From contig JAFLTB010000005.1 in the NCBI GenBank assembly GCA_022510605.1, positions 254 through 64,253 on the forward strand: DNA of 64,000 bases. Direction: 5' to 3'. Below, piece after piece: positions 1-64,000 of the stretch. This stretch comes from Lachnospiraceae bacterium (GTDB lineage Bacteria; Bacillota; Clostridia; Lachnospirales; Lachnospiraceae). Both the position numbers and the translations under genes were made by a program. The stretch's first letter is position 1. Each line of letters opens with the position of its first letter. The notes under the pieces are model-generated. The model ran no database searches. It was not told the origin of the DNA and saw nothing but the letters and a program-made list of their open reading frames with translations.

Positions 1-124
1 GCCTGCTGGTAACAGCAGGCCAAGATAGATGATTACCCAACGACAGAACCCGGCTTATCGTGCTGCTCCTTTTTTAATGACATAGGAATAGCCGCTTTGG
101 AATTGGGACATTTTGAAAGGAAGG

Positions 125-739
125 ATGCCTGTGACACGACTGGAACAGCAGATGAAATTTATTGAAGAGCTGGACAAAAATAAGGGAATTATCAGACAGA
201 ATTATGCTCTGGAGGGGGAGCGGAAGGAAAACGATGCGGAGCATATGTTTCACCTGGCTGCTATGGCGGCGGTGCTGTCAGAACATGCCAATGAACCGGT
301 GGATGTGTTAAAGGTTATGACCATGGTGCTGATTCACGATGCGGTGGAGATTGACGCCGGTGATACCTATGCCTATGATGTGGAGGGAAATGCCACGAAG
401 CGGCAGCGCGAGGTAAAGGCGGCTGACCGCATTTTTCATATTCTGCCTCCGGACCAGGAGGAATATTTTCGGGGATTATGGGAAGAATTTGAAGCAAATG
501 AGACGCCGGAAGCCCGGTTTGCCCATACGTTAGATAATGTGCAGCCGCCGATGCTCAACCATACTTCCCATGGAAAAGCATGGAAAGAGCATGGAGTGTC
601 CATAAGCCAGGTATATAAGAGAAATGAAACGACAGCAGATGGTTCTAAGGCATTGTGGGAATATGCCAGAGAGCATTATATTGAGCCCCATGTGGAAAAA
701 CCGGGAAAGCCGGGGGAAATTAAAGAGGATCGTATATGA
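125..739 (+). CDS. HD-domain phosphohydrolase (YfbR-like 5'-deoxynucleotidase family)
   Basis: ORF 113..739. ATG at 125 follows GAAAGGAAGG. Metal-binding motif H...HD...D is present (AEHMFHLAAMA, LIHDAVEIDAGD). The stop overlaps the next start (ATGA). Confidence 0.75.
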   Translation: MPVTRLEQQMKFIEELDKNKGIIRQNYALEGERKENDAEHMFHLAAMAAVLSEHANEPVDVLKVMTMVLIHDAVEIDAGDTYAYDVEGNATKRQREVKAADRIFHILPPDQEEYFRGLWEEFEANETPEARFAHTLDNVQPPMLNHTSHGKAWKEHGVSISQVYKRNETTADGSKALWEYAREHYIEPHVEKPGKPGEIKEDRI

Positions 740-2748
740 GTAAAGATATAAGCATATTAGAAGAACGTTATGAACTTGCCAGGGAAAGGATTCAGGAACT
801 TTTTTCCGAAGCGGAGGGAATCTATCGGGAGTATATCCAACAGACCTGTCAGATGTTCCAGACCCTGACGGAGGTGCTTGAACAGCCGGGAGATAAGAGC
901 CGGCTGGCAGAGTGGAATCAGAGGCTCTATCAGGAAGCCGCAGGAGAGGCCTATGAGACCTGCTTTGCCAATCCGGCTTATGCAGTGAAGGTATTGGGTG
1001 AAAAGACAGGGGAATATCTATGCTGGTACTATGTCCGGTTCCGGGACGCCATTGCGTCTGCTTATGAGGGAGATTTGGAAGAGGTTGTTCTGCGGATGGA
1101 ACTGTTTTTGCAGATGGTAAATCTTCTTTATGAGGAGGAGGAAACAGAGCGGGCCCTGAAGGAGGCCATGTACTATTTTGTCCATGATTATGACGAGGAG
1201 CAGATGGAAAAGTCTCTGAGGCGGATGCTCTGTCCGGAGAAGGCTCTCATCTATGACATTGTGATGAACAGCGATTTTTCCGATACTACCTATCTCTACC
1301 GTTACGGGGAGTACATCACGGATAATGAAATCCGAATGGCTTCCTTTTTATCCTCCCTGCCGGAGGAGAGCCTGTATGCCATGGCAGAGACCTATACGGA
1401 GGGGTACCGGAAGGGTTTTGAGGCCGCTGGCATTGACCTGACGAAGAAACAGACGGTGCAGATTCGCTACAACATTGGCTTTGAGCCTATGGTGCGCCAG
1501 GCCATCCGCCAGTTTGAAGCCATGGGATTACAGCCGGTATTTACGAGGAAAACCAATACCAAAGCCATGGGAGTGGTCAGTACCTCGCCCAATAAGCAGT
1601 ACCAGTACGACCACCGCTATGACGATGCGCTGTATCTGAATAAGGCCCTTGTCCAGAACCGACTGAAAATAGCGGAGCGGATATTTGAAAAATATAAGGA
1701 GGAGGCGGCGGTTTATGCCGGCCCGGCCGTGATAGAAATTTTTGGTGAGAAATTATTTGTCCCGGCGTCCAAAAAGGAGAGCCCTTCCTATACGAAGGAG
1801 CAGGAGGAATTATCGGTGGGCTACACAAGGGATTATGCCCTGCTCCAGAACCGCTATATTCCACAGGATTCCTATAGTTATACCATTATTGCCTATCCGA
1901 TACCGGAAATCGGAGCGCAGTTTGAGGAGATTTTCCAGGAGACGGTAAAGGTGAATACCTTAGACCAGGAAAAATACCAGCAGATTCAACAGACGCTGAT
2001 AGATGCCCTGGACCAGGGAGAGTATGTTCAGATTACCGGCCGGGGAGAAAACCGCACGGAATTGAAGGTGCAGCTGCATCCTCTGGAGCACCCGGAGAGC
2101 CAGACTAACTTTGAGAACTGTCTGGCCGATGTGAATATTCCGGTGGGAGAGGTCTTTACCTCCCCGCTTCTAAAGGGCACAAATGGAGTTTTGCATGTGA
2201 GTCAGGTATACTTAAATGAACTGCGCTATGAGAACCTGGAATTTACTTTCACCGATGGCATGGTGGCGGACTATACCTGTACCAACTATGGGCCAGAGGA
2301 AGAGAACCGGCGCTACATCAAGGAAAATATTCTGCACAACCGGGACACCCTGCCAATGGGAGAGTTTGCCATCGGCACCAATACCACGGCCTATGTTATG
2401 GGGCGCAAATATGAAATCGAAGCCAAGCTTCCGATTCTGATTGCCGAGAAAACCGGCCCCCATTTTGCCCTGGGTGATACCTGCTACTCCATGAGTGAGG
2501 ATGTGGTTTTACACAATCCGGACGGCAAGGAAATCATTGCGAAGGAAAATGAGTGCTCGGCGTTACGCCACACCGATGGGACAAAGGCGTATTTTAACTG
2601 TCATACGGACATTACGATTCCCTATGATGAACTGGGGGACATAATTGTCTTTACAAAGGACGGAAAAACCATTACACTGTTACAGGAGGGCAGATTTGTT
2701 CTGCCGGGGACGGAAAGTCTCAATGATATACTGGAAAAACAGGAATAA
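736..2748 (+). CDS. M29-family aminopeptidase (AmpS/PepS-like) with a long unrecognised N-terminal extension
   Basis: 670-aa ORF. The C-terminal ~400 aa carry M29-like motifs (VNIPVGEVFTSP, GEFAIGTN, GPHFALGDTCY). The first ~270 aa are not recognisable. Start overlaps the upstream stop. Confidence 0.7.
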   Translation: MSKDISILEERYELARERIQELFSEAEGIYREYIQQTCQMFQTLTEVLEQPGDKSRLAEWNQRLYQEAAGEAYETCFANPAYAVKVLGEKTGEYLCWYYVRFRDAIASAYEGDLEEVVLRMELFLQMVNLLYEEEETERALKEAMYYFVHDYDEEQMEKSLRRMLCPEKALIYDIVMNSDFSDTTYLYRYGEYITDNEIRMASFLSSLPEESLYAMAETYTEGYRKGFEAAGIDLTKKQTVQIRYNIGFEPMVRQAIRQFEAMGLQPVFTRKTNTKAMGVVSTSPNKQYQYDHRYDDALYLNKALVQNRLKIAERIFEKYKEEAAVYAGPAVIEIFGEKLFVPASKKESPSYTKEQEELSVGYTRDYALLQNRYIPQDSYSYTIIAYPIPEIGAQFEEIFQETVKVNTLDQEKYQQIQQTLIDALDQGEYVQITGRGENRTELKVQLHPLEHPESQTNFENCLADVNIPVGEVFTSPLLKGTNGVLHVSQVYLNELRYENLEFTFTDGMVADYTCTNYGPEEENRRYIKENILHNRDTLPMGEFAIGTNTTAYVMGRKYEIEAKLPILIAEKTGPHFALGDTCYSMSEDVVLHNPDGKEIIAKENECSALRHTDGTKAYFNCHTDITIPYDELGDIIVFTKDGKTITLLQEGRFVLPGTESLNDILEKQE

Positions 2749-2775
2749 AATGCACAGAGCAAGGAGGATAACAAT

Positions 2776-3288
2776 ATGGGAAAAGTTGGTATTTTGATGG
2801 GAAGCGATTCAGACCTTCCTGTTATGAAAAAAGCGGCAGAGATGCTGGAGAAATTTGGAGTGGATTATGAAATGACCATTATTTCTGCCCACCGTATGCC
2901 GGATATCTTTGTGGACTATGCTACAAAGGCAGAGGAGCGGGGTGTCGAGGTACTCATCGCCGGCGCTGGCGGTGCGGCACATCTGCCGGGTATGTGTGCG
3001 GCGTTATTTGATTTGCCGGTTATCGGTATTCCGATTCATACCAAAAGTCTGGGAGGCGTGGACAGTCTGTATTCCATCGTACAGATGCCATCGGGTATTC
3101 CCGTTGCCACGGTAGCCATTGACGGCGCGGCCAATGCGGCAATTTTGGCGGCAAAGATTTTATCCGTCTCCGACAAAGAACTGAGAAATAAATTAAAGGC
3201 GTATAAGCAGGAGATGAAAGAGGGCGTCAGCGCCAAGGCAGAAAAACTGGACAAGCTGGGCTATGAGGCTTATATTAAACAGATGTAA
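2776..3288 (+). CDS. purE: N5-carboxyaminoimidazole ribonucleotide mutase
   Basis: 170 aa. Motifs MGSDSDLPVM, ISAHRMPD and AGGAAHLPGM are typical PurE signatures. RBS AAGGAGG lies upstream. Confidence 0.9.
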   Translation: MGKVGILMGSDSDLPVMKKAAEMLEKFGVDYEMTIISAHRMPDIFVDYATKAEERGVEVLIAGAGGAAHLPGMCAALFDLPVIGIPIHTKSLGGVDSLYSIVQMPSGIPVATVAIDGAANAAILAAKILSVSDKELRNKLKAYKQEMKEGVSAKAEKLDKLGYEAYIKQM

Positions 3289-3309
3289 TACGTTCAGGCG
3301 GAGGATGGA

Positions 3310-4590
3310 ATGACAAATACAACCGCGATTATAAATCAGCTGGAAAAGGGAGAGTATGATACATGCCTTCGGGAACTCTATGTTGATGAGGAAAAAACAG
3401 CCGGTCAAAAAGCCAGATACCAACAGGGGATTCAATCCTATGTGGACTATTTTGGGGAAGGCGAAGTGGAGATATATAGTGCTCCGGGACGCAGTGAGAT
3501 TGGCGGCAATCATACCGACCACCAGCATGGTGAGGTATTGGCCGCCTCCATTAACAATGACGCCATTGCCATCGTAAAACCATTGGGAGAACCTGCGGTT
3601 AAGATTGTTTCTGAGGGATATGATATGATTACCCTTTCCCTGGACAATATCACTATGAAAGAGGAAGAAAGGGAATCGACCCCGGCGTTAATAAAAGGTG
3701 TATTAGCAGGAGTAAAACAACGTGGGTATAAAATTGGCGGCTTCCAGGCGTATATTACAAGCGATGTGCTGATTGGGGCAGGTTTATCCTCCTCGGCGGC
3801 TTATGAGACACTGCTGGGAACGATTCTCTCCGGTCTTTATAACGATGGGAAGATTTCGCCGATAGAAATTGCCAGGATTGGCCAGTATGCGGAAAATGTG
3901 TATTTTGGCAAACCCTGCGGTCTGATGGACCAGATGGCCTGCTCCGTAGGCAATCTTGTGCATATTGATTTTGCCAAACCGGATGAACCAAAGGTCAGGA
4001 AAATTGATTTTGATTTCAACAAGGCCGGTTACAGTTTATGTATCACGGATACGAAAGGTTCCCATGCGGATTTGACAGCCGATTACGCAGCCATTCCAGA
4101 GGAAATGAAAGCAGTGGCAGATTTCTTTGGAAAGAAGGTGCTGGTTGAGGTGAGCCGGGAACAGCTCCTTGACCAGATTGTGAAGGTACGTGCTGTGGCA
4201 GGTGACCGGGCGGTACTTCGTGCCCTCCATTTTATATGTGAAAATGAGCGGGTGCAAAAAGAGGCAGAGGCCTTGAGACAGGGAAAGGTAAGTGAGTTTT
4301 TTGACCTTGTGAAAGCATCCGGCGATTCATCTTTCAAATATCTGCAAAATGTATATTCAAATCAGGATGTGGGACATCAGAATGTTTCGATTGCCCTGGC
4401 ACTCAGCGATATGGTTTTGGAAGAGAAGGGAGTCAGCCGTGTGCATGGGGGCGGTTTTGCCGGAACAGTACAGGCATTTGTAAAGAATGAAATAGTGGCA
4501 GGGTATCAAAAAAAGATGGATAATGTGTTTGGGAAAGGTTCCTGCCGTGTATTAAAGATTCGTAAGTATGGTGGAATAAAAGTTTTTTAG
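3310..4590 (+). CDS. galK: galactokinase (GHMP kinase)
   Basis: Galactokinase signature GRSEIGGNHTDH and GHMP ATP motif GAGLSSSAA. Adjacent to galE. Ends with TAG. Confidence 0.85.
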   Translation: MTNTTAIINQLEKGEYDTCLRELYVDEEKTAGQKARYQQGIQSYVDYFGEGEVEIYSAPGRSEIGGNHTDHQHGEVLAASINNDAIAIVKPLGEPAVKIVSEGYDMITLSLDNITMKEEERESTPALIKGVLAGVKQRGYKIGGFQAYITSDVLIGAGLSSSAAYETLLGTILSGLYNDGKISPIEIARIGQYAENVYFGKPCGLMDQMACSVGNLVHIDFAKPDEPKVRKIDFDFNKAGYSLCITDTKGSHADLTADYAAIPEEMKAVADFFGKKVLVEVSREQLLDQIVKVRAVAGDRAVLRALHFICENERVQKEAEALRQGKVSEFFDLVKASGDSSFKYLQNVYSNQDVGHQNVSIALALSDMVLEEKGVSRVHGGGFAGTVQAFVKNEIVAGYQKKMDNVFGKGSCRVLKIRKYGGIKVF

Positions 4591-4608
4591 GAGGGTGAAG
4601 GTTAAAGG

Positions 4609-5592
4609 ATGAGTATTTTAGTATTAGGCGGCGCGGGATATATCGGCTCACATACGGTATATGAGCTGATTGACGCAGGAGAAGATGTAGTTATTGTAGA
4701 CAATCTGCAAACCGGATTTCGCGAGGCAGTTCATCCAAAGGCGAAATTCTATGAAGGGGATATTCGCAATCGTGAGTTTATGGACTCTGTATTGGAAAAA
4801 GAAGATATTGACGGCGTGATTCATTTTGCCGCCAGTTCACAGGTAGGAGAGAGTATGAAAGACCCTCTCAAATATTACAGCAATAATCTCTGTGGTACGG
4901 AGGTTTTGCTGGAGAGTATGGTGGCCCACGGAATTGATAAAATTGTATTTTCATCCACAGCGGCAACCTATGGAGAGCCGGAGAGTATTCCGATTGTAGA
5001 GACGGACAGAACCCTTCCAACAAACTGCTATGGGGAAACAAAGCTGTCCATGGAGAAAATGTTTAAGTGGACGTCCAAGGCTCACAATCTTCGTTTTGTT
5101 TCCCTCCGGTATTTTAATGCCTGTGGTGCACATCCGGAAGGAATGATTGGAGAGGCCCACAATCCGGAAACCCATTTAATTCCATTGATTCTTCAGGTGC
5201 CGAATGGACAGCGTGAATATATCTCCATCTTTGGAAACGACTATGACACGGAGGATGGAACATGCGTCAGGGATTATATTCATGTCAATGACCTTGCCCA
5301 GGCACATATACTTGCGCTGAAATATCTCCGGGAAGGAGGAGCCAGCAACATTTTCAATTTGGGAAATGGAGTTGGCTTCAGTGTGAAAGAAGTGGTGGAG
5401 ACGGCGAGAAAGGTTACCGGGCATCCGATTCCGGCAAAGGAAGAGGAGCGGCGTGCAGGAGACCCATCCACTTTGATTGCATCCAGTGAAAAGGCAAAAG
5501 AGGTTCTTGGCTGGAAACCACAGTTTGATGATTTGGAAACGATTATCTCAACTGCATGGAAATGGCATCAGTCCCATCCACAGGGATATTAA
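4609..5592 (+). CDS. galE: UDP-glucose 4-epimerase
   Basis: Rossmann motif GGAGYIGSH, catalytic YGETK (YxxxK), 327 aa. Confidence 0.92.
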   Translation: MSILVLGGAGYIGSHTVYELIDAGEDVVIVDNLQTGFREAVHPKAKFYEGDIRNREFMDSVLEKEDIDGVIHFAASSQVGESMKDPLKYYSNNLCGTEVLLESMVAHGIDKIVFSSTAATYGEPESIPIVETDRTLPTNCYGETKLSMEKMFKWTSKAHNLRFVSLRYFNACGAHPEGMIGEAHNPETHLIPLILQVPNGQREYISIFGNDYDTEDGTCVRDYIHVNDLAQAHILALKYLREGGASNIFNLGNGVGFSVKEVVETARKVTGHPIPAKEEERRAGDPSTLIASSEKAKEVLGWKPQFDDLETIISTAWKWHQSHPQGY

Positions 5593-5604
5593 TCTGGAAT
5601 TTTT

Positions 5605-5645
5605 TTGGCATTGGGAAGATACTTGTTTTCCAATGCCAATTTGTT
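5605..5645 (+). terminator. intrinsic terminator after galE
   Basis: TTGGCATTGG (5605-5614) pairs perfectly with CCAATGCCAA (5630-5639), followed by TTTGTT. Confidence 0.6.
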
Positions 5646-5705
5646 AACATGAGAGTGGCTCGCTTTAGGAGTCACTCGTTGTTTCTGAAAGGAAAATCAA
5701 AGAAT

Positions 5706-6428
5706 ATGAAACCTGGGATAAAAATAGCGATATGTGATGATGAGGCGGTCTGCAGGGAAAGCATGGAAAGGATGTGCAGGGCTTGTTTTGAAGAGAAAAA
5801 ATACTCTGTGGGAATACCGGATATCCATGTTTTTTCGTCGGGACAGGAAATCATCACATCGGATAAGGAGTATGATATCCTGCTGCTGGATATTGAAATG
5901 CCGGAGCAGGACGGTATCAGCATCAAGGAATATCTGGAAGCAAACCGGAAGCAGACCAGGATTATTTTCACCACCAGTCATAAAGAACGGGTACTGGAAG
6001 CATTCGGGAAGAATGTAGTAAGTTTCCTGGTGAAACCGCTTGTCAGGGAAGAGTTTCAGAACGTAATGGAAAAAGTGCTGTCGGATATATGCGGTCTGGT
6101 ATTGGAACTCGAAGAGAACGGAGAGACTTTTATGATACCGGCAAAACAGATTAAATATATTGAAGCACAGGATAAATATACCCTGGCAGTGACAGAAACA
6201 GGAGAGCATCTGATGCGCCGGACTATGAAATTCTGGGAAGAAGCGCTGCCATGCCAGGATTTTGTCCGCATTCATAAGTCATATCTGGTCAATTTGGAAT
6301 ACTTTGAGAAAAAAGGAGAAGAGGTTCGTCTGGACAAGGGAAAAAGTGTTAAGATAAGCAGATTAAGGAAGAATGAGATTCGGGAGAAGTACAAGGAGTT
6401 TTTGCGAAGAAAGGTTAAAGTGATGTAA
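5706..6428 (+). CDS. LytTR-family response regulator (REC + LytTR DNA-binding domain)
   Basis: Start trimmed to ATG 5706 (MKPGIKIAICDDE), because the ORF-track start at 5556 runs through the galE terminator. REC acidic pocket CDDE and LLLDIEMP. C-terminal LytTR motif FVRIHKSYLVN. Confidence 0.88.
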   Translation: MKPGIKIAICDDEAVCRESMERMCRACFEEKKYSVGIPDIHVFSSGQEIITSDKEYDILLLDIEMPEQDGISIKEYLEANRKQTRIIFTTSHKERVLEAFGKNVVSFLVKPLVREEFQNVMEKVLSDICGLVLELEENGETFMIPAKQIKYIEAQDKYTLAVTETGEHLMRRTMKFWEEALPCQDFVRIHKSYLVNLEYFEKKGEEVRLDKGKSVKISRLRKNEIREKYKEFLRRKVKVM

Positions 6429-7736
6429 GTGGCAGATAAGGCGTTGGAGATTCTTTATTATATAGTGTATGCCGTGGAATTGTTTCTGATTGGTGATGGA
6501 ATATTTCATAACAGGGTAAGGGAAAAGGCAAAATATGCGGCAATGGCAGGAGTCTATTTACTGGTTGTTATACCTGCCGTACTGTTTCTAAATCATAACG
6601 TTTTTATAATACTGGCATTGAATATAGTGATGTACCTTGTTTTGTTTCAGGGAAATATAATCTCGCGTATTCTTCATTTTGTGGGAGTATATTTACTGAC
6701 AAACATGGCAGAAAGTATGGTATTTGGAATTGGCATTATTTTATTTGGTTCGTCATTGAAAAATATAGAAGTAAATGCTGTCAGGTCAGGAGGATTTAGT
6801 TTATTTTTTGCTTTAGTAATTACGGCCTGTCTTTTATATATTGTCCATAGAAAATGGACACAAAATTTTATTACGTATTTCCGTGCGCTGAATTGGTTTC
6901 AATATCTGGTGATTATTCTGATTATATGGAGCGGAATCTTACTGATCGGAATCATTACGGTAATGCCGGAGTATATCGAAGACCAAACAGAAAGCGGGAT
7001 GTTATTTGGGTTAACTATTATATTTATGGGAACGGCTCTTGTGGGAGTTGTTTTGCTGGTATTTAATGCGTATAGGAAAGACTATTACTTAAAGCAAAAT
7101 AATATAAAAGAAGAGATTATCCATGTCCAGCAGAGGTACTTTCAAAGCATATACGACAATGACAGGGAAATGCGCAGGTTTCGTCATGATATATATTCTC
7201 AGTTAAGGTGTCTTGGACAGATGTTAGCAGAGGGGAAAACAGAAGATGCCTGGGAGCACTTGCAAATCTTGGGAAATCATTTTGAGGAATTAACAATCCC
7301 AAAGTACCATACTGGTAACGAGATATTGGACGTCATCATCAATCAGAAAATACAGGAGGCAAAAAAGAAAGGTATTCGCATAGAACTTGAGGGGAAAATG
7401 GATAAACCGGACTTTATGGATACCTACGATTTATGCACTTTATTTTCTAATATACTTGACAATAGTATCGAGGCATTGGAAACAATGCAGGATTATAAAG
7501 AGGCGATTACCGTTTCCATTCTGACACATAAAAATACAGTACTTTTTCAATTTACAAATCCGGCAACGGCTGAAATGTATGAGGCAATAAGGCATAGCAG
7601 AACGACTAAGACAGATAGTAAAAGTCATGGATTTGGGATGGAGAATATTCGGAGGGTGGTTAATAAAAATGGTGGAGAGATAGACTATTTATTTAAGGAT
7701 GGAACGTTGATTGTAGAAATATATTTTGAAATATAG
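6429..7736 (+). CDS. AgrC/LytS-like (HPK10) membrane sensor histidine kinase
   Basis: GTG start abuts the regulator stop. Multiple N-terminal TM helices with no large extracellular loop. H-box RFRHDIYSQL, N-box FSNILDNSIEA, G-box SHGFGMENIRRVV. Confidence 0.8.
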   Translation: MADKALEILYYIVYAVELFLIGDGIFHNRVREKAKYAAMAGVYLLVVIPAVLFLNHNVFIILALNIVMYLVLFQGNIISRILHFVGVYLLTNMAESMVFGIGIILFGSSLKNIEVNAVRSGGFSLFFALVITACLLYIVHRKWTQNFITYFRALNWFQYLVIILIIWSGILLIGIITVMPEYIEDQTESGMLFGLTIIFMGTALVGVVLLVFNAYRKDYYLKQNNIKEEIIHVQQRYFQSIYDNDREMRRFRHDIYSQLRCLGQMLAEGKTEDAWEHLQILGNHFEELTIPKYHTGNEILDVIINQKIQEAKKKGIRIELEGKMDKPDFMDTYDLCTLFSNILDNSIEALETMQDYKEAITVSILTHKNTVLFQFTNPATAEMYEAIRHSRTTKTDSKSHGFGMENIRRVVNKNGGEIDYLFKDGTLIVEIYFEI

Positions 7737-7767
7737 CGAAGGGATCTGCTGCCTAGTGTGGCAGACC

Positions 7768-7802
7768 TTTTGCATTGTGCGACAAATTTTTGCACTTTGC
7801 GA
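7768..7802 (+). promoter_or_regulatory. tandem direct repeat, candidate LytTR-regulator binding site
   Basis: TTTTGCATTGTGCGA (7768-7782) and TTTTGCACTTTGCGA (7788-7802) match at 13/15 positions with a 20-bp period. They lie just upstream of a -35-like hexamer. Confidence 0.45.
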
Positions 7803-7810
7803 AAGAGAAA

Positions 7811-7839
7811 TTGCAGATAAGAGGAGGACATGATATTTT
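7811..7839 (+). promoter_or_regulatory. putative sigma-A promoter of the ABC transporter genes
   Basis: TTGCAG (7811-7816), 17-bp spacer, TG at 7831-7832, then TATTTT (7834-7839). Confidence 0.35.
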
Positions 7840-7908
7840 TGGCTTAGGGAAGCTGTGGTTATGCCATCATGCTGGCACACGGCGGCGCTAATTTGAAAGG
7901 AGGAAAGA

Positions 7909-8697
7909 ATGGGGAAATTATTAGAAGTCAGAAATCTGACTAAGAAATATTATGAGGGGGCAATAGAAAGCAGGGCTGTAGACAGTATAAATCTGGAGGT
8001 GGATGATCGGGAATTTATCATTGTCATGGGGGCTTCGGGTTCAGGAAAAACAAGCCTGCTGCATCTGATAGCCGGCATTGATACTTTTGACGAGGGAATG
8101 ATACATTATAGGAATGCGGACCTGGGACATATGAGTGAAAGGGCAAAAGCGGTGTTCCGGCGCTCAAACATAGGAATTGTATTTCAGCAGCACTGTCTGA
8201 TTCCCGATCTTACTGTCTATGAAAATATTATGCTGCCGGTAATGTTAGACAGGCGAAGGCGGAAGGGAAGAGAGAAGACTTCCATGAAAAATACAATTTC
8301 CAAACTGTGCAGACAGGTTGGCCTGGAGAAACACGTCAGAAAGTATCCGTCGCAGCTGTCGGGCGGGCAGCAGCAAAGGGCAGCTATACTGCGTTCTATT
8401 ATAAACAGGCCGCCGCTGTTACTGTGCGATGAGCCCACGGGAAGTCTGAATTCAGCACATACGGATAGCATTATGAGACTGTTAAACATATTAAACAAAA
8501 AAGGACAGACAATCCTTCTGGTTACCCATGACATTAAGGTGGCTGTCAGAGGAAAACGCATTGTCTATATGAAAGACGGGAGAATAGACGGAGAATTGAA
8601 ATTTTCGGAAACGCACAGGGATGATATATCCGAAAAGGAAGTATATCAGTTCAGGGAAAAAGAACTGATGAATTTTCTGCAGGAAAAAGGATGGTAA
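7909..8697 (+). CDS. ABC transporter ATP-binding protein (MacB/FtsE-like clade)
   Basis: Walker A GASGSGKTS, signature LSGGQQQR, Walker B LLLCDEPTGSL, RBS AAGGAGG. About 40 aa of C-terminal extension ending in GW. Confidence 0.9.
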   Translation: MGKLLEVRNLTKKYYEGAIESRAVDSINLEVDDREFIIVMGASGSGKTSLLHLIAGIDTFDEGMIHYRNADLGHMSERAKAVFRRSNIGIVFQQHCLIPDLTVYENIMLPVMLDRRRRKGREKTSMKNTISKLCRQVGLEKHVRKYPSQLSGGQQQRAAILRSIINRPPLLLCDEPTGSLNSAHTDSIMRLLNILNKKGQTILLVTHDIKVAVRGKRIVYMKDGRIDGELKFSETHRDDISEKEVYQFREKELMNFLQEKGW

Positions 8698-8733
8698 GGA
8701 TTTGAGGTGCCATAGAGCGGGGAGAGGATGAAT

Positions 8734-11094
8734 ATGAAAGCTGGTTTTATGTGCGGTTTGGCAAAGCTGAGAAGGAAAAAAATTCCCAATCTGTTTCTTG
8801 GGATATGTATTTTGATTACGGCAGCGTTGTTTGCGAATGCTCTTGTACTGTTAAGGGAATTGAATACCATATTTGACAAGGCATATGAGGAAATGGAGGG
8901 AGCACAGATATGCTGTCTGTGGAGTAATGAAATAGTTTCATCGGATTTTGTAAGGGAGTATCTGGAACATTCCCAGGAAGAGTTCGAGTACCAGATAACG
9001 GAAGATACCAAAACAATTGATTATATGAAAAAGGATGGGGTAACGTTAAGCAACGGCATCTTATTAGAGTTACCTGAAAGAATCGGAAGAGATATGCTGT
9101 CGCCTAAAATATCCGATGCATCGGAACCGGATATGCCAGGGAAGGGTGAGGTATGGATTACGACAAAACTTGCCCGTATCCTGCAACTGAAAGAGGGAGA
9201 CGAGTTTTTTCTGCAACTGGCAGATACGTCTGTAAAAGTGAAGGTGGCAAAGATTGTCATAGACCCGGTTTTTGGAAGCAGCAACACGAATATATACAGG
9301 ATGTGGTGCGGCTTCGGCCAGCTTGCGGATTTTCCTGTGGCAGAAAATGATGCCGTAAGTTATCTGGAAATCCGATTTGACGAATACAGTCTTTTGTCAG
9401 AACAGAATTTCATACGTGATGCGGAAGAGTATTTTCAAATGCCATTTGGCAATACACTGTATACATATGACAAAATAAAAAGTGGATATACGGCAGTGTA
9501 TCAGATGGTGGGTGTGGTACTGTGTTTTGTAAGTGTTGTTCTGGTTATAACCGCCGCCTGGCTGACGTTATTTCTGATAAAAAGTGACATGGATGAAGAC
9601 ATTCGAAATATTGGCATTTATAAATCCCTGGGAATGACAGGAAGGCAAATTATCCATGGTTATCTTGTCAGTTATGGAATCATCAGTTTTGCCGGGGCTG
9701 CTTTGGGAAGCATCATAGGGGACTGGCTCAGCAAAAGAATTATAACGGGAATACTTGGAGATATAGGGATATATACTGTCTCCTTTACGGGAATCACTGG
9801 TTATGCGTTTTTTGTATGTATTGTGGTACTGTCGGCTGTCCTGCTGATAGTTTTCAGTGCCATTTTTAAGATATATAGGTTAAATGCGTCTTATGCGATA
9901 AGGGAGGGGGCATGGAAGACCGCGGGAAAAGGAAGGAAAATGCGAAAGAGAACCTGCTATAATGGCAGGGCCTCCTTTGAGCTCTATTATGCTGTCAGGG
10001 GAATACAAAATAGAAAGGCAAGGTATGCTTATATAGCAGGTGTGTCCCTGATACTAAGCAGTTTGACTATCGCCTGCACAGGATGCTTGAATGCGGTTGG
10101 GAATATTGATAAAGAACCAGAGGCGTGGGGATTTATAAAAACAGACATTTATGTTACCTCATTGGAAGACACACCAGTGAGTGCTGTTATGGACGAATTG
10201 GAAAAGGCCCCGGAGGTTGATTATACCTATGGGGTAAATAAAGTATATGTCACATATAAGCCTTATAATAAAGGCACTTACCAGAGCATTATGACAGAAC
10301 TTTACGAACTGCCCTGGAATGAAAAGATAAAAGACAGGTCACTATATGGCAGACGTCCGGATAAGGAGAATGAGGTAGGTGTGGGACTTGGACTGGCGGG
10401 AGAATATGGACTTGGGGTGGGGGAAAAAATAGAATTGTTTGTAAATGGAAAAAGGGGAGAGTATGAGATTACGGAAATTTTCCAGACCCTCTCCAACTCC
10501 GGAAATGTTCTGCGCATGGTCACAAATAATCTGGATGAATTTGTAAAGGAAGATGGAACCTATGGGGATTATATGCTTGTGCTCCGAAATAGTTCTGATA
10601 AATGGGAGTATGCAAAGGAACTGTCGGAAAAATATAATGGAAAGTTTGCTTTTATTGCGTCAAAGTCAAATGGAGAAAACTTTACAGGGGTGTTAGCGCC
10701 TGCGGTTGGAACGATTTTGACGGTTTTAATTATTATTAGTGTTTTGATTACAATGAATCTTACATTTTTATTAATTAGGCGGGAACAGAACAGGATTGGA
10801 TTGTTAAAGGCAGCAGGAATGACATCCTGGCAGGTGCTAAAGATTTATGTGTGCAGAAACTGTTTATCGGCAATGGTGGGGAGTTGTCTTGGAATCGTGA
10901 CAGGTATGTTTGTAATTCCTCCTTTACTGACTCCCTATGCCAAATTACTGGGACTGACCAAATTTCCCTTTGTTAGTTCTCTGACAGGGGGATGTGCGGG
11001 GCTTGTTTTGCCACCGGCCTGTATGCTAGTTGGCACAGTTGTAATTATAAAAACAATTCACTCCATATCGGTGAAGCAGCTGGTAAATGAATAG
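8734..11094 (+). CDS. FtsX-family ABC transporter permease (duplicated FtsX module, two large extracytoplasmic regions)
   Basis: ORF 8728..11094. ATG 8734 has better spacing from GGAGAGG. Two FtsX-type segments (GIYKSLGMTGRQI and GLLKAAGMTSWQV), each followed by TM bundles. Confidence 0.85.
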   Translation: MKAGFMCGLAKLRRKKIPNLFLGICILITAALFANALVLLRELNTIFDKAYEEMEGAQICCLWSNEIVSSDFVREYLEHSQEEFEYQITEDTKTIDYMKKDGVTLSNGILLELPERIGRDMLSPKISDASEPDMPGKGEVWITTKLARILQLKEGDEFFLQLADTSVKVKVAKIVIDPVFGSSNTNIYRMWCGFGQLADFPVAENDAVSYLEIRFDEYSLLSEQNFIRDAEEYFQMPFGNTLYTYDKIKSGYTAVYQMVGVVLCFVSVVLVITAAWLTLFLIKSDMDEDIRNIGIYKSLGMTGRQIIHGYLVSYGIISFAGAALGSIIGDWLSKRIITGILGDIGIYTVSFTGITGYAFFVCIVVLSAVLLIVFSAIFKIYRLNASYAIREGAWKTAGKGRKMRKRTCYNGRASFELYYAVRGIQNRKARYAYIAGVSLILSSLTIACTGCLNAVGNIDKEPEAWGFIKTDIYVTSLEDTPVSAVMDELEKAPEVDYTYGVNKVYVTYKPYNKGTYQSIMTELYELPWNEKIKDRSLYGRRPDKENEVGVGLGLAGEYGLGVGEKIELFVNGKRGEYEITEIFQTLSNSGNVLRMVTNNLDEFVKEDGTYGDYMLVLRNSSDKWEYAKELSEKYNGKFAFIASKSNGENFTGVLAPAVGTILTVLIIISVLITMNLTFLLIRREQNRIGLLKAAGMTSWQVLKIYVCRNCLSAMVGSCLGIVTGMFVIPPLLTPYAKLLGLTKFPFVSSLTGGCAGLVLPPACMLVGTVVIIKTIHSISVKQLVNE

Positions 11095-11150
11095 GAAGTA
11101 TTTTGTCATATATTGATATGGATGGATTAAAATTTTTGGATATAGAAGTA

Positions 11151-11180
11151 TTGACAGGAAAAAAAGACTGTTGGTATACT
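11151..11180 (+). promoter_or_regulatory. putative sigma-A promoter upstream of the fruK-like gene
   Basis: TTGACA (11151-11156), 18-bp spacer, TATACT (11175-11180). Confidence 0.5.
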
Positions 11181-11236
11181 AATACCATGTCCTAAAATAA
11201 TGTGTGAAACATGAAAGGAAAGAAAGGGGATTGCCT

Positions 11237-12151
11237 ATGATTTACACAGTGACGTTTAATCCATCTCTTGATTATATCGTATCGGTAGAGGATTTGAAAT
11301 TGGGAGTAGTGAACCGGACGAACAGGGAACTTATGTATCCGGGCGGCAAGGGAATCAATGTATCTCTGGTATTACGCAACCTGGGATATGATAGCACGGC
11401 ATTGGGATTTCAGGCGGGCTTCACAGGAAAAGAGATTGCCAGACTCATGGAGGAGCAGGGGATTCAGCCAGATTTTATTGAGGTCAAAAACGGAATATCC
11501 CGTATCAATGTGAAGATAAGATCCAATGAGGAATCAGAAATCAATGGTATGGGCCCTGAAATTAGCAGAGAAGATATTGACAAGCTCTATGCACGGCTGG
11601 ACAAACTGGAAGAGGGGGATACTCTGGTATTGGCAGGGTCGATTCCATCCGTTATGCCAAAAACCATGTATCGTGATATCATGGAACATGTATCAGGGAA
11701 AAAATTACAGATTGCCGTGGACGCCACCCAGGATTTGTTGAGGAATGTATTGAAATATCATCCGTTTTTAATCAAGCCAAATAACTATGAATTAGGTGAG
11801 ATATATGGCGTGGAAATACACACAAGAGATGAGGTGGTTCCCTATGCGCAAAAGCTGCAGGAGGAGGGAGCACGCAATGTACTGGTATCCATGGCAGGAG
11901 AGGGCGCTGTCCTGCTGACGGAGACGGGAGAAGTATACCAGACGGAAGCACCGAAGGGAAAAGTGCAGAATTCAGTGGGGGCAGGAGATTCCATGGTGGC
12001 AGGATTTATTGCAGGCTATCTGGTGTCAAAGGATTATGAGCAGGCGTTTTATATGGGCGTATGTACTGGTTCGGCATCTGCGTTTTCAGAGGGCATGGCG
12101 ACAAAAGAAGCGGTGCAAAATCTGTTAGGGCAGTTTGGAAAGCAACTATAA
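11237..12151 (+). CDS. fruK: 1-phosphofructokinase / tagatose-6-phosphate kinase (PfkB family)
   Basis: Start trimmed to MIYTVTFNPSLDY. Motifs GGKGINV and GAGDSMVAGF are present. No fruA or fruR lies next to it in this window. Confidence 0.8.
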   Translation: MIYTVTFNPSLDYIVSVEDLKLGVVNRTNRELMYPGGKGINVSLVLRNLGYDSTALGFQAGFTGKEIARLMEEQGIQPDFIEVKNGISRINVKIRSNEESEINGMGPEISREDIDKLYARLDKLEEGDTLVLAGSIPSVMPKTMYRDIMEHVSGKKLQIAVDATQDLLRNVLKYHPFLIKPNNYELGEIYGVEIHTRDEVVPYAQKLQEEGARNVLVSMAGEGAVLLTETGEVYQTEAPKGKVQNSVGAGDSMVAGFIAGYLVSKDYEQAFYMGVCTGSASAFSEGMATKEAVQNLLGQFGKQL

Positions 12152-12204
12152 ATGAACAGCTGTTGCGGAGGGCAACGAGAAAGGAGACGTGCCAGTAAAG
12201 AATT

Positions 12205-12249
12205 CCCACATGGAAAGGAGATAACCTCCCTTTCATGTGGGCTCTTTTT
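12205..12249 (+). terminator. intrinsic terminator after the fruK-like gene
   Basis: CCCACATGGAAAGGAG pairs with CTCCCTTTCATGTGGG (14 of 16 positions), followed by CTCTTTTT. Confidence 0.65.
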
Positions 12250-12338
12250 AATTATAAATGCAAATTTCTTTTACTGCATATACCATATATTCATATACCT
12301 GAAAAGCATAATACAATATTTGATATAGGTATTTGATA

Positions 12339-12367
12339 TTTACATATGGGCGTGCTATATTGATAAT
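12339..12367 (+). promoter_or_regulatory. putative sigma-A promoter of the ADH-led gene run
   Basis: TTTACA (12339-12344), 17-bp spacer, GATAAT (12362-12367). Preceded by two copies of ATTTGATAT. Confidence 0.4.
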
Positions 12368-12401
12368 CGAAAGGAAAATATATATCAGGAGGAAAATGAT
12401 T

Positions 12402-13571
12402 ATGTTAGGAAATTTTGATTATTGCAACCCAACGAAATTATATTTTGGAGACCAGGCATTACAATATTTGAATACAGAGCTTCCAAAGTACGGAAAGAAT
12501 GTGGTTCTGGTTTATGGAGGCGGCTCCATAAAGGAAAACGGTATATATGATGAAGTGGTAGAAATCTTGAAAGCAAATGAAAAAAATGTGGCAGAGATTT
12601 CCGGCGTCATGCCAAATCCTACACTGGAAAAGTTATATGAGGGCATAGAGATTGCCAGAAAGCATGAGGCGGATTTGCTTCTTGCTGTGGGTGGCGGCTC
12701 TGTATGCGATTACGCCAAAGCGGTTTCGGTATCTGTGCATTGTGACGAAGACCCGTGGGAGAAATATTATCTGAAATTTGAGGAGCCTGACTGTGAGATT
12801 GTTCCTGTGGGCTGTGTCCTGACAATGGTGGGAACCGGCTCGGAGATGAATGCCGGAGCGGTTATTACGAATCGGGAAACCAAGCTCAAGATTGGCCATG
12901 TGTTTGCCGATGAAAACATTATGCCGAAGTTCTCCATCCTGAATCCGAAATATACGCTGACGCTGCCGCATTATCAGATGGTTTCCGGTATTTATGATAT
13001 TTTCAATCATATTTGTGAGCAGTATTTTTCCGGTGAGGATGATAACACCAGTGATTATATCAGCGAAGGACTGATGCGTTCCGTTATCCATTCCAGCCGG
13101 ATTGCCAACAAAGACCCGCAGAACTATGAAGCGAGGAGCAATATTATGTGGACTGCCACATGGGCATTGAATACCCTTGTTGCAAAAGGAAAGTCAACGG
13201 ATTGGATGGTTCATATGCTTGGCCAGGCCGTGGGAGCCTATACAGATGCGACACACGGAATGACTTTGTCTGCGGTATCGCTGCCGTATTATCGTTATAT
13301 CATGCCATATGGACTTGCAAAATTCGTGAGATTTGCAAAGAATGTATGGGATGTGGATGCCACAGGAAAAACCGACGAGCAGGTAGCGGAGGAAGGTCTG
13401 GCAGCGATGGAAAGCTGGATGAAGGAGCTGGGACTTGTCATGAACATCACAGAGCTTGGAGCCAAAGAAGAAATGCTGGAAGGACTTGCGGAGAGTACGC
13501 TTATTCTTGAGGGAGGCTACAAGCCACCGAAACAGGATGAGATTGTAACTATTTTCAGAAACAGTCTATAA
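12402..13571 (+). CDS. iron-containing alcohol dehydrogenase (BdhA/YqhD-like)
   Basis: MLGNFDYCNPTKLYFG N-terminus, GGGSIKENG and AVGGGSVCDYAK motifs. AGGAGG sits 9 nt upstream of ATG 12402. The longer ORF-track start at 12333 has no RBS. Confidence 0.85.
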   Translation: MLGNFDYCNPTKLYFGDQALQYLNTELPKYGKNVVLVYGGGSIKENGIYDEVVEILKANEKNVAEISGVMPNPTLEKLYEGIEIARKHEADLLLAVGGGSVCDYAKAVSVSVHCDEDPWEKYYLKFEEPDCEIVPVGCVLTMVGTGSEMNAGAVITNRETKLKIGHVFADENIMPKFSILNPKYTLTLPHYQMVSGIYDIFNHICEQYFSGEDDNTSDYISEGLMRSVIHSSRIANKDPQNYEARSNIMWTATWALNTLVAKGKSTDWMVHMLGQAVGAYTDATHGMTLSAVSLPYYRYIMPYGLAKFVRFAKNVWDVDATGKTDEQVAEEGLAAMESWMKELGLVMNITELGAKEEMLEGLAESTLILEGGYKPPKQDEIVTIFRNSL

Positions 13572-13581
13572 GGAAGAGACT

Positions 13582-13863
13582 ATGAATATAAAGACAGGAA
13601 TGGAAGTGAAAAGACAGATGAATAGTGTTCAGGAACAGGAAAGAGCGATTCAGAATATGAAAGATGCCGGATGCAGTGAAGATACTATTAACCGTTTTTT
13701 GCTCTGCTATCAGGCAGAGGATGTAAAGGGAGAGTTAAAGGTTCTTTCCAGGCACAGGCAAGACTTATTGGATCAGATTCATAAAGGGCAGAAGAAAATT
13801 GACTGTCTGGATTATCTGGTATATCAGATTGAAAAAAATGCGAAAAAGGCTGAGAAGGTTTGA
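13582..13863 (+). CDS. small conserved hypothetical protein (93 aa, helical, Cys-containing)
   Basis: RBS AAGGAAGAG. Tightly packed between the ADH and the next gene (stop overlaps the TTG/ATG region of the next ORF). No recognisable domain. Confidence 0.5.
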   Translation: MNIKTGMEVKRQMNSVQEQERAIQNMKDAGCSEDTINRFLLCYQAEDVKGELKVLSRHRQDLLDQIHKGQKKIDCLDYLVYQIEKNAKKAEKV

Positions 13864-13877
13864 AAGGGAGGCAGCAT

Positions 13878-14789
13878 ATGGATTCAAAAAAGGAAATCAG
13901 ACAGGAAACCCTGACAGGTGAGAGAGCTCTGTTTCAGGGAAAAGGACTGCGGATTGTGGATAGTGTTTTTATGGATGGGGAATCGCCCCTCAAAGAGTGT
14001 CAGGACATTGAACTGTATGGCAGCCTGTTCCGCTGGAAATATCCGCTGTGGTATAGTAAGAATATTGTGGCAAAGGATTGTACCTGGTTTGAGATGGCAC
14101 GTGCCGGCGTATGGTATACGGATAACATCACGGTGGAGAATGCAGTGATTGAGGCTCCTAAGAATTTCCGCCGCTGTCATGGCGTGACATTAAAAAATGT
14201 TACCTTCCCCAATGCCGCCGAGACTCTGTGGAATTGTGAAAATGTCCGGATGGAAAAGGTAACAGCCACGGGGGATTACTTTGCTATGAACTGTCAGGAT
14301 ATGGAGATTCATGACTTTACGCTGACAGGGAATTATTCCTTTGACGGGGCTAAAAATGTAGTCATCCGGGGCGCTAAACTTTTGTCAAAGGATGCGTTCT
14401 GGAATACGGAAAATGTCACGGTATATGATTCTTTTATTTCCGGGGAATACCTGGGATGGAACGCAAAAAATCTGACGCTGATTAACTGCACCATTGAAAG
14501 CCTGCAGGGCATGTGTTATATTGACAATCTGGTGATGAAAAACTGCAAACTCATCCATACGACTCTGGCTTTTGAATACTCCTCTGTGGATGCGGAGATT
14601 ACAGGAAAGATAGACAGTGTGATGAATCCGGAAAGAGGAACGATACGGGCAGACGCCATTGATGAACTGATTCTGGAAAGAGATAAAGTGGACCCGGGAA
14701 AGACGAAAATTATTTGCGGGAGGCGAACGGATAAATGCAAGGAATTAAAATTTTTGACAAGTTATCAGCAGTGCTCATTGCAAGCCTGA
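13878..14789 (+). CDS. DUF3737-like right-handed beta-helix protein
   Basis: ATG 13878 lies 7 nt after AAGGGAGG. Repetitive (N/D)xx-hydrophobic-x-N/D turns run throughout. The N-terminus ERALFQGKGL...GESPLKE resembles DUF3737 proteins (from memory). The 3' end overlaps the next CDS by 55 nt. Confidence 0.6.
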   Translation: MDSKKEIRQETLTGERALFQGKGLRIVDSVFMDGESPLKECQDIELYGSLFRWKYPLWYSKNIVAKDCTWFEMARAGVWYTDNITVENAVIEAPKNFRRCHGVTLKNVTFPNAAETLWNCENVRMEKVTATGDYFAMNCQDMEIHDFTLTGNYSFDGAKNVVIRGAKLLSKDAFWNTENVTVYDSFISGEYLGWNAKNLTLINCTIESLQGMCYIDNLVMKNCKLIHTTLAFEYSSVDAEITGKIDSVMNPERGTIRADAIDELILERDKVDPGKTKIICGRRTDKCKELKFLTSYQQCSLQA

Positions 14790-15526
14790 TAATAGGCCTG
14801 GTACAAAACCCGGTATGGCAGACAGAGGCAAAGACCGGTGTCCAGGATGAGTGGTCTGTAACGGCCAGGCTGGATTCTAAAAAGGTAAATAGGAAAACAG
14901 TTACGATGAAGAAGGGTAGCAATAAAAAAATCAGCCTGACCATTGCACCGAAAAATTCAAGAGTGAAAAATTCAAAAATGAATACTTCATTTTTGAAAAC
15001 GAAGTATCATTCAAACAAAAAAAGCATCGTGTCAGTCACAAAAACAGGAGTGTTGAAGGCGAAAAAGAAGGGAACTGCCAAAATAACAATTACGGTAACA
15101 GGCAGTGAAAAATTAAAAAAGAAGGTATGGTTTAAGGTGAAGGTTATGAATAAGAGTAATTCTGACAATAAGACGGAAATTCCCGTTACCCTTACAGTGG
15201 GTGGGAAAACATTTTCAGCAAAATTTTATGACAATCCGGCGGCAAGGGAATTAGTCGAGAAAATGCCCATGACACTTTCCATGGAGGAACTGAATGGAAA
15301 TGAAAAGTATCATTATTTTGATACGAATTTCCCGACAAATGAGACTTCGCCAAAGCAGATACAGGCCGGAGATATTAAGTTGTATGGCTCGGGCTGTCTG
15401 GTTACATTTTACAAGAGCTTTACCACCTCCTATCGCTATACGTCGGTGGGATATGTGGAGGATGCCGCTGGCTTTGCCAGGGCCGTGGGCAGTGGAAATG
15501 TAAAAATCACGTTTCAGAAAGGGTAA
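14735..15526 (+). CDS. exported protein: signal/anchor + basic Big_2 (Ig-like) module + cyclophilin-like-fold domain
   Basis: N-terminal hydrophobic segment LSAVLIASLIIGLV. Lys-rich Big_2-like block (VSVTKTGVLKAKKKGTAKITITV). C-terminal VGGKTFSAKFYDNPAARELVEKMPMTL...GDIKLYGSGCLVTFY matches the cyclophilin-like (TM1367-type) pattern. Confidence 0.7.
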   Translation: MQGIKIFDKLSAVLIASLIIGLVQNPVWQTEAKTGVQDEWSVTARLDSKKVNRKTVTMKKGSNKKISLTIAPKNSRVKNSKMNTSFLKTKYHSNKKSIVSVTKTGVLKAKKKGTAKITITVTGSEKLKKKVWFKVKVMNKSNSDNKTEIPVTLTVGGKTFSAKFYDNPAARELVEKMPMTLSMEELNGNEKYHYFDTNFPTNETSPKQIQAGDIKLYGSGCLVTFYKSFTTSYRYTSVGYVEDAAGFARAVGSGNVKITFQKG

Positions 15527-15548
15527 AGGATACCCGGAAAGGCTGCAT

Positions 15549-16727
15549 ATGGGTTACGATTTTGATTCAAAAATAAACCGCAGGGAAAGTTATTCCCTGA
15601 AATGGGATGTAAAAGAAAATGAACTGCCTATGTGGGTGGCGGATATGGATTTTCAGACGGCACCGGAAATCCGGGAGGCGATTCAGAAGAGAGCAGAGCA
15701 TGGGATTTTTGGCTATACCATTCTTTCCGATGAATGGTATCAGGCATATCAGGACTGGTGGAAGCGCCATCACGACTTTGCCATGGAAAAGGACTGGCTC
15801 ATATTCTGTACGGGGGTCGTTCCGGCGATTTCCAGCGCCGTGAGGAAGCTGACGACGCCGGGAGAAAATGTACTGATACAGACTCCGGTATATAACATTT
15901 TCTTTAACTCTATTGTAAACAATGGAAGAAATGTGCTGGAGAGTCCGCTGACATATGACGGAAAGGAATATTCCATTGATTTTGACAAACTGGAAAAGGA
16001 TTTGTCAAATCCCCAGACGACCATGATGATTTTGTGTAACCCCCACAATCCAGTGGGGAAAATCTGGGACAAAGAGACATTGGCACGAATCGGTGAACTC
16101 TGTGCCAGGCATCATGTCATCGTATTGTCAGATGAGATACACTGTGATTTGACGGCACCGGGGCTGGAATATATACCATTTGCATCGGTTTCAGATACAT
16201 GCAGGGAAATCAGCGTGACGGCTATAGCGCCGACGAAAACATTTAATCTGGCAGGTTTGCAGACAGCGGCGGTGGCGGTGCCTAATCCGGTTCTCCGCCA
16301 TAAGATGTGGAGAGCCTTAAATACGGATGAAGTGGCAGAACCAAATGCCTTTGCCATAGATGCTGCAGTGGCCGCATTTACAAAGGGACGGCCCTGGCTG
16401 GAGGAATTGCGGAAGTATTTACAGAATAATAAACAGTATGTCCAGGAATATCTGGAAAAAGAACTGCCGCAGTTGTCTGTGGTATCCACAGACGCCACCT
16501 ATTTATTGTGGCTCGACTGCACCGGACTGACAGGAACATCTTCTGAGTTTACAAAGTTTCTCAGGAAAACCACAGGATTATATATCTCCGCTGGAAGTGC
16601 ATATGGCAGAGAAGGAGACGGCTTTGTGAGAATGAACATTGCCTGTCCCATGGAAGTTGTGAGGGATGGTATGGAACGATTGAAGAAAGGTGCGAAGGAG
16701 TATGAGAAAGAAACACAAAAAAGGTAA
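15549..16727 (+). CDS. patB: MalY/PatB-family PLP-dependent C-S lyase (cystathionine beta-lyase-like aminotransferase fold)
   Basis: N-terminus DFDSKINRRESYSLKWD, PLP-Lys context APTKTFNLAGL, 392 aa. Confidence 0.8.
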   Translation: MGYDFDSKINRRESYSLKWDVKENELPMWVADMDFQTAPEIREAIQKRAEHGIFGYTILSDEWYQAYQDWWKRHHDFAMEKDWLIFCTGVVPAISSAVRKLTTPGENVLIQTPVYNIFFNSIVNNGRNVLESPLTYDGKEYSIDFDKLEKDLSNPQTTMMILCNPHNPVGKIWDKETLARIGELCARHHVIVLSDEIHCDLTAPGLEYIPFASVSDTCREISVTAIAPTKTFNLAGLQTAAVAVPNPVLRHKMWRALNTDEVAEPNAFAIDAAVAAFTKGRPWLEELRKYLQNNKQYVQEYLEKELPQLSVVSTDATYLLWLDCTGLTGTSSEFTKFLRKTTGLYISAGSAYGREGDGFVRMNIACPMEVVRDGMERLKKGAKEYEKETQKR

Positions 16728-17832
16728 ACTTTTCAAAATAACCATAATTTTTGTGGGGCTTATTTTGTTTCTGCTGCTGGCAGCATTTTTATTTCTGAAG
16801 TTATGGCCAGCCTTTGGAGGAAGAGCATCGGAGGAGGACCGGCAGAATTATGCCAGCCGTGCAGAGAATTACCGTGACGGAAAATTTTATAACGATGGTG
16901 ATTTTCAGATTGTCCGGGAGACAGACCGAAGGGATGAAAACACTATGTCATCCAAAGGGACAATACCGGAAGGGGAACTGCCAGTTAAAACACCGTCCTA
17001 TGACCAGGAGTTATCGAAAGAGGAAGTTCGTGTTACCTGGTTTGGGCATTCGTCCATGCTCCTTCAGATGCACGGTATGAATATTCTGATTGATCCGGTA
17101 TTCAGCGAGCGGAGTTCACCGGTGTCTTTTGCAGGAAACAAACGATTTTCCCATCCACCGGTCAGTGCTGCGGATCTGCCTTCCATTGATTTGCTGGTAC
17201 TGTCCCATGACCATTACGATCATCTGGATTATAACGTGATGAAAGAGATAGATGGAAAAGTTGACCGTTATATCGTGCCTCTTGGTGTGGAGAATCATCT
17301 GGAGCGCTGGGGTGTGGCGGAAGAAAAAATCCAGAACATGGCGTGGTGGGAGGAAGTTACGATAAATGGTCTGACCATCGGATGTACACCGGCGAGACAT
17401 TATTCCGGAAGAAGTCTGGACGACCAGTTTGCAACACTCTGGGCCTCCTGGGCATTTCAGGACGAATATCATAAGATATTTGAGAGCGGAGACAGCGGCT
17501 ATGGAGAACAGTATCAAAAAATCCATGACAAGTATGGGGACTTTGACTTTGTATTGATTGATTGTGCCCAGTATGATGTAAACTGGCCCGAGGTACATAT
17601 GTTTCCTGAGGAGGCAGTTCAGGCAGTGCAGACCCTGGGAGCCAGGGCGGCAATGCCGATTCACTGGGGTGCCTTTAGTCTGGCAAACCATGGTTGGGAT
17701 GACTCGGTGGAGCGTTTTGTGGCAGCGGGAGAAACTGCCGGATTACAGGTTGCCACCCCTTACATTGGAGAGACTGTGAATCTGAATCATCTTGAAAACA
17801 GTATGGAGCGCTGGTGGAAAGACATTTTATAA
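16702..17832 (+). CDS. membrane-anchored MBL-fold metallo-hydrolase
   Basis: N-terminal TM segment (ITIIFVGLILFLLLAAFLFL). Metallo-beta-lactamase motif LVLSHDHYDHLD. Start uncertain (GTG 16690 or ATG 16702). Overlaps the patB 3' end. Confidence 0.75.
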   Translation: MRKKHKKGKLFKITIIFVGLILFLLLAAFLFLKLWPAFGGRASEEDRQNYASRAENYRDGKFYNDGDFQIVRETDRRDENTMSSKGTIPEGELPVKTPSYDQELSKEEVRVTWFGHSSMLLQMHGMNILIDPVFSERSSPVSFAGNKRFSHPPVSAADLPSIDLLVLSHDHYDHLDYNVMKEIDGKVDRYIVPLGVENHLERWGVAEEKIQNMAWWEEVTINGLTIGCTPARHYSGRSLDDQFATLWASWAFQDEYHKIFESGDSGYGEQYQKIHDKYGDFDFVLIDCAQYDVNWPEVHMFPEEAVQAVQTLGARAAMPIHWGAFSLANHGWDDSVERFVAAGETAGLQVATPYIGETVNLNHLENSMERWWKDIL

Positions 17833-17894
17833 AAAAGAGATTTAAATTAGTAAGAATAATTAAGAGAAAAGAATTAATGGAGGACAGTATTTTG

Positions 17895-18476
17895 ATGAAG
17901 AAGAAATGTTTATTATGGATGAATGTAGTGTTGGTGTTTGCATTGATTGCTGGGTTGGCATTTCCAGTAGTAAATGTTAATGCTGCGGGCAAATCAAAAA
18001 AGAAAAAAGTTTTAGTAGTCTATTTTTCAGCAACCGGAACCACAAAGAGTGCAGCCAAAAAGATTAATAAGGCGACAGGGGGGAAATTGCATGAAATTAA
18101 AGCAGCTGTTCCGTATACCAAAGCAGATTTGAATTACGACAATGATGACTGCCGGGCAAACAAAGAGCAGAAAGATGGCAGTGTCAGACCGGAGATTAAA
18201 GGAAAGGTGAAGAATATCCGCAAATATGACGTGATTTTTGTTGGATATCCCATCTGGTGGAGCAAAGAGCCTATGATTATCCGGACTTTTTTGGAATCCT
18301 ATAATTTGAAAGGAAAAATTCTTGTACCATTCTGCACCAGTGGTGGAAGTGGAATCTCCGGAAGCAAGAAAGGAGTAAAAGCGGCAGCCAAGGGTGCGAA
18401 AGTCCGGAAAGGGAAAGATTTGACGGATATGCCATATAAAAGTGTGAAAAAGTGGGCAGAGAAAAAGACAAAGTGA
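17895..18476 (+). CDS. flavodoxin-like protein with N-terminal signal peptide
   Basis: MKKKCLLWMNVVLVFALIAGLAFPVVNVNA|AG signal-like N-terminus, then the FMN phosphate-loop VVYFSATGTTK and GYPIWW...FCTSGGSG. Alternative start at ATG 17877. Confidence 0.72.
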   Translation: MKKKCLLWMNVVLVFALIAGLAFPVVNVNAAGKSKKKKVLVVYFSATGTTKSAAKKINKATGGKLHEIKAAVPYTKADLNYDNDDCRANKEQKDGSVRPEIKGKVKNIRKYDVIFVGYPIWWSKEPMIIRTFLESYNLKGKILVPFCTSGGSGISGSKKGVKAAAKGAKVRKGKDLTDMPYKSVKKWAEKKTK

Positions 18477-18542
18477 CTAAAAATGTAACTTGGTATTAGT
18501 AATATACACTATTTGCACAGTCGAAGAAAGGAGCGAAAGAGT

Positions 18543-19844
18543 ATGAGAAAGAGATATTTAATTAGGGAAGTGATTTCAGCATTTCTGATAGTAAGCCTGA
18601 TAATCAGTACTGCATTTACAGAAAAGCTGCTTATGATTTCGACAGCAAGTAGTTCAGTGAAAGGGATTCGCTTAAAAATAAATAGAAAGAATGTAACTAA
18701 AAAAACCTTTTCTATGAAACAGGGGAAAAAGCAGAAGTTAAAAGTAATCGTACCGAGACAGAAGAAGATAAAGATTGCTTTTCGTTCTAACAAAAGAAAC
18801 ATTGTATCTGTTTCAAAAGCGGGAACGCTTACGGCAAAAAGGGTAGGAAGTGCCAGAATTACCGTCACGGCAAAAGTAAAAAAGAAGAAGTATAAAGGAT
18901 GGGTAAAAATCAAGGTGATTTCTTCAGAAAGAAAAAAATCAGAAGGAGTTAAATCGGATACGAGGCCGGGGCAGACACCAAGTCCTTTACCGGAAAATGC
19001 ACCGACACCTTCATCAACACCTTCTGCCTCTCCTCCGGCAGTATCATCTAGTCCATCACCAGAGATGCCTACCCGTGTGATTGAAAAGGGTACAAAAATC
19101 AACATGCATTTTGGTGATACTATCATTCCGGGGATTCTTAATGAAAGTGATACAGCAAAAGCCCTGATTGAAAAGCTGCCATACACAGTTCATATGAGCA
19201 GTTATTCCCATGACTTCTGTGGTGTGTTGCCGTATGAACTTCCGTACAATGAGGATGAACTACATTATGGCTGGCTAAACGGAGATATTGACTATGCCAT
19301 TGGCGTACCTTATTTTACGATTTTACATTCAGATGAAGAAATTTCCGGACAGTATGGTCCACGGGTAAATATCGGTGTTATTACCTGTGAACTTGCAAAA
19401 ATCAGGAACTTAAGTGGAGACTATGATGTTTTAATTGAATTAGTAGAAGATGGCTCTGATTCTGAAAGTACAGGAAAAACAGATGATATAAAAAATATGA
19501 AAATGAATGTACAAATTGGAGATAAATCTTTTACCGCAACACTAGAAGATAATGTTGCGACTCGTGAGCTGGTGGAAATTATGAGAGAAGCACCAATTTC
19601 CATTGATATGAATGATTATTCTGGATTTGAAAAGGTCGGTCCTCTTGGAAGAAGTTTGACGACTGATAATCAGCAGACTACTACTACTGCAGGGGATATC
19701 GTCCTTTATAGTGGAAATCAGATTGTCATGTTTTATGGTTCAAACTCATGGAGTTATACCAGGATCGGAAAGATTGACGATCTGTCCGGTTGGGAAGATG
19801 CACTGGGGAGTGGCAGCATAACGGCAGTGCTTTCTCTTAAATAA
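18543..19844 (+). CDS. exported protein: anchor + basic Big_2 + Pro/Ser linker + two different cyclophilin-like-fold domains
   Basis: ATG 18543 lies 9 nt after GAAAGGAG. Hydrophobic VISAFLIVSLIISTAF. Lys-rich Big_2 block. Linker PSPLPENAPTPSSTPSASPPAVSSSPSP. Domain 1 is KINMHFGDTIIPGILNESDTAKALIEKLPYTV. Domain 2 is VQIGDKSFTATLEDNVATRELVEIM...GDIVLYSGNQIVMFYG. Confidence 0.75.
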   Translation: MRKRYLIREVISAFLIVSLIISTAFTEKLLMISTASSSVKGIRLKINRKNVTKKTFSMKQGKKQKLKVIVPRQKKIKIAFRSNKRNIVSVSKAGTLTAKRVGSARITVTAKVKKKKYKGWVKIKVISSERKKSEGVKSDTRPGQTPSPLPENAPTPSSTPSASPPAVSSSPSPEMPTRVIEKGTKINMHFGDTIIPGILNESDTAKALIEKLPYTVHMSSYSHDFCGVLPYELPYNEDELHYGWLNGDIDYAIGVPYFTILHSDEEISGQYGPRVNIGVITCELAKIRNLSGDYDVLIELVEDGSDSESTGKTDDIKNMKMNVQIGDKSFTATLEDNVATRELVEIMREAPISIDMNDYSGFEKVGPLGRSLTTDNQQTTTTAGDIVLYSGNQIVMFYGSNSWSYTRIGKIDDLSGWEDALGSGSITAVLSLK

Positions 19845-19868
19845 ATTGCAAATAAGGAGAAAAAGAGT

Positions 19869-20669
19869 ATGAAAAAAAGAATTTTAATCAGGAAAGTAAT
19901 TTCTGTATTTTTAATTGCAAGCTTGATAACCGGTACTGTTTTCATGGGAAATTTGTCCGTGATACCGGCAGCAGGCAGTACAAAGAGCAAAGTCTGTCTG
20001 AAAATCAACAACCGAAATGTAACAAAAAAACATTTTTCCGTGAAAGAGGGAAAAAAGAAGCAGATAAAGGTAACCGTACCCAAACAAAAGAAGGCAAAGA
20101 TTACGTTTCGCTCTGAGGAAAAAAGCATTGTATCTGTTTCAAAAACTGGAACGTTCACTGCAAAGAGAGAGGGAATTGCCAAAATTACTGCTATTGCAAA
20201 AGTAAAGGGGAAGACGTGTAAGGGATGGGTGAATATCCGTGTGATTCCCTCGAAAAAGAAAAATGCGGTAGCTGCGGGAATGCCCGCCCGTGTAATTAAG
20301 AACGGGACAAAAATTAATATGCATTTTGGTGACACTGTGATTCCAGGCGTTCTCAACAATAGTGTTACGGCAAAGGCGTTGATCAAAAAACTGCCATATA
20401 CAGTGCATGTGGAACGCTATTCCGAAGATTTCTGTGGCATAATGTCGGATGAACTTCCGTACAAAAAAAATGCGATGCATTATGGTTGGCTGGACGGGGA
20501 TATCGACTATGCTGTTGGTACATCTTATTTTACGATTCTTCATTCAGGGGAAGAAGATTCTGCGGAGTATGGTCCACGGGTAAATATCGGCGTTATTACA
20601 TGTAAACTCTCCAAAATTAGGAGTTTAAAGGGAGACTATGATGTTCTGATTGAATTGGCAGAAAGGTAA
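19869..20669 (+). CDS. exported protein: signal + basic Big_2 + one cyclophilin-like-fold domain (tandem paralog of the previous gene)
   Basis: MKKRILIRKVISVFLIASLITGTVF...PAAGS signal. Collinear similarity to 18543..19844 at DNA and protein level (for example INMHFGDTVIPGVLNNSVTAKALIKKLPYTV, GPRVNIGVITCKLSKIRSLKGDYDVLIEL). Confidence 0.75.
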   Translation: MKKRILIRKVISVFLIASLITGTVFMGNLSVIPAAGSTKSKVCLKINNRNVTKKHFSVKEGKKKQIKVTVPKQKKAKITFRSEEKSIVSVSKTGTFTAKREGIAKITAIAKVKGKTCKGWVNIRVIPSKKKNAVAAGMPARVIKNGTKINMHFGDTVIPGVLNNSVTAKALIKKLPYTVHVERYSEDFCGIMSDELPYKKNAMHYGWLDGDIDYAVGTSYFTILHSGEEDSAEYGPRVNIGVITCKLSKIRSLKGDYDVLIELAER

Positions 20670-20675
20670 GATGTT

Positions 20676-21578
20676 ATGCTGGAAACTATCCAGGGTGAGT
20701 TAGTTTATATCTGGTACTATTTCGATATTCAGTTCCGGCAGATTTTTGTATACTGGATTTTGGGAATGGTGATCGGTTCTCTTGTATCGGTGTTTGCCAA
20801 AGATAGAATACATAATTTGTTTGCCTCCATGCAGGGGACGAGGCTCGGAACAGTGGGAATTTTGTTGGCCAGTGCATTGGGGATTCTGTCCCCACTGTGC
20901 ATGTACGGGACGATACCCATTGCAGCATCCTTTTCCAGACAGGGTATGAGGGAGGACTGGCTGGCGGCCTTTATGATGAGCAGTGTTTTGTTAAATCCAC
21001 AGCTCTTAATGTACAGCACGGCGCTGGGGACGACCGCCCTGTTAATCCGGTTATTGTCCTGTTATGTGTGCGGAGTAGTGGCGGGCATACTGGTGAATTT
21101 TCGTTTTTCGGATAAACCTTTCTTCAATTTCGACGGATTTTCACCGGGTGAAAGTCATGATACCGACCCGAATCCTTTCCTGCGGTTTCTAAAAAATCTG
21201 GGAAGGAATATAAGGGCCACGGGCCCCTATTTCCTGATTGGTATTCTGCTTTCTGCTCTGTTCCAGCGCTATGTTCCCAGTGAACAGTTTGCATCCCTTT
21301 TTGGGGTCCACAAAGGATTTGGCGTTCTGTTGGCGGCTACCATCGGAGTCCCGTTGTATGCCTGTGGAGGGGGAACGATTCCTCTGCTGCAGGAATGGCT
21401 GATGTCGGGAATGAGCATGGGAAGTGCGGCGGCGTTCATGATTACAGGACCTGCTACCAAAATCACAAATCTTGGAGCCTTAAAAATTGTGCTGGGAATG
21501 AAGCATTTTGTAATTTATATTGTCTATGTCATGGTGTTTTCCTTTGTGACAGGATTTTTGATCAATCTAATCCTGTAG
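20676..21578 (+). CDS. DUF318/ArsP-type permease
   Basis: Polytopic membrane protein with two internal repeats, each carrying a Cys motif (GILSPLCMYGTIPIA and GVPLYACGGGTIPLL). Starts 6 nt after the preceding stop. Confidence 0.75.
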   Translation: MLETIQGELVYIWYYFDIQFRQIFVYWILGMVIGSLVSVFAKDRIHNLFASMQGTRLGTVGILLASALGILSPLCMYGTIPIAASFSRQGMREDWLAAFMMSSVLLNPQLLMYSTALGTTALLIRLLSCYVCGVVAGILVNFRFSDKPFFNFDGFSPGESHDTDPNPFLRFLKNLGRNIRATGPYFLIGILLSALFQRYVPSEQFASLFGVHKGFGVLLAATIGVPLYACGGGTIPLLQEWLMSGMSMGSAAAFMITGPATKITNLGALKIVLGMKHFVIYIVYVMVFSFVTGFLINLIL

Positions 21579-21630
21579 TGTTAGGAATCGTGTAGTGGAT
21601 ACTGCACAAATACCAGAATGGAGGCTGTAA

Positions 21631-22893
21631 ATGAACGGGAATATTTCAGAAAAATATGAGATGGGAAGCTGTACTATGCGTCGGTATCTGTTGATGCTTG
21701 TTTTTGTCATAGCAGCTTTTTGTATTTCTCTTTTTGCTTTGCGGTGGATAAAAATAAAATCGACGGGAAGTAAGATGAAACTGAATAAAAAGAATGTGAC
21801 ATTGGCAGTTGGGAAATCCCAGAAATTGAAAGTGAAAAATCTGCCGAAAAATGCCACTGTTTCATGGGTGTCCTCTAAAAAGTCCGTTGCCCCGGTCAGT
21901 AAAAAGGGCATGGTCAGGGCAAAGAAAGCGGGAAAAGCAACAATACGGTGCAAGGTTACTTACGGCAGTAAAAATAAAACCTTAAAATGCAAAGTGAATG
22001 TAATCAGAAAGAAGAAAAATAAGAAATCTGCGGTATTCATGACAACGGATATCAGTCCGAAAGGACTGATGGCAGTATATGAGGCCTTGAACTGGGACAC
22101 AAAGGGAAAAACGGCGGTCAAGGTCTCGACGGGAGAACCGCCTTCCAGCAATTATCTGGATCCAAATTTGATAAAAGATCTGGTGCAGTCTGTAGACGGG
22201 ACTATTGTGGAATGTAATACCGCCTATGGGGGTGACCGCTCTGGCACGGCTATGCACAGGCAGGTAGCAAAGGACCATGGTTTTACAAAGATTGCTAAAG
22301 TGGATATCATGGATTCTTCCGGGAATATGACACTGCCAGTAAACGGGGGGACTCACCTGAAAAGGAATTATGTGGGAAAGAACTTTGAAAACTATGATTC
22401 ATTCCTTGTTTTATCCCATTTTAAGGGACATGCGATGGCTGGCTTTGGTGGTGCCATAAAGAATACTTCTATTGGAATTGCCTCATCCAAGGGAAAGAGC
22501 TATATCCATTCCGGCGGCACGTCAACCAGTGGATTCGGCGGGGAACAGGATGCTTTTCTGGAGTCTATGTCAGAAGCAGCGAAAGCGGTTTCTGACAGTC
22601 TGGACAATGGTAAAAAGATTGTCTATATCAACGTGATGAATAATCTGAGCGTGGACTGTGACTGCGACGGATATCCCGCAGAGCCGAAAATGAAGGATGT
22701 CGGGATACTGGCATCCGCCGATCCGGTGGCATTGGATCAGGCCTGTGTGGATCTGGTATACAAACAGAAAAAGGGGGATGGAGCCTCACTGGTAAAAAGA
22801 ATTGAGTCCCGAAATGGTCTTCTCACACTGAAACACGCAGAAGAGATTGGTCTTGGTAGTCGTAATTATGAGATAAAAAGTGTAGATAACTAA
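21631..22893 (+). CDS. anchor + basic Big_2 module + DUF362 domain protein
   Basis: GGAGG sits 6 nt upstream. TM segment YLLMLVFVIAAFCISLFAL. Big_2 block (VAPVSKKGMVRAKKAGKATIRCKV). DUF362-like body (VKVSTGEPPSSNYL, HFKGHAMAGFGGAIKN, VDCDCDGYP, DPVALDQACVDLV). Confidence 0.7.
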   Translation: MNGNISEKYEMGSCTMRRYLLMLVFVIAAFCISLFALRWIKIKSTGSKMKLNKKNVTLAVGKSQKLKVKNLPKNATVSWVSSKKSVAPVSKKGMVRAKKAGKATIRCKVTYGSKNKTLKCKVNVIRKKKNKKSAVFMTTDISPKGLMAVYEALNWDTKGKTAVKVSTGEPPSSNYLDPNLIKDLVQSVDGTIVECNTAYGGDRSGTAMHRQVAKDHGFTKIAKVDIMDSSGNMTLPVNGGTHLKRNYVGKNFENYDSFLVLSHFKGHAMAGFGGAIKNTSIGIASSKGKSYIHSGGTSTSGFGGEQDAFLESMSEAAKAVSDSLDNGKKIVYINVMNNLSVDCDCDGYPAEPKMKDVGILASADPVALDQACVDLVYKQKKGDGASLVKRIESRNGLLTLKHAEEIGLGSRNYEIKSVDN

Positions 22894-22970
22894 GCAGACA
22901 TAAAAGCAATGTGAAAGTATTTCATAGTTTTGCTGGACAGATATAAGAGAGGAAAACGAGGAATCATTAT

Positions 22971-24113
22971 ATGAAAAACAGGAAAATCAGTTTGGCTGTA
23001 GCCATATTATCAGGGATTTCCCTGCTAGTGGCAGGATGTGGGAAAACGGAACAGTCATACACAGACAGAGAGAGTGAGATCGTGGAGGCAGATGAGGAAA
23101 GTGGGACTTCCAAGTCAGAGGACATGGATACAATAATTCCTACTTCGGAGATTGCTTCCCTGGAGGATGGGTTAGCTGATGTTCAGTATTCCGGTTATTA
23201 TGGTTTTTCTGAGTTTTTGAATCAGGGTGGAGCATCTTCGGACTCAGAGGTCATGGAATTTCTGACGGAGCATTTGTTTTCGGGAATGTCCGGTCTTATG
23301 TATTCCGGTGATGTATTTGGATGCAGTACCATTTCTGTTAAAAGTTCAGAAGGAAAGTATCTGTTTGGAAGAAACTTCGACTGGAATCAATGTGATGCAT
23401 TAGTTGTCAGTTATGAGCCGGAGGGACATGATTCCGGGGAATATGCGTCCCTGTCTACTGTAAACATGGACTTTATTGCCGCCGGTGCAGGAATGGATGT
23501 AGAGCAGTTTCCAGATCGGATGAAAACCATTGCAGCGTTGTATGCTCCCTTAGATGGAATGAATGAAAAGGGACTTTGTGTTTCAGTTAACATGATTCAG
23601 GATTCTGCCACTATTGAACAGAATACGGACAAGCCGGATATTACGACGACGACAGCCGTCCGTCTGCTGCTGAATCAGGCGGCGGATGTGGAAGAGGCAT
23701 TAAGTTTATTAAAACAATATGATTTGCATGCCTCCATGGGAATGATGATTCATTTTGCACTGGCAGATGCAGGTGGGCGTTCTGTCGTTGTGGAGTATAT
23801 AGGGAATGAGATGGTGGTGACAGATACACCTGTGGTGACAAATTTTTATCTGGCACCGGGAGAAAAGAATGGAATCGGAACAGAGCAGTCCCACACCCGG
23901 TATGAGATTTTGACAGAGCGATTGAAGGAAAAAGAAACAATGGATATGCAGGATGTAAGAGATGCACTGGACAGTGTCAGCAAAGACAATTTTGGGGAAT
24001 TTGAATCCACGGAGTGGAGTATTGTTTATAATCAGGACAGCGGGGTGGTCCAGTATTACCACCGGGAAAATTATGAAAAGGCATATTCCTTTCAGGTTCC
24101 GGCAAAAGGCTAG
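22971..24113 (+). CDS. lipoprotein, C45 / Ntn-hydrolase family (acyl-CoA:6-APA acyltransferase / linear amide hydrolase-like)
   Basis: Lipobox LLVAGC. Putative autoprocessing nucleophile in FGCSTISV followed by FGRNFDW, and later NEKGLCVSVN. Confidence 0.65.
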   Translation: MKNRKISLAVAILSGISLLVAGCGKTEQSYTDRESEIVEADEESGTSKSEDMDTIIPTSEIASLEDGLADVQYSGYYGFSEFLNQGGASSDSEVMEFLTEHLFSGMSGLMYSGDVFGCSTISVKSSEGKYLFGRNFDWNQCDALVVSYEPEGHDSGEYASLSTVNMDFIAAGAGMDVEQFPDRMKTIAALYAPLDGMNEKGLCVSVNMIQDSATIEQNTDKPDITTTTAVRLLLNQAADVEEALSLLKQYDLHASMGMMIHFALADAGGRSVVVEYIGNEMVVTDTPVVTNFYLAPGEKNGIGTEQSHTRYEILTERLKEKETMDMQDVRDALDSVSKDNFGEFESTEWSIVYNQDSGVVQYYHRENYEKAYSFQVPAKG

Positions 24114-24119
24114 CATAAA

Positions 24120-24153
24120 GGCGCCAATTTGAAACAGGGTTCAAATTGGCGCC
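24120..24153. terminator. bidirectional stem-loop between convergent genes
   Basis: Perfect 14-bp stem, GGCGCCAATTTGAA / TTCAAATTGGCGCC, with a 6-nt loop. Confidence 0.7.
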
Positions 24154-24162
24154 GTCGTTATA

Positions 24163-25038
24163 CTATAGTAAGCTTTGAAATTCTTTTAAAAATTTTTCTG
24201 CAGCCTTTGGAAATATCTGATATTTTTTCCAGATCAGGTTCATTCCGACATTCAGCTCCGGTTCGCAGGGAATGAAACAAAGATTGCTGTCTCCAGTGGT
24301 ATTGATGATTTTATCCAGGGCAAGGGCGTAGCCAAGCCCCTCGTCTACCATCAGAGAGGCGTTAAAAAGCAGGTTGTAAGTAGCAGTTACATTTAATTCA
24401 TCAATTTTTTTACCAAGCCATGTAGTCAGAAGATCACCGTCACGGGTATTGCGGTTAATAATGAGAGGCTGATTCCACAGGTTTTCCGGGTAGATGCTTT
24501 TCTTTTCTGCCAATGGACTGTCTTTCCGCATTAAAATACCATAGGCGTCTTTTACCGGAAATTCCAGATATTCATACTTGGAAGTATCTACCGGACCAAA
24601 TAGGAGTCCAAAATCAATCAGCCCTTTATCGAGACTTTCCAGAACATCTTTGGTATCGCCGCTGGAAATGTGATAGTGTATGTCGGGATAGGAGTGCTGT
24701 AACTGCCTTGCCGCTTTTGCTAACAGATGAACGGCATCCGTTTCTCCTGCACCGATATATACGTCCCCGGCAACGGTGTCGTCGGAAACCGTAATTTCCT
24801 GTTCTGTCTTTTGTACCAGATCAAGAATTTCCTCGGCACGTTTACGTAAAATCATTCCTTCTTCCGTCAAAGTGATTTTTCTGTTTCCCCGAATCATAAG
24901 CTGTTTTCCAAGTTCATCTTCCATGTCCTTTAATTGTCTGGAAAGGGTGGGCTGGGAAAGATGCAGTGACTCTGCGGCACCGGAAATACTCTGTTCTCTT
25001 GTAACGGCAAGAAAATATTGAAGGACTCTCAGTTCCAT
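24163..25038 (-). CDS. LysR-family transcriptional regulator
   Basis: Start trimmed to MELRVLQYFLAV (AGGAGGTGAGG upstream on the - strand). HTH segment SISGAAESLHLSQPTLSRQLKDMEDELG. Divergent from the 25213 operon. Confidence 0.9.
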   Translation of the reverse strand: MELRVLQYFLAVTREQSISGAAESLHLSQPTLSRQLKDMEDELGKQLMIRGNRKITLTEEGMILRKRAEEILDLVQKTEQEITVSDDTVAGDVYIGAGETDAVHLLAKAARQLQHSYPDIHYHISSGDTKDVLESLDKGLIDFGLLFGPVDTSKYEYLEFPVKDAYGILMRKDSPLAEKKSIYPENLWNQPLIINRNTRDGDLLTTWLGKKIDELNVTATYNLLFNASLMVDEGLGYALALDKIINTTGDSNLCFIPCEPELNVGMNLIWKKYQIFPKAAEKFLKEFQSLL

Positions 25039-25135
25039 CTGCCTCACCTCCTGTGAAAGAATTATTGTTATCGTTGCTTTACGAGTAGTATAACAAGAGG
25101 TAGATATAGCTGTCAAGCATAGAAGAGTATTATAT

Positions 25136-25172
25136 ATAAGCATTTGTTATTAAACAAAACAGATGATACAAT
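25136..25172 (+). promoter_or_regulatory. LysR-type T-N11-A box overlapping a putative promoter of the divergent operon
   Basis: ATAAGCATTTGTTAT (25136-25150; ATAA-N7-TTAT dyad). TTGTTA (25144-25149), 17 bp, TG at 25164-25165, then TACAAT (25167-25172). Confidence 0.45.
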
Positions 25173-25212
25173 GTAAATAACATGAAATGAATGGCTGGAG
25201 GGAGGGCTGATT

Positions 25213-26571
25213 ATGCTGGGACGTTTGCATTTACTCTGGGATTTGTATCAGTTAAAAAGAAATGAGTATAAAACCAGAGAACAAATTCGCACCCTGCAGG
25301 ATAAAAAGCTTCGCAAACTTCTTTATTATGCCTATGACCATTCCACATATTACAAAAGAACCTTTGAACAGGCTGGTATTACCAGAGAGCAGATAAGGAA
25401 GCTCCCTATATCAGCGTTTCCGACAATAGATAAGAAAATCCTGATGGAGCATTTTGATGAGATTGTGACGAGGGAAGATATTATGCAGGAGGAACTCCGG
25501 ATGTTTGATGAAGGAAGTTCCACAGAGCAAAAGGAGTTCCGTGGGAAATATCATGTAGTACATTCTTCCGGCAGCACGGGAATCCCAAGATATTTTGTAT
25601 ATGATACGCCTGCATGGAATCAGATGCTGCTCGGGATTATTCGTGGAGCGCTGTGGGACATGACAATGCCCGGAATATTGAAATTACTGTCAGGAAGACC
25701 AAGGATTTTATATGTTGCGGCCACCGACGGACGATACGGTGGGGCGATGGCAGTGGGGGATGGGATTGATGGTGTAGGGGCAGAGCAGATGTTTCTGGAT
25801 ATTAAAACTCCGCTTTCCCAGTGGATTTACAGTGTCAAAGAATTTCAGCCGGATATGATTATTGGTTATCCCTCTGCTATTAAAATTCTGGGTGAATTAA
25901 TAGAACGCAGTGAAGTTTCCGTAAATGTGCGCCGTGTGATTTCCTGTGGCGAGCCACTTTCACCGGGACTTAGGAATTATCTGGAACAGGTTTTCAGGAC
26001 AGTTGTTGTAAATTTCTATGGTGCCAGTGAATCTCTGGTACTGGGCGTGGAAACCAATCCGGCGGAAGGGATGTACCTGTTTGATGATATGAATTATATT
26101 GAAGTTGAGAATGGGAAGATGTACCTGACCTCTCTGTATAATTTTGCCCAGCCTCTGATTCGATACCGCATTTCTGACCAATTGACATTAATGCAATCAG
26201 ATTCTATGAGCAGATGTCCTTTTTTGCAGGCAAATATTCTTCTGAGCAGGAATGAAGATGTCCTGTGGTTTGAGGATCCTGAGGGGAAAAGAGATTTTCT
26301 ACACCCCCTTGCGGTAGAGGGCTTATGTGTGGAGGGGCTTTTGGATTATCAGTTCCGACAGACAGATAAGGATGCCTTTGAAATGTTGGCGGAGGTTTCC
26401 ACAAGTGAGAGAGAGGCTCATGTTCGAGGAGAGATTTTGAAACAGATGGAGCGGATTCTCCATGAAAAGAATTTGGATAATGTACGCTTTTTTGTGAAAT
26501 TTGTAGAAGAAATTCTGCCGGACTCCCGGACGGGAAAAAAGCAGCTGATAGTACAATATAATGAAGGATAG
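25213..26571 (+). CDS. PaaK / coenzyme F390 synthetase-like adenylate-forming enzyme
   Basis: N-terminus LRKLLYYAYDHSTYYKRTFEQAGI, AMP-binding core VVHSSGSTGIPRYF, GEPLSP, FYGASES, C-terminal GKKQL. Confidence 0.75.
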   Translation: MLGRLHLLWDLYQLKRNEYKTREQIRTLQDKKLRKLLYYAYDHSTYYKRTFEQAGITREQIRKLPISAFPTIDKKILMEHFDEIVTREDIMQEELRMFDEGSSTEQKEFRGKYHVVHSSGSTGIPRYFVYDTPAWNQMLLGIIRGALWDMTMPGILKLLSGRPRILYVAATDGRYGGAMAVGDGIDGVGAEQMFLDIKTPLSQWIYSVKEFQPDMIIGYPSAIKILGELIERSEVSVNVRRVISCGEPLSPGLRNYLEQVFRTVVVNFYGASESLVLGVETNPAEGMYLFDDMNYIEVENGKMYLTSLYNFAQPLIRYRISDQLTLMQSDSMSRCPFLQANILLSRNEDVLWFEDPEGKRDFLHPLAVEGLCVEGLLDYQFRQTDKDAFEMLAEVSTSEREAHVRGEILKQMERILHEKNLDNVRFFVKFVEEILPDSRTGKKQLIVQYNEG

Positions 26572-26596
26572 TGTAGGCTTCGGAATGGAGGTTAAA

Positions 26597-27217
26597 ATGA
26601 TTGCGGGGTATTTTCTCCGGGGGCTCTTGATTGGTTTGGTGTTCGGAGTTCCAGCAGGGGCCATTGGTGCCTTAACCATCCAGCGCACGTTGGAAAAAGG
26701 CTTCTTTGCAGGACTGGTGACAGGAGCAGGTTCATCGGCAGCGGATTTACTCTATTCCTGTATCAGTGTATTTGGGATTACGATTGTCTCGGATTTTTTA
26801 ACAGCACATCAGGCTGTAATCCGGATCATTGGCGGATGTCTGATACTGATTTTTGGTATTGCTATTTTACGAAAAAAGGAAGGAGCCTCTGTACAAAAGG
26901 ATACCAGGGGAACACCTGTAGTTTACTTTTTGTCCGCCTTTACAGCGGCGATTTTGAATCCTGCTACGATTCTATCCTTTGTGGTTGCTTTTACTGCCTT
27001 TGGAATCAGCGGGAATTTGGAAATCCCGCAGGGGCTTGCCTTAATTGCAGGTATTTTAACAGGAACGCTGTGCTGGTGGTCGGCCCTTAGCGGTTTAGTT
27101 GCGTATTTCCGCAAAAGGGTTACAGATAATATCTATAAATGGCTGAACCGTATCTTAGGAGGTCTTATGATACTGTTTAGTATCATTATGACAATTCAGG
27201 GAATCAGGCAGATGTAA
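26597..27217 (+). CDS. LysE/RhtB-family exporter
   Basis: GGAGG sits 5 nt upstream of ATG 26597. About 6 TM helices. N-terminus GLLIGLVFGVPAGAIGALT is typical of LysE-type translocators. Confidence 0.75.
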   Translation: MIAGYFLRGLLIGLVFGVPAGAIGALTIQRTLEKGFFAGLVTGAGSSAADLLYSCISVFGITIVSDFLTAHQAVIRIIGGCLILIFGIAILRKKEGASVQKDTRGTPVVYFLSAFTAAILNPATILSFVVAFTAFGISGNLEIPQGLALIAGILTGTLCWWSALSGLVAYFRKRVTDNIYKWLNRILGGLMILFSIIMTIQGIRQM

Positions 27218-27267
27218 TGGAGTGTCTGCCATCCGAAAGGGAAAGACAATATGAAAAAGGAGTCAGC

Positions 27268-28011
27268 ATGAAAGAGGCAATTTTATCAGGAAAAAGTATA
27301 ACAAAGACCTTTGGTGAAACTATCATTCTGCATGGGATTGATATAGAACTGTATGCCGGAGATTTTACAGTAATCATGGGTTCCTCCGGTTCAGGAAAAT
27401 CCACTTTGCTTTATGCTTTGAGTGGAATGGAGCGTCCTGACAGCGGTCAGTTGTTTTTCAGAAAGCAGGATATTATAAATGCTTCAGAAAAGGAGTTGAC
27501 GAAACTTCGGGCGGAGGATTTCGGCTTTGTGTTCCAGCAAACCCATCTGATTAGTAATCTGACGCTGGATGAGAATATACGGATGGCGGGGCTTATCGGG
27601 CCTTTGTCGGAAAAGGAAGTTAAAATACGCACCGACGCCCTTATTAAGCAAATGAATCTTGAGGGTGCAAGGGACAGACTGCCATCGCAGACATCCGGTG
27701 GTGAGGCACAGCGGGCCGCTGTTGCCAGGGCGGTAATTAACAGGCCGGTAATACTTTTTGCTGACGAGCCAACGGGAGCTTTGAATAAGGCGAACTCAGA
27801 AGAAGTTCTGAATCTTTTGTCCTCACTCCATGAGGAAGGTCAGTCGGTTCTGCTTGTTACCCACGACAGGGAAGCAGCTCTGCGGGGAAATCGTATTCTG
27901 TATCTGGAGGATGGCGCTATTATTGGAGAATTGGAACTGCCAATCTATACAGGTAAAGACAGGCCGCGGGAAGAAAAACTAACTGCCTGGCTGGAAGGAT
28001 TTGAGTGGTAA
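27268..28011 (+). CDS. ABC transporter ATP-binding protein (paralog of 7909..8697)
   Basis: Start trimmed to MKEAILSGKS (AAGGAG upstream). Walker A GSSGSGKST, signature TSGGEAQR, Walker B ILFADEPTGAL. C-terminal extension ends in EW. Confidence 0.9.
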   Translation: MKEAILSGKSITKTFGETIILHGIDIELYAGDFTVIMGSSGSGKSTLLYALSGMERPDSGQLFFRKQDIINASEKELTKLRAEDFGFVFQQTHLISNLTLDENIRMAGLIGPLSEKEVKIRTDALIKQMNLEGARDRLPSQTSGGEAQRAAVARAVINRPVILFADEPTGALNKANSEEVLNLLSSLHEEGQSVLLVTHDREAALRGNRILYLEDGAIIGELELPIYTGKDRPREEKLTAWLEGFEW

Positions 28012-28038
28012 CGTTTACGCTTTGGAATGGAGATTCGT

Positions 28039-30360
28039 ATGGTGAAATACCGGATGCTGCTAAAGGCAGCCATAAAGAAACAAAAAGGGAGCATTATCGG
28101 AATATTTTTACTGGTGTTTGTTCTTGCCCTGTGCCTTTTTTCTGCTATAACCCTTTATATCAGTGGCACAGATTCTGTAGAGAGTGAAATGCGCCGACTG
28201 GGATTTGGTGATTTTACCATATGGACCAGTGGACAGCCGGAGAAGCTTAAAGCAGAAATCGAAGGCGTACCGGATGTGGATTATGCTTTTAGTCAGCCGC
28301 TTATTTTTGCAGGATATGAGATAAATGGCAGTTATTCCGATAATGAGGGACAGCTTCTGGTCTATGATGACTCGGTGCCATACCGTTTTCTGACAGCGGA
28401 GGGGGAGGAACTGCCGATACCGGATATTATGCCGGGAACCGTCTATATTTCTCCGGCACTTCGTTCCAGCTTTGATGTGGAAATCGGCGACACCATTCAG
28501 TTTGAATTGTCCAGGGCGGAGGGAATAAAAAGCCTCAAGGTTGCCGGTTACTTTGCCGATGCGTTCATGGGCAGTTCCATGATAGATATGAAAAGTTTTC
28601 TGATTCATAATATGGATTGGATGGAAATGCAGGCAGTGATTTCCGAAGCGGCAGATGTGGATGTTCTCGGTAGAAGCGGAGCCATGTATCATATATTTCA
28701 AAGGGAAGACAGTACATTATCTGATTTGGATTTTCGCAGGCAGATATATGAGTCCACGGATCTTTCCCTGTATACGGAATTTTCCTATGGTCAGGAATCC
28801 ATCCTGAATTATATGCTGCTTTTGCAAAATATTGTATCCGGATTTTTCATTGCTTTTTCAGTTGTACTTCTGCTGGTTTGTCTGGTTATTATCGGTCACA
28901 GTTTATCTGTGGTGGTTGAGCAGGAAAAGAAGGATATGGCTGTTTTGAAAACGATGGGGTTATCCGGCAGGGGACTGCGGGGAGTATATCTTATACTCTA
29001 TGGCGGTACGGTCTTAATGGGATTGCTTTTAGGTCTGGCTCCTGCCTGGGGAATTGCCAAAATGCTGGCAAAGGCCATGGTATCCTCCACGGGAATGCTT
29101 ATCAGGCTGTCTTTTCCGGCCGGTGTGATTTTACCAATTCTTTTGGGGATTCTTCTGCTGTTTGCCGTATTTTTAATTCTGCGTACAAGAAGGATTTTAA
29201 GGATTGCACCAGTACAGACGATTCGGGAAACCGCTGACGGAAAAAAGGTATCATCTGCATTTAGAAAAGGCTCCCTAAGTCTGAATATTGCGCTGAGGGA
29301 AATCCGCTCAGGCAAGCGAAAGTATATAGTGCTTTGTATTATTTCGGCGTTTCTTGCCATGTTTTTATCTGTGATTGGCAGAATGGGAACATGGCTTGGG
29401 CCAAAGGGCGAAGGATTGATGAATACCTTTAGTGTGGCAGAGCATGATTTAGGAGTGCAGCCATTGAATCAGTCGGTTCCCATGGATGAAATTGAACGAG
29501 TTATCAATTGGTACTCCCCGATACGGGAAACCTATGAACTGGCCATGCAGAGCGTCACCGTAAACGGGCAGGAATATACCGCTAATGTATTAAACGACAC
29601 AAAGTGGTTTCATGTGCTTTCTGGTACTGTCTGTGACGGAAACAGTATACTGATTACCGATACAGTTGCCAGCGAACTGGCACTGTCGCTCGGGGATACT
29701 GTTCAGGTGGCTTCCAATGGAAGAATGGAAACCTATACGGTATCCGGAATCTATCAATGTGCCAACGGCATGGGAAGTAACATTGGTATGAGCCTCACGG
29801 GCTATTCCAAAATCGGTGATATTACCGGTTATATCTGGTGTTATCATTACATTCTGGAAAACGGCCCGATCAGGGATTATGCCATGGCGTATTTACAGGA
29901 AAATTACCGGGGGATGGATGTCCATACTAATAGCTGGTCAGGCCTTGACGGAATTGTATTTGTCATGCACGCACTAATTGGCGTTATTTATTTGGTGGCT
30001 GCTTTGTTTATTCTGATTTCTGTAGCACTTATGGCAAATAAACTGTTACAGTCGGAAACCGGGAAAATGGCAATTTATAAAAGCATGGGACTGTCATCTG
30101 GCAGGCTGCGGCTTTCCTTTGCTCTTAGATTTTTGATTGTGGTTATCATCGGAACGGGAATCGGAGTTTGCCTTTCGGCATTTTGTGCTGATTCTGCCAT
30201 AGGCGGCGTTTTGGGAATGTTTGGAATCGGAGAATTTCAATCTGGATTCAGTGTGTTAGGGACGATTCTTCCGATGGTTACCATACCGCTTTTGTTCTTT
30301 GGATTTGCCTATGCTTTCTCTGTAAAATTAAAGAAGGTAGGCCTGGTGACTTTATTATAA
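28039..30360 (+). CDS. FtsX-family ABC transporter permease (paralog architecture of 8734..11094)
   Basis: Two FtsX segments (AVLKTMGLSGRGL and AIYKSMGLSSGRL) with TM bundles, and two large extracytoplasmic regions. Start at 28027 or 28039. Confidence 0.85.
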   Translation: MVKYRMLLKAAIKKQKGSIIGIFLLVFVLALCLFSAITLYISGTDSVESEMRRLGFGDFTIWTSGQPEKLKAEIEGVPDVDYAFSQPLIFAGYEINGSYSDNEGQLLVYDDSVPYRFLTAEGEELPIPDIMPGTVYISPALRSSFDVEIGDTIQFELSRAEGIKSLKVAGYFADAFMGSSMIDMKSFLIHNMDWMEMQAVISEAADVDVLGRSGAMYHIFQREDSTLSDLDFRRQIYESTDLSLYTEFSYGQESILNYMLLLQNIVSGFFIAFSVVLLLVCLVIIGHSLSVVVEQEKKDMAVLKTMGLSGRGLRGVYLILYGGTVLMGLLLGLAPAWGIAKMLAKAMVSSTGMLIRLSFPAGVILPILLGILLLFAVFLILRTRRILRIAPVQTIRETADGKKVSSAFRKGSLSLNIALREIRSGKRKYIVLCIISAFLAMFLSVIGRMGTWLGPKGEGLMNTFSVAEHDLGVQPLNQSVPMDEIERVINWYSPIRETYELAMQSVTVNGQEYTANVLNDTKWFHVLSGTVCDGNSILITDTVASELALSLGDTVQVASNGRMETYTVSGIYQCANGMGSNIGMSLTGYSKIGDITGYIWCYHYILENGPIRDYAMAYLQENYRGMDVHTNSWSGLDGIVFVMHALIGVIYLVAALFILISVALMANKLLQSETGKMAIYKSMGLSSGRLRLSFALRFLIVVIIGTGIGVCLSAFCADSAIGGVLGMFGIGEFQSGFSVLGTILPMVTIPLLFFGFAYAFSVKLKKVGLVTLL

Positions 30361-30387
30361 AAAATAATAATAAAAGGAGAGATGAAC

Positions 30388-31008
30388 ATGAAAAAAATTA
30401 TCACATGGAGTATGATTGTACTGCTTATTATCAGCATGGTTGCCCTTGCGGGATGCAGTTCACAGACGGAGAATCCGGGAACGCCACCGGCAGATGTTAT
30501 TAACCCGGATAGGGAAGGAGAAGCAGGTATTACAGATGAAAACTCACAAAACGGGAACAGTACTTCTGCCTATGAAGGGGATGTTCTGGAAAATGCCGTA
30601 TCGGTTCGGATTGGCAGAGACGGAGAGAAAGAGTGGGCCGTCAATATGTATAACAATGACGCCGCTGTAACGATGTTGGATTATCTGTCCGATTCCGAAT
30701 TGCTGTTTCCCACCTATACCTATGAGGAGGAACAGGGATTTGTTGCACAAGACGTAAGAGGGGAGTATACTAGAGAAGATGAGACAACCATTACGGATGT
30801 CAAAGCGGGAGAATTGTATCTGTTTAGTGGAGGGCAGCTCCGTTTCTATTTCAAGGATATGGCAGGGGCAGATATTACAGCAACTCCGGTGGGGTATTAT
30901 GCAGATACAAAAGGGTTGACAGAGGCAGTGCAGGAAGCATACGAGTCAAACAAGGGTGATACCTGGGGCGTAGAGGTTTATTTCCAGATTAAGAAAAATA
31001 TTAAATAA
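30388..31008 (+). CDS. lipoprotein with cyclophilin-like-fold domain
   Basis: Lipobox LAGCSS. C-terminal EWAVNMYNNDAAVTMLDYL...AGELYLFSGGQLRFYF matches the same cyclophilin-like pattern as 14735 and 18543. Lies 21-27 nt after the permease stop. Confidence 0.7.
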   Translation: MKKIITWSMIVLLIISMVALAGCSSQTENPGTPPADVINPDREGEAGITDENSQNGNSTSAYEGDVLENAVSVRIGRDGEKEWAVNMYNNDAAVTMLDYLSDSELLFPTYTYEEEQGFVAQDVRGEYTREDETTITDVKAGELYLFSGGQLRFYFKDMAGADITATPVGYYADTKGLTEAVQEAYESNKGDTWGVEVYFQIKKNIK

Positions 31009-31030
31009 GGAATATAGGAGGAAAATGAAT

Positions 31031-31360
31031 ATGAGTGAAAAGATTAAACAGACAGCAGGAAGAGAACAATTAGGAGATTTTGCACCGATGTTTGCCCATC
31101 TAAATGATGATGTGTTGTTTGGTGAGGTATGGAACGAGGAAGCGCTGGATGTAAAAACAAAGTGTATTATCACGGTAGTATCGCTTATGGCTTCCGGAAT
31201 CACGGATTCCTCCCTCACATATCACCTTGTCAATGCCAAAAATCATGGTGTGACAAAGGAGGAGATTGCTGCCATCATTACCCATGCCACCATGTACTGC
31301 GGATGGCCAAAGGGATGGGCGGTGTTCAGGCTGGCAAAAGAGGTTTGGGAGGAAGAATAA
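31031..31360 (+). CDS. carboxymuconolactone decarboxylase (CMD/AhpD-like) family protein
   Basis: LFGEVWNEEALDVKTKCIITVVSL...THATMYCGWPKG. Start at 31025 or 31031. Confidence 0.75.
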   Translation: MSEKIKQTAGREQLGDFAPMFAHLNDDVLFGEVWNEEALDVKTKCIITVVSLMASGITDSSLTYHLVNAKNHGVTKEEIAAIITHATMYCGWPKGWAVFRLAKEVWEEE

Positions 31361-31408
31361 GGTAGAGGCAGTGAAGGAGAAGCATAGTTAGATGAATGGA
31401 GGTTCAAT

Positions 31409-32530
31409 ATGAAAAAACTTGGTTTTGGATTAATGCGTATGCCGACGATAGACAAGACGAACGCAGCCGATGTGGATATCGAGCAGGTAAAAAAAATGGT
31501 GGATATTTTTATCGAAAAAGGATTCACCTATTTTGACACTGCACTGATGTACAATGGATTTGCCAGTGAGGCCGTAGCAAAAACCGTATTGGTGGATCGT
31601 TATCCGAGAGACAGCTTTACACTTGCTACGAAACTCCATGCCTCATTTTTTGATTCCCTGGAGGATCGGGATAAGGTTTTTAACTCTCAACTGGAAAAAA
31701 CAGGTGCAGGATATTTTGACTACTATCTGCTCCATGGTATTGAAAGTTCCATGCTGCCAAAATACGAGAAATTTGACTGCTTCAACTGGCTGTTAAAAAA
31801 GAAGGAACAGGGTCTGGTTAAGCATGCCGGATTCTCATATCATGATTCTGCTGAGCTCTTAGATGAGCTTCTCACAAAGCATCCCGAGATGGAATTTGTT
31901 CAATTGCAGATTAACTATTTAGACTGGGAGAGTGAATGGGTACAGGCCCGTGCCTGTCATGAAGTGGCTGTGAAGCATGGTAAGCCTGTTATTGTTATGG
32001 AACCGGTTAAGGGCGGCACTTTGGCGCACATTCCGGAAGAAGCTGAGAAGCTGTTCAAAGACTACGAGCCGAATATGTCGGTACCAAGCTGGGCGATTCG
32101 TTTTGCGGCATCCCTTGACAATGTGATGGTGGTGCTCTCCGGAATGTCGAATGTGGAACAGGTGGAGGATAACCTCAGCTATATGGATGATTTCAAACCC
32201 CTTACCGATGAAGAAAAAGAACTTTGTTTTAAGGTGGCAGACATTATCAACGGGCAGATTGCCGTACCTTGCACCGGCTGCTCGTACTGCCTCGAGGGCT
32301 GTCCTAAGAAAATTGCCATTCCACAGTATTTCTCACTCTACAATGAGGATATGCGGGAACATCTGGAGGAAAAGGGCTGGACGGTCAACTATGCAAATTA
32401 TGGGATTCTTGCAAGCAAATTTGGCAGGGCAAAGGACTGTATCGAATGCGGTCAGTGCGAGAGCGTATGTCCGCAGCACTTGTCCATTGTAAAAACTCTT
32501 AGGGAAGTTTCCGAACATTTTGATCAGTAA
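31409..32530 (+). CDS. aldo/keto reductase with C-terminal 2x[4Fe-4S] ferredoxin-like domain
   Basis: AKR N-terminus KLGFGLMRMP...FDTALMYNG. C-terminal CTGCSYCLEGCP and CIECGQCESVCP. Confidence 0.8.
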   Translation: MKKLGFGLMRMPTIDKTNAADVDIEQVKKMVDIFIEKGFTYFDTALMYNGFASEAVAKTVLVDRYPRDSFTLATKLHASFFDSLEDRDKVFNSQLEKTGAGYFDYYLLHGIESSMLPKYEKFDCFNWLLKKKEQGLVKHAGFSYHDSAELLDELLTKHPEMEFVQLQINYLDWESEWVQARACHEVAVKHGKPVIVMEPVKGGTLAHIPEEAEKLFKDYEPNMSVPSWAIRFAASLDNVMVVLSGMSNVEQVEDNLSYMDDFKPLTDEEKELCFKVADIINGQIAVPCTGCSYCLEGCPKKIAIPQYFSLYNEDMREHLEEKGWTVNYANYGILASKFGRAKDCIECGQCESVCPQHLSIVKTLREVSEHFDQ

Positions 32531-32554
32531 AATGGATGTCAGGAGGAATACAAA

Positions 32555-32962
32555 ATGAAAGAAGAAATAAACAGTGTGTTTCCTATGGGTGAAGAAAATC
32601 CACTTGCGCAGTACTTTGATGGGAAAAGTTATCTAAGTACGCTTTCAGAAACACAGGTGACTATTTTCAATGTTACCTTTGAACCAGGATGCCGTAATTA
32701 TTGGCATATTCATCATGCAGAAAAAGGCGGTGGACAAATTCTTTTAGCAACAGCAGGACGCGGTTACTATCAGGAACAGGGTCAAGAGCCTCGGGAACTC
32801 CATCCAGGTGATGTTGTTAATATTCCGGCAGGTGTAAAGCATTGGCATGGCGCAGCAAAAGACAGCTGGTTTGCACATCTTGCAATTGAGGTGCCGGCTG
32901 AAGGTGGTAGTACGCAATGGTGTGAACCGGTTGATATAGAGGATTATGAACAATTAAAATAG
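32555..32962 (+). CDS. cupin-domain protein
   Basis: Cupin motifs GCRNYWHIHHAEKGGGQIL and GDVVNIPAGVKHWHGA. Confidence 0.8.
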   Translation: MKEEINSVFPMGEENPLAQYFDGKSYLSTLSETQVTIFNVTFEPGCRNYWHIHHAEKGGGQILLATAGRGYYQEQGQEPRELHPGDVVNIPAGVKHWHGAAKDSWFAHLAIEVPAEGGSTQWCEPVDIEDYEQLK

Positions 32963-33039
32963 GAGAATTTTGCTGGAGAAGAGATGGAAATCATTAGAAA
33001 AATTTAAGGCAAATAACTCCGAGAAAGGCTGCAGTTATT

Positions 33040-34161
33040 ATGAGAAAGAAGAAAGTATTAAAAGTTGTACGGCTGATGGCAGTAGTGGTGATGGCGGTGT
33101 TCTTCGCTGTTCCGGCTATGGAGGTGTCAGCAAAGCCTCCAAAGGAGGCTTTGACAAAGTATAAGCTATCGGCAGCTAAAAAGACAATGAAGGAAGGACA
33201 GACCTACACCATATCATTAAAGGGTGTGTCTAAGAAAGTCAAACCTGAGAAACTGAAATGGACTACCGGGAATAAGCAGGTTGTATCCATTAGCAAAAAA
33301 AGTGGCAATAAAGCAGTATTAAAGGCAAAGAAAGCAGGGAAAGCCACAATTAAAGTGACATACAAGGGGAAGATATACAAGTGTAAGGTCACGGTAAAAA
33401 AGAAAAAGAATAATAAGAAAGATACGGGGAGTGCGAAACATCCGGCATTAAATGCAACTCAGGTAGAGTTACATTATACACAGGATTATGCGATTCCTTA
33501 TATCGGGAAGAATCCGGCCTACAACTATTCATTCCAGTTCAAGGTTACAGGAACAAAGGCCAGAGTGAAAAGCTGGCGTGTGGATGGGGATACGGTGGCA
33601 AAAACCAGATATCTGATTACAAGTGATGGAACGATTAAAATGATGCACGGAAATGATATCAATGAAGCATATTCCGAGTGCAGAGTCAAGGCTTATTTAT
33701 CGGATGGAACCGAACTGACAGCCAGGGTAAAAGGGTATGATGATATCGCGCTGTATGTCCGGAGTGTGTTTGACAAATTCAAGAAAACATATATCACTGA
33801 CAATATGACGGAATATGAGAAGATGGATAAAGTTGCCTGGTATCTGAGTGCAGAGTATGATTACAGACTGTATCAGGACGATTGGTATGAATATATAGTG
33901 ACGGGAAGCGGTGATTGTATGGCGAGCCGGTATGCTGTGATGTACTTATGCCGGGACTTGGGACTTCGTGCAGCAGCATGCCCGGATCTGGATTCCCACG
34001 GCGATACAGTGGTAAGAGCAGATGGTAAAGTGTATCTGGTAACTACCGGATATCGGGGAGAAAAACCGAGATACTATCAGATAGTAGAAATGTCAAGAGA
34101 ACTCTTTGATCAGAGGAATGAGAAAAATCACATTAATCCGGAGTATATTTGGGGAGACTAA
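33040..34161 (+). CDS. exported protein: signal + basic Big_2 + transglutaminase-like (Cys-His-Asp) domain
   Basis: Signal VVRLMAVVVMAVFFAVPAMEVSA. Big_2 block (VVSISKKSGNKAVLKAKKAGKATIKV). C-terminal GSGDCMASRYAVMYLCRDLG...DSHGDTVVRADGK resembles papain/transglutaminase-like cores. Confidence 0.6.
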   Translation: MRKKKVLKVVRLMAVVVMAVFFAVPAMEVSAKPPKEALTKYKLSAAKKTMKEGQTYTISLKGVSKKVKPEKLKWTTGNKQVVSISKKSGNKAVLKAKKAGKATIKVTYKGKIYKCKVTVKKKKNNKKDTGSAKHPALNATQVELHYTQDYAIPYIGKNPAYNYSFQFKVTGTKARVKSWRVDGDTVAKTRYLITSDGTIKMMHGNDINEAYSECRVKAYLSDGTELTARVKGYDDIALYVRSVFDKFKKTYITDNMTEYEKMDKVAWYLSAEYDYRLYQDDWYEYIVTGSGDCMASRYAVMYLCRDLGLRAAACPDLDSHGDTVVRADGKVYLVTTGYRGEKPRYYQIVEMSRELFDQRNEKNHINPEYIWGD

Positions 34162-34189
34162 TAGAGGAACTGGAATATAGCAAGAGTGA

Positions 34190-34226
34190 GGGGACTGGCA
34201 TTCTCAGCCAGTCCCCCGATTTGTTT
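34190..34226. terminator. stem-loop between convergent genes (T-tract on + strand)
   Basis: GGGGACTGGC / GCCAGTCCCC forms a perfect 10-bp stem with a 7-nt loop, followed by CGATTTGTTT. Confidence 0.6.
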
Positions 34227-34258
34227 AACATAGAACCTTTGGTGAAAAAGGGCCCCTG

Positions 34259-35458
34259 TCAACTTCCACTCCCAATCAAAAACAGTTTTTTCAGGGAGAC
34301 AAACAGTAAATCCGTATACCCTGCTTTTTCCGCACTCTGTTTTGCCACAATCGGGACAGAGCCGATTTCTTTTCCGTCATAGGTATACACGATGGAGCCC
34401 ACCTCGTCCCCTTCGGCAACCGGGGCGGCAATCTCTCTCAACGTCATATTTTTCTGGATTTTACTTTCATCAAATTCCGAGGTAAAGGTATGGCTGAATT
34501 TTCCTTTTGGATACACCGATATCTTGGCAGGGATACCGCCTCTGACCGCCATATCCTCAAAGGTCATATCGGCAAAATCGTCCTCGTAGATGGAGCAGTT
34601 GGCAAAACCGTAATCTAACAGTGCCTGTGCCTCCGTAAACCTTACCTTGTGGTCCGGGGCGGCCATTACCACGGCAATGAGATTCATGCCGTTTCGTTTG
34701 GCCGTGGCACTGAGACAGTATTTGGCCTTGCTGGTGGAGCCGGTCTTTAAGCCGGTTATGCCGTCATAAAACCGAACCAGTTTGTTGGTGTTGGTGAGAC
34801 CAAAGGTGGACTCGCCCTTTTTTGTTTTGTGAACAATAGAATCCATCCATACCGTGGAATAATTGGAAATCTGCGGGTGCTTCATAATCAGCTCCCGGGA
34901 CATCAGTGCCACATCGTAGGCACTGGAGTAATGGCCGGATTGAATGTCATCGTCTAAGCCGGTACAGTTTTTGAACTGGGTGTGCTTCATGCCCAGTTCC
35001 TTTGCCTTCTGGTTCATCATTTTCACAAAATTCTGTTCCGAGCCGGCAATTTTTTCGGCCATGGCCACGGCGGCGTCATTGGCGCTGGCGATGCTGATGC
35101 ACTTAATCATGGTATTTACAGTCTGGGTTTCCTGGGGCTCTAAGAACACCTGGGAACCGCCCATGCTGGCGGCATACTCGCTGACAGTCACATTGTCCTC
35201 CAAAGAAATCTTTCCCTGGTCGATGGCTTCAAAGATTAAAGTAAGGGTCATGATTTTGGTAATGCTGGCAGGGACTAATTCGGTGTCTTTGTCCTTTTCC
35301 ACCAGAATTTCTCCTGTGTCCCCTTCAATAAGTACAGCGGCTCTTGCCGTAATATTGACTGCGGAGCCGGTGGCAGTAGTTTCTGCCTGGATTTCCGACG
35401 TGACCATAAAGGGCAGAAGAAATAAAAATAATAACAGATTTCCGATGACGATTTTCAT
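34259..35458 (-). CDS. dacB: D-alanyl-D-alanine carboxypeptidase (S11, PBP5/DacB-like)
   Basis: Signal peptide, SxxK ASITKIMT, SxN SANDAA, KTG LKTGST. Confidence 0.88.
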   Translation of the reverse strand: MKIVIGNLLLFLFLLPFMVTSEIQAETTATGSAVNITARAAVLIEGDTGEILVEKDKDTELVPASITKIMTLTLIFEAIDQGKISLEDNVTVSEYAASMGGSQVFLEPQETQTVNTMIKCISIASANDAAVAMAEKIAGSEQNFVKMMNQKAKELGMKHTQFKNCTGLDDDIQSGHYSSAYDVALMSRELIMKHPQISNYSTVWMDSIVHKTKKGESTFGLTNTNKLVRFYDGITGLKTGSTSKAKYCLSATAKRNGMNLIAVVMAAPDHKVRFTEAQALLDYGFANCSIYEDDFADMTFEDMAVRGGIPAKISVYPKGKFSHTFTSEFDESKIQKNMTLREIAAPVAEGDEVGSIVYTYDGKEIGSVPIVAKQSAEKAGYTDLLFVSLKKLFLIGSGS

Positions 35459-35551
35459 GATAACCTTCCTTTCAAAGTGCTGTGAAATGGTTTTTTGCTA
35501 TTTCATGTTATGAGAGTAAAATAAGCTTTATGACTGAATGGGCGCAACTCA

Positions 35552-35580
35552 TTGACAAACAGACCAGGATTCTTTATCAT
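35552..35580 (+). promoter_or_regulatory. putative sigma-A promoter
   Basis: TTGACA (35552-35557), 17 bp, TATCAT (35575-35580). Confidence 0.5.
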
Positions 35581-35636
35581 AGAAACGGGCATCCCGCTTT
35601 GCTAAGATGCCCGTATATCAAAGATTTGAGGTGCTT

Positions 35637-36470
35637 ATGGAAGGGATTCTAATCGGTCTTGTGCTGGCGGCAGGACTGCTTTTAGTCTATGGATTTGCCA
35701 GCCAGTATTTTTTGAAAACAGAATATTATACGGTGGTTTCCGAAAAACTGCGGGAAGACAGAACCATTGTTTTACTGGCGGACCTGCACGGGTGCCATCA
35801 TGGAAGAGAAAATGAAAAACTGCTGGCGGAAATAAAAAAAGAGGCCCCGGATATAATCTGCATTGCCGGAGATATGACCGTAAAAAATGGGAAGCATACG
35901 GGAGAAATGATTTCCCTTCTCGCAAAATTAAAGGAAATCAGTCCCATTTTTTATGCACCGGGCAATCATGAAATTCGGATGCCAGAGTATGAGGCATACC
36001 GGGATAAGCTGCGCCAGAGAGGGATTTGCTATCTGGAAAATGAGAGCGTCCTTTTCGGGGAGGATATTCAGATAACAGGACTGGATCTGCCGGAGTACTG
36101 GTATCACAAGTGCTGGCAGAGACGCCGGATGACAAGGGAGATATTGGAGGAGCAGACAGAGCCACCGGCGGGAGAGTATTTTTCCCTGCTTTTGGCCCAC
36201 AATCCGGAGTATTTTCCCCAGTATGCCAAATGGGGGGCAGACTTGGTGCTGAGCGGCCATCTGCACGGCGGTATTGCCAGACTTCCTCTGTTTGGAGGCG
36301 TTATTTCTCCTTCCCTCCGATTGTTTCCGCGGTATGATGCCGGTGAATTTGAGATGGAGGGAAGCCGGATGATTATCAGCCGGGGTCTGGGACTGCACCA
36401 CATCAAACTGCGCTTTTTTAATTCCCCGGAGATTAGCGTGATAAAATTGAAAAGTGAGAACGTTTTGTGA
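35637..36470 (+). CDS. membrane-anchored calcineurin-like metallophosphoesterase (YkuE-like)
   Basis: GAGGTG RBS before ATG 35637. N-terminal TM helix. Motifs LADLHG, AGDM, GNHE, SGHLHGG. Confidence 0.82.
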   Translation: MEGILIGLVLAAGLLLVYGFASQYFLKTEYYTVVSEKLREDRTIVLLADLHGCHHGRENEKLLAEIKKEAPDIICIAGDMTVKNGKHTGEMISLLAKLKEISPIFYAPGNHEIRMPEYEAYRDKLRQRGICYLENESVLFGEDIQITGLDLPEYWYHKCWQRRRMTREILEEQTEPPAGEYFSLLLAHNPEYFPQYAKWGADLVLSGHLHGGIARLPLFGGVISPSLRLFPRYDAGEFEMEGSRMIISRGLGLHHIKLRFFNSPEISVIKLKSENVL

Positions 36471-36498
36471 TGCGTGCTTTTTACACAGAGAATAAAAA
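36466..36498 (+). repeat. 33-nt intergenic repeat, copy A
   Basis: TGTGATGCGTGCTTTTTACACAGAGAATAAAA matches 51668-51700 at 30 of 33 positions. Confidence 0.8.
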
Positions 36499-36508
36499 TA
36501 AAATGTTC

Positions 36509-36537
36509 TTGTCATTTTCATGAAAAACAGGTAAAAT
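36509..36537 (+). promoter_or_regulatory. putative sigma-A promoter of scpAB
   Basis: TTGTCA (36509-36514), 17 bp, TAAAAT (36532-36537). Confidence 0.5.
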
Positions 36538-36574
36538 AAATGGGTGTGTAAACCGCAGTATTGGAGGTGAGAAC

Positions 36575-37333
36575 ATGGGAATACCGGTTAAATTGGAAGC
36601 CTTTGAAGGGCCTTTGGATTTACTGCTTCATCTGATTGAGAAAAACAAGGTGGATATATATGATATTCCCATTGTTCTGATTACGGAGCAGTATCTGGAA
36701 TATGTCAGCCAGATGGACGCAAAGGATATGAATATTATGAGTGAGTTCCTTGTGATGGCGGCTACGCTGGTACGGATTAAGTCCAAAATGCTTCTTCCCA
36801 AAGATGAGTCCGAAGAGGAAGAGGAGGAGGACCCGAGACAGGAACTGGTGGAGAGACTGTTAGAGTACAAAATGTATAAATATGCCTCCTTTGAATTAAA
36901 GGACCGCCAGTACGATGCGGCCAGGGTTTTTTTCAAAGAACCTTCGATTCCGGAAGAAATACAAAATTACAAAGAAGAGATTGATTACGAGGAACTCTTA
37001 TCGGATGTCACCCTGTCAAAGCTGCAGGAAATATTTGATTCTGTCATGCAAAAGCAGGTGGACAAAATTGACCCGATACGGAGTAAGTTTGGAGAGATAG
37101 AGAAAGAGGAAATCAACATCGAGGACCAGATGCTCTTTGTGGAGGAATATGCTATGCTCCACGGAAGTTTCAGCTTCCGCAAACTGTTGGAGCACGGCAC
37201 CGGCAAAAGCTATGTGATTGTAACATTCCTAAGTGTGCTGGAGATGATGAAAACCGGTATGCTGTCCATTTCGCAGGACAAGCTCTTTGACGATATTCAG
37301 ATTACATACAGACCAAAGGGAGGTAAATCGTGA
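36575..37333 (+). CDS. scpA: segregation and condensation protein A
   Basis: LEAFEGPLDLLLHLIEKNKVDIYDIPI N-terminus, 252 aa, followed by scpB with overlapping stop and start. Confidence 0.92.
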   Translation: MGIPVKLEAFEGPLDLLLHLIEKNKVDIYDIPIVLITEQYLEYVSQMDAKDMNIMSEFLVMAATLVRIKSKMLLPKDESEEEEEEDPRQELVERLLEYKMYKYASFELKDRQYDAARVFFKEPSIPEEIQNYKEEIDYEELLSDVTLSKLQEIFDSVMQKQVDKIDPIRSKFGEIEKEEINIEDQMLFVEEYAMLHGSFSFRKLLEHGTGKSYVIVTFLSVLEMMKTGMLSISQDKLFDDIQITYRPKGGKS

Positions 37334-37929
37334 ACATAAAGAAACTGGAAGCGGTGGTGGAGGCGATTCTGTTTACCATGGGGGAAGCCGTAGAGATTGA
37401 GAGACTGGCGGCGGCGGTGGAGCACGATGAGGACACCGTGCGGAAAATCATCCGCAGTATGATGACCCGGTATGAAGAAGAGGACAGAGGGATTCATCTG
37501 ATTGAACTGGACGGCTCCTTTCAGCTCTGCACAAAGCCGGAGATGTATGAGTATCTGATAAAGGTGGCTCATATTCCGAAAAAACATGTGCTGACGGATG
37601 TGCTTTTGGAAACCCTTTCCATTGTGGCCTACAAGCAGCCCATCACCCGTCTGGAAATTGAAAAAATCCGTGGCGTATCCTGTGACCACGCCGTAAATAA
37701 ACTGGTGGAATACGGTCTGATTTGTGAAGCGGGACGGCTGGATGCCCCGGGGCGGCCCATTCTGTTTGCCACCACCGAGGAATTTCTGCGCTACTTTGGC
37801 ATTGAGTCTCTGGAGGATTTGCCGATTCTCAACCAGGAGACCATCGAAGATTTCAAAGAGGAGGCCGAGAAGGAGGTCTATCAGGAACTGCAGGAAGAGG
37901 AAGATTCAGAGCTGCCGGAACTCTCCTGA
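37330..37929 (+). CDS. scpB: segregation and condensation protein B
   Basis: GTG start 6 nt after GGAGG. LEAVVEAILFTMGEAV, TLSIVAYKQPITRLEIEKIRGV, acidic tail. Confidence 0.9.
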   Translation: MNIKKLEAVVEAILFTMGEAVEIERLAAAVEHDEDTVRKIIRSMMTRYEEEDRGIHLIELDGSFQLCTKPEMYEYLIKVAHIPKKHVLTDVLLETLSIVAYKQPITRLEIEKIRGVSCDHAVNKLVEYGLICEAGRLDAPGRPILFATTEEFLRYFGIESLEDLPILNQETIEDFKEEAEKEVYQELQEEEDSELPELS

Positions 37930-37992
37930 AAATAGTTTTGAAATTTGCACTTGTAATTTATATCCGACTGTTATATAATAGGCAAGGACAAA

Positions 37993-38036
37993 GGCGTCAA
38001 AAGAACACGAAAAGCGTGTTCTCTTGACGTCTTTTG
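37993..38036 (+). terminator. strong intrinsic terminator between scpB and gltB
   Basis: 17-nt arms GGCGTCAAAAGAACACG / CGTGTTCTCTTGACGTC (15 Watson-Crick pairs + 1 G-U + 1 mismatch), 5-nt loop, then TTTTGT. Confidence 0.75.
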
Positions 38037-38114
38037 TAGTCAAAAAAGCATTTGACACAGACTGGAAAAAATGACGACAATAGAAGTCAGTCTAAAAGGA
38101 CAGGAGGTTTTTCC

Positions 38115-41100
38115 ATGAGTAACTATGTAGAGGAATGTAAAAGAAAGCCAATCGGCCTGTATCATCCGGAGTTTGAGCATGACAACTGCGGAATCGGCGC
38201 CATTGTCAACATCAAAGGAAAGAAAACCCATGACACAGTGAAAAACGCACTGGAGATTGTGGCGAACTTAGAACACCGTGCCGGCAAGGACGGGGAAGGC
38301 AAAACCGGAGACGGCGTTGGCATCCTGCTGCAGATTTCCCATAAATTTTTTGGGAAAGTGGCAAAGGAGATGGAGATAGAGATAGGAGAAGAACGGGAAT
38401 ACGGTGTAGGTATGTTCTTCTTTCCACAGGATGAATTGAAGAGAAATCAGGCGAAAAAAATGTTTGAGACCATCGTGGATAAGGAAGGTCTGGAGTTTCT
38501 CGCCTGGCGCGAGGTTCCTATCGCACCGGATATTCTTGGTAAGAGAGCCGTGGAATGTATGCCCTGCATTATGCAGTGCTTTGTGAAAAAACCAAAGAAA
38601 GTGGAGAAAGGACTGGAGTTTGACCGGAAGCTTTACATTGCCCGCCGTGTCTTTGAGCAGTCCAATGAAAACACCTATGTAGTTTCTTTATCCTCCCGTA
38701 CCATCGTATATAAAGGCATGTTTTTAGTGTCTCAGCTGCGTCTGTTTTTTGATGACTTACAGGATGAGGATTATGAATCGGCGATTGCCATTGTGCATTC
38801 CCGGTTCTCCACCAATACACAGCCAAGCTGGCAGCGTGCCCATCCAAACCGGTTCATTGTCCACAACGGGGAAATTAACACCATCCGCGGTAATGCGGAT
38901 AAGATGCTGGCCCGTGAGGAAACCATGGAGTCCGAGCAGTTAAAAGGGGAGTTACATAAAATTCTTCCGGTAATCAATTCGGAGGGCTCCGATTCGGCCA
39001 TGTTGGACAACACACTGGAATTTCTTGTAATGAGCGGTATGGAATTACCTCTGGCGGTAATGATTACCATACCGGAGCCGTGGGCTAATAACCGCTATAT
39101 CAGTGAAAAGAAAAAGGATTTCTATCAGTATTACGCCACCATGATGGAGCCATGGGACGGCCCGGCCTCCATTCTGTTCTCCGATGGGGATTTGGTGGGA
39201 GCGGTACTGGACCGAAATGGTCTTCGCCCTTCCCGGTATTATATCACCGACGACGACCAGCTGATTTTATCCTCCGAGGTAGGCGTTATGCCAATCAGTG
39301 AAGAGCATGTGGTGAAAAAGGACCGCCTGCGTCCCGGTAAGATGCTGTTAGTAGATACTGTAAAGGGAGAGTTAGTAGATGATGATGACCTGAAGGAAGA
39401 ATATGCCTCCCGCCAGCCCTATGGTGAGTGGCTGGACAGCTCCCTGATGCAGTTAAAGGATATTCATATCCCGAACCAGCGCATTCAACATTATTCCGTG
39501 GAAGAGAGAAGAAAACTGCAAAAGGCCTTCGGCTATACTTATGAGGAGGTAAAAAACTCCATTCTGCCGATGGCGAAAAACGGCGCAGAGCCCATCGCCG
39601 CCATGGGACACGATTCCCCTCTGCCGGTACTCAGCAGCCAGCCGCAGCCTTTATTCAATTACTTCCGTCAGCGGTTTGCCCAGGTGACGAATCCACCCAT
39701 TGATGCGATTCGGGAAGAAGTTGTTACCTCTACCTCCGTTTACATTGGAGAGGATGGCAACCTTCTGCATGAGGAGCCGGAAAACTGCCGGGTAATCCGT
39801 ATCCAGAATCCGATTCTTACCGATACGGATATACTGAAAATCAAAAGTATGGATATACCGGGCTTCCGTGTGGGTGTCATCCCGATGACCTATTATAAAA
39901 ATACCTCGTTAGAGAAGGCCATTGACCGGCTCTATCTGGAGGCAGACCGTGCCTATAAGGACGGAGTCAATGTATTGATTTTATCCGACCGCGGCGTAGA
40001 TGAAAACCATGTAGCCATTCCTTCTTTGCTGGCAGTATCGGCTATGCAGCAGCATCTGGTTAAGACCAAGAGAAGAACGAGGGTGGCCATGATTCTGGAG
40101 AGTGCGGAGCCAAGGGAGGTACATCATTTTGCCACCCTGTTAGGCTACGGTGCCTGTGCTGTCAACCCATATCTGGCTCTGGATACCATCAAGCGCCTCA
40201 TTGACTGTGGCATGCTTGACAAGGACTATTATGCCGCAGTGGACGATTACAACAGCGCCGTCCTTCATGGCATTGTAAAAATTGCCTCCAAGATGGGAAT
40301 TTCCACCATCCAGTCCTATCAGGGCTCAAAGATTTTTGAGGCCATTGGTATTTCCCGTGAGGTAATCAGTAATTATTTCACAGATACGATTTCCCGCATC
40401 GGCGGCATTACCATAAAGGATATTGAAAAACAGGTGGAGGACCTTCATACCACCGCCTTTGACCCACTGGAACTGGGGGTTGACGATACGCTGGAAAGTG
40501 TAGGTACCCATAAGGCCAGAAGCGGCAAGGAGGAGCATCTGTATAATCCAAAGACCATCCACCTGTTGCAACAGGCCACCAGACGGGGCGACTATAAATT
40601 ATTTAAGGAATATTCCAAAGAGATTGACAAGGAAGACCGCTTTATGAACCTGCGAAGCCTCTTAGGTTTCCGTTTTCCGAAAAAAGGAGTGCCCCTGTCC
40701 CAGGTAGAGAGTGTGGACAGTATTGTAAAACGGTTTAAGACCGGCGCCATGTCCTATGGCTCCATTTCTCAAGAGGCTCACGAGACACTGGCCATTGCCA
40801 TGAACCGTCTCCACGGCAAGTCCAACAGTGGTGAGGGCGGTGAGAGTTTAGAGCGTCTCACGGTGGGAAAAGATGGTATGAACCGTTGTTCTGCCATCAA
40901 GCAGGTGGCATCGGGACGCTTTGGCGTCACTTCCCATTATCTGGTAAGCGCCAAGGAAATCCAGATAAAGATGGCCCAGGGAGCGAAGCCGGGGGAGGGC
41001 GGACATCTGCCGGGAGGAAAGGTATATCCATGGATTGCCAAGACCAGGCTTTCCACTCCGGGAGTATCTCTGATTTCTCCGCCGCCACATCACGATATTT

Positions 41101-42674
41101 ATTCCATTGAGGATTTGGCCCAGTTAATCTATGACTTAAAGAGCGCCAACACCCAGGCAAGAATTTCCGTGAAACTGGTGTCGGAGGCCGGCGTGGGAAC
41201 CGTGGCGGCCGGCGTAGCCAAGGCCGGCGCCGGTGTTGTTCTGATTTCCGGCTATGACGGCGGTACGGGAGCAGCGCCAGGCAGCTCCATTCACAATGCA
41301 GGACTTCCGTGGGAGCTGGGACTGGCAGAGACACACCAGACCCTGCTGATGAACGGACTGCGTTCTAAAGTGGTTATTGAGACCGACGGTAAGCTGATGA
41401 CCGGACGGGACGTTATGGTAGCGGCACTGCTTGGCGCCGAGGAATTTGGCTTTGCCACAGCCCCTCTTGTTACCATGGGATGTGTCATGATGCGTGTCTG
41501 CAATCTGGACACCTGTCCCGTGGGCGTGGCCACCCAGAATCCGGAGCTGCGCAAGCGTTTCAGTGGAAAACCGGAGTACGTGGAAAACTTCATGCGTTTT
41601 ATCGCAGAGGAAGTCCGGGAGTTAATGGCAAAGCTTGGTGTAAAGCAGTTGGATGACCTGATTGGACGGACGGATTTGTTAAAAATCCGGGAGGAAATTG
41701 CCGACGACGAGAGGGCAAAGAAACTGGATTTGTCCCCGATTATCAACAATCCGTTTATCAAAGATAAAAAGCGCATCTACCGTGAAAAGGATGCCTATGA
41801 CTTCCAGTTAAATAAGACGATAGACGAAAAGATTTTCCTGAAAAAATTCAAAAATGCACTGGTCTCCGGCGAAAAGACAAAAATCAATGCCAGAGTTTCC
41901 AACATTGACCGTGCCTTGGGAACCATTCTGGGAGCAGAGATTACCAGACAGCTGGGAGATGATGTGGAGCAGGATACCTTTACCGTGGAGTGTATCGGAA
42001 GCGGCGGCCAGAGTTTTGGTGCCTTTATTCCAAAGGGACTGACACTGGAACTGGTGGGCGACAGCAACGACTACTTTGGCAAGGGCCTGTCCGGCGGCAA
42101 GCTGGTGGTCTATCCACCGGAGAAGGTGCAGTATGAGGCGGAGGACAATATCATTGTAGGAAACGTTGCTCTGTATGGAGCTACCAGCGGAGAAGCGTAC
42201 ATCAACGGTGTGGCCGGTGAGCGGTTCTGTGTCCGCAACTCCGGTGCCCATGCGGTGGTGGAAGGTGTAGGAGACCATGGCTGTGAGTATATGACCGGTG
42301 GATGTGTGGTGGTATTGGGAGCTACCGGCAAAAACTTTGCGGCAGGCATGAGCGGCGGTATCGCCTATGTGCTGGATGAACACAGCGACCTCTACCTGAA
42401 GCTGAACAAGGAACTGGTATCTTCCAATTCTGTTACAGATAAATATGACGTAATGCAGTTAAAGGATATGATTACCGCCCATGTGGAGGCTACGGATTCC
42501 AGGCGGGGAAAAGAAATTCTTGAGAATTTCAGTGAGTATCTGCCGAAATTCAAAAAGATTATTCCACATGACTACCAGGCAATGCTTCAGCGGATTGCCA
42601 AGATGGAGGAAAAGGGATTCAGCAATGAGCAGGCGCAGATTGAAGCCTTTTATCAGTTAGGGAAAGCGGAATAG
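38115..42674 (+). CDS. gltB: glutamate synthase large subunit
   Basis: Start trimmed to MSNYVEE (GGAGG upstream). Ntn Cys in HDNCGIGAIV. FMN/Fe-S and GXGXG C-terminal domains. About 1519 aa. Confidence 0.95.
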   Translation: MSNYVEECKRKPIGLYHPEFEHDNCGIGAIVNIKGKKTHDTVKNALEIVANLEHRAGKDGEGKTGDGVGILLQISHKFFGKVAKEMEIEIGEEREYGVGMFFFPQDELKRNQAKKMFETIVDKEGLEFLAWREVPIAPDILGKRAVECMPCIMQCFVKKPKKVEKGLEFDRKLYIARRVFEQSNENTYVVSLSSRTIVYKGMFLVSQLRLFFDDLQDEDYESAIAIVHSRFSTNTQPSWQRAHPNRFIVHNGEINTIRGNADKMLAREETMESEQLKGELHKILPVINSEGSDSAMLDNTLEFLVMSGMELPLAVMITIPEPWANNRYISEKKKDFYQYYATMMEPWDGPASILFSDGDLVGAVLDRNGLRPSRYYITDDDQLILSSEVGVMPISEEHVVKKDRLRPGKMLLVDTVKGELVDDDDLKEEYASRQPYGEWLDSSLMQLKDIHIPNQRIQHYSVEERRKLQKAFGYTYEEVKNSILPMAKNGAEPIAAMGHDSPLPVLSSQPQPLFNYFRQRFAQVTNPPIDAIREEVVTSTSVYIGEDGNLLHEEPENCRVIRIQNPILTDTDILKIKSMDIPGFRVGVIPMTYYKNTSLEKAIDRLYLEADRAYKDGVNVLILSDRGVDENHVAIPSLLAVSAMQQHLVKTKRRTRVAMILESAEPREVHHFATLLGYGACAVNPYLALDTIKRLIDCGMLDKDYYAAVDDYNSAVLHGIVKIASKMGISTIQSYQGSKIFEAIGISREVISNYFTDTISRIGGITIKDIEKQVEDLHTTAFDPLELGVDDTLESVGTHKARSGKEEHLYNPKTIHLLQQATRRGDYKLFKEYSKEIDKEDRFMNLRSLLGFRFPKKGVPLSQVESVDSIVKRFKTGAMSYGSISQEAHETLAIAMNRLHGKSNSGEGGESLERLTVGKDGMNRCSAIKQVASGRFGVTSHYLVSAKEIQIKMAQGAKPGEGGHLPGGKVYPWIAKTRLSTPGVSLISPPPHHDIYSIEDLAQLIYDLKSANTQARISVKLVSEAGVGTVAAGVAKAGAGVVLISGYDGGTGAAPGSSIHNAGLPWELGLAETHQTLLMNGLRSKVVIETDGKLMTGRDVMVAALLGAEEFGFATAPLVTMGCVMMRVCNLDTCPVGVATQNPELRKRFSGKPEYVENFMRFIAEEVRELMAKLGVKQLDDLIGRTDLLKIREEIADDERAKKLDLSPIINNPFIKDKKRIYREKDAYDFQLNKTIDEKIFLKKFKNALVSGEKTKINARVSNIDRALGTILGAEITRQLGDDVEQDTFTVECIGSGGQSFGAFIPKGLTLELVGDSNDYFGKGLSGGKLVVYPPEKVQYEAEDNIIVGNVALYGATSGEAYINGVAGERFCVRNSGAHAVVEGVGDHGCEYMTGGCVVVLGATGKNFAAGMSGGIAYVLDEHSDLYLKLNKELVSSNSVTDKYDVMQLKDMITAHVEATDSRRGKEILENFSEYLPKFKKIIPHDYQAMLQRIAKMEEKGFSNEQAQIEAFYQLGKAE

Positions 42675-42740
42675 GCTAAGCTTCCCTGCAAAAGTTGCAA
42701 ATCAACAGAAACTAATTTATAATAGAAAGGGCTGAAGAAT

Positions 42741-44222
42741 ATGGGTAAACCAACCGGTTTTTTAGACTATGAACGTCTTGGCAACACAGAGATTGAACCA
42801 CTGGAGCGAATTAAAAACTTTGATGAATTTCATGTACCGATGAGTGAGGAGGAGCGGCGTGTCCAGGCCGCCCGCTGTATGGACTGTGGCGTGCCCTTCT
42901 GCCAGTCCGGTATGATGATTGGCGGCATGGCCTCGGGCTGTCCGCTGAATAACATGTGCCCGGAATGGAATGACTTACTCTATAACGGCAGTTATGAACA
43001 GGCGTTGGGACGGCTGTTAAAGACCAATAATTTTCCGGAATTTACATCCCGGGTCTGCCCGGCGCCCTGTGAGGCGGCCTGCACCTGTGGATTAAATGAT
43101 TCTCCGGTTACCGTTAAGGAAAATGAAAATGCCATTATTGAATATGGCTACGAGCATGGTTTAATGGAACCGAACCCGCCAAAGGTAAGGACGGGCAAGA
43201 AGGTGGCAGTGATTGGCTCCGGGCCGGCAGGACTGGCGGCGGCAGACCAGCTGAATAAGAGAGGACACAGCGTCACGGTATACGAGCGGGAGGATTTTCC
43301 CGGAGGGCTTCTGATGTATGGAATCCCGAATATGAAGCTGGATAAATCCGTCATTGAACGTAAGATTAAAGTAATGGAGGCTGAGGGAGTTGTCTTTAAG
43401 ACGAAGGTAAACGTAGGGGTTGATGTAAAGGCGGAGCAGTTGAAAAAAGAGTATGACCGCGTAATCTTAACCTGTGGAGCCTCCAATCCCCGGGACATTA
43501 AGGCACCGGGCCGGGATGCAAAAGGGATTTATTTTGCAGTGGATTACTTAAAGCGGGTGACAAAGCATCTGCGCAATCCGGAGTATACAGATTATATCGA
43601 TACCAAGGGTAAAAATGTCCTGGTGATTGGCGGCGGCGATACCGGCAACGACTGTGTGGGTTCCGCTATCCGTCAGGGAGCCAAAAGTGTGGTGCAGCTG
43701 GAAATGATGCCACAGCCGCCGGAAAAGCGAAGCGAAGAAAACCCATGGCCGGAGTGGCCGAAGGTGTTAAAAACCGATTACGGCCAGCAGGAGGCTATTG
43801 CGGTATTCGGCAGTGATCCCCGTATTTATGAGACTACGGTAAAGGAATTTGTAAAGGACGGGAAGGGACAGTTAAAGCAGGTAAAGGCAGTGAAACTGGA
43901 CTGGACAAAGGATGAACAGACGGGACGGATGTCCATGGAGGAAAGAGCGGGAAGCGAGTACACACTGGAGGCAGACTATGTGTTTATTGCCGCTGGGTTC
44001 TTAGGCTCAGAGGAGTATGTCACAAAAGATTTCGGGGTATCCCTGAATGAGCGCACCAATGTGCAGACAAAGCCGGGCCGGTATGACACCAGTGAAAAGA
44101 ATGTATTTACCGCAGGAGATATGCACAGAGGACAGTCTTTGGTGGTATGGGCTATCCGTGAAGGAAGAGAGGCGGCCCGGGCTGTGGATGAGGATTTGAT
44201 GGGTTATACCAATTTGAATTAA
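42741..44222 (+). CDS. gltD: glutamate synthase small subunit (NAD(P)H-dependent)
   Basis: Fe-S Cys clusters (CMDCGVPFC, CPAPCEAAC) and dinucleotide folds VAVIGSGPAGLAAA and VLVIGGGDTGNDC. Confidence 0.93.
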   Translation: MGKPTGFLDYERLGNTEIEPLERIKNFDEFHVPMSEEERRVQAARCMDCGVPFCQSGMMIGGMASGCPLNNMCPEWNDLLYNGSYEQALGRLLKTNNFPEFTSRVCPAPCEAACTCGLNDSPVTVKENENAIIEYGYEHGLMEPNPPKVRTGKKVAVIGSGPAGLAAADQLNKRGHSVTVYEREDFPGGLLMYGIPNMKLDKSVIERKIKVMEAEGVVFKTKVNVGVDVKAEQLKKEYDRVILTCGASNPRDIKAPGRDAKGIYFAVDYLKRVTKHLRNPEYTDYIDTKGKNVLVIGGGDTGNDCVGSAIRQGAKSVVQLEMMPQPPEKRSEENPWPEWPKVLKTDYGQQEAIAVFGSDPRIYETTVKEFVKDGKGQLKQVKAVKLDWTKDEQTGRMSMEERAGSEYTLEADYVFIAAGFLGSEEYVTKDFGVSLNERTNVQTKPGRYDTSEKNVFTAGDMHRGQSLVVWAIREGREAARAVDEDLMGYTNLN

Positions 44223-44257
44223 AGCAAACCGAAAAGGTTTCAGAATGGAGGAATCAT

Positions 44258-45571
44258 ATGACGCATTACACAAGGGAAGATATTGTGAAGCTGGTAGAGG
44301 AGGAGGATGTGGAATTTATCCGTCTCCAGTTTGTGGACATTTTTGGTTGTCTGAAAAACATGGCGGTAACGGCAAAGCAGCTGGACATGGTATTGGACAA
44401 TCAGTGTGTCTTTGATGGCGCCGCTATTAAGGGCTTCAACACCAAGGATGTGGATGAACTGGTACTGGTGCCGGATTTGGACTCCTTTGCTATTTTTCCG
44501 TGGCGGCCCCAGAGAGGCCGTGTAGCCCGGTTTATCTGTGACGTTCAGTATCCGGACGGTACGCCTTTCATGGCGGATTCCCGCTATGTGCTGGCTGAGG
44601 TGGTAAAGCAGGCGGAAAAGGAAGGGTACACCTTCAACGTGGGACCGGAATCACAGTTTTTCCTGTTTGATACCGCAGAGGATGGCTCTCCAACAACCGA
44701 GACCTCGGAAAAGGGTGGATTCTTTGACATTGGGCCGGTGGATATGGGAGAGAATGCCAGAAGGGATATTGTGCTGTCCCTGTCAGAGATGGGTTTTGAG
44801 ATGGAATCTTCCTATCATTCCAATGAGAGCGCCCAGCACCACATTGACTTTAAGTTTGCCGACGGCATTCACACAGCAGACAATATTATGACCTATAAAC
44901 TGGCTGTCCGTACTGTGGCAAAGCGTCATGGCCTTCACGCTACCTTTATGCCAAAGCCAAATTATGGAAAAAAAGGCTCTGGTATGTTCTTTAATATGTT
45001 TTTGTGTAAGGACGGTGAAAATATATTCAGCGACCCGTCGGAGGAATATGGACTGAGTGAAGAAGCATATTATTTTATGGCCGGTATTATGCGCCATATC
45101 AAGGGTATGACCTTTATTAACAATCCTATTATCAATTCCTATAAACGCCTGGTGCCGGGCTACAACGCTCCGGTGAATATCAGCTGGTCAAGAAAGAACC
45201 GCACCCCGCTGATGCGCATTACCAGCAGCGGAGCCCTGGGCCCCCGGGTGGTGCTTCGCAGCCCGGATGGGGCCTGCAATCCCTATCTGGTGTTGGCGGG
45301 CTGTCTGGCTGCCGGACTGGAGGGAATCCGCAACCGCATTTCTCCTCCGCCCAGCCTGGATGAGCAGCCGGAGGATGGCAAAGGACACTATGACATTTTA
45401 CCCCGCACTCTGTTAGAGGCCATTCAGGAATTTGAAAAGGATACCTTTTTGCAAAATGTCTATGGCGAGCAGCTGTCCAAAACGCTGATTGCCAGAAAGA
45501 AGGAGGAGTGGGATCAGTTCTGTGAGCAGGTGACGGCCTGGGAAGTGGAAAAATATCTGGACCGGATATAA
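44258..45571 (+). CDS. glnA: glutamine synthetase, type I
   Basis: EFIRLQFVDIFG, FDGAAIKGF, ATFMPKP, NRTPLMRI motifs. 437 aa. Confidence 0.92.
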   Translation: MTHYTREDIVKLVEEEDVEFIRLQFVDIFGCLKNMAVTAKQLDMVLDNQCVFDGAAIKGFNTKDVDELVLVPDLDSFAIFPWRPQRGRVARFICDVQYPDGTPFMADSRYVLAEVVKQAEKEGYTFNVGPESQFFLFDTAEDGSPTTETSEKGGFFDIGPVDMGENARRDIVLSLSEMGFEMESSYHSNESAQHHIDFKFADGIHTADNIMTYKLAVRTVAKRHGLHATFMPKPNYGKKGSGMFFNMFLCKDGENIFSDPSEEYGLSEEAYYFMAGIMRHIKGMTFINNPIINSYKRLVPGYNAPVNISWSRKNRTPLMRITSSGALGPRVVLRSPDGACNPYLVLAGCLAAGLEGIRNRISPPPSLDEQPEDGKGHYDILPRTLLEAIQEFEKDTFLQNVYGEQLSKTLIARKKEEWDQFCEQVTAWEVEKYLDRI

Positions 45572-45585
45572 GTGAGGTGTGAACC

Positions 45586-46134
45586 GTGCTGCGGATAATA
45601 ATAGCATTCCCCAGACTGGATGATGCAAAAAAAATAAAAAATGTTTTGAATCGGAATGGATATGATGATATACTGGCATGTAATAGTGCGTCGCAGGCAA
45701 TTGCTGCCGCCAATGAATGTGACGGCAGCATTGTACTGTGCGGTTACCGGCTGGAGGATATGCTCTACAGTGAACTGTATGGTTATCTGCCAAGGGACTG
45801 CCAGATGCTTCTGATTGCTTCGCCGGCCAGGCTGCAGGAGTGTTCCATTAATGGCATTATGTGCCTTTCCCAGCCGATTCACTCCCATGAACTGACATCT
45901 ACCCTGCAGACCATGATGGAGCTGGCAAGGCCAAAGGAGAAGCCGGTAAAGCAGGGGCCAAAGAAGCGTTCCGAAAAGGAACAGAAAACGATTGACGATG
46001 CCAAAAATCTTCTGATGGAAAGAAATCATCTTTCGGAGAGCGAAGCGCATAAATACATCCAGAAACTCAGTATGGACAGTGGAAACAATCTGGTGGAAAC
46101 GGCAGAAATGATTCTGGCATTGGATTGGACATAA
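45586..46134 (+). CDS. ANTAR-domain RNA-binding antiterminator with pseudo-receiver N-domain
   Basis: GTG start after GAGGTG. C-terminal ANTAR helices (IDDAKNLLMERNHLSESEAHKYIQKLSMDSGNNLVETAEMIL). The N-terminal REC-like fold lacks the usual DD pocket and phospho-Asp (IIIAFPRL, SIVLCGYRL). Confidence 0.8.
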   Translation: MLRIIIAFPRLDDAKKIKNVLNRNGYDDILACNSASQAIAAANECDGSIVLCGYRLEDMLYSELYGYLPRDCQMLLIASPARLQECSINGIMCLSQPIHSHELTSTLQTMMELARPKEKPVKQGPKKRSEKEQKTIDDAKNLLMERNHLSESEAHKYIQKLSMDSGNNLVETAEMILALDWT

Positions 46135-46163
46135 TTCCCCCAGTGGGATAGAAGGAGGATACG

Positions 46164-47261
46164 ATGAAGGCATATTTGATACTGGAAGACGGAACGGTGT
46201 TTACCGGTAAAAGTATCGGAAGCACACGGGAGATTATCAGTGAAATTGTATTTAACACCTCCATGACGGGATACCTTGAAGTGCTGACAGACCCCAGTTA
46301 TGCGGGACAGGCAGTGGCGATGACCTATCCTCTCATTGGAAATTATGGTATTTGTAAAAGCGATATGGAGGCGAAGGGCTCAAGTCTGGATGGCTTTATC
46401 GTCCGGGAACTGGCAAGGCTTGGCAGCAATTTCCGCAGTGAGCAAAGCATTCAGGATTTTCTCAAAGAACAGAATATTCCTGGCATTGAGGGAATTGATA
46501 CCCGGGCCCTTACCAAAATTTTACGGGAAAAGGGTACGATGAATGGTATGATTACCACGGCGGAACCATCGACTCGGATGGCCGCCTTGAATAAAATCAA
46601 AGAATAGTCCGTCCGGGGCGTGGTTGACCAGGTAACTGCCAGACAGGTGGTTTCCTACCGCCCCGGCGATTTAGGTACGGATAGCAACATTCCTGTGACA
46701 AAGAAGGTTGCTATTCTTGACGTTGGAACCAAATATAACATTGCCAGATGCCTGTTAAACCGGGGCTGTGAGGTCACCATCTATCCGGCCCGCACCAAAG
46801 CAGAGGACATTCTGGCAGAGAAGCCCGATGGCATTATGCTCACCAACGGGCCGGGAGACCCGAAGGAGTGTAAGGAGGTCATTGAGGAGCTGAAGATTCT
46901 CTATCAGTCTGACGTGCCGATTTTTGCCATCTGTCTGGGACATCAGCTGATGGCATTGGCAAACGGATGTGACACAGAAAAAATGAAGTACGGACACCGG
47001 GGGGCCAACCATCCGGTGAAGGATTTAGCCACCGGCCGGGTTTATATTTCCTCACAAAATCATGGCTATGTGGTAAAGGCAGACACGATACCGCCCGAGG
47101 TGGCAGAGCCCGCTTTTGTCAATGTAAACGACGGTACAATTGAGGGGCTTGCCTATAAAAACAAGAAGATTTTTACGGTTCAGTTCCACCCGGAGGCCTG
47201 TGCCGGGCCGAAGGATTCAGAAGTTTTATTTGAACGTTTTATCCAGATGATGAACGGGTAA
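46164..47261 (+). pseudogene. carA: carbamoyl-phosphate synthase small subunit interrupted by one in-frame TAG (fragments 46164..46607 and 46620..47261)
   Basis: The N-fragment is the CPSase small-chain domain (LEDGTVFTGKS...TYPLIGNYG). The C-fragment is the class-I GATase domain (PIFAICLGHQL, HRGANHPV, VQFHPEA). Both ORFs share one frame (46164 and 46620 are both divisible by 3). TAG at 46605-46607. Confidence 0.8.
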
Positions 47262-47308
47262 TCCAACCTGTGGTTAATAGACAGCAATCAAGAAAAGGGG
47301 AAATCAAT

Positions 47309-50300
47309 ATGCCGAAAATAGAAGGAATCAAAAAAGTATTAGTAATTGGCTCCGGCCCCATTGTCATTGGACAGGCGGCGGAGTTTGACTATGCCGGAAC
47401 CCAGGCCTGCCGTTCCCTGAAGGAAGAGGGTATGGAAGTGGTGTTAATCAATTCCAACCCTGCCACCATTATGACGGACAAGGATATTGCTGACCGGGTC
47501 TACATTGAACCGCTGACGCCGGAAATAGTAAAAAAACTCATTATTAAGGAAAAACCTGACAGCATCCTCCCTACTCTGGGAGGACAGGCTGCCTTAAACA
47601 TTGCCATGGAGCTGGAGGAAGACGGCTTTCTGAAGGAGCAGAAGGTGCGGCTGATTGGAACCACCGCCTTGACCATAAAGAAGGCAGAGGACCGTCTGGA
47701 ATTTAAGGAGACCATGGAAAAAATCGGAGAGCCCATTGCCGCCAGCGTGGTGGTGGAATCCGTGGAGCATGCGGTTTCCTTTGCGGATGAGATTGGCTAT
47801 CCGATAGTCATCCGTCCGGCCTACACTCTGGGAGGAAGCGGCGGCGGTATCGCCAATGACGAAGAGGAACTTCGGGACATTTGCGAGGGAGGCCTGCGTT
47901 TGAGCCGGGTGGGGCAGTGTCTGATTGAGCGCTGTATTGCCGGCTGGAAGGAAATTGAATATGAGGTAATGCGGGATGCCGGAGGCAACTGTATCACCGT
48001 ATGTAACATGGAAAACATTGATCCGGTGGGGGTACATACCGGTGACAGTATTGTAGTGGCTCCTTCCCAGACCCTGGGGGACAAGGAGTATCAGATGCTT
48101 CGCTCCTCCGCTTTAAATATTATTACGGAGTTAAATATCACCGGTGGCTGTAACGTACAGTTTGCCCTGCACCCGGAGAGCTTTGAATACTGTGTTATTG
48201 AAGTAAATCCCCGGGTAAGCCGTTCTTCAGCACTGGCTTCCAAGGCCACCGGCTATCCCATTGCCAAGGTGGCAGCCAAAATTGCTTTGGGCTATACCCT
48301 GGATGAGATTCCCAACGCCATAACCGGCAAAACCTTTGCCAGCTTTGAACCGGCACTGGATTACTGCGTGGTGAAAATTCCGCGTCTGCCCTTTGATAAG
48401 TTTATCAAGGCCAAGCGGACGCTTACCACCCAGATGAAAGCCACCGGTGAGGTTATGAGCATTTGCGATAACTTTGAAGGAGCTCTGATGAAAGCGCTGC
48501 GCTCTTTGGAACAGCACATTGACAGCCTTGACATTGGCCGGTATACCCACCGCTCCAAAGAAGAACTGCTGGAGCGTATCCATATTGTGGATGACCGCCG
48601 GATTTTCGTCATTGCCGAGCTGCTTCGCAAGGGAGCCTCCTATGATGAAATCCACGGCATTACCCGGATTGATAAATGGTTTATTGATAAGATATCCCGG
48701 CTGGTGGAGATGGAGCAGACCCTAAAGACCAAACCGCTGACTCCGGAGATTCTGGCAGAGGCAAAGCGGATGGAATTCCCGGATACTGTCATTGCCGGCT
48801 ATACGGGCATGACGGAAGATAAAGTGCGCCAGATGCGTCTGGAGAATGGCATTGTGGCCGCCTTTAAGATGGTGGATACCTGTGCCGCAGAATTTGAAGC
48901 CTCCACACCGTATTACTACAGTGTCTTTGGCAGTGAGAGCGAGGTAAGTTCTGAGAAGAAGCGCAAGCGTGTCATGGTACTTGGCTCCGGTCCAATCCGG
49001 ATTGGACAGGGCATTGAGTTTGACTTCTGCTCGGTACACAGTGTCTGGTCTCTGGCCCAGAGCGGATATGAGACCATTATTGTCAATAATAATCCGGAGA
49101 CCGTGAGTACGGACTTTGACGTGGCGGATAAGCTGTATTTTGAACCGCTGACGCCGGAGGATGTGGAAAACATTGTGGATGTGGAAAAACCGGACGGTGC
49201 TGTGGTACAGTTCGGCGGCCAGACCGCTATTAAACTTACAGAAGCCCTGTTGAAAATGAGCGTCCCGATTCTCGGTACCAGCGGACAGGATGTGGACCGG
49301 GCGGAGGACAGAGAACTCTTTGATGAGATTTTAGAGGAATGCCAGATTCCACGCCCGGCGGGCCGGACAGTATTTACCACAGAGGAAGCCCTGACCGCCG
49401 CCAATGAACTGGGGTATCCGGTGTTAGTGCGGCCTTCCTATGTCCTGGGTGGACAGGGGATGCAGATTGCCATTAACGATGAGGACATTCGGGAATTCAT
49501 GTCCATCATCAACCGTCATGTCCAGGAGCATCCGATTCTGGTGGATAAGTATCTGATGGGCAAGGAAGTAGAAGTGGATGCAGTCTGCGATGGGGAGGAT
49601 ATTTTAATCCCCGGCATTATGGAGCATGTGGAGAGAGCCGGAATTCACTCAGGAGACAGTATCTCTGTCTATCCGGCCATGAGCATTAAACCGGAGATAC
49701 AGGATGTGCTGGTGGATTACACGGCCAGACTGGCAAAATCCCTTCATGTAATCGGACTGATTAACATTCAGTTTATAGTTTATAATGATGAGGTGTATGT
49801 CATTGAGGTAAATCCGCGTTCCAGCCGCACCGTGCCATATATCAGTAAGGTAACGGGTATTCCTATTGTAAAGCTGGCCTCCCGGGTTATTCTGGGAGAG
49901 AAAATTCGGGCTCTTGGTTACACTCCGGGACTGGCAAAGAAGGCGGATTACATCGCCATTAAGATGCCGGTATTTTCCTTTGAAAAGCTCCGGGGTGCCG
50001 AAATCAGTCTGGGGCCGGAGATGAAATCCACCGGTGAATGTCTGGGTATTGCCAGAGACTTTAACGAAGCCCTGCACAAGGCCTTTATGGGAGCCGGCAT
50101 TAACCTTCCAAAACACCGGAAGATGATATTAACCACCAATGACAACAGCAAGGAAGAAGCAGTGTCTGTGGCAAAGAGATTCCAGGCTCTGGGCTATGAA
50201 ATTTATGCCACAAAAGGGACAGCAAGATATCTGGGCGAACAGGGCATCGAGGTGGTAGGCGTCAATAAAATTGAACAGGAAGCACCGACACTGATGGATT

Positions 50301-50506
50301 TACTGCTGGGTCATGAGATTGACCTGGTGATTGATATTCCAAAACAGGGGGAGCATTCCCACGACGGCTTTTTAATCCGCCGTACCTCCATTGAGACGGG
50401 AGTAACCTGTTTAACCTCCCTTGATACCGCCAATGCCCTTTTGACGGCGCTGGAGGATTCGGATAAGAAGGAAATGACCCTAGTGGATATTGCTACCATC
50501 GGATAA
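47309..50506 (+). CDS. carB: carbamoyl-phosphate synthase large subunit
   Basis: Start trimmed to [30 protein letters not shown]. Duplicated ATP-grasp halves plus an MGS-like C-terminus. Confidence 0.95.
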
Positions 50507-50531
50507 ACGAAAAAATTTACAAAAGAAAAGA

Positions 50532-50560
50532 TTTACAATCCGGGAAAAATATGCTATTAT
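50532..50560 (+). promoter_or_regulatory. putative sigma-A promoter of rpsO
   Basis: TTTACA (50532-50537), 17 bp with TGC immediately 5' of the -10 hexamer, then TATTAT (50555-50560). Confidence 0.55.
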
Positions 50561-50654
50561 ACAGAAGTTAATAAAATTACCATTGCTCAGGTTTCGGAGG
50601 ACTCCGGCCAAATCTTGGCAAATGGTTGATAAAAAAGAATGGAGGTACATCGTT

Positions 50655-50921
50655 ATGATGACAACAGAAAAGAAAAAAGAAATCATTGCCGCCTATGGAA
50701 GAACCCCGAATGATACCGGTTCACCGGAGGTTCAGGTAGCGCTTTTGACCGAGAGAATCAATACGCTGACTGAGCACTTAAAGGAGAACAAAAAGGACCA
50801 TCATTCCCGCCGCGGTCTGCTCAAGATGGTTGGTAAGAGAAGAGGTCTTTTGGATTACCTGATGAGAACAGACCTTGAAAGTTATCGTGCGTTAATCGAA
50901 AAATTAGGTTTGCGTAAATAA
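50655..50921 (+). CDS. rpsO: 30S ribosomal protein S15
   Basis: Start trimmed to [11 protein letters not shown] (GGAGG 9 nt upstream). [14 protein letters not shown]...[14 protein letters not shown]. Confidence 0.93.
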
Positions 50922-51059
50922 TACGGCCGCTTTGCGGCGCAGAATGCTTCCGTATCCAGATATGGGAGCATTCTTCATATAGCATGATGGCGCAGGACGA
51001 AACAGGGTTTAACCTACACCATCGTGGGAGTATCACAGAATACGAGGAGCAATAGAAAC

Positions 51060-51518
51060 ATGAAACGAAACCGAAGTCAGGCAGTTGTGTGCCGAGAAGG
51101 CAGGCTGCTGCTGGTAGAGCACATCATGAAGGGAAGGGATTTTTTCAATCTTCCCGGTGGCGGAATTGAAGAGGGAGAGACGCCGGAGGAAGCTGCTCTG
51201 CGGGAACTGAAGGAGGAAACCGGTGTAACCGGGAAAATTCTCCGGCCCCTGGCCATCGAATACAAGCCGGACCTGGAGAGCCGGATTTTTACCTTTTTAG
51301 TGGAAATTCCAGAGGAGGCAGTGGCGGTGAAGGGCATAGACCCGGAAATGTCGGAGGAGGAGCAGACCATTATCGGGGTTTCCTGGCTGACTCTGAAAGA
51401 GATTCCGGAAAGAGACCGGGCGTATCTTTTTGGTGCCGGACTTATGAGGGTGCCGGAATTTCACGATGAGGTTCTGACATGGAAGGATGATGACATCAGT
51501 TATCCCTCCGCCGAATAA
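51060..51518 (+). CDS. NUDIX hydrolase
   Basis: Nudix box GGGIEEGETPEEAALRELKEETGV. Start trimmed to MKRNRSQAVV. Confidence 0.8.
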   Translation: MKRNRSQAVVCREGRLLLVEHIMKGRDFFNLPGGGIEEGETPEEAALRELKEETGVTGKILRPLAIEYKPDLESRIFTFLVEIPEEAVAVKGIDPEMSEEEQTIIGVSWLTLKEIPERDRAYLFGAGLMRVPEFHDEVLTWKDDDISYPSAE

Positions 51519-51653
51519 TTGCTTGACTTTCCGTATTTTGTTAATAAATTGTATCTTGTGTAAAAAGGACTTGCCGCTAAAAGCGGCAATGTCAATATGC
51601 ACTAGAATCGCATCGGGAAAACGAGTTTTCCCATGGCGATTCCTGTGCATATT

Positions 51654-51684
51654 CACTCATCACAAAGTGTGATGAGTGCTTTTT
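51654..51684 (+). terminator. intrinsic terminator downstream of the NUDIX gene
   Basis: CACTCATCACA / TGTGATGAGTG forms a perfect 11-bp stem with a 3-nt loop, followed by CTTTTT. Confidence 0.7.
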
Positions 51685-51700
51685 ACACATAGAATTAAAA
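51668..51700 (+). repeat. 33-nt intergenic repeat, copy B
   Basis: TGTGATGAGTGCTTTTTACACATAGAATTAAAA matches 36466-36498 at 30 of 33 positions. Here it supplies the 3' arm and U-tract of the terminator. Confidence 0.8.
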
Positions 51701-51727
51701 GTACGGAAACGGAAGCAAATATTGAAT

Positions 51728-51756
51728 TTGCAATTTACACAGGAATCGTGTATAAT
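51728..51756 (+). promoter_or_regulatory. putative sigma-A promoter of pnp
   Basis: TTGCAA (51728-51733), 17 bp, TATAAT (51751-51756). Confidence 0.5.
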
Positions 51757-51866
51757 AAAAAAGTATGTAAACAACGGAGATAGAACCGGGACTTCTGAAA
51801 AGCACATTCACCGAGTGTGTTTTTCAGATGTTTCGGTATCTCCGAATAAAGCAAAGGAGACATAAT

Positions 51867-53960
51867 ATGTATAAGACTTTTAGTATGGAACTTGCCGGCA
51901 GAACCCTGTCTGTGGATATCGGACGTGTGGCTGCCCAGGCAAACGGCGCTGCTTTTATGCGCTATGGAAATACCGTTGTATTATCCACCGCAACGGCTTC
52001 GGAAAAGCCAAGAGAGGGCATTGACTTTTTCCCGCTCAGTGTGGAATTTCATGAAAAGATGTATTCCGTGGGAAGAATCCCGGGAGGCTTTACCAGACGT
52101 GAGGGCAAGCCATCCGATAATGCCGTACTGACCTGCCGTGTCATTGACCGTCCGATGCGTCCGCTGTTTCCGAAGGATTACCGCAACGACGTAACGTTGG
52201 AAAATCTGGTTATGAATGTGGATCAGGATTGCAGTCCGGAGCTTTTGGCGATGCTTGGCTCTGCACTGGCCACCAGTATTTCCGATATTCCTTTTGACGG
52301 TCCGACGGCGGCTACCCAGGTAGGACTGGTGGATGGCGAACTGGTATATAATCCTACCAGTGCCCAGAGAGAGGTATCAGACCTGGCCCTGACTGTGGCT
52401 TCTACCAGGGACAAGGTTATCATGATTGAGGCGGGTGCCAACGAGGTGGATGAAGATACTATGATTCAGGCCATCTATGGCGCCCATGAAATCAATGGAC
52501 AGATTATTGAATTTTTTGATAAAATCGTAGCGGAATGTGGAAAGGAAAAGCATGAATACGAGCATTTTGACATTCCGGAGGACATGTTCCAGGATATGGT
52601 GAACTTTGTTACGCCAGAGGCCATGGAAGAAGCAGTCTTTACCGATGTAAAACAGGTGCGCGAGGAAAATATCCGCAAGATTAAAGACCAGTTAGAGGAG
52701 CGTTATGCAGAAGAACATGAGGACTGGCTGGCATTCATTGACGAGGCCGTTTATAAGTTCCAGAAAGTGACGGTCCGCAAGATGATTCTGAAGGACCAGA
52801 AGCGTCCGGACGGACGGGAAGTAAAGCAGATTCGTCCTCTGCACGCCGAAGTGGATGTTCTGCCTACAGTACACGGCTCCGGTTTATTCTCCCGTGGACA
52901 GACCCAGGTGTTGACGGTTACCACACTGGCTCCGTTGTCTGAAAAACAGAAATTAGATGGACTGGACGAAAGCAAAACAAGCAAACGTTATATTCACCAT
53001 TACAATTTCCCATCCTGGTCGGTGGGCGAGACAAGACCTTCCAGAGGACCGGGACGCCGTGAAATTGGACATGGTGCGCTGGCAGAAAGAGCTCTTTTGC
53101 CGGTCATTCCAAGTGAGGAGGAATTCCCTTATACCATCCGTACCGTATCGGAGATTTTGGAATCCAATGGCTCCACTTCCCAGGGAAGTATCTGTGCCTC
53201 CACGCTGTCTCTGATGGCTTCGGGTGTTCCGATTAAGGCGCCGGTTGCCGGTATTTCCGTTGGCCTGGTAACAGGGGAGACCGATGATGATTATCTGATT
53301 CTCACGGATATTCAGGGATTGGAGGACTTCTTTGGAGACATGGACTTTAAGGTGGCCGGTACCCATAAAGGTATCACTGCCATCCAGATGGATATTAAGA
53401 TTCACGGTCTGACAAGAGAGATTGTGGAGCAGGCCATTTTCCGTACCAAAGAGGCCAGAGAGTATATTCTGGATGAAGTTATGGCAAAGGCTATTGCGGA
53501 GCCGAGAAAGGAAATCAGTCCATATGCGCCTAAGATTAAGCAGATTATGATTGACCCAACTAAGATTGGCGATGTGGTAGGCCAGAGAGGTAAGACCATT
53601 AATGCTCTGATTGAGCGTACCGGTGTTAAAATTGATATTACCGATGATGGCGCTGTATCGATTTGTGGTACAGATAAGGCGGCTATGGAAGAAGCCATCC
53701 GCCTGATTGAAATCATCGTGACAGACTTTGAAAAGGGACAGATTTTAGAAGGAAACGTTGTCAGTATTAAGGACTTCGGTGCTTTCATCGAATTTGCTCC
53801 GGGCAAGGAAGGTATGGTTCATATTTCCAATATTGCCAAACGCCGTATCAACCATGTGGAGGATGAACTCACCCTGGGAGACAAGGTGAAGGTAGTTTGT
53901 CTTGGCAAGGATAAAATGGGACGTATCAGTTTCAGCATTAAGGACGTACCGACAGAGTAA
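51867..53960 (+). CDS. pnp: polyribonucleotide nucleotidyltransferase (PNPase)
   Basis: Start trimmed to [14 protein letters not shown] (AAAGGAGA upstream). Two RNase PH domains, then KH ([12 protein letters not shown]) and S1 ([15 protein letters not shown]). Confidence 0.95.
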
Positions 53961-53971
53961 AAGTTCAATGC

Positions 53972-54062
53972 AGAATCATTACCCCCTTCACTACATATCT
54001 GCGTCATTCCAGCGGGGTTATATTCCTGGTGTGGCCGTAGGAAGGGGGGATGATTCTTTTTT
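53972..54062 (+). terminator. long-range stem plus T-tract after pnp
   Basis: AGAATCATTACCCCCTTC (53972-53989) pairs with GAAGGGGGGATGATTCT (54041-54057, one bulge) across a ~50-nt insert, followed by TTTTTT. Confidence 0.45.
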
Positions 54063-54131
54063 GTATGGCAGGTGTTTGTTATCCCGGTTCCATACGGATA
54101 AAGTAAATGCGGAAAAGGCAGGCGAAGGTTT

Positions 54132-54686
54132 TTGGATTACGACAAACTAAAGCAGAATATCATCGATGTGATAACAGAGGAGCAGATTAAACTGGGATAT
54201 CGAAGTGAGAGCATCCGGCTTTACTATCCTCTGTCTTCCTTAAACCGACTGTTGTCCGAAAACATGGATGTCCGCCAGATGAACCAGACTCTGCAGCAAT
54301 TTGCAGAGGAGGCTGGAAACCTGTTCGGTAAAATAGAAACAGGAAATAAAGGGGAGCGGTTCTGCCTTATCATACCGCCAGAGGGCGCTGACTACGTTCA
54401 TGGCCATATGGACAGGGCGGGATTTATCCATGAATTTATCCGGACCATTGAAAAGCACGGCTGTACCATAGAGGAACTTTTACAGATTTTTTACCAGTAC
54501 TCGGACCGGGTTCATGTGGAAAAAACCACCCACGGGGAATTTGATTATCTGGTATATTTTGAGGATGGAGAGCCGGATGCCTTTCGGTACTGCATAACAG
54601 ACGAGGGTGCGCATCTGATCTACCACCGCTTTTCTCCGGAGGATTATGAAGATTTTCATTTTGGGGAAGCGGATAAAAAAGATTAA
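54132..54686 (+). CDS. conserved hypothetical protein (resembles clostridial DUF3877-type proteins; family assignment from memory)
   Basis: 184-aa ORF with a TTG start, no upstream in-frame ATG, and only a weak GAAGG RBS. Confidence 0.5.
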   Translation: MDYDKLKQNIIDVITEEQIKLGYRSESIRLYYPLSSLNRLLSENMDVRQMNQTLQQFAEEAGNLFGKIETGNKGERFCLIIPPEGADYVHGHMDRAGFIHEFIRTIEKHGCTIEELLQIFYQYSDRVHVEKTTHGEFDYLVYFEDGEPDAFRYCITDEGAHLIYHRFSPEDYEDFHFGEADKKD

Positions 54687-54702
54687 GGAAGGGGGAACAT
54701 AA

Positions 54703-55470
54703 ATGAAAGTAGCAATGAACAGTATGGATATTGCGTGGGAGAATAAAAGAGTTAATTCGGAGTGGTGTCAGAAGAGTGTTGCAGAGGCGGCAGAGAATCA
54801 GGCGGATGTAATTTTATTTCCTGAAATGACCCTGACTGGCTTTAGCATGCAGGTGAATAAAATTCAGGATAAGGACGGAGAGAGCGTCCGCTTTTTTTCG
54901 GAACTTGCCAAAGAGTATAACATTGCCATTGGTTTTGGTTATGTGACAAAAAATGGAGAAAAGGGACGGAATCATTTCTGCCTGGTGAACCGGAAGGGAA
55001 AAGTGTTGGAAGATTATGAAAAAATCCATCCCTTTTCCTATGGGGGTGAATCGTCGGCCTACGAGGGGGGAGAGAGGATTTGCCACGCCCGTTTGGAAGA
55101 CCTTACCTGCGGCCTTTTTATCTGTTATGATCTGCGGTTTCCGGAAGCTTTTCAGCAGCTTCCCATGGATACGGATGCCGTATTTATCATTGCCAACTGG
55201 CCAAAAGAAAGGCTGGCTCATTGGTATACACTGCTGATGGCAAGAGCTATTGAGATGCAGTGTTATGTGGTGGGGGTTAACCGGACCGGCGCTGGCGGCG
55301 GTCTGGAATACAGAAAAAGTTCCATTGCGATTGCTCCGGAGGGCATTCCTGTGCCGACGGAACAAAAAGAATGCAATCGTTACGTGGAATTAAGCAAGGA
55401 GGCACGGCGTTCCTATGTCAAGGGATTTCCCACAAGAAAGGACCGGCGTCCAGATATTTATCGTGCATAA
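54703..55470 (+). CDS. carbon-nitrogen hydrolase (nitrilase superfamily)
   Basis: Glu in ILFPEMTLTGF, Lys in YEKIHPF, Cys in LFICYDLRFPE. Confidence 0.8.
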   Translation: MKVAMNSMDIAWENKRVNSEWCQKSVAEAAENQADVILFPEMTLTGFSMQVNKIQDKDGESVRFFSELAKEYNIAIGFGYVTKNGEKGRNHFCLVNRKGKVLEDYEKIHPFSYGGESSAYEGGERICHARLEDLTCGLFICYDLRFPEAFQQLPMDTDAVFIIANWPKERLAHWYTLLMARAIEMQCYVVGVNRTGAGGGLEYRKSSIAIAPEGIPVPTEQKECNRYVELSKEARRSYVKGFPTRKDRRPDIYRA

Positions 55471-55530
55471 AAACAACAGTATTGTCCATACTTTTCATAG
55501 CATAACGGCGTATCAGAAAGGAAGCAGTGT

Positions 55531-56196
55531 ATGGACAACGAAGAAATCAAAGAATATGGCATAACGGAAAATGATGGGATTCAGATGATTTCCATTATCG
55601 GAGAAATCGAAGGGCACGACTGTCTTTCACAGAATGCCAAAACCACAAAATATGAGCATTTGCTGCCGCTTTTAGCACAGAGCGAGCAGAGCAACCGGCT
55701 CAAGGGGATTTTGTTTCTTATTAACACAGTAGGGGGCGATGTTTCCTGCGGCCTGGCGCTGGCGGAAATGATTGCCTCTTTAAGTAAACCAACTGTCTCT
55801 CTGATTTTGGGAGACAGTCATTCCATTGGTGTACCGATGGCGGTGGCCACGGACTATTCTTTTATTGTGCCCTCGGCTACCATGATTATACATCCGGTGC
55901 GCATGAGCGGTATGGTGCTGGGGACGCCACAGACTTACAGCCAGTTTCAGCAGATTCAGGATCGGATTCTGGACTTTATTGCCAGCCACAGCCAGGCAGA
56001 GAAAAAGAAACTGGAAGAACTGATGATGAATACCAGTATGCTATCCAAAGACCTGGGAACGGTTCTGGTGGGAAAGGATGCTGTGGTACAGGGACTGGTT
56101 CAGGAGGTAGGGGGCATTAGCCGGGCCCTTGCCAAATTGCAGAGTATGGTGTCAGAATCAGAAACACAGAATCATTCTATAGAAATGGAGTTTTAG
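55531..56196 (+). CDS. tepA: ClpP-fold serine protease-like protein (TepA-like)
   Basis: [26 protein letters not shown] and [18 protein letters not shown]. Sits directly upstream of ftsK, as is common in Firmicutes. Confidence 0.7.
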
Positions 56197-56198
56197 TT

Positions 56199-58793
56199 AT
56201 GGCAGCGAAATCAAAATCCGGTAGAAAACGGACTAACAATACAAATCGAAATAGAAAACCGGCGGCAAAGAAATCCACAACGGCCAGACGGGACGCCGCC
56301 GGAAAAAACACCAAAAAACAATCTCCCGCCCAATCAGCAAGCCCATTGGCAAGGGAGATTACATTTCTTGTTATTCTTGTCTTTGGTATATTATCCCTGA
56401 TGAGCCTGTTCCATATGTGCGGTTTTTTGGGTGAAATGTTAGGCGGCGTTTTATTTGGACTTTTAGGGGCTCTGGCCTATATATTCCCTTTGTATCTGAT
56501 TGTGGCATCCGGACTGTTTATTTCCAACCAGAAAAACAAAAAACTGCGTCACAAGATACTATTCAGTATTGGCCTGTACTGGTGCCTCTGCGGTCTGTTC
56601 CAGTGGGTAGTCAATGACCCGGTTCAAAACGTATGGGAAATTTACACTGTCAGTAGTGAAAACCGGGGCGGCGGTGGTTTCTTTGGCGGTTTGTTGTCCT
56701 TTGAACTGGCAAAGGCCCTTGGCCGGGGGGGCTCCCTGATTGTGATTTTGGCGTTGTTCCTTGTATTTTTTATGCTAATCAGTGGCAAACTGTTCTTTGC
56801 CTCTCTGCATCGATTGTACGAGGAGAGAGAAGAGGGAAAGGACTATGTGGATTATGAGGACGAAACCATACCGCAGGTTACGGAACGGAGGATGAATACC
56901 TATACCTTTGAGGCGGAGCCGAAACCAAAGCGTTCACGCAAGAAGCCGAAAAAAACGGCCGCACTGGAGGAAGTGGTGCCGGAAGCAGAGGCAGCCGATG
57001 TAGAAAAACCGGCCTCCCAAAATCCGGAGGAGATACATATTATTCGGGGCAGCGAAGAAAAGCAATCCAATGAGCCGGCCATTTACCAGGAGGAACTGGA
57101 GCGCAAATTTGGTACAGGTGCTGTCTCTCATGGGGAAGGGGCGGCCGCCGTGGCAGCTTCCGCAGCCCTTGTGCCAGAGCCGGACAACCTGCCGTCTGAA
57201 GGGGATGCCCCGTTCAAAAAGACAGAAAAAGTAAAGATTACCAGAGAAGATGAAAAAGAGATGGCGAAGGTACAGGAAGACCTGGCCAAAGCGGCGGTAA
57301 CGGAAATTCCGTACCAGTTCCCATCCATGGATTTATTGAGCCGTCCCAAGGCTGGCAAAAAGGGTATGAACAATGATGAACTCCGGGATACCGCACGGAA
57401 ACTTCAGGAGACGCTGGAGAGTTTTGGCGTTCACGTCAAGCTGGGGGATATCAGTCTGGGTCCCAGTGTTACCCGGTATGAACTGATTCCGGAACAGGGA
57501 GTTAAGGTGAGCCGCATTACCAGCTTGTCCGATGATATTAAATTGAGCCTGGCAGCTTCCGATATCCGGATTGAGGCCCCGATACCTGGCAAGGCCGCCG
57601 TGGGAATCGAAGTGCCAAATCCGGAGCGCACCACCATTACCCTGCGGGAACTGTTGGAGAGTCCGGAATTTACCAAGGCAAAGTCTAAGGTTACCTTTGC
57701 TGTGGGGAAGGATATCAGCGGCAAGACCATTGTCACCGATATTGCCAAAATGCCCCATCTGCTTATTGCAGGAGCCACTGGCTCCGGTAAATCCGTACTG
57801 ATTAACACACTGATTATGAGTATTTTATATAAGGCAGACCCGAACGAAGTGAAAATGATTATGGTGGACCCAAAGATGGTGGAACTGACGGCCTATGAGG
57901 ATATTCCGCATCTGATGATACCAGTGGTAAAGGACCCGAAAAAGGCCTCTGCGGCACTGGGATGGGCCGTGGCAGAAATGACCAACCGTTATCAGAAATT
58001 TGCTGAGGCGGGAGTGCGGGATATTAAATCCTTCAATGCCAAAATCAGTAAACTGGATAACCAAAATGACCCGGAATGGCAGAAGATGTCACAGATTGTT
58101 ATTATTGTGGACGAGTTTGCCGATTTGATGATGGTGGCGCCGGGAGAGGTGGAGGATTCCGTCTGCCGTCTGGCACAGCTGGCCCGTGCGGCGGGTATCC
58201 ATCTGGTACTGGCGACACAGCGGCCTTCCGTCAATGTAATTACCGGTTTGATTAAGGCCAATATTCCTTCCCGTATCGCCCTGTCTGTGTCCTCGGCAGT
58301 GGATTCCCGGACGATTATTGACTCCGGTGGTGCAGAGAAGCTGCTGGGAAATGGAGATATGCTTTTTGCACCGCAGAATCTTCCTAAACCCATTCGTGTT
58401 CAGGGTGCTTTTGTATCGGATGAGGAGCGGGATGGAGTTGTTTCTTTTCTGAAAAACAGCGGAAACGGTCCTTCCTATAACGAAGAAGTCACGGCCCATA
58501 TTGATTCTGCTCCGGTGCCGGGAGCCAAGGCCGGGAGCGGCGCCGCACCAGGCGGGGGCGGCCCGGAACAGGATGAGCTCTTTGCCGAGGCGGGACGATT
58601 TATTATTGAAAAGGAAAAGGCCTCCATCGGTTTATTACAGCGGATGTTCCGCATTGGATTTAACCGGGCCGCCCGTATTATGGACCAGCTGGCAGACGCC
58701 GGCGTAGTGGGGCCGGAGGAGGGCACTAAGGCCAGACAGATATTAATGACAAAGGAAGAATTTGAAGCCTATCTGGAGGAAGGAACGGAATGA
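56199..58793 (+). CDS. ftsK: DNA translocase FtsK/SpoIIIE
   Basis: N-terminal TM helices, low-complexity linker, Walker [11 protein letters not shown], Walker [13 protein letters not shown]-terminal gamma wHTH ([21 protein letters not shown]). Confidence 0.93.
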
Positions 58794-59665
58794 AGGGCTG
58801 GCTGATTGTCAACAGTTTTTTGAAAAATGAAAAATTTCATGAACTGGAGGAAATGTTTCATTCGGCAGCAAAGGGATGGAATATGGAGCTGCAGACAGTG
58901 GAAAATGCGGAGCTGCTGGCAGATACCAGTCTTTCTTCATGGGAATTTCCTTCACCGGATTTTGTAATATTTTGGGATAAGGATATTCTTTTGGCGGAGT
59001 TTTTAGAGGGGCGTGGCCTACGGGTATATAATTCCAGCCGCTGTATTGCTCTCTGTGATGATAAGAGAAAGACACATCTGGCCTTGGAACGGAAACAGCT
59101 CCCTATGCCCCGGACAATTCTGGCGCCTATGAGTTATTCCGGGATTGGCTTTACTCATTTGGACTTTCTTCTCCAGGTAGAGGAGATACTTTCCTATCCC
59201 ATGGTGGTGAAGGAGGCCTACGGTTCTTTTGGGGCCCAGGTCTGTCTGGTGAATTCCAGGGAAGAACTGGTTCGCTGTGTGGAGCGGTGCCAGACCACGG
59301 AACTGCTTTTTCAGGAATATATTGAATACAGCCATGGAAGGGATGTCCGTATACAGGTAGTGGGGGACAGGGTGATAGGCGCCATGTACCGGTATTCTGA
59401 CAGGGATTTCCGGGCCAATGTCACAGCGGGAGGACGGATGAAGGCCTATTCCCCTTCCGAGGAGGAGTGCCGTCTGGCCCGGATGGCGGCCCAGGCAGTG
59501 GAAGCGGATTTTGCCGGTGTAGATTTACTCTTTGGCCCGGAGGGGCCTCTGGTTTGTGAAGTCAATTCCAACGCCCATTTCAAAAATCTTCTGGATTGTA
59601 CTGGTATTCATACCGCAGAAGAAATTATGGACTATATACGCCGGGATATTTCGGCGAAAAAATAA
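58790..59665 (+). CDS. RimK-type ATP-grasp ligase (alpha-L-glutamate ligase-like), copy 1
   Basis: ATG overlaps the ftsK stop (ATGA). Motifs [51 protein letters not shown]. Confidence 0.75.
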
Positions 59666-59686
59666 AAGGAAAGCGGAAACAGGGAT

Positions 59687-60535
59687 ATGATGCAGAACAG
59701 GCAGGCATGGTTGGTTTATGACAGAGAGGGTGCGGAGAGAAACCGGGATTACATTGCGGCCCATAAGCAGGTGGGCAAAGGCTTTGGCATTTCTTTTGAA
59801 CTGAAAATCAAAGAGCAGTGGAACTATCCTTTTGCAGAAAACAGCTGGGGAGAAAAACCGGATTTTGCCATTGTCCGTACCATCTGCCCGGAATTATCAA
59901 AGGCTTTAGAACAGGAGGGGATTCCTGTTTTTAATAATGCCATGGTGTCAGAAATCTGCAATGACAAGGGAAAAACCATCTCCTATGTGGCGCAAAACAG
60001 CAGGGTGCCGGTGATTCCCACAGAAACTTTTGACAGTGAAACATTATCCGAAGAGTTTCTGAAAGTTCATCCGGACAGTGTCATCAAAGCAGTGGCAGGC
60101 CACGGCGGCACTCAGGTATTTCGTACCGAAGATTCCTTTGCCAGGATTCAGGCAGGCATTGCCTCCTCGGACTTCGTTTTGCAGCCCTTTATTAAAGGAG
60201 CCGGGGACATCCGGGTATATGTGATTGGAAAAGAAATTGTGGGTGCTGTTTTACGCAGGTCAAAGGAAGGATTCAGGGCGAACTATTCCCTGGGAGGAAC
60301 GGTGCAGTCCTATTCCCTGCCAGAGGAGGCGAGAAAGTGGACAGAGCATATATGTAATCTGTTTTCCTTTGGGTTAGTTGGTATTGATTTTCTTTTGGAT
60401 GCAGAGGGGCGTTTTTTTCTAAATGAAATTGAAGATGTGGTGGGAGCCAGAATGCTGTATGCCTGCCAGCCCCAGGTAAAATTACTGGAGAGATATTTTT
60501 CTTTTATTCTGGATAAAATGTTGCAATCTTCCTAA
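59687..60535 (+). CDS. RimK-type ATP-grasp ligase, copy 2 (paralog)
   Basis: VIKAVAGHGGTQV, QPFIK.AGDIRVYVIG, FRANYSLGG, VGIDFL..NEIED. Starts 21 nt after copy 1. Confidence 0.75.
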   Translation: MMQNRQAWLVYDREGAERNRDYIAAHKQVGKGFGISFELKIKEQWNYPFAENSWGEKPDFAIVRTICPELSKALEQEGIPVFNNAMVSEICNDKGKTISYVAQNSRVPVIPTETFDSETLSEEFLKVHPDSVIKAVAGHGGTQVFRTEDSFARIQAGIASSDFVLQPFIKGAGDIRVYVIGKEIVGAVLRRSKEGFRANYSLGGTVQSYSLPEEARKWTEHICNLFSFGLVGIDFLLDAEGRFFLNEIEDVVGARMLYACQPQVKLLERYFSFILDKMLQSS

Positions 60536-60606
60536 GCAATGGCTATAATTAGCATATACGCTATTGATATGCAAGAGATGGCAAAGCGGACAGGAGGTAT
60601 AGCAGG

Positions 60607-62277
60607 ATGAAATCCGATATTGAAATTGCTTTGGAAGCAGACTTGGAACCCATTCAAAAGGTGGCGGAAAAGTTGGGAATTAATGAGGACGAACTGGATT
60701 TATACGGCAAGCATAAGGCGAAACTCACCGATGAATTGTGGAACCGTATCAAGGCTCGTCCGGATGGCAAGCTGATACTGGTTACTGCCATCAATCCAAC
60801 CCCGGCAGGGGAAGGAAAGACCACCACCACTGTGGGATTGGGCCAGGCCATGGATAAACTTGGCAAAAAAGCAGTGATTGCTCTCAGAGAGCCCTCCCTT
60901 GGTCCCTGCTTTGGTTTAAAGGGCGGTGCTGCCGGCGGCGGCTATGCCCAGGTGGTGCCCATGGATGATTTGAATTTACATTTCACCGGAGATTTTCATG
61001 CCATTACATCCGCAAATAATCTTTTGGCGGCTATGTTAGACAACCACATCCAGCAGGGAAATGCTTTGAATATAGATACCAAGCAGATTGTCTGGAAACG
61101 CTGTGTGGATATGAATGACCGGGTTCTCCGCAATATTACGGTGGGACTGGGACGCAAGGTGGATGGCGTTACAAGAGAGGACCACTTTATTATCACTGTG
61201 GCCTCGGAGATTATGGCGATTCTCTGCCTGGCAGAAAACATGAAAGACTTGAAGGAACGCTTGGGACGCATTATTGTTGCTTATACATATGAGGGAAATC
61301 CGATAACGGCAAAGGATTTGCATGCAGTGGGCGCTATGGCGGCGCTTTTAAAGGATGCCATCCGGCCAAACCTGATTCAGACCCTGGAGCACACTCCGGC
61401 GCTGGTTCATGGCGGGCCTTTTGCCAACATTGCCCACGGCTGTAACAGTATCCGTGCCACAAAAACGGCTCTAAAGCTGGCGGATTATACCATTACGGAG
61501 GCTGGGTTTGGCGCCGATTTGGGAGCGGAGAAGTTTTTGGATATTAAATGTCGGATGGCCGGTTTAAAACCGGATGCCATTGTGCTGGTGGCCACTGTCC
61601 GGGCTTTGAAATACAACGGCGGGGTGTCAAAGGATAAGTTAAATGAGGAAAATCTGGAAGCACTGAAAAAGGGTATTGTGAATCTGGAAAAGCACATTGA
61701 AAATGTGGCAAAATACGATGTTCCCTGTGTTGTCACCCTGAACCAGTTTGTATCGGATACCCCGGCAGAACTTTCCTATGTCCGGGAGTTCTGCGAGGCC
61801 AGAGGATGTGAGTTTGCTCTGTCCCAGGTATGGGAAAAGGGCGGTGAAGGCGGCGTGGAGCTGGCAAATAAAGTTATTGAGACCATAGAGACAAAGGAAA
61901 GTCATTTCCACTGTCTCTACGAAGATTCTCTTTCCCTGAAAGAAAAAATGACGACCATTGCAAGGGAAATTTACGGAGCGGGCGAGGTGATATTTGAACC
62001 GGCGGTGGAAGCGCAGATTGCCCGGATTGAGAGCCTTGGTTTTGGCAATATGCCGGTGTGCATGGCGAAAAACCAGTATTCTCTTTCCGATGACAAATCG
62101 GTACTAGGCCGTCCGGAAAATTTCCCGATTCATATCCGGGAGGTTTATGTGTCGGCAGGAGCAGGCTTTGTTGTAGCCATTACCGGCACCATTATGACGA
62201 TGCCGGGACTTCCAAAGGTGCCGGCGGCAGAAGGGATTGACGTCAGCGACGATGGAAGGATTACCGGATTGTTTTAA
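60607..62277 (+). CDS. fhs: formate-tetrahydrofolate ligase
   Basis: [16 protein letters not shown]-loop, 556 aa, AGGAGG RBS. Confidence 0.95.
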
Positions 62278-62320
62278 GAGATGCCCTTTTATTTTCCATT
62301 ATGTATAGAAAGGAAAGGCA

Positions 62321-63871
62321 ATGAATAAATATGTTGTAATACTTCTTCTTGGGATTACCTGCCTCCTGACGGCTTGCGGCTATAAGGAATATTTACAGCA
62401 ACAGCTTGGTACGCCTGCGCCTTCTGGTTCGGCGGTAAGTGGTGGAGGAATGAGAGATAGAAATCATGAGTCAGACCCCTTGACGGGACAATGGGGATTA
62501 GAAACCAGTTCCGGCGATGCCGTTGGCGAAATGGAGGACACAGCAGCTTCCGGAGCAGTAATATCGGGAAGCGGTATCGCCTCTGCGGATTATGTAACGG
62601 CTTCGATGCAGACGGCGGATTACTGGATTGCCCGCACGCTGGTGCCGGATAAGGTCTTAATGTCAGCAGAGGAGATTGCTGCCTTTAACGAAAAGATGAT
62701 GAAACAGTTAAGCACCAATTCCGAGGCGGGATATTATGATTTATCCTCCTATGGAGATACCATTTCCAAAGAGGAGCTGACAGCCCTGATACAGCGTACC
62801 GATTTTTCCAAGGGCACCTATTATATGCCGGAGAGACAAGTTACAGAAGAACTCTGGCAGGAATATGATGAAAACAAAAATCTCTCTGCCCTGAAAGAAA
62901 AAAATCCTCTGGGCTATGGTATTGTCTGTACTTCGGCAGATGTGCGGGAGATTCCTCTTTCAGAGTATATTACAGATAAAAAGGGCGACACCGGTCACGA
63001 TATTCTTCAGAATACCGTGCTGGCGGTAAATGAGCCGGTACTGATTCTTCATGCAAGCAAGGATGGCCAGTGGTTTTATGTAGCTGCCAATGAATACACC
63101 GGCTGGGTAGAACAGAACAATATCGGATTATGCAAGGATAAGGGGGCCTGGCAGAAAGCGCAGGAGATGAAACGATTCCTTGTCGTAACCGGAGATAAGG
63201 TTTCGTTGGAACAGCAAGTGATTTCCATGGGGACACGGCTGGCACTGGCCACAGAGGAGGAATATCAGAAAGCCTTTCCTGAGGCAGGCAGAGTATATGA
63301 TAATTATATTGTGAAAATTCCTTACCGGGACGAGAAGGGCGAACTGCAATATGGGATAAATACCCTGCCTGTGAGCCGGGACGTCCAGGAAGGATATATG
63401 GAGTACACCAGAGCCAATGTACTTCGCCAGTCCTTCAAAATGCTTGGCAATACTTATGGCTGGGGAGGCAGTAATGGTGACAGAGACTGCTCCTCCATGG
63501 TTCGGGATATTTATCTTTGTTTTGGACTGCGGCTGCCACGCAACAGCAGTGCCCAGGCACTGATTCCAGGTGAAGGCAGACGGGATTTATCTGGTAAGAA
63601 AGAGACGGAAAAAAAGACAGCTGTCCAATCGGTGGAACCGGGAACTGTACTGCAGATGCCGGGACATGTAATGATTTATCTTGGCTGTGTGGAACAGCAG
63701 TATTTTGTTATCAGCGCCAATGGGGAATTTGTACCAGCCTCTGTCACGGGAGAAATTCCGGCGGGAGATTATACCACAAGACGGGTTACGGTAAATACAC
63801 TGGGAGTAAGAAGTCCGTCCAATCAACAGACCTGGCTCTCACAGATAACAACGATTGTGGGAATTCCATGA
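62321..63871 (+). CDS. lipoprotein, SH3b + NlpC/P60 (C40) peptidase, YkfC-like
   Basis: Lipobox LLTACG. Catalytic Cys context YGWGGSNGDRDCSSMVRDIY..GLRLPRNSSAQ and His context PGHVMIYLG. Confidence 0.8.
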   Translation: MNKYVVILLLGITCLLTACGYKEYLQQQLGTPAPSGSAVSGGGMRDRNHESDPLTGQWGLETSSGDAVGEMEDTAASGAVISGSGIASADYVTASMQTADYWIARTLVPDKVLMSAEEIAAFNEKMMKQLSTNSEAGYYDLSSYGDTISKEELTALIQRTDFSKGTYYMPERQVTEELWQEYDENKNLSALKEKNPLGYGIVCTSADVREIPLSEYITDKKGDTGHDILQNTVLAVNEPVLILHASKDGQWFYVAANEYTGWVEQNNIGLCKDKGAWQKAQEMKRFLVVTGDKVSLEQQVISMGTRLALATEEEYQKAFPEAGRVYDNYIVKIPYRDEKGELQYGINTLPVSRDVQEGYMEYTRANVLRQSFKMLGNTYGWGGSNGDRDCSSMVRDIYLCFGLRLPRNSSAQALIPGEGRRDLSGKKETEKKTAVQSVEPGTVLQMPGHVMIYLGCVEQQYFVISANGEFVPASVTGEIPAGDYTTRRVTVNTLGVRSPSNQQTWLSQITTIVGIP

Positions 63872-63943
63872 TGGACGAAAGAAAAATGAAAAACAGCAGG
63901 AAAGCAGGAAAAAACTAACAAATCATAAAGAGGAGGAATGCGT

Positions 63944-64000
63944 ATGTTTCAATTTACAGAGGATTGCCTTTTGGGCGTAGAGGAAATTGATGAGGAACAC
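63944..64000 (+). CDS. hemerythrin-like metal-binding protein, 5' fragment truncated by the window end
   Basis: AGGAGG sits 7 nt upstream. MFQFTEDCLLGVEEIDEEH matches the bacteriohemerythrin N-terminus (xGxxxIDxxH). Confidence 0.55.
   Translation, partial: MFQFTEDCLLGVEEIDEEH

Follow-up and report, generated by a model that had tools for sequence, protein, structure and literature searches.

Clusters of Firmicutes that combine ApbE, DUF4405 and flavinylated Flavodoxin_4 proteins with export signals have been described (Huang, Meheust, Light et al., mSystems 2024, PMC11334425); extracytosolic Flavodoxin_4, its flavinylation and the nature of DUF4405 as a haem-b cytochrome were demonstrated experimentally, while DUF362, ArsP_1, Cyclophil_like2 and DUF3737 are not mentioned in that paper. 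The Pfam family ArsP_1/DUF318 includes the Campylobacter MAs(III) permease ArsP, an efflux system (PMC6205960), as well as SO_0444 and SaoE. LarA is a nickel-pincer racemase whose chemistry is redox-neutral (PMC11770544). A Flavodoxin_4 protein, an ArsP_1-family permease and a DUF362 protein with a predicted LarA-like fold are encoded in the window analysed here (the whole stretch of 64,000 nucleotides from a gut Lachnospiraceae bacterium), together with cyclophilin-like proteins and a C45 lipoprotein.

All six ORFs proposed by the earlier note were confirmed on the plus strand at 17895-24113, and the gaps of 66, 24, 6, 52 and 77 nt were recovered exactly from the ORF positions. Pfam and NCBIfam searches of the six products agreed with its domain calls, and the motifs that it cited, VYFSATGTT, SPLC75MYGTIP, PLYAC230GGGTIP and the lipobox LVAGC23, were found. 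The run is the middle of a LysR-linked island of about 22 kb (about 12.3-34.2 kb), not a closed unit. The features of the island are as follows.

12333-17832, plus strand: upstream part of the island (Fe-ADH, 93-aa ORF, DUF3737, Big_2-Cyclophil_like2, PatB C-S lyase, MBL hydrolase)
14735-15526, plus strand: upstream Big_2-Cyclophil_like2 gene
15549-16727, plus strand: PatB C-S lyase
16702-17832, plus strand: MBL hydrolase, N-in-anchored
17895-18476, plus strand: exported Flavodoxin_4 of 193 aa, non-covalent FMN type (Pfam E 1e-49)
18543-19844, plus strand: surface protein with leader, Lys-rich Big_2, Pro/Ser linker, N-type cyclophilin-like and C-type Cyclophil_like2 domains (Pfam, AF2 model)
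19869-20669, plus strand: paralogue with leader, Big_2 and the N-type cyclophilin-like domain only (Pfam)
20676-21578, plus strand: ArsP_1/DUF318-family permease (Pfam ArsP_1 E 2e-39)
21631-22893, plus strand: membrane-anchored Big_2 + DUF362 protein (Pfam E 3e-48)
22971-24113, plus strand: C45/CBAH-type Ntn-hydrolase lipoprotein (Pfam CBAH/AAT)
24120-24153, no strand assigned: 14-bp G+C-rich hairpin between the convergent C45 and LysR genes
24163-25038, minus strand: LysR-family regulator, divergent to the downstream operon and convergent with the C45 gene
25213-34161, plus strand: downstream part of the island, from the AMP ligase to a Big_2 protein
33040-34161, plus strand: 373-aa Big_2 protein with signal peptide

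The upstream edge of the run is open: before it, on the same strand, lie the genes from DUF3737 to the membrane-anchored MBL hydrolase, overlapping or with gaps of at most 62 nt, and the families of the upstream part reappear around Cyclophil_like2 genes in other loci. The downstream part encodes a PaaK/F390-synthetase-like AMP ligase, LysE, an ABC ATPase, a 777-aa FtsX permease, a Cyclophil_like2-like lipoprotein (30388-31008), CMD and an AKR with a 4Fe-4S domain. A LysR gene was present in 46 of the 80 Cyclophil_like2-anchored loci. The hairpin at 24120-24153, read by the earlier note as a strong terminator after the last gene, is present, but with its T-run on the side of the minus strand, so that it would act for the convergent LysR gene; on the plus strand GTCGTTATAC comes next. 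It is likely a bidirectional terminator with a weak U-tract on the plus strand.

The families of the island recur in shuffled order in at least 596 species genomes, and the gene set is recurrent in hundreds of gut Clostridia. Three recurrent modules meet in the run: exported Flavodoxin_4 together with Cyclophil_like2 proteins, exported DUF362 paired with the ArsP_1-family permease, and the C45 lipoprotein, which is part of the neighbouring C45/AMP-ligase/ABC module. The C45 gene adjoins LysR and AMP-ligase genes in related genomes, and the order C45-AMPlig-ABC-FtsX-Cyc208-DUF3737-LysE-Cyc is conserved in L043, L050, L062, L067, L078, L083, L084 and L091. Since C45 thus belongs elsewhere by conservation and the run continues upstream, the six genes do not form the single module that had been proposed.

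Export was assessed with a crude hydropathy/lipobox criterion and family-wide evidence. By this crude test an N-terminal hydrophobic leader was found in 81/103 Flavodoxin_4, 68/74 DUF362 and 11/12 C45 neighbouring homologues, and in 0/85 in all of the cytoplasmic controls (AMP-ligase, PatB, DUF3737, Fe-ADH and AKR). Leaders were also present in 114 of the 120 closest Big_2-DUF362 homologues, many with a VNA|K or VQA| cleavage site. These results support the extracytoplasmic placing of the products by the earlier note; its premise that flavodoxin and DUF362 are normally cytoplasmic fails for these subfamilies, most cluster members of which have leaders.

The Sec signal of the flavodoxin ends at VNA|AG, and a GGAGG located 11 nt upstream of the ATG at 17895 supports the short start. 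Its matches to PDB 4ICI, 3KLB and 4J8P (E 4e-43 to 3e-36) are ungapped over the beta1-alpha1 loop, so it has no ApbE flavinylation insert; the D..[ST]xA[ST] motif was likewise not found in the window flavodoxin. An exported flavodoxin as such is already known.

Alignment of the DUF362 domain, numbered from nt 22033, revealed the conserved residues K30, E35, R69, H75, H129-x-K131-x-H133, K143, H159 and D208-C-D-C211; H133, K143 and H159 were kept in 87, 86 and 88 of 91 representatives, respectively. The AF2 model (pLDDT 83.4, pTM 0.87) predicts the fold of LarA, as the top 16 Foldseek matches all belonged to the LarA family (probability 0.99-1.0, E 2e-5 to 1.6e-3). DUF362 and LarA_N share Pfam clan CL0471, and residues 113-160 gave a weak ungapped match to Lar_N, at 14.7 bits against a cut-off of 23.3. 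The His/Lys/His triad is spaced +10/+16, as are His174, Lys184 and His200 of LarA1. Unlike LarA, the DUF362 domain is smaller, has the additional conserved D-C-D-C motif, is exported and occurs fused to flavodoxin; larB, larC and larE were not seen near the gene. As racemases, LarA enzymes are redox-neutral, and external electrons may thus be dispensable for DUF362.

The permease consists of two homologous halves (internal repeat E 4e-8). Alignment indicated that C75 and C230, at equivalent positions of the halves, are invariant, as is C129-x-x-C132. With ArsP, SO_0444 and SaoE it shares the two-repeat architecture and a Cys-containing P-x-C...G-T-I-P motif in each half; unlike them it also has the invariant CxxC, in the N-terminal half, lacks an ars operon context and is partnered by DUF362. 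Its scores were below the cut-offs of the NCBIfam equivalogs for SO_0444 Cu/Zn efflux (103.8 against 300) and SaoE (69.1 against 325).

The product of 18543-19844 carries Big_2 and two Cyclophil_like2 stretches according to Pfam, and the N-type domain has the invariant motifs SHDFCG and GWLNGDID. The paralogue is 57% identical over 302 aa and reads SEDFCG in place of the family-invariant SHDFCG. Foldseek searches with the AF2 model of the larger protein matched TM1367, 3KOP, AF2241 and the Pictet-Spenglerases KslB/McbB. The window proteins match Pfam Cyclophil_like2 and have the cyclophilin-like beta-barrel fold in common with these structures at 8-18% sequence identity, but are exported, Big_2-tethered and arranged as tandem N-type and C-type domains, and domains of the window type occur fused to flavodoxin, DUF362 or alpha/beta-hydrolase domains.

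The C45 product, with its lipobox Cys at C23, belongs to the CBAH and AAT Pfam families, like bile-salt hydrolase and the C45 acyl-CoA:6-APA acyltransferase, and scores 100.7 bits against the C45_proenzyme cut-off of 85. The predicted nucleophile is C118, which would be exposed after removal of the propeptide; in alignments it falls on residues 1-2 of the chains of bile-salt hydrolase, at the N-terminal nucleophile. Unlike bile-salt hydrolase, the window protein is a lipoprotein with a pro/linker region of about 95 residues, and the similarity reaches only E 1e-4, with a score of 39 against the equivalog cut-off of 350.

Co-localisation of the families was far above chance. ArsP-anchored loci were informative where each flank reached 1.5 kb or more; of these 36 loci, 34 had DUF362 on the same strand at a distance of no more than 1.5 kb. 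Where both flanks reached at least 5 kb (n=27), DUF362 was found in 26, Flavodoxin_4 within 5 kb in 18, DUF4405 in 9 and ApbE in 3. Of the Cyclophil_like2-anchored loci, 62 had flanks of 1.5 kb or more on each side; Flavodoxin_4 was present in 18 of them, DUF3737 in 22 and LysE in 13. Cyclophil_like2 is seldom next to the permease (1-2/80), so the full combination of the window is uncommon. Many DUF362-permease pairs have no flavodoxin within 10 kb, e.g. in L126, L127, L140 and L162.

Natural single-chain fusions tie the flavodoxin, DUF362 and cyclophilin-like parts together. A Monoglobus ORF of 717 aa (L038:5591-7744) consists of a leader, DUF362, Flavodoxin_4 of the type without insert, like that of the window, and Cyclophil_like2. 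DUF362 is fused to Cyclophil_like2 in L040 and L049, and to Cyclophil_like2 with a lipobox and SLH in P0218; P0009, P0013 and P0017 are lipoprotein fusions of Flavodoxin_4 and Cyclophil_like2. Among 68 diverse DUF362 representatives, Flavodoxin_4 occurred in 9, Cyclophil_like2 in 5 and SLH in 3.

Close relatives of the window DUF362 and permease genes are located in clusters with apbE, DUF4405 and an ECF flavin transporter. Loci L096/L097 contain LysR, a Fld4+Cyc2 fusion with the motif DAGTSAS, two further Fld4 genes, AKR-Fer4, DUF4405, DUF3737, DUF362, an ECF S-component, ArsP_1 and ApbE. A Coriobacteriaceae orthologue carries a Tat signal plus lipobox. The statement of the earlier note that no known pathway explains the combination is too strong, because ApbE, the DUF4405 cytochrome b and the ECF flavin transporter occur in related loci and extracytosolic Flavodoxin_4 has been demonstrated experimentally (PMC11334425). 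Unlike those clusters, the window has no apbE, DUF4405, ECF transporter or flavinylation insert, and neither these genes nor another transmembrane electron conduit were detected in the window or at contig positions 37-116 kb. The link between DUF362, the permease and the cyclophilin-like proteins appears to be undescribed.

We consider it somewhat better than an even chance (about 0.55) that the six genes are the outward-facing parts of a LysR-associated "surface chemistry" island, with a surface redox module at its core and DUF362 as catalytic end-point. The exported FMN flavodoxin would be the electron carrier and pass electrons to the membrane- or wall-tethered LarA-fold DUF362 enzyme, the likely end-point. 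The cysteine-lined two-repeat permease may carry across the membrane something that DUF362 needs or makes, either a soft metal or cofactor, sent out for metallation of the Sec-exported DUF362, or else its substrate or product. The Big_2-tethered barrels would be physical partners of the flavodoxin and DUF362 and accessory small-molecule-binding modules, maybe catalytic, and the C45 lipoprotein the surface enzyme of the neighbouring module of AMP ligase, MacB-like ABC exporter, LysE and DUF3737. The neighbouring families (AKRs, Fe-ADH, SDR, FMN reductases, cupin, CMD, alpha/beta-hydrolases, a MATE exporter and LysR/MerR regulators) point to a reactive carbonyl- or quinone-type small molecule that would be transformed or detoxified before or while crossing the envelope. 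Counted against the surface redox reading were the lack of a conduit or ApbE in the window, the missing insert, the redox-neutral chemistry of LarA, the flavodoxin-free DUF362-permease pairs and the scarcity of Cyclophil_like2 beside the permease.

The extracytoplasmic flavin/redox role suggested by the earlier note is the best-supported reading, while no specific support was found for its second half, capture and import, by which the barrels would bind an external molecule, flavodoxin and DUF362 modify it and the permease import the product for PatB, AKR, Fe-ADH and DUF3737. Surface binding-type domains do adjoin the permease and cytoplasmic catabolic-type enzymes, and the cyclophilin-like folds of KslB and McbB bind small aromatic and carbonyl substrates; this route is nevertheless unlikely, given that those ArsP_1 relatives which have been characterised work in efflux (ArsP, PMC6205960; SO_0444 and SaoE models), that Cyclophil_like2 seldom adjoins the permease, and that the island has three systems of exporter type (LysE, MacB-like ABC and, in relatives, MATE) but none that is obviously for uptake. 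We regard as equally doubtful a self-sufficient exported LarA-like isomerase (racemase/epimerase), with the permease as its only obligatory partner and the flavodoxin and cyclophilin-like genes as merely co-regulated neighbours. The LarA fold, the conserved triad, redox-neutral LarA chemistry (PMC11770544) and several 20-kb loci with the pair and without flavodoxin are consistent with it; on the contrary, Flavodoxin_4 is the commonest fusion partner of this DUF362 subfamily (9/68), lies at most 5 kb away in 18/27 well-flanked loci and is joined to DUF362 and Cyclophil_like2 in the three-domain fusion.

Organoarsenical or soft-metal resistance, in which an ArsP-type efflux permease would act with flavoproteins by analogy to ArsP plus ArsH, is very improbable. 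The ArsP_1 match, the partial hits on the models for SO_0444 and SaoE and the conserved cysteines would fit, but the permease is far under both equivalog cut-offs, its invariant partner is DUF362 and no ars gene, the regulator is LysR, and ArsR, ArsB/Acr3, ArsC, ArsM and ArsH were unannotated in the Pfam-scanned window genes and Pfam-annotated related loci. That unrelated surface proteins came to lie side by side by chance, within a variable genomic island, is hardly credible: the occurrence of the same families around independent anchors in 160 loci speaks against it, even though gene order is shuffled among related MAGs and exact agreement with the order of the six genes was limited to the source contig L001 and to L002, a short contig that breaks off within the fifth gene, so that its agreement covers the genes up to that point. 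The fusion and adjacency data contradict it.

Under the surface redox reading, the gene set probably carries out a redox reaction outside the cell, as part of a surface chemistry island widespread among gut and rumen Clostridia.

Analysis of the stretch between 17895 and 24113 confirmed the six plus-strand open reading frames described in the earlier note, with gaps of 66, 24, 6, 52 and 77 nt, and the domain assignments of all six agreed with Pfam and NCBIfam profiles. The run and the hairpin behind it are as follows.

17895-18476, plus strand: Flavodoxin_4 protein (Pfam E 1e-49)
18543-19844, plus strand: Big_2 domain and two Cyclophil_like2 stretches (Pfam)
19869-20669, plus strand: Big_2 domain and one Cyclophil_like2 domain (57% identity to its neighbour, 302 aa)
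20676-21578, plus strand: ArsP_1 permease (Pfam)
21631-22893, plus strand: Big_2 domain and DUF362 (Pfam)
22971-24113, plus strand: CBAH/AAT protein of the C45 type (over the C45_proenzyme cut-off)
24120-24153: hairpin

The hairpin, which had been proposed as a strong terminator after the last gene, is real, but its T-run serves the minus strand and the U-tract on the plus strand is weak. The upstream end of the run is open: genes on the same strand continue with overlaps or gaps of at most 62 nt, and no convincing promoter or terminator was found between 13.8 and 24.1 kb. The neighbouring genes encode the following products.

Upstream, same strand: DUF3737 protein, a third Big_2-Cyclophil_like2 protein, PatB C-S lyase and a membrane-anchored MBL hydrolase
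Downstream: convergent LysR, then a PaaK-like AMP ligase, LysE, and an ABC ATPase with a 777-aa FtsX permease
Further downstream: a Cyclophil_like2-like lipoprotein, CMD, an AKR with a 4Fe-4S domain and another Big_2 protein

The remainder of the window is housekeeping (gltBD, glnA, carAB, pnp, ftsK). The DUF3737 frame and the next Big_2-Cyclophil_like2 frame overlap by 55 nt as called (14735-14789), which reflects either translational coupling or a start annotated too early. Upstream, at 5556-11094, lie genes for a LytTR response regulator and a GHKL histidine kinase, together with an ABC ATPase and an FtsX permease of 788 aa; this ABC/FtsX pair is the second of its type, the other lying within the LysR-linked island at 27217-30360. 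At 33040-34161 a 373-aa protein has a single Big_2 domain behind a signal peptide and, C-terminally, about 250 residues with no Pfam match.

The cyclophilin-like protein was searched in one genome per GTDB species, and relatives were detected in at least 596 genomes, mostly of gut and rumen Clostridia and also of Treponema, Coriobacteriaceae, Succinatimonas, Victivallales and Succiniclasticum. The 80 loci kept with this anchor contained genes for LysR (46), DUF3737 (28), Flavodoxin_4 (27), LysE (16), C45 (12), AMP ligase (11) and DUF362 (10). With the permease as a second, independent anchor in metagenome contigs, DUF362 was encoded on the same strand within 1.5 kb of the permease in 34 of the 36 loci with enough flank, and the 27 loci flanked by 5 kb or more on each side carried DUF362 (26), Flavodoxin_4 (18), DUF4405 (9) and ApbE (3). 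These families co-localise in related genomes around both anchors. Among the carriers that can be grown in culture are Eubacterium plexicaudatum ASF492 (L089), Lachnospiraceae bacterium 28-4 (L054), Eubacterium sp. 14-2 (L055), Flavonifractor sp. An82 (L063) and Catenisphaera adipataccumulans DSM 25799 (L073). Three recurrent modules were recognised: (a) LysR next to one or more cyclophilin-like proteins, an exported Flavodoxin_4 and Fe-ADH; (b) an exported DUF362 protein and the ArsP_1 permease; and (c) LysR next to C45, AMP ligase, ABC, FtsX, a protein of the 208-aa lipoprotein family Cyc208, DUF3737, LysE and Cyclophil_like2, in some cases with AKR, Fe-ADH and PatB. The six genes of the window are module (a), module (b) and the first gene of module (c), and closely related MAGs hold the same gene set in a changed order. 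The earlier reading of the run as one extracytoplasmic flavin/redox or small-molecule capture-and-import module thus stands in part: the exported flavodoxin is retained, as a type of protein described before, and the run is made up of several modules.

Clustering of the unassigned reading frames, with clusters named by inspection of one representative each, gave as further recurrent neighbours AKRs, FMN-reductase-like and flavin-reductase-like proteins, MATE, SDR, alpha/beta-hydrolases, MerR and two-component regulators. In a mouse-gut genome (locus L094, 6172-14176) the Big_2-DUF362 and permease pair lies directly 3' of a pyruvate:ferredoxin oxidoreductase gene and is followed by two 40-aa reading frames and a second DUF362 protein of 457 aa.

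The modules are physically joined in nature by gene fusions. A 717-aa Monoglobus protein (L038:5591-7744) consists of a leader, DUF362, Flavodoxin_4 and Cyclophil_like2, its flavodoxin lacking the insert as in the window; a leader followed by DUF362 and Cyclophil_like2 was found in loci L040 and L049, and protein P0218 carries a lipobox, SLH, DUF362 and Cyclophil_like2. Flavodoxin_4 is joined to cyclophilin-like domains behind a single lipobox in P0009, P0013 and P0017, as is an alpha/beta-hydrolase in P0018-P0026. In a set of 68 diverse DUF362-subfamily representatives the commonest fusion partner was Flavodoxin_4 (9), followed by GNAT (8) and Cyclophil_like2 (5). The hydrolase of P0018-P0026, which are 676-aa lipoproteins, is of the dienelactone-hydrolase/S9 type, lies between the N-type and C-type cyclophilin-like domains (also L010:4633-5370) and is inserted at the position taken by Flavodoxin_4 in P0013. 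Other fusions among the subfamily representatives (P0241-P0334) involve TM1506/DUF1893, clostripain or transglutaminase-like domains, and several of the representatives are surface proteins of 1000-2900 aa.

The N-terminus of the window flavodoxin shows a KKK n-region, a 20-residue h-region and a VNA|A site. By a crude test for an N-terminal hydrophobic leader or lipobox, only indicative because CMD, with its internal helix, was wrongly scored as positive, leaders were found across 177 fetched loci in 81 of 103 non-redundant Flavodoxin_4 neighbours (59 with lipobox), 68 of 74 DUF362 neighbours (49 with lipobox), 11 of 12 C45 proteins and 4 of 4 Cyc208-type proteins, and in none of 85 AMP-ligase, PatB, DUF3737, Fe-ADH and AKR homologues. 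A leader was present in 114 of the 120 closest Big_2-DUF362 homologues, many with VNA|K or VQA| cleavage sites, and in the alignment of the tandem cyclophilin-like protein each of the 13 homologues begins with a signal peptide or lipobox. Domains of the S-layer-homology, fn3 and Cu_amine_oxidN1 types also occur as fusion partners. A Flavodoxin_4 protein of a Coriobacteriaceae MAG (L024:10359-11099), encoded beside a cyclophilin-like gene, carries the Tat signal SRRAFLRAAA followed by a lipobox and would therefore be exported folded, cofactor included. Those fusions and this Tat/lipobox flavodoxin point to an extracytoplasmic location. A conflict with the positive-inside rule, raised by the Lys-rich segment behind the DUF362 anchor, was dismissed because in homologues the same Lys-rich Big_2 follows canonical cleavable signal peptides. 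The predicted surface location of the products of the run is in line with leader evidence across the families.

The flavodoxin scored 168.5 bits on Flavodoxin_4 (PF12682; cut-off 24) over profile positions 1-154 of 155, and its VYFSATGTT, GYPIWW and PFCTSGGSG segments aligned without gaps to 4ICI and 3KLB, the latter of which binds FMN non-covalently (PMC11334425). It is thus a predicted FMN binder of this family. A GGAGG 11 nt upstream favours the short start; no exact match was obtained for the 193-aa protein because the public gene call begins at an upstream GTG. In one subclass of Flavodoxin_4, ApbE flavinylates an insertion between beta1 and alpha1, and apbE, the gene for DUF4405 (a haem-b membrane cytochrome) and the Flavodoxin_4 gene cluster with a flavin ECF transporter (PMC11334425, mSystems 2024). 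The window flavodoxin shares with these systems a predicted extracytosolic localisation signal but differs at the site of the insertion, where it aligns to 3KLB and 4ICI with no gap; moreover, a regular-expression scan found D-x-x-[ST]-x-A-[ST] in no window protein, and no apbE, DUF4405 or ECF gene occurs in the window or at 37-116 kb of the contig. Related loci L096, L098, L136 and L144 do carry apbE and DUF4405. Loci L096/L097, reached through a 71%-identical DUF362 protein, hold LysR, a Flavodoxin_4-Cyclophil_like2 fusion with DAGTSAS, two more exported flavodoxins, AKR-Fer4, DUF4405, DUF3737, DUF362, an ECF S-component, the permease and ApbE, which places the window DUF362 and permease in the gene pool of ApbE/DUF4405 systems.

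The AF2 model of DUF362 (pLDDT 83.4, pTM 0.87) has a predicted two-lobed LarA-type fold, and its top 16 Foldseek matches in the PDB were all LarA-family nickel-pincer racemases (E 2e-5 to 1.6e-3, TM(query) 0.42-0.51). DUF362 and LarA_N share Pfam clan CL0471 (PMC11770544). In contrast to LarA, the window domain falls below the Lar_N (PF09861) cut-off (14.7 against 23.3 bits, E 0.018); the homologue P0165 scored 24.2 bits. PDB sequence searches gave no match for the cyclophilin-like protein, DUF362, P0165 or the permease profile, and the DUF362 profile matched Big_2 domains only, so the link to LarA rests on the fold search and the sub-threshold Pfam match. The sole segment similar to Lar_N aligns ungapped (domain residues 113-160, counted from nt 22033, to profile positions 146-193) and holds H133, K143 and H159, whose +10/+16 spacing equals that of the catalytic His174, the cofactor-tethering Lys184 and the nickel ligand His200 of LarA1 (PMC11770544). 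In an alignment of 91 representatives of 40-72% identity, 87, 86 and 88 respectively retain these residues, which form a putative LarA-type cofactor triad, a pattern that is suggestive and not proof; K30, E35, R69, H75, H129, K131 and a D-C-D-C motif are conserved as well. No DUF111/LarC-type gene was found in the annotated loci, and the AIRC gene at 2776-3288 encodes a protein of PurE size (170 aa). For DUF362 a four-Cys Fe-S site was rejected, as C61 and C238 are kept in just 62 and 67 of the 91 representatives and a ferredoxin (Fer4) domain is fused to none of the 68 subfamily representatives.

The permease scored 135.9 bits on ArsP_1 (cut-off 32.3), and its identity across families is 65-87%. 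Its two halves are homologous (E 4e-8), C75 of one aligning with C230 of the other, so that each repeat holds one Cys, and an invariant C129-x-x-C132 lies in a predicted transmembrane helix. This pattern is reminiscent of thiol-disulfide conduits such as CcdA and DsbD.

The Cyclophil_like2 (PF18050) scores of 139.3 and 50.2 bits exceeded the cut-off of 22.7, and Foldseek matched the cyclophilin-like model to 1ZX8 (TM1367), 3KOP and 2NNZ (AF2241) at probability 1.0 and, by fold, to the KslB/McbB Pictet-Spenglerases. The N-type domain, which was modelled less confidently (pLDDT 46-84), has invariant SHDFCG and GWLNGDID motifs and a later Cys. All 14 of the longer protein's aligned relatives have SHDFCG, which reads SEDFCG near residue 186 of the shorter paralogue (19869-20669), which may be a non-functional or diverged copy. 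The 208-aa lipoprotein at 30382-31008 (LAGC lipobox) has a Cyclophil_like2 score equal to the cut-off (22.7 bits, E 1e-4); homologues of it are encoded directly 3' of the ABC-FtsX pair in many genomes, a placement which suggests a surface partner of the exporter. The C45 protein scored 100.7 bits on C45_proenzyme (cut-off 85), and its Cys118, aligned with residues 1-2 of the 2BJF and 2RLC chains (the bile-salt hydrolase nucleophile), is the predicted N-terminal nucleophile.

The best-supported reading of the gene set is a cell-surface redox module. The exported FMN flavodoxin would work with the tethered LarA-fold DUF362 enzyme, which the dedicated Cys-lined permease would serve by metallating it or giving it a cofactor after Sec export, or by moving its substrate or product; the cyclophilin-like barrels would be ligand-handling accessories, and the cytoplasmic enzymes and exporters of the LysR island suggest processing of a reactive small molecule. 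The main weakness of the redox reading is that the locus of this organism encodes no route for electrons or flavin across the membrane. An import module is improbable, and about as doubtful is a LarA-like isomerase that acts independently of the flavodoxin, the fold and triad standing on one side and the Flavodoxin_4 fusions on the other.

Arsenical or metal resistance, which the ArsP_1 family of the permease brings to mind, is less likely still. No ars genes were seen near the permease, whose conserved neighbour is DUF362, and its equivalog scores were below cut-off for SO_0444 (103.8 against 300 bits) and SaoE (69.1 against 325 bits); arsenic resistance was thus rejected. A chance juxtaposition is the least credible of all, given the counts from both anchors.

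A bolder form of the redox module, and a speculative one, makes the exported DUF362 protein a new class of extracytoplasmic oxidoreductase that reuses the LarA active site. A Lys-tethered, His-ligated cofactor of the nickel-pincer type, or another metal-thiolate, would accept hydride and be re-oxidised or re-reduced by the surface flavodoxin, so that a scaffold known from racemases would catalyse net redox chemistry outside the cell. The permease would export the cofactor or metal that matures the Sec-exported enzyme or, alternatively, pass reducing equivalents by thiol-disulfide exchange like CcdA/DsbD. If true, this would supply the missing terminal enzyme for orphan ApbE/DUF4405/Flavodoxin_4 systems.

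Extracytosolic flavoprotein systems in Gram-positive gut bacteria have been recognised only recently, and their Flavodoxin_4/DUF4405 class has no known terminal function. DUF362, ArsP, cyclophilin-like proteins and DUF3737 are not mentioned in PMC11334425, and literature searches on DUF362, Cyclophil_like2 or PF18050 in this context returned nothing relevant beyond that paper and PMC11770544. The link between DUF362, the permease and the cyclophilin-like proteins, and the likeness of the exported enzyme to LarA, seem not to have been described before and are tractable by experiment. Adjacency and fusions in hundreds of gut Clostridia now tie DUF362, the cysteine-rich ArsP_1 permease and Cyclophil_like2 to the Flavodoxin_4/DUF4405 class, and DUF362 itself is predicted to be LarA-like with a conserved cofactor-type triad. 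These proteins are candidates for a widespread cell-surface reaction in the gut, possibly one that detoxifies or transforms dietary or host small molecules, and may represent the first LarA-type chemistry outside the cytoplasm.
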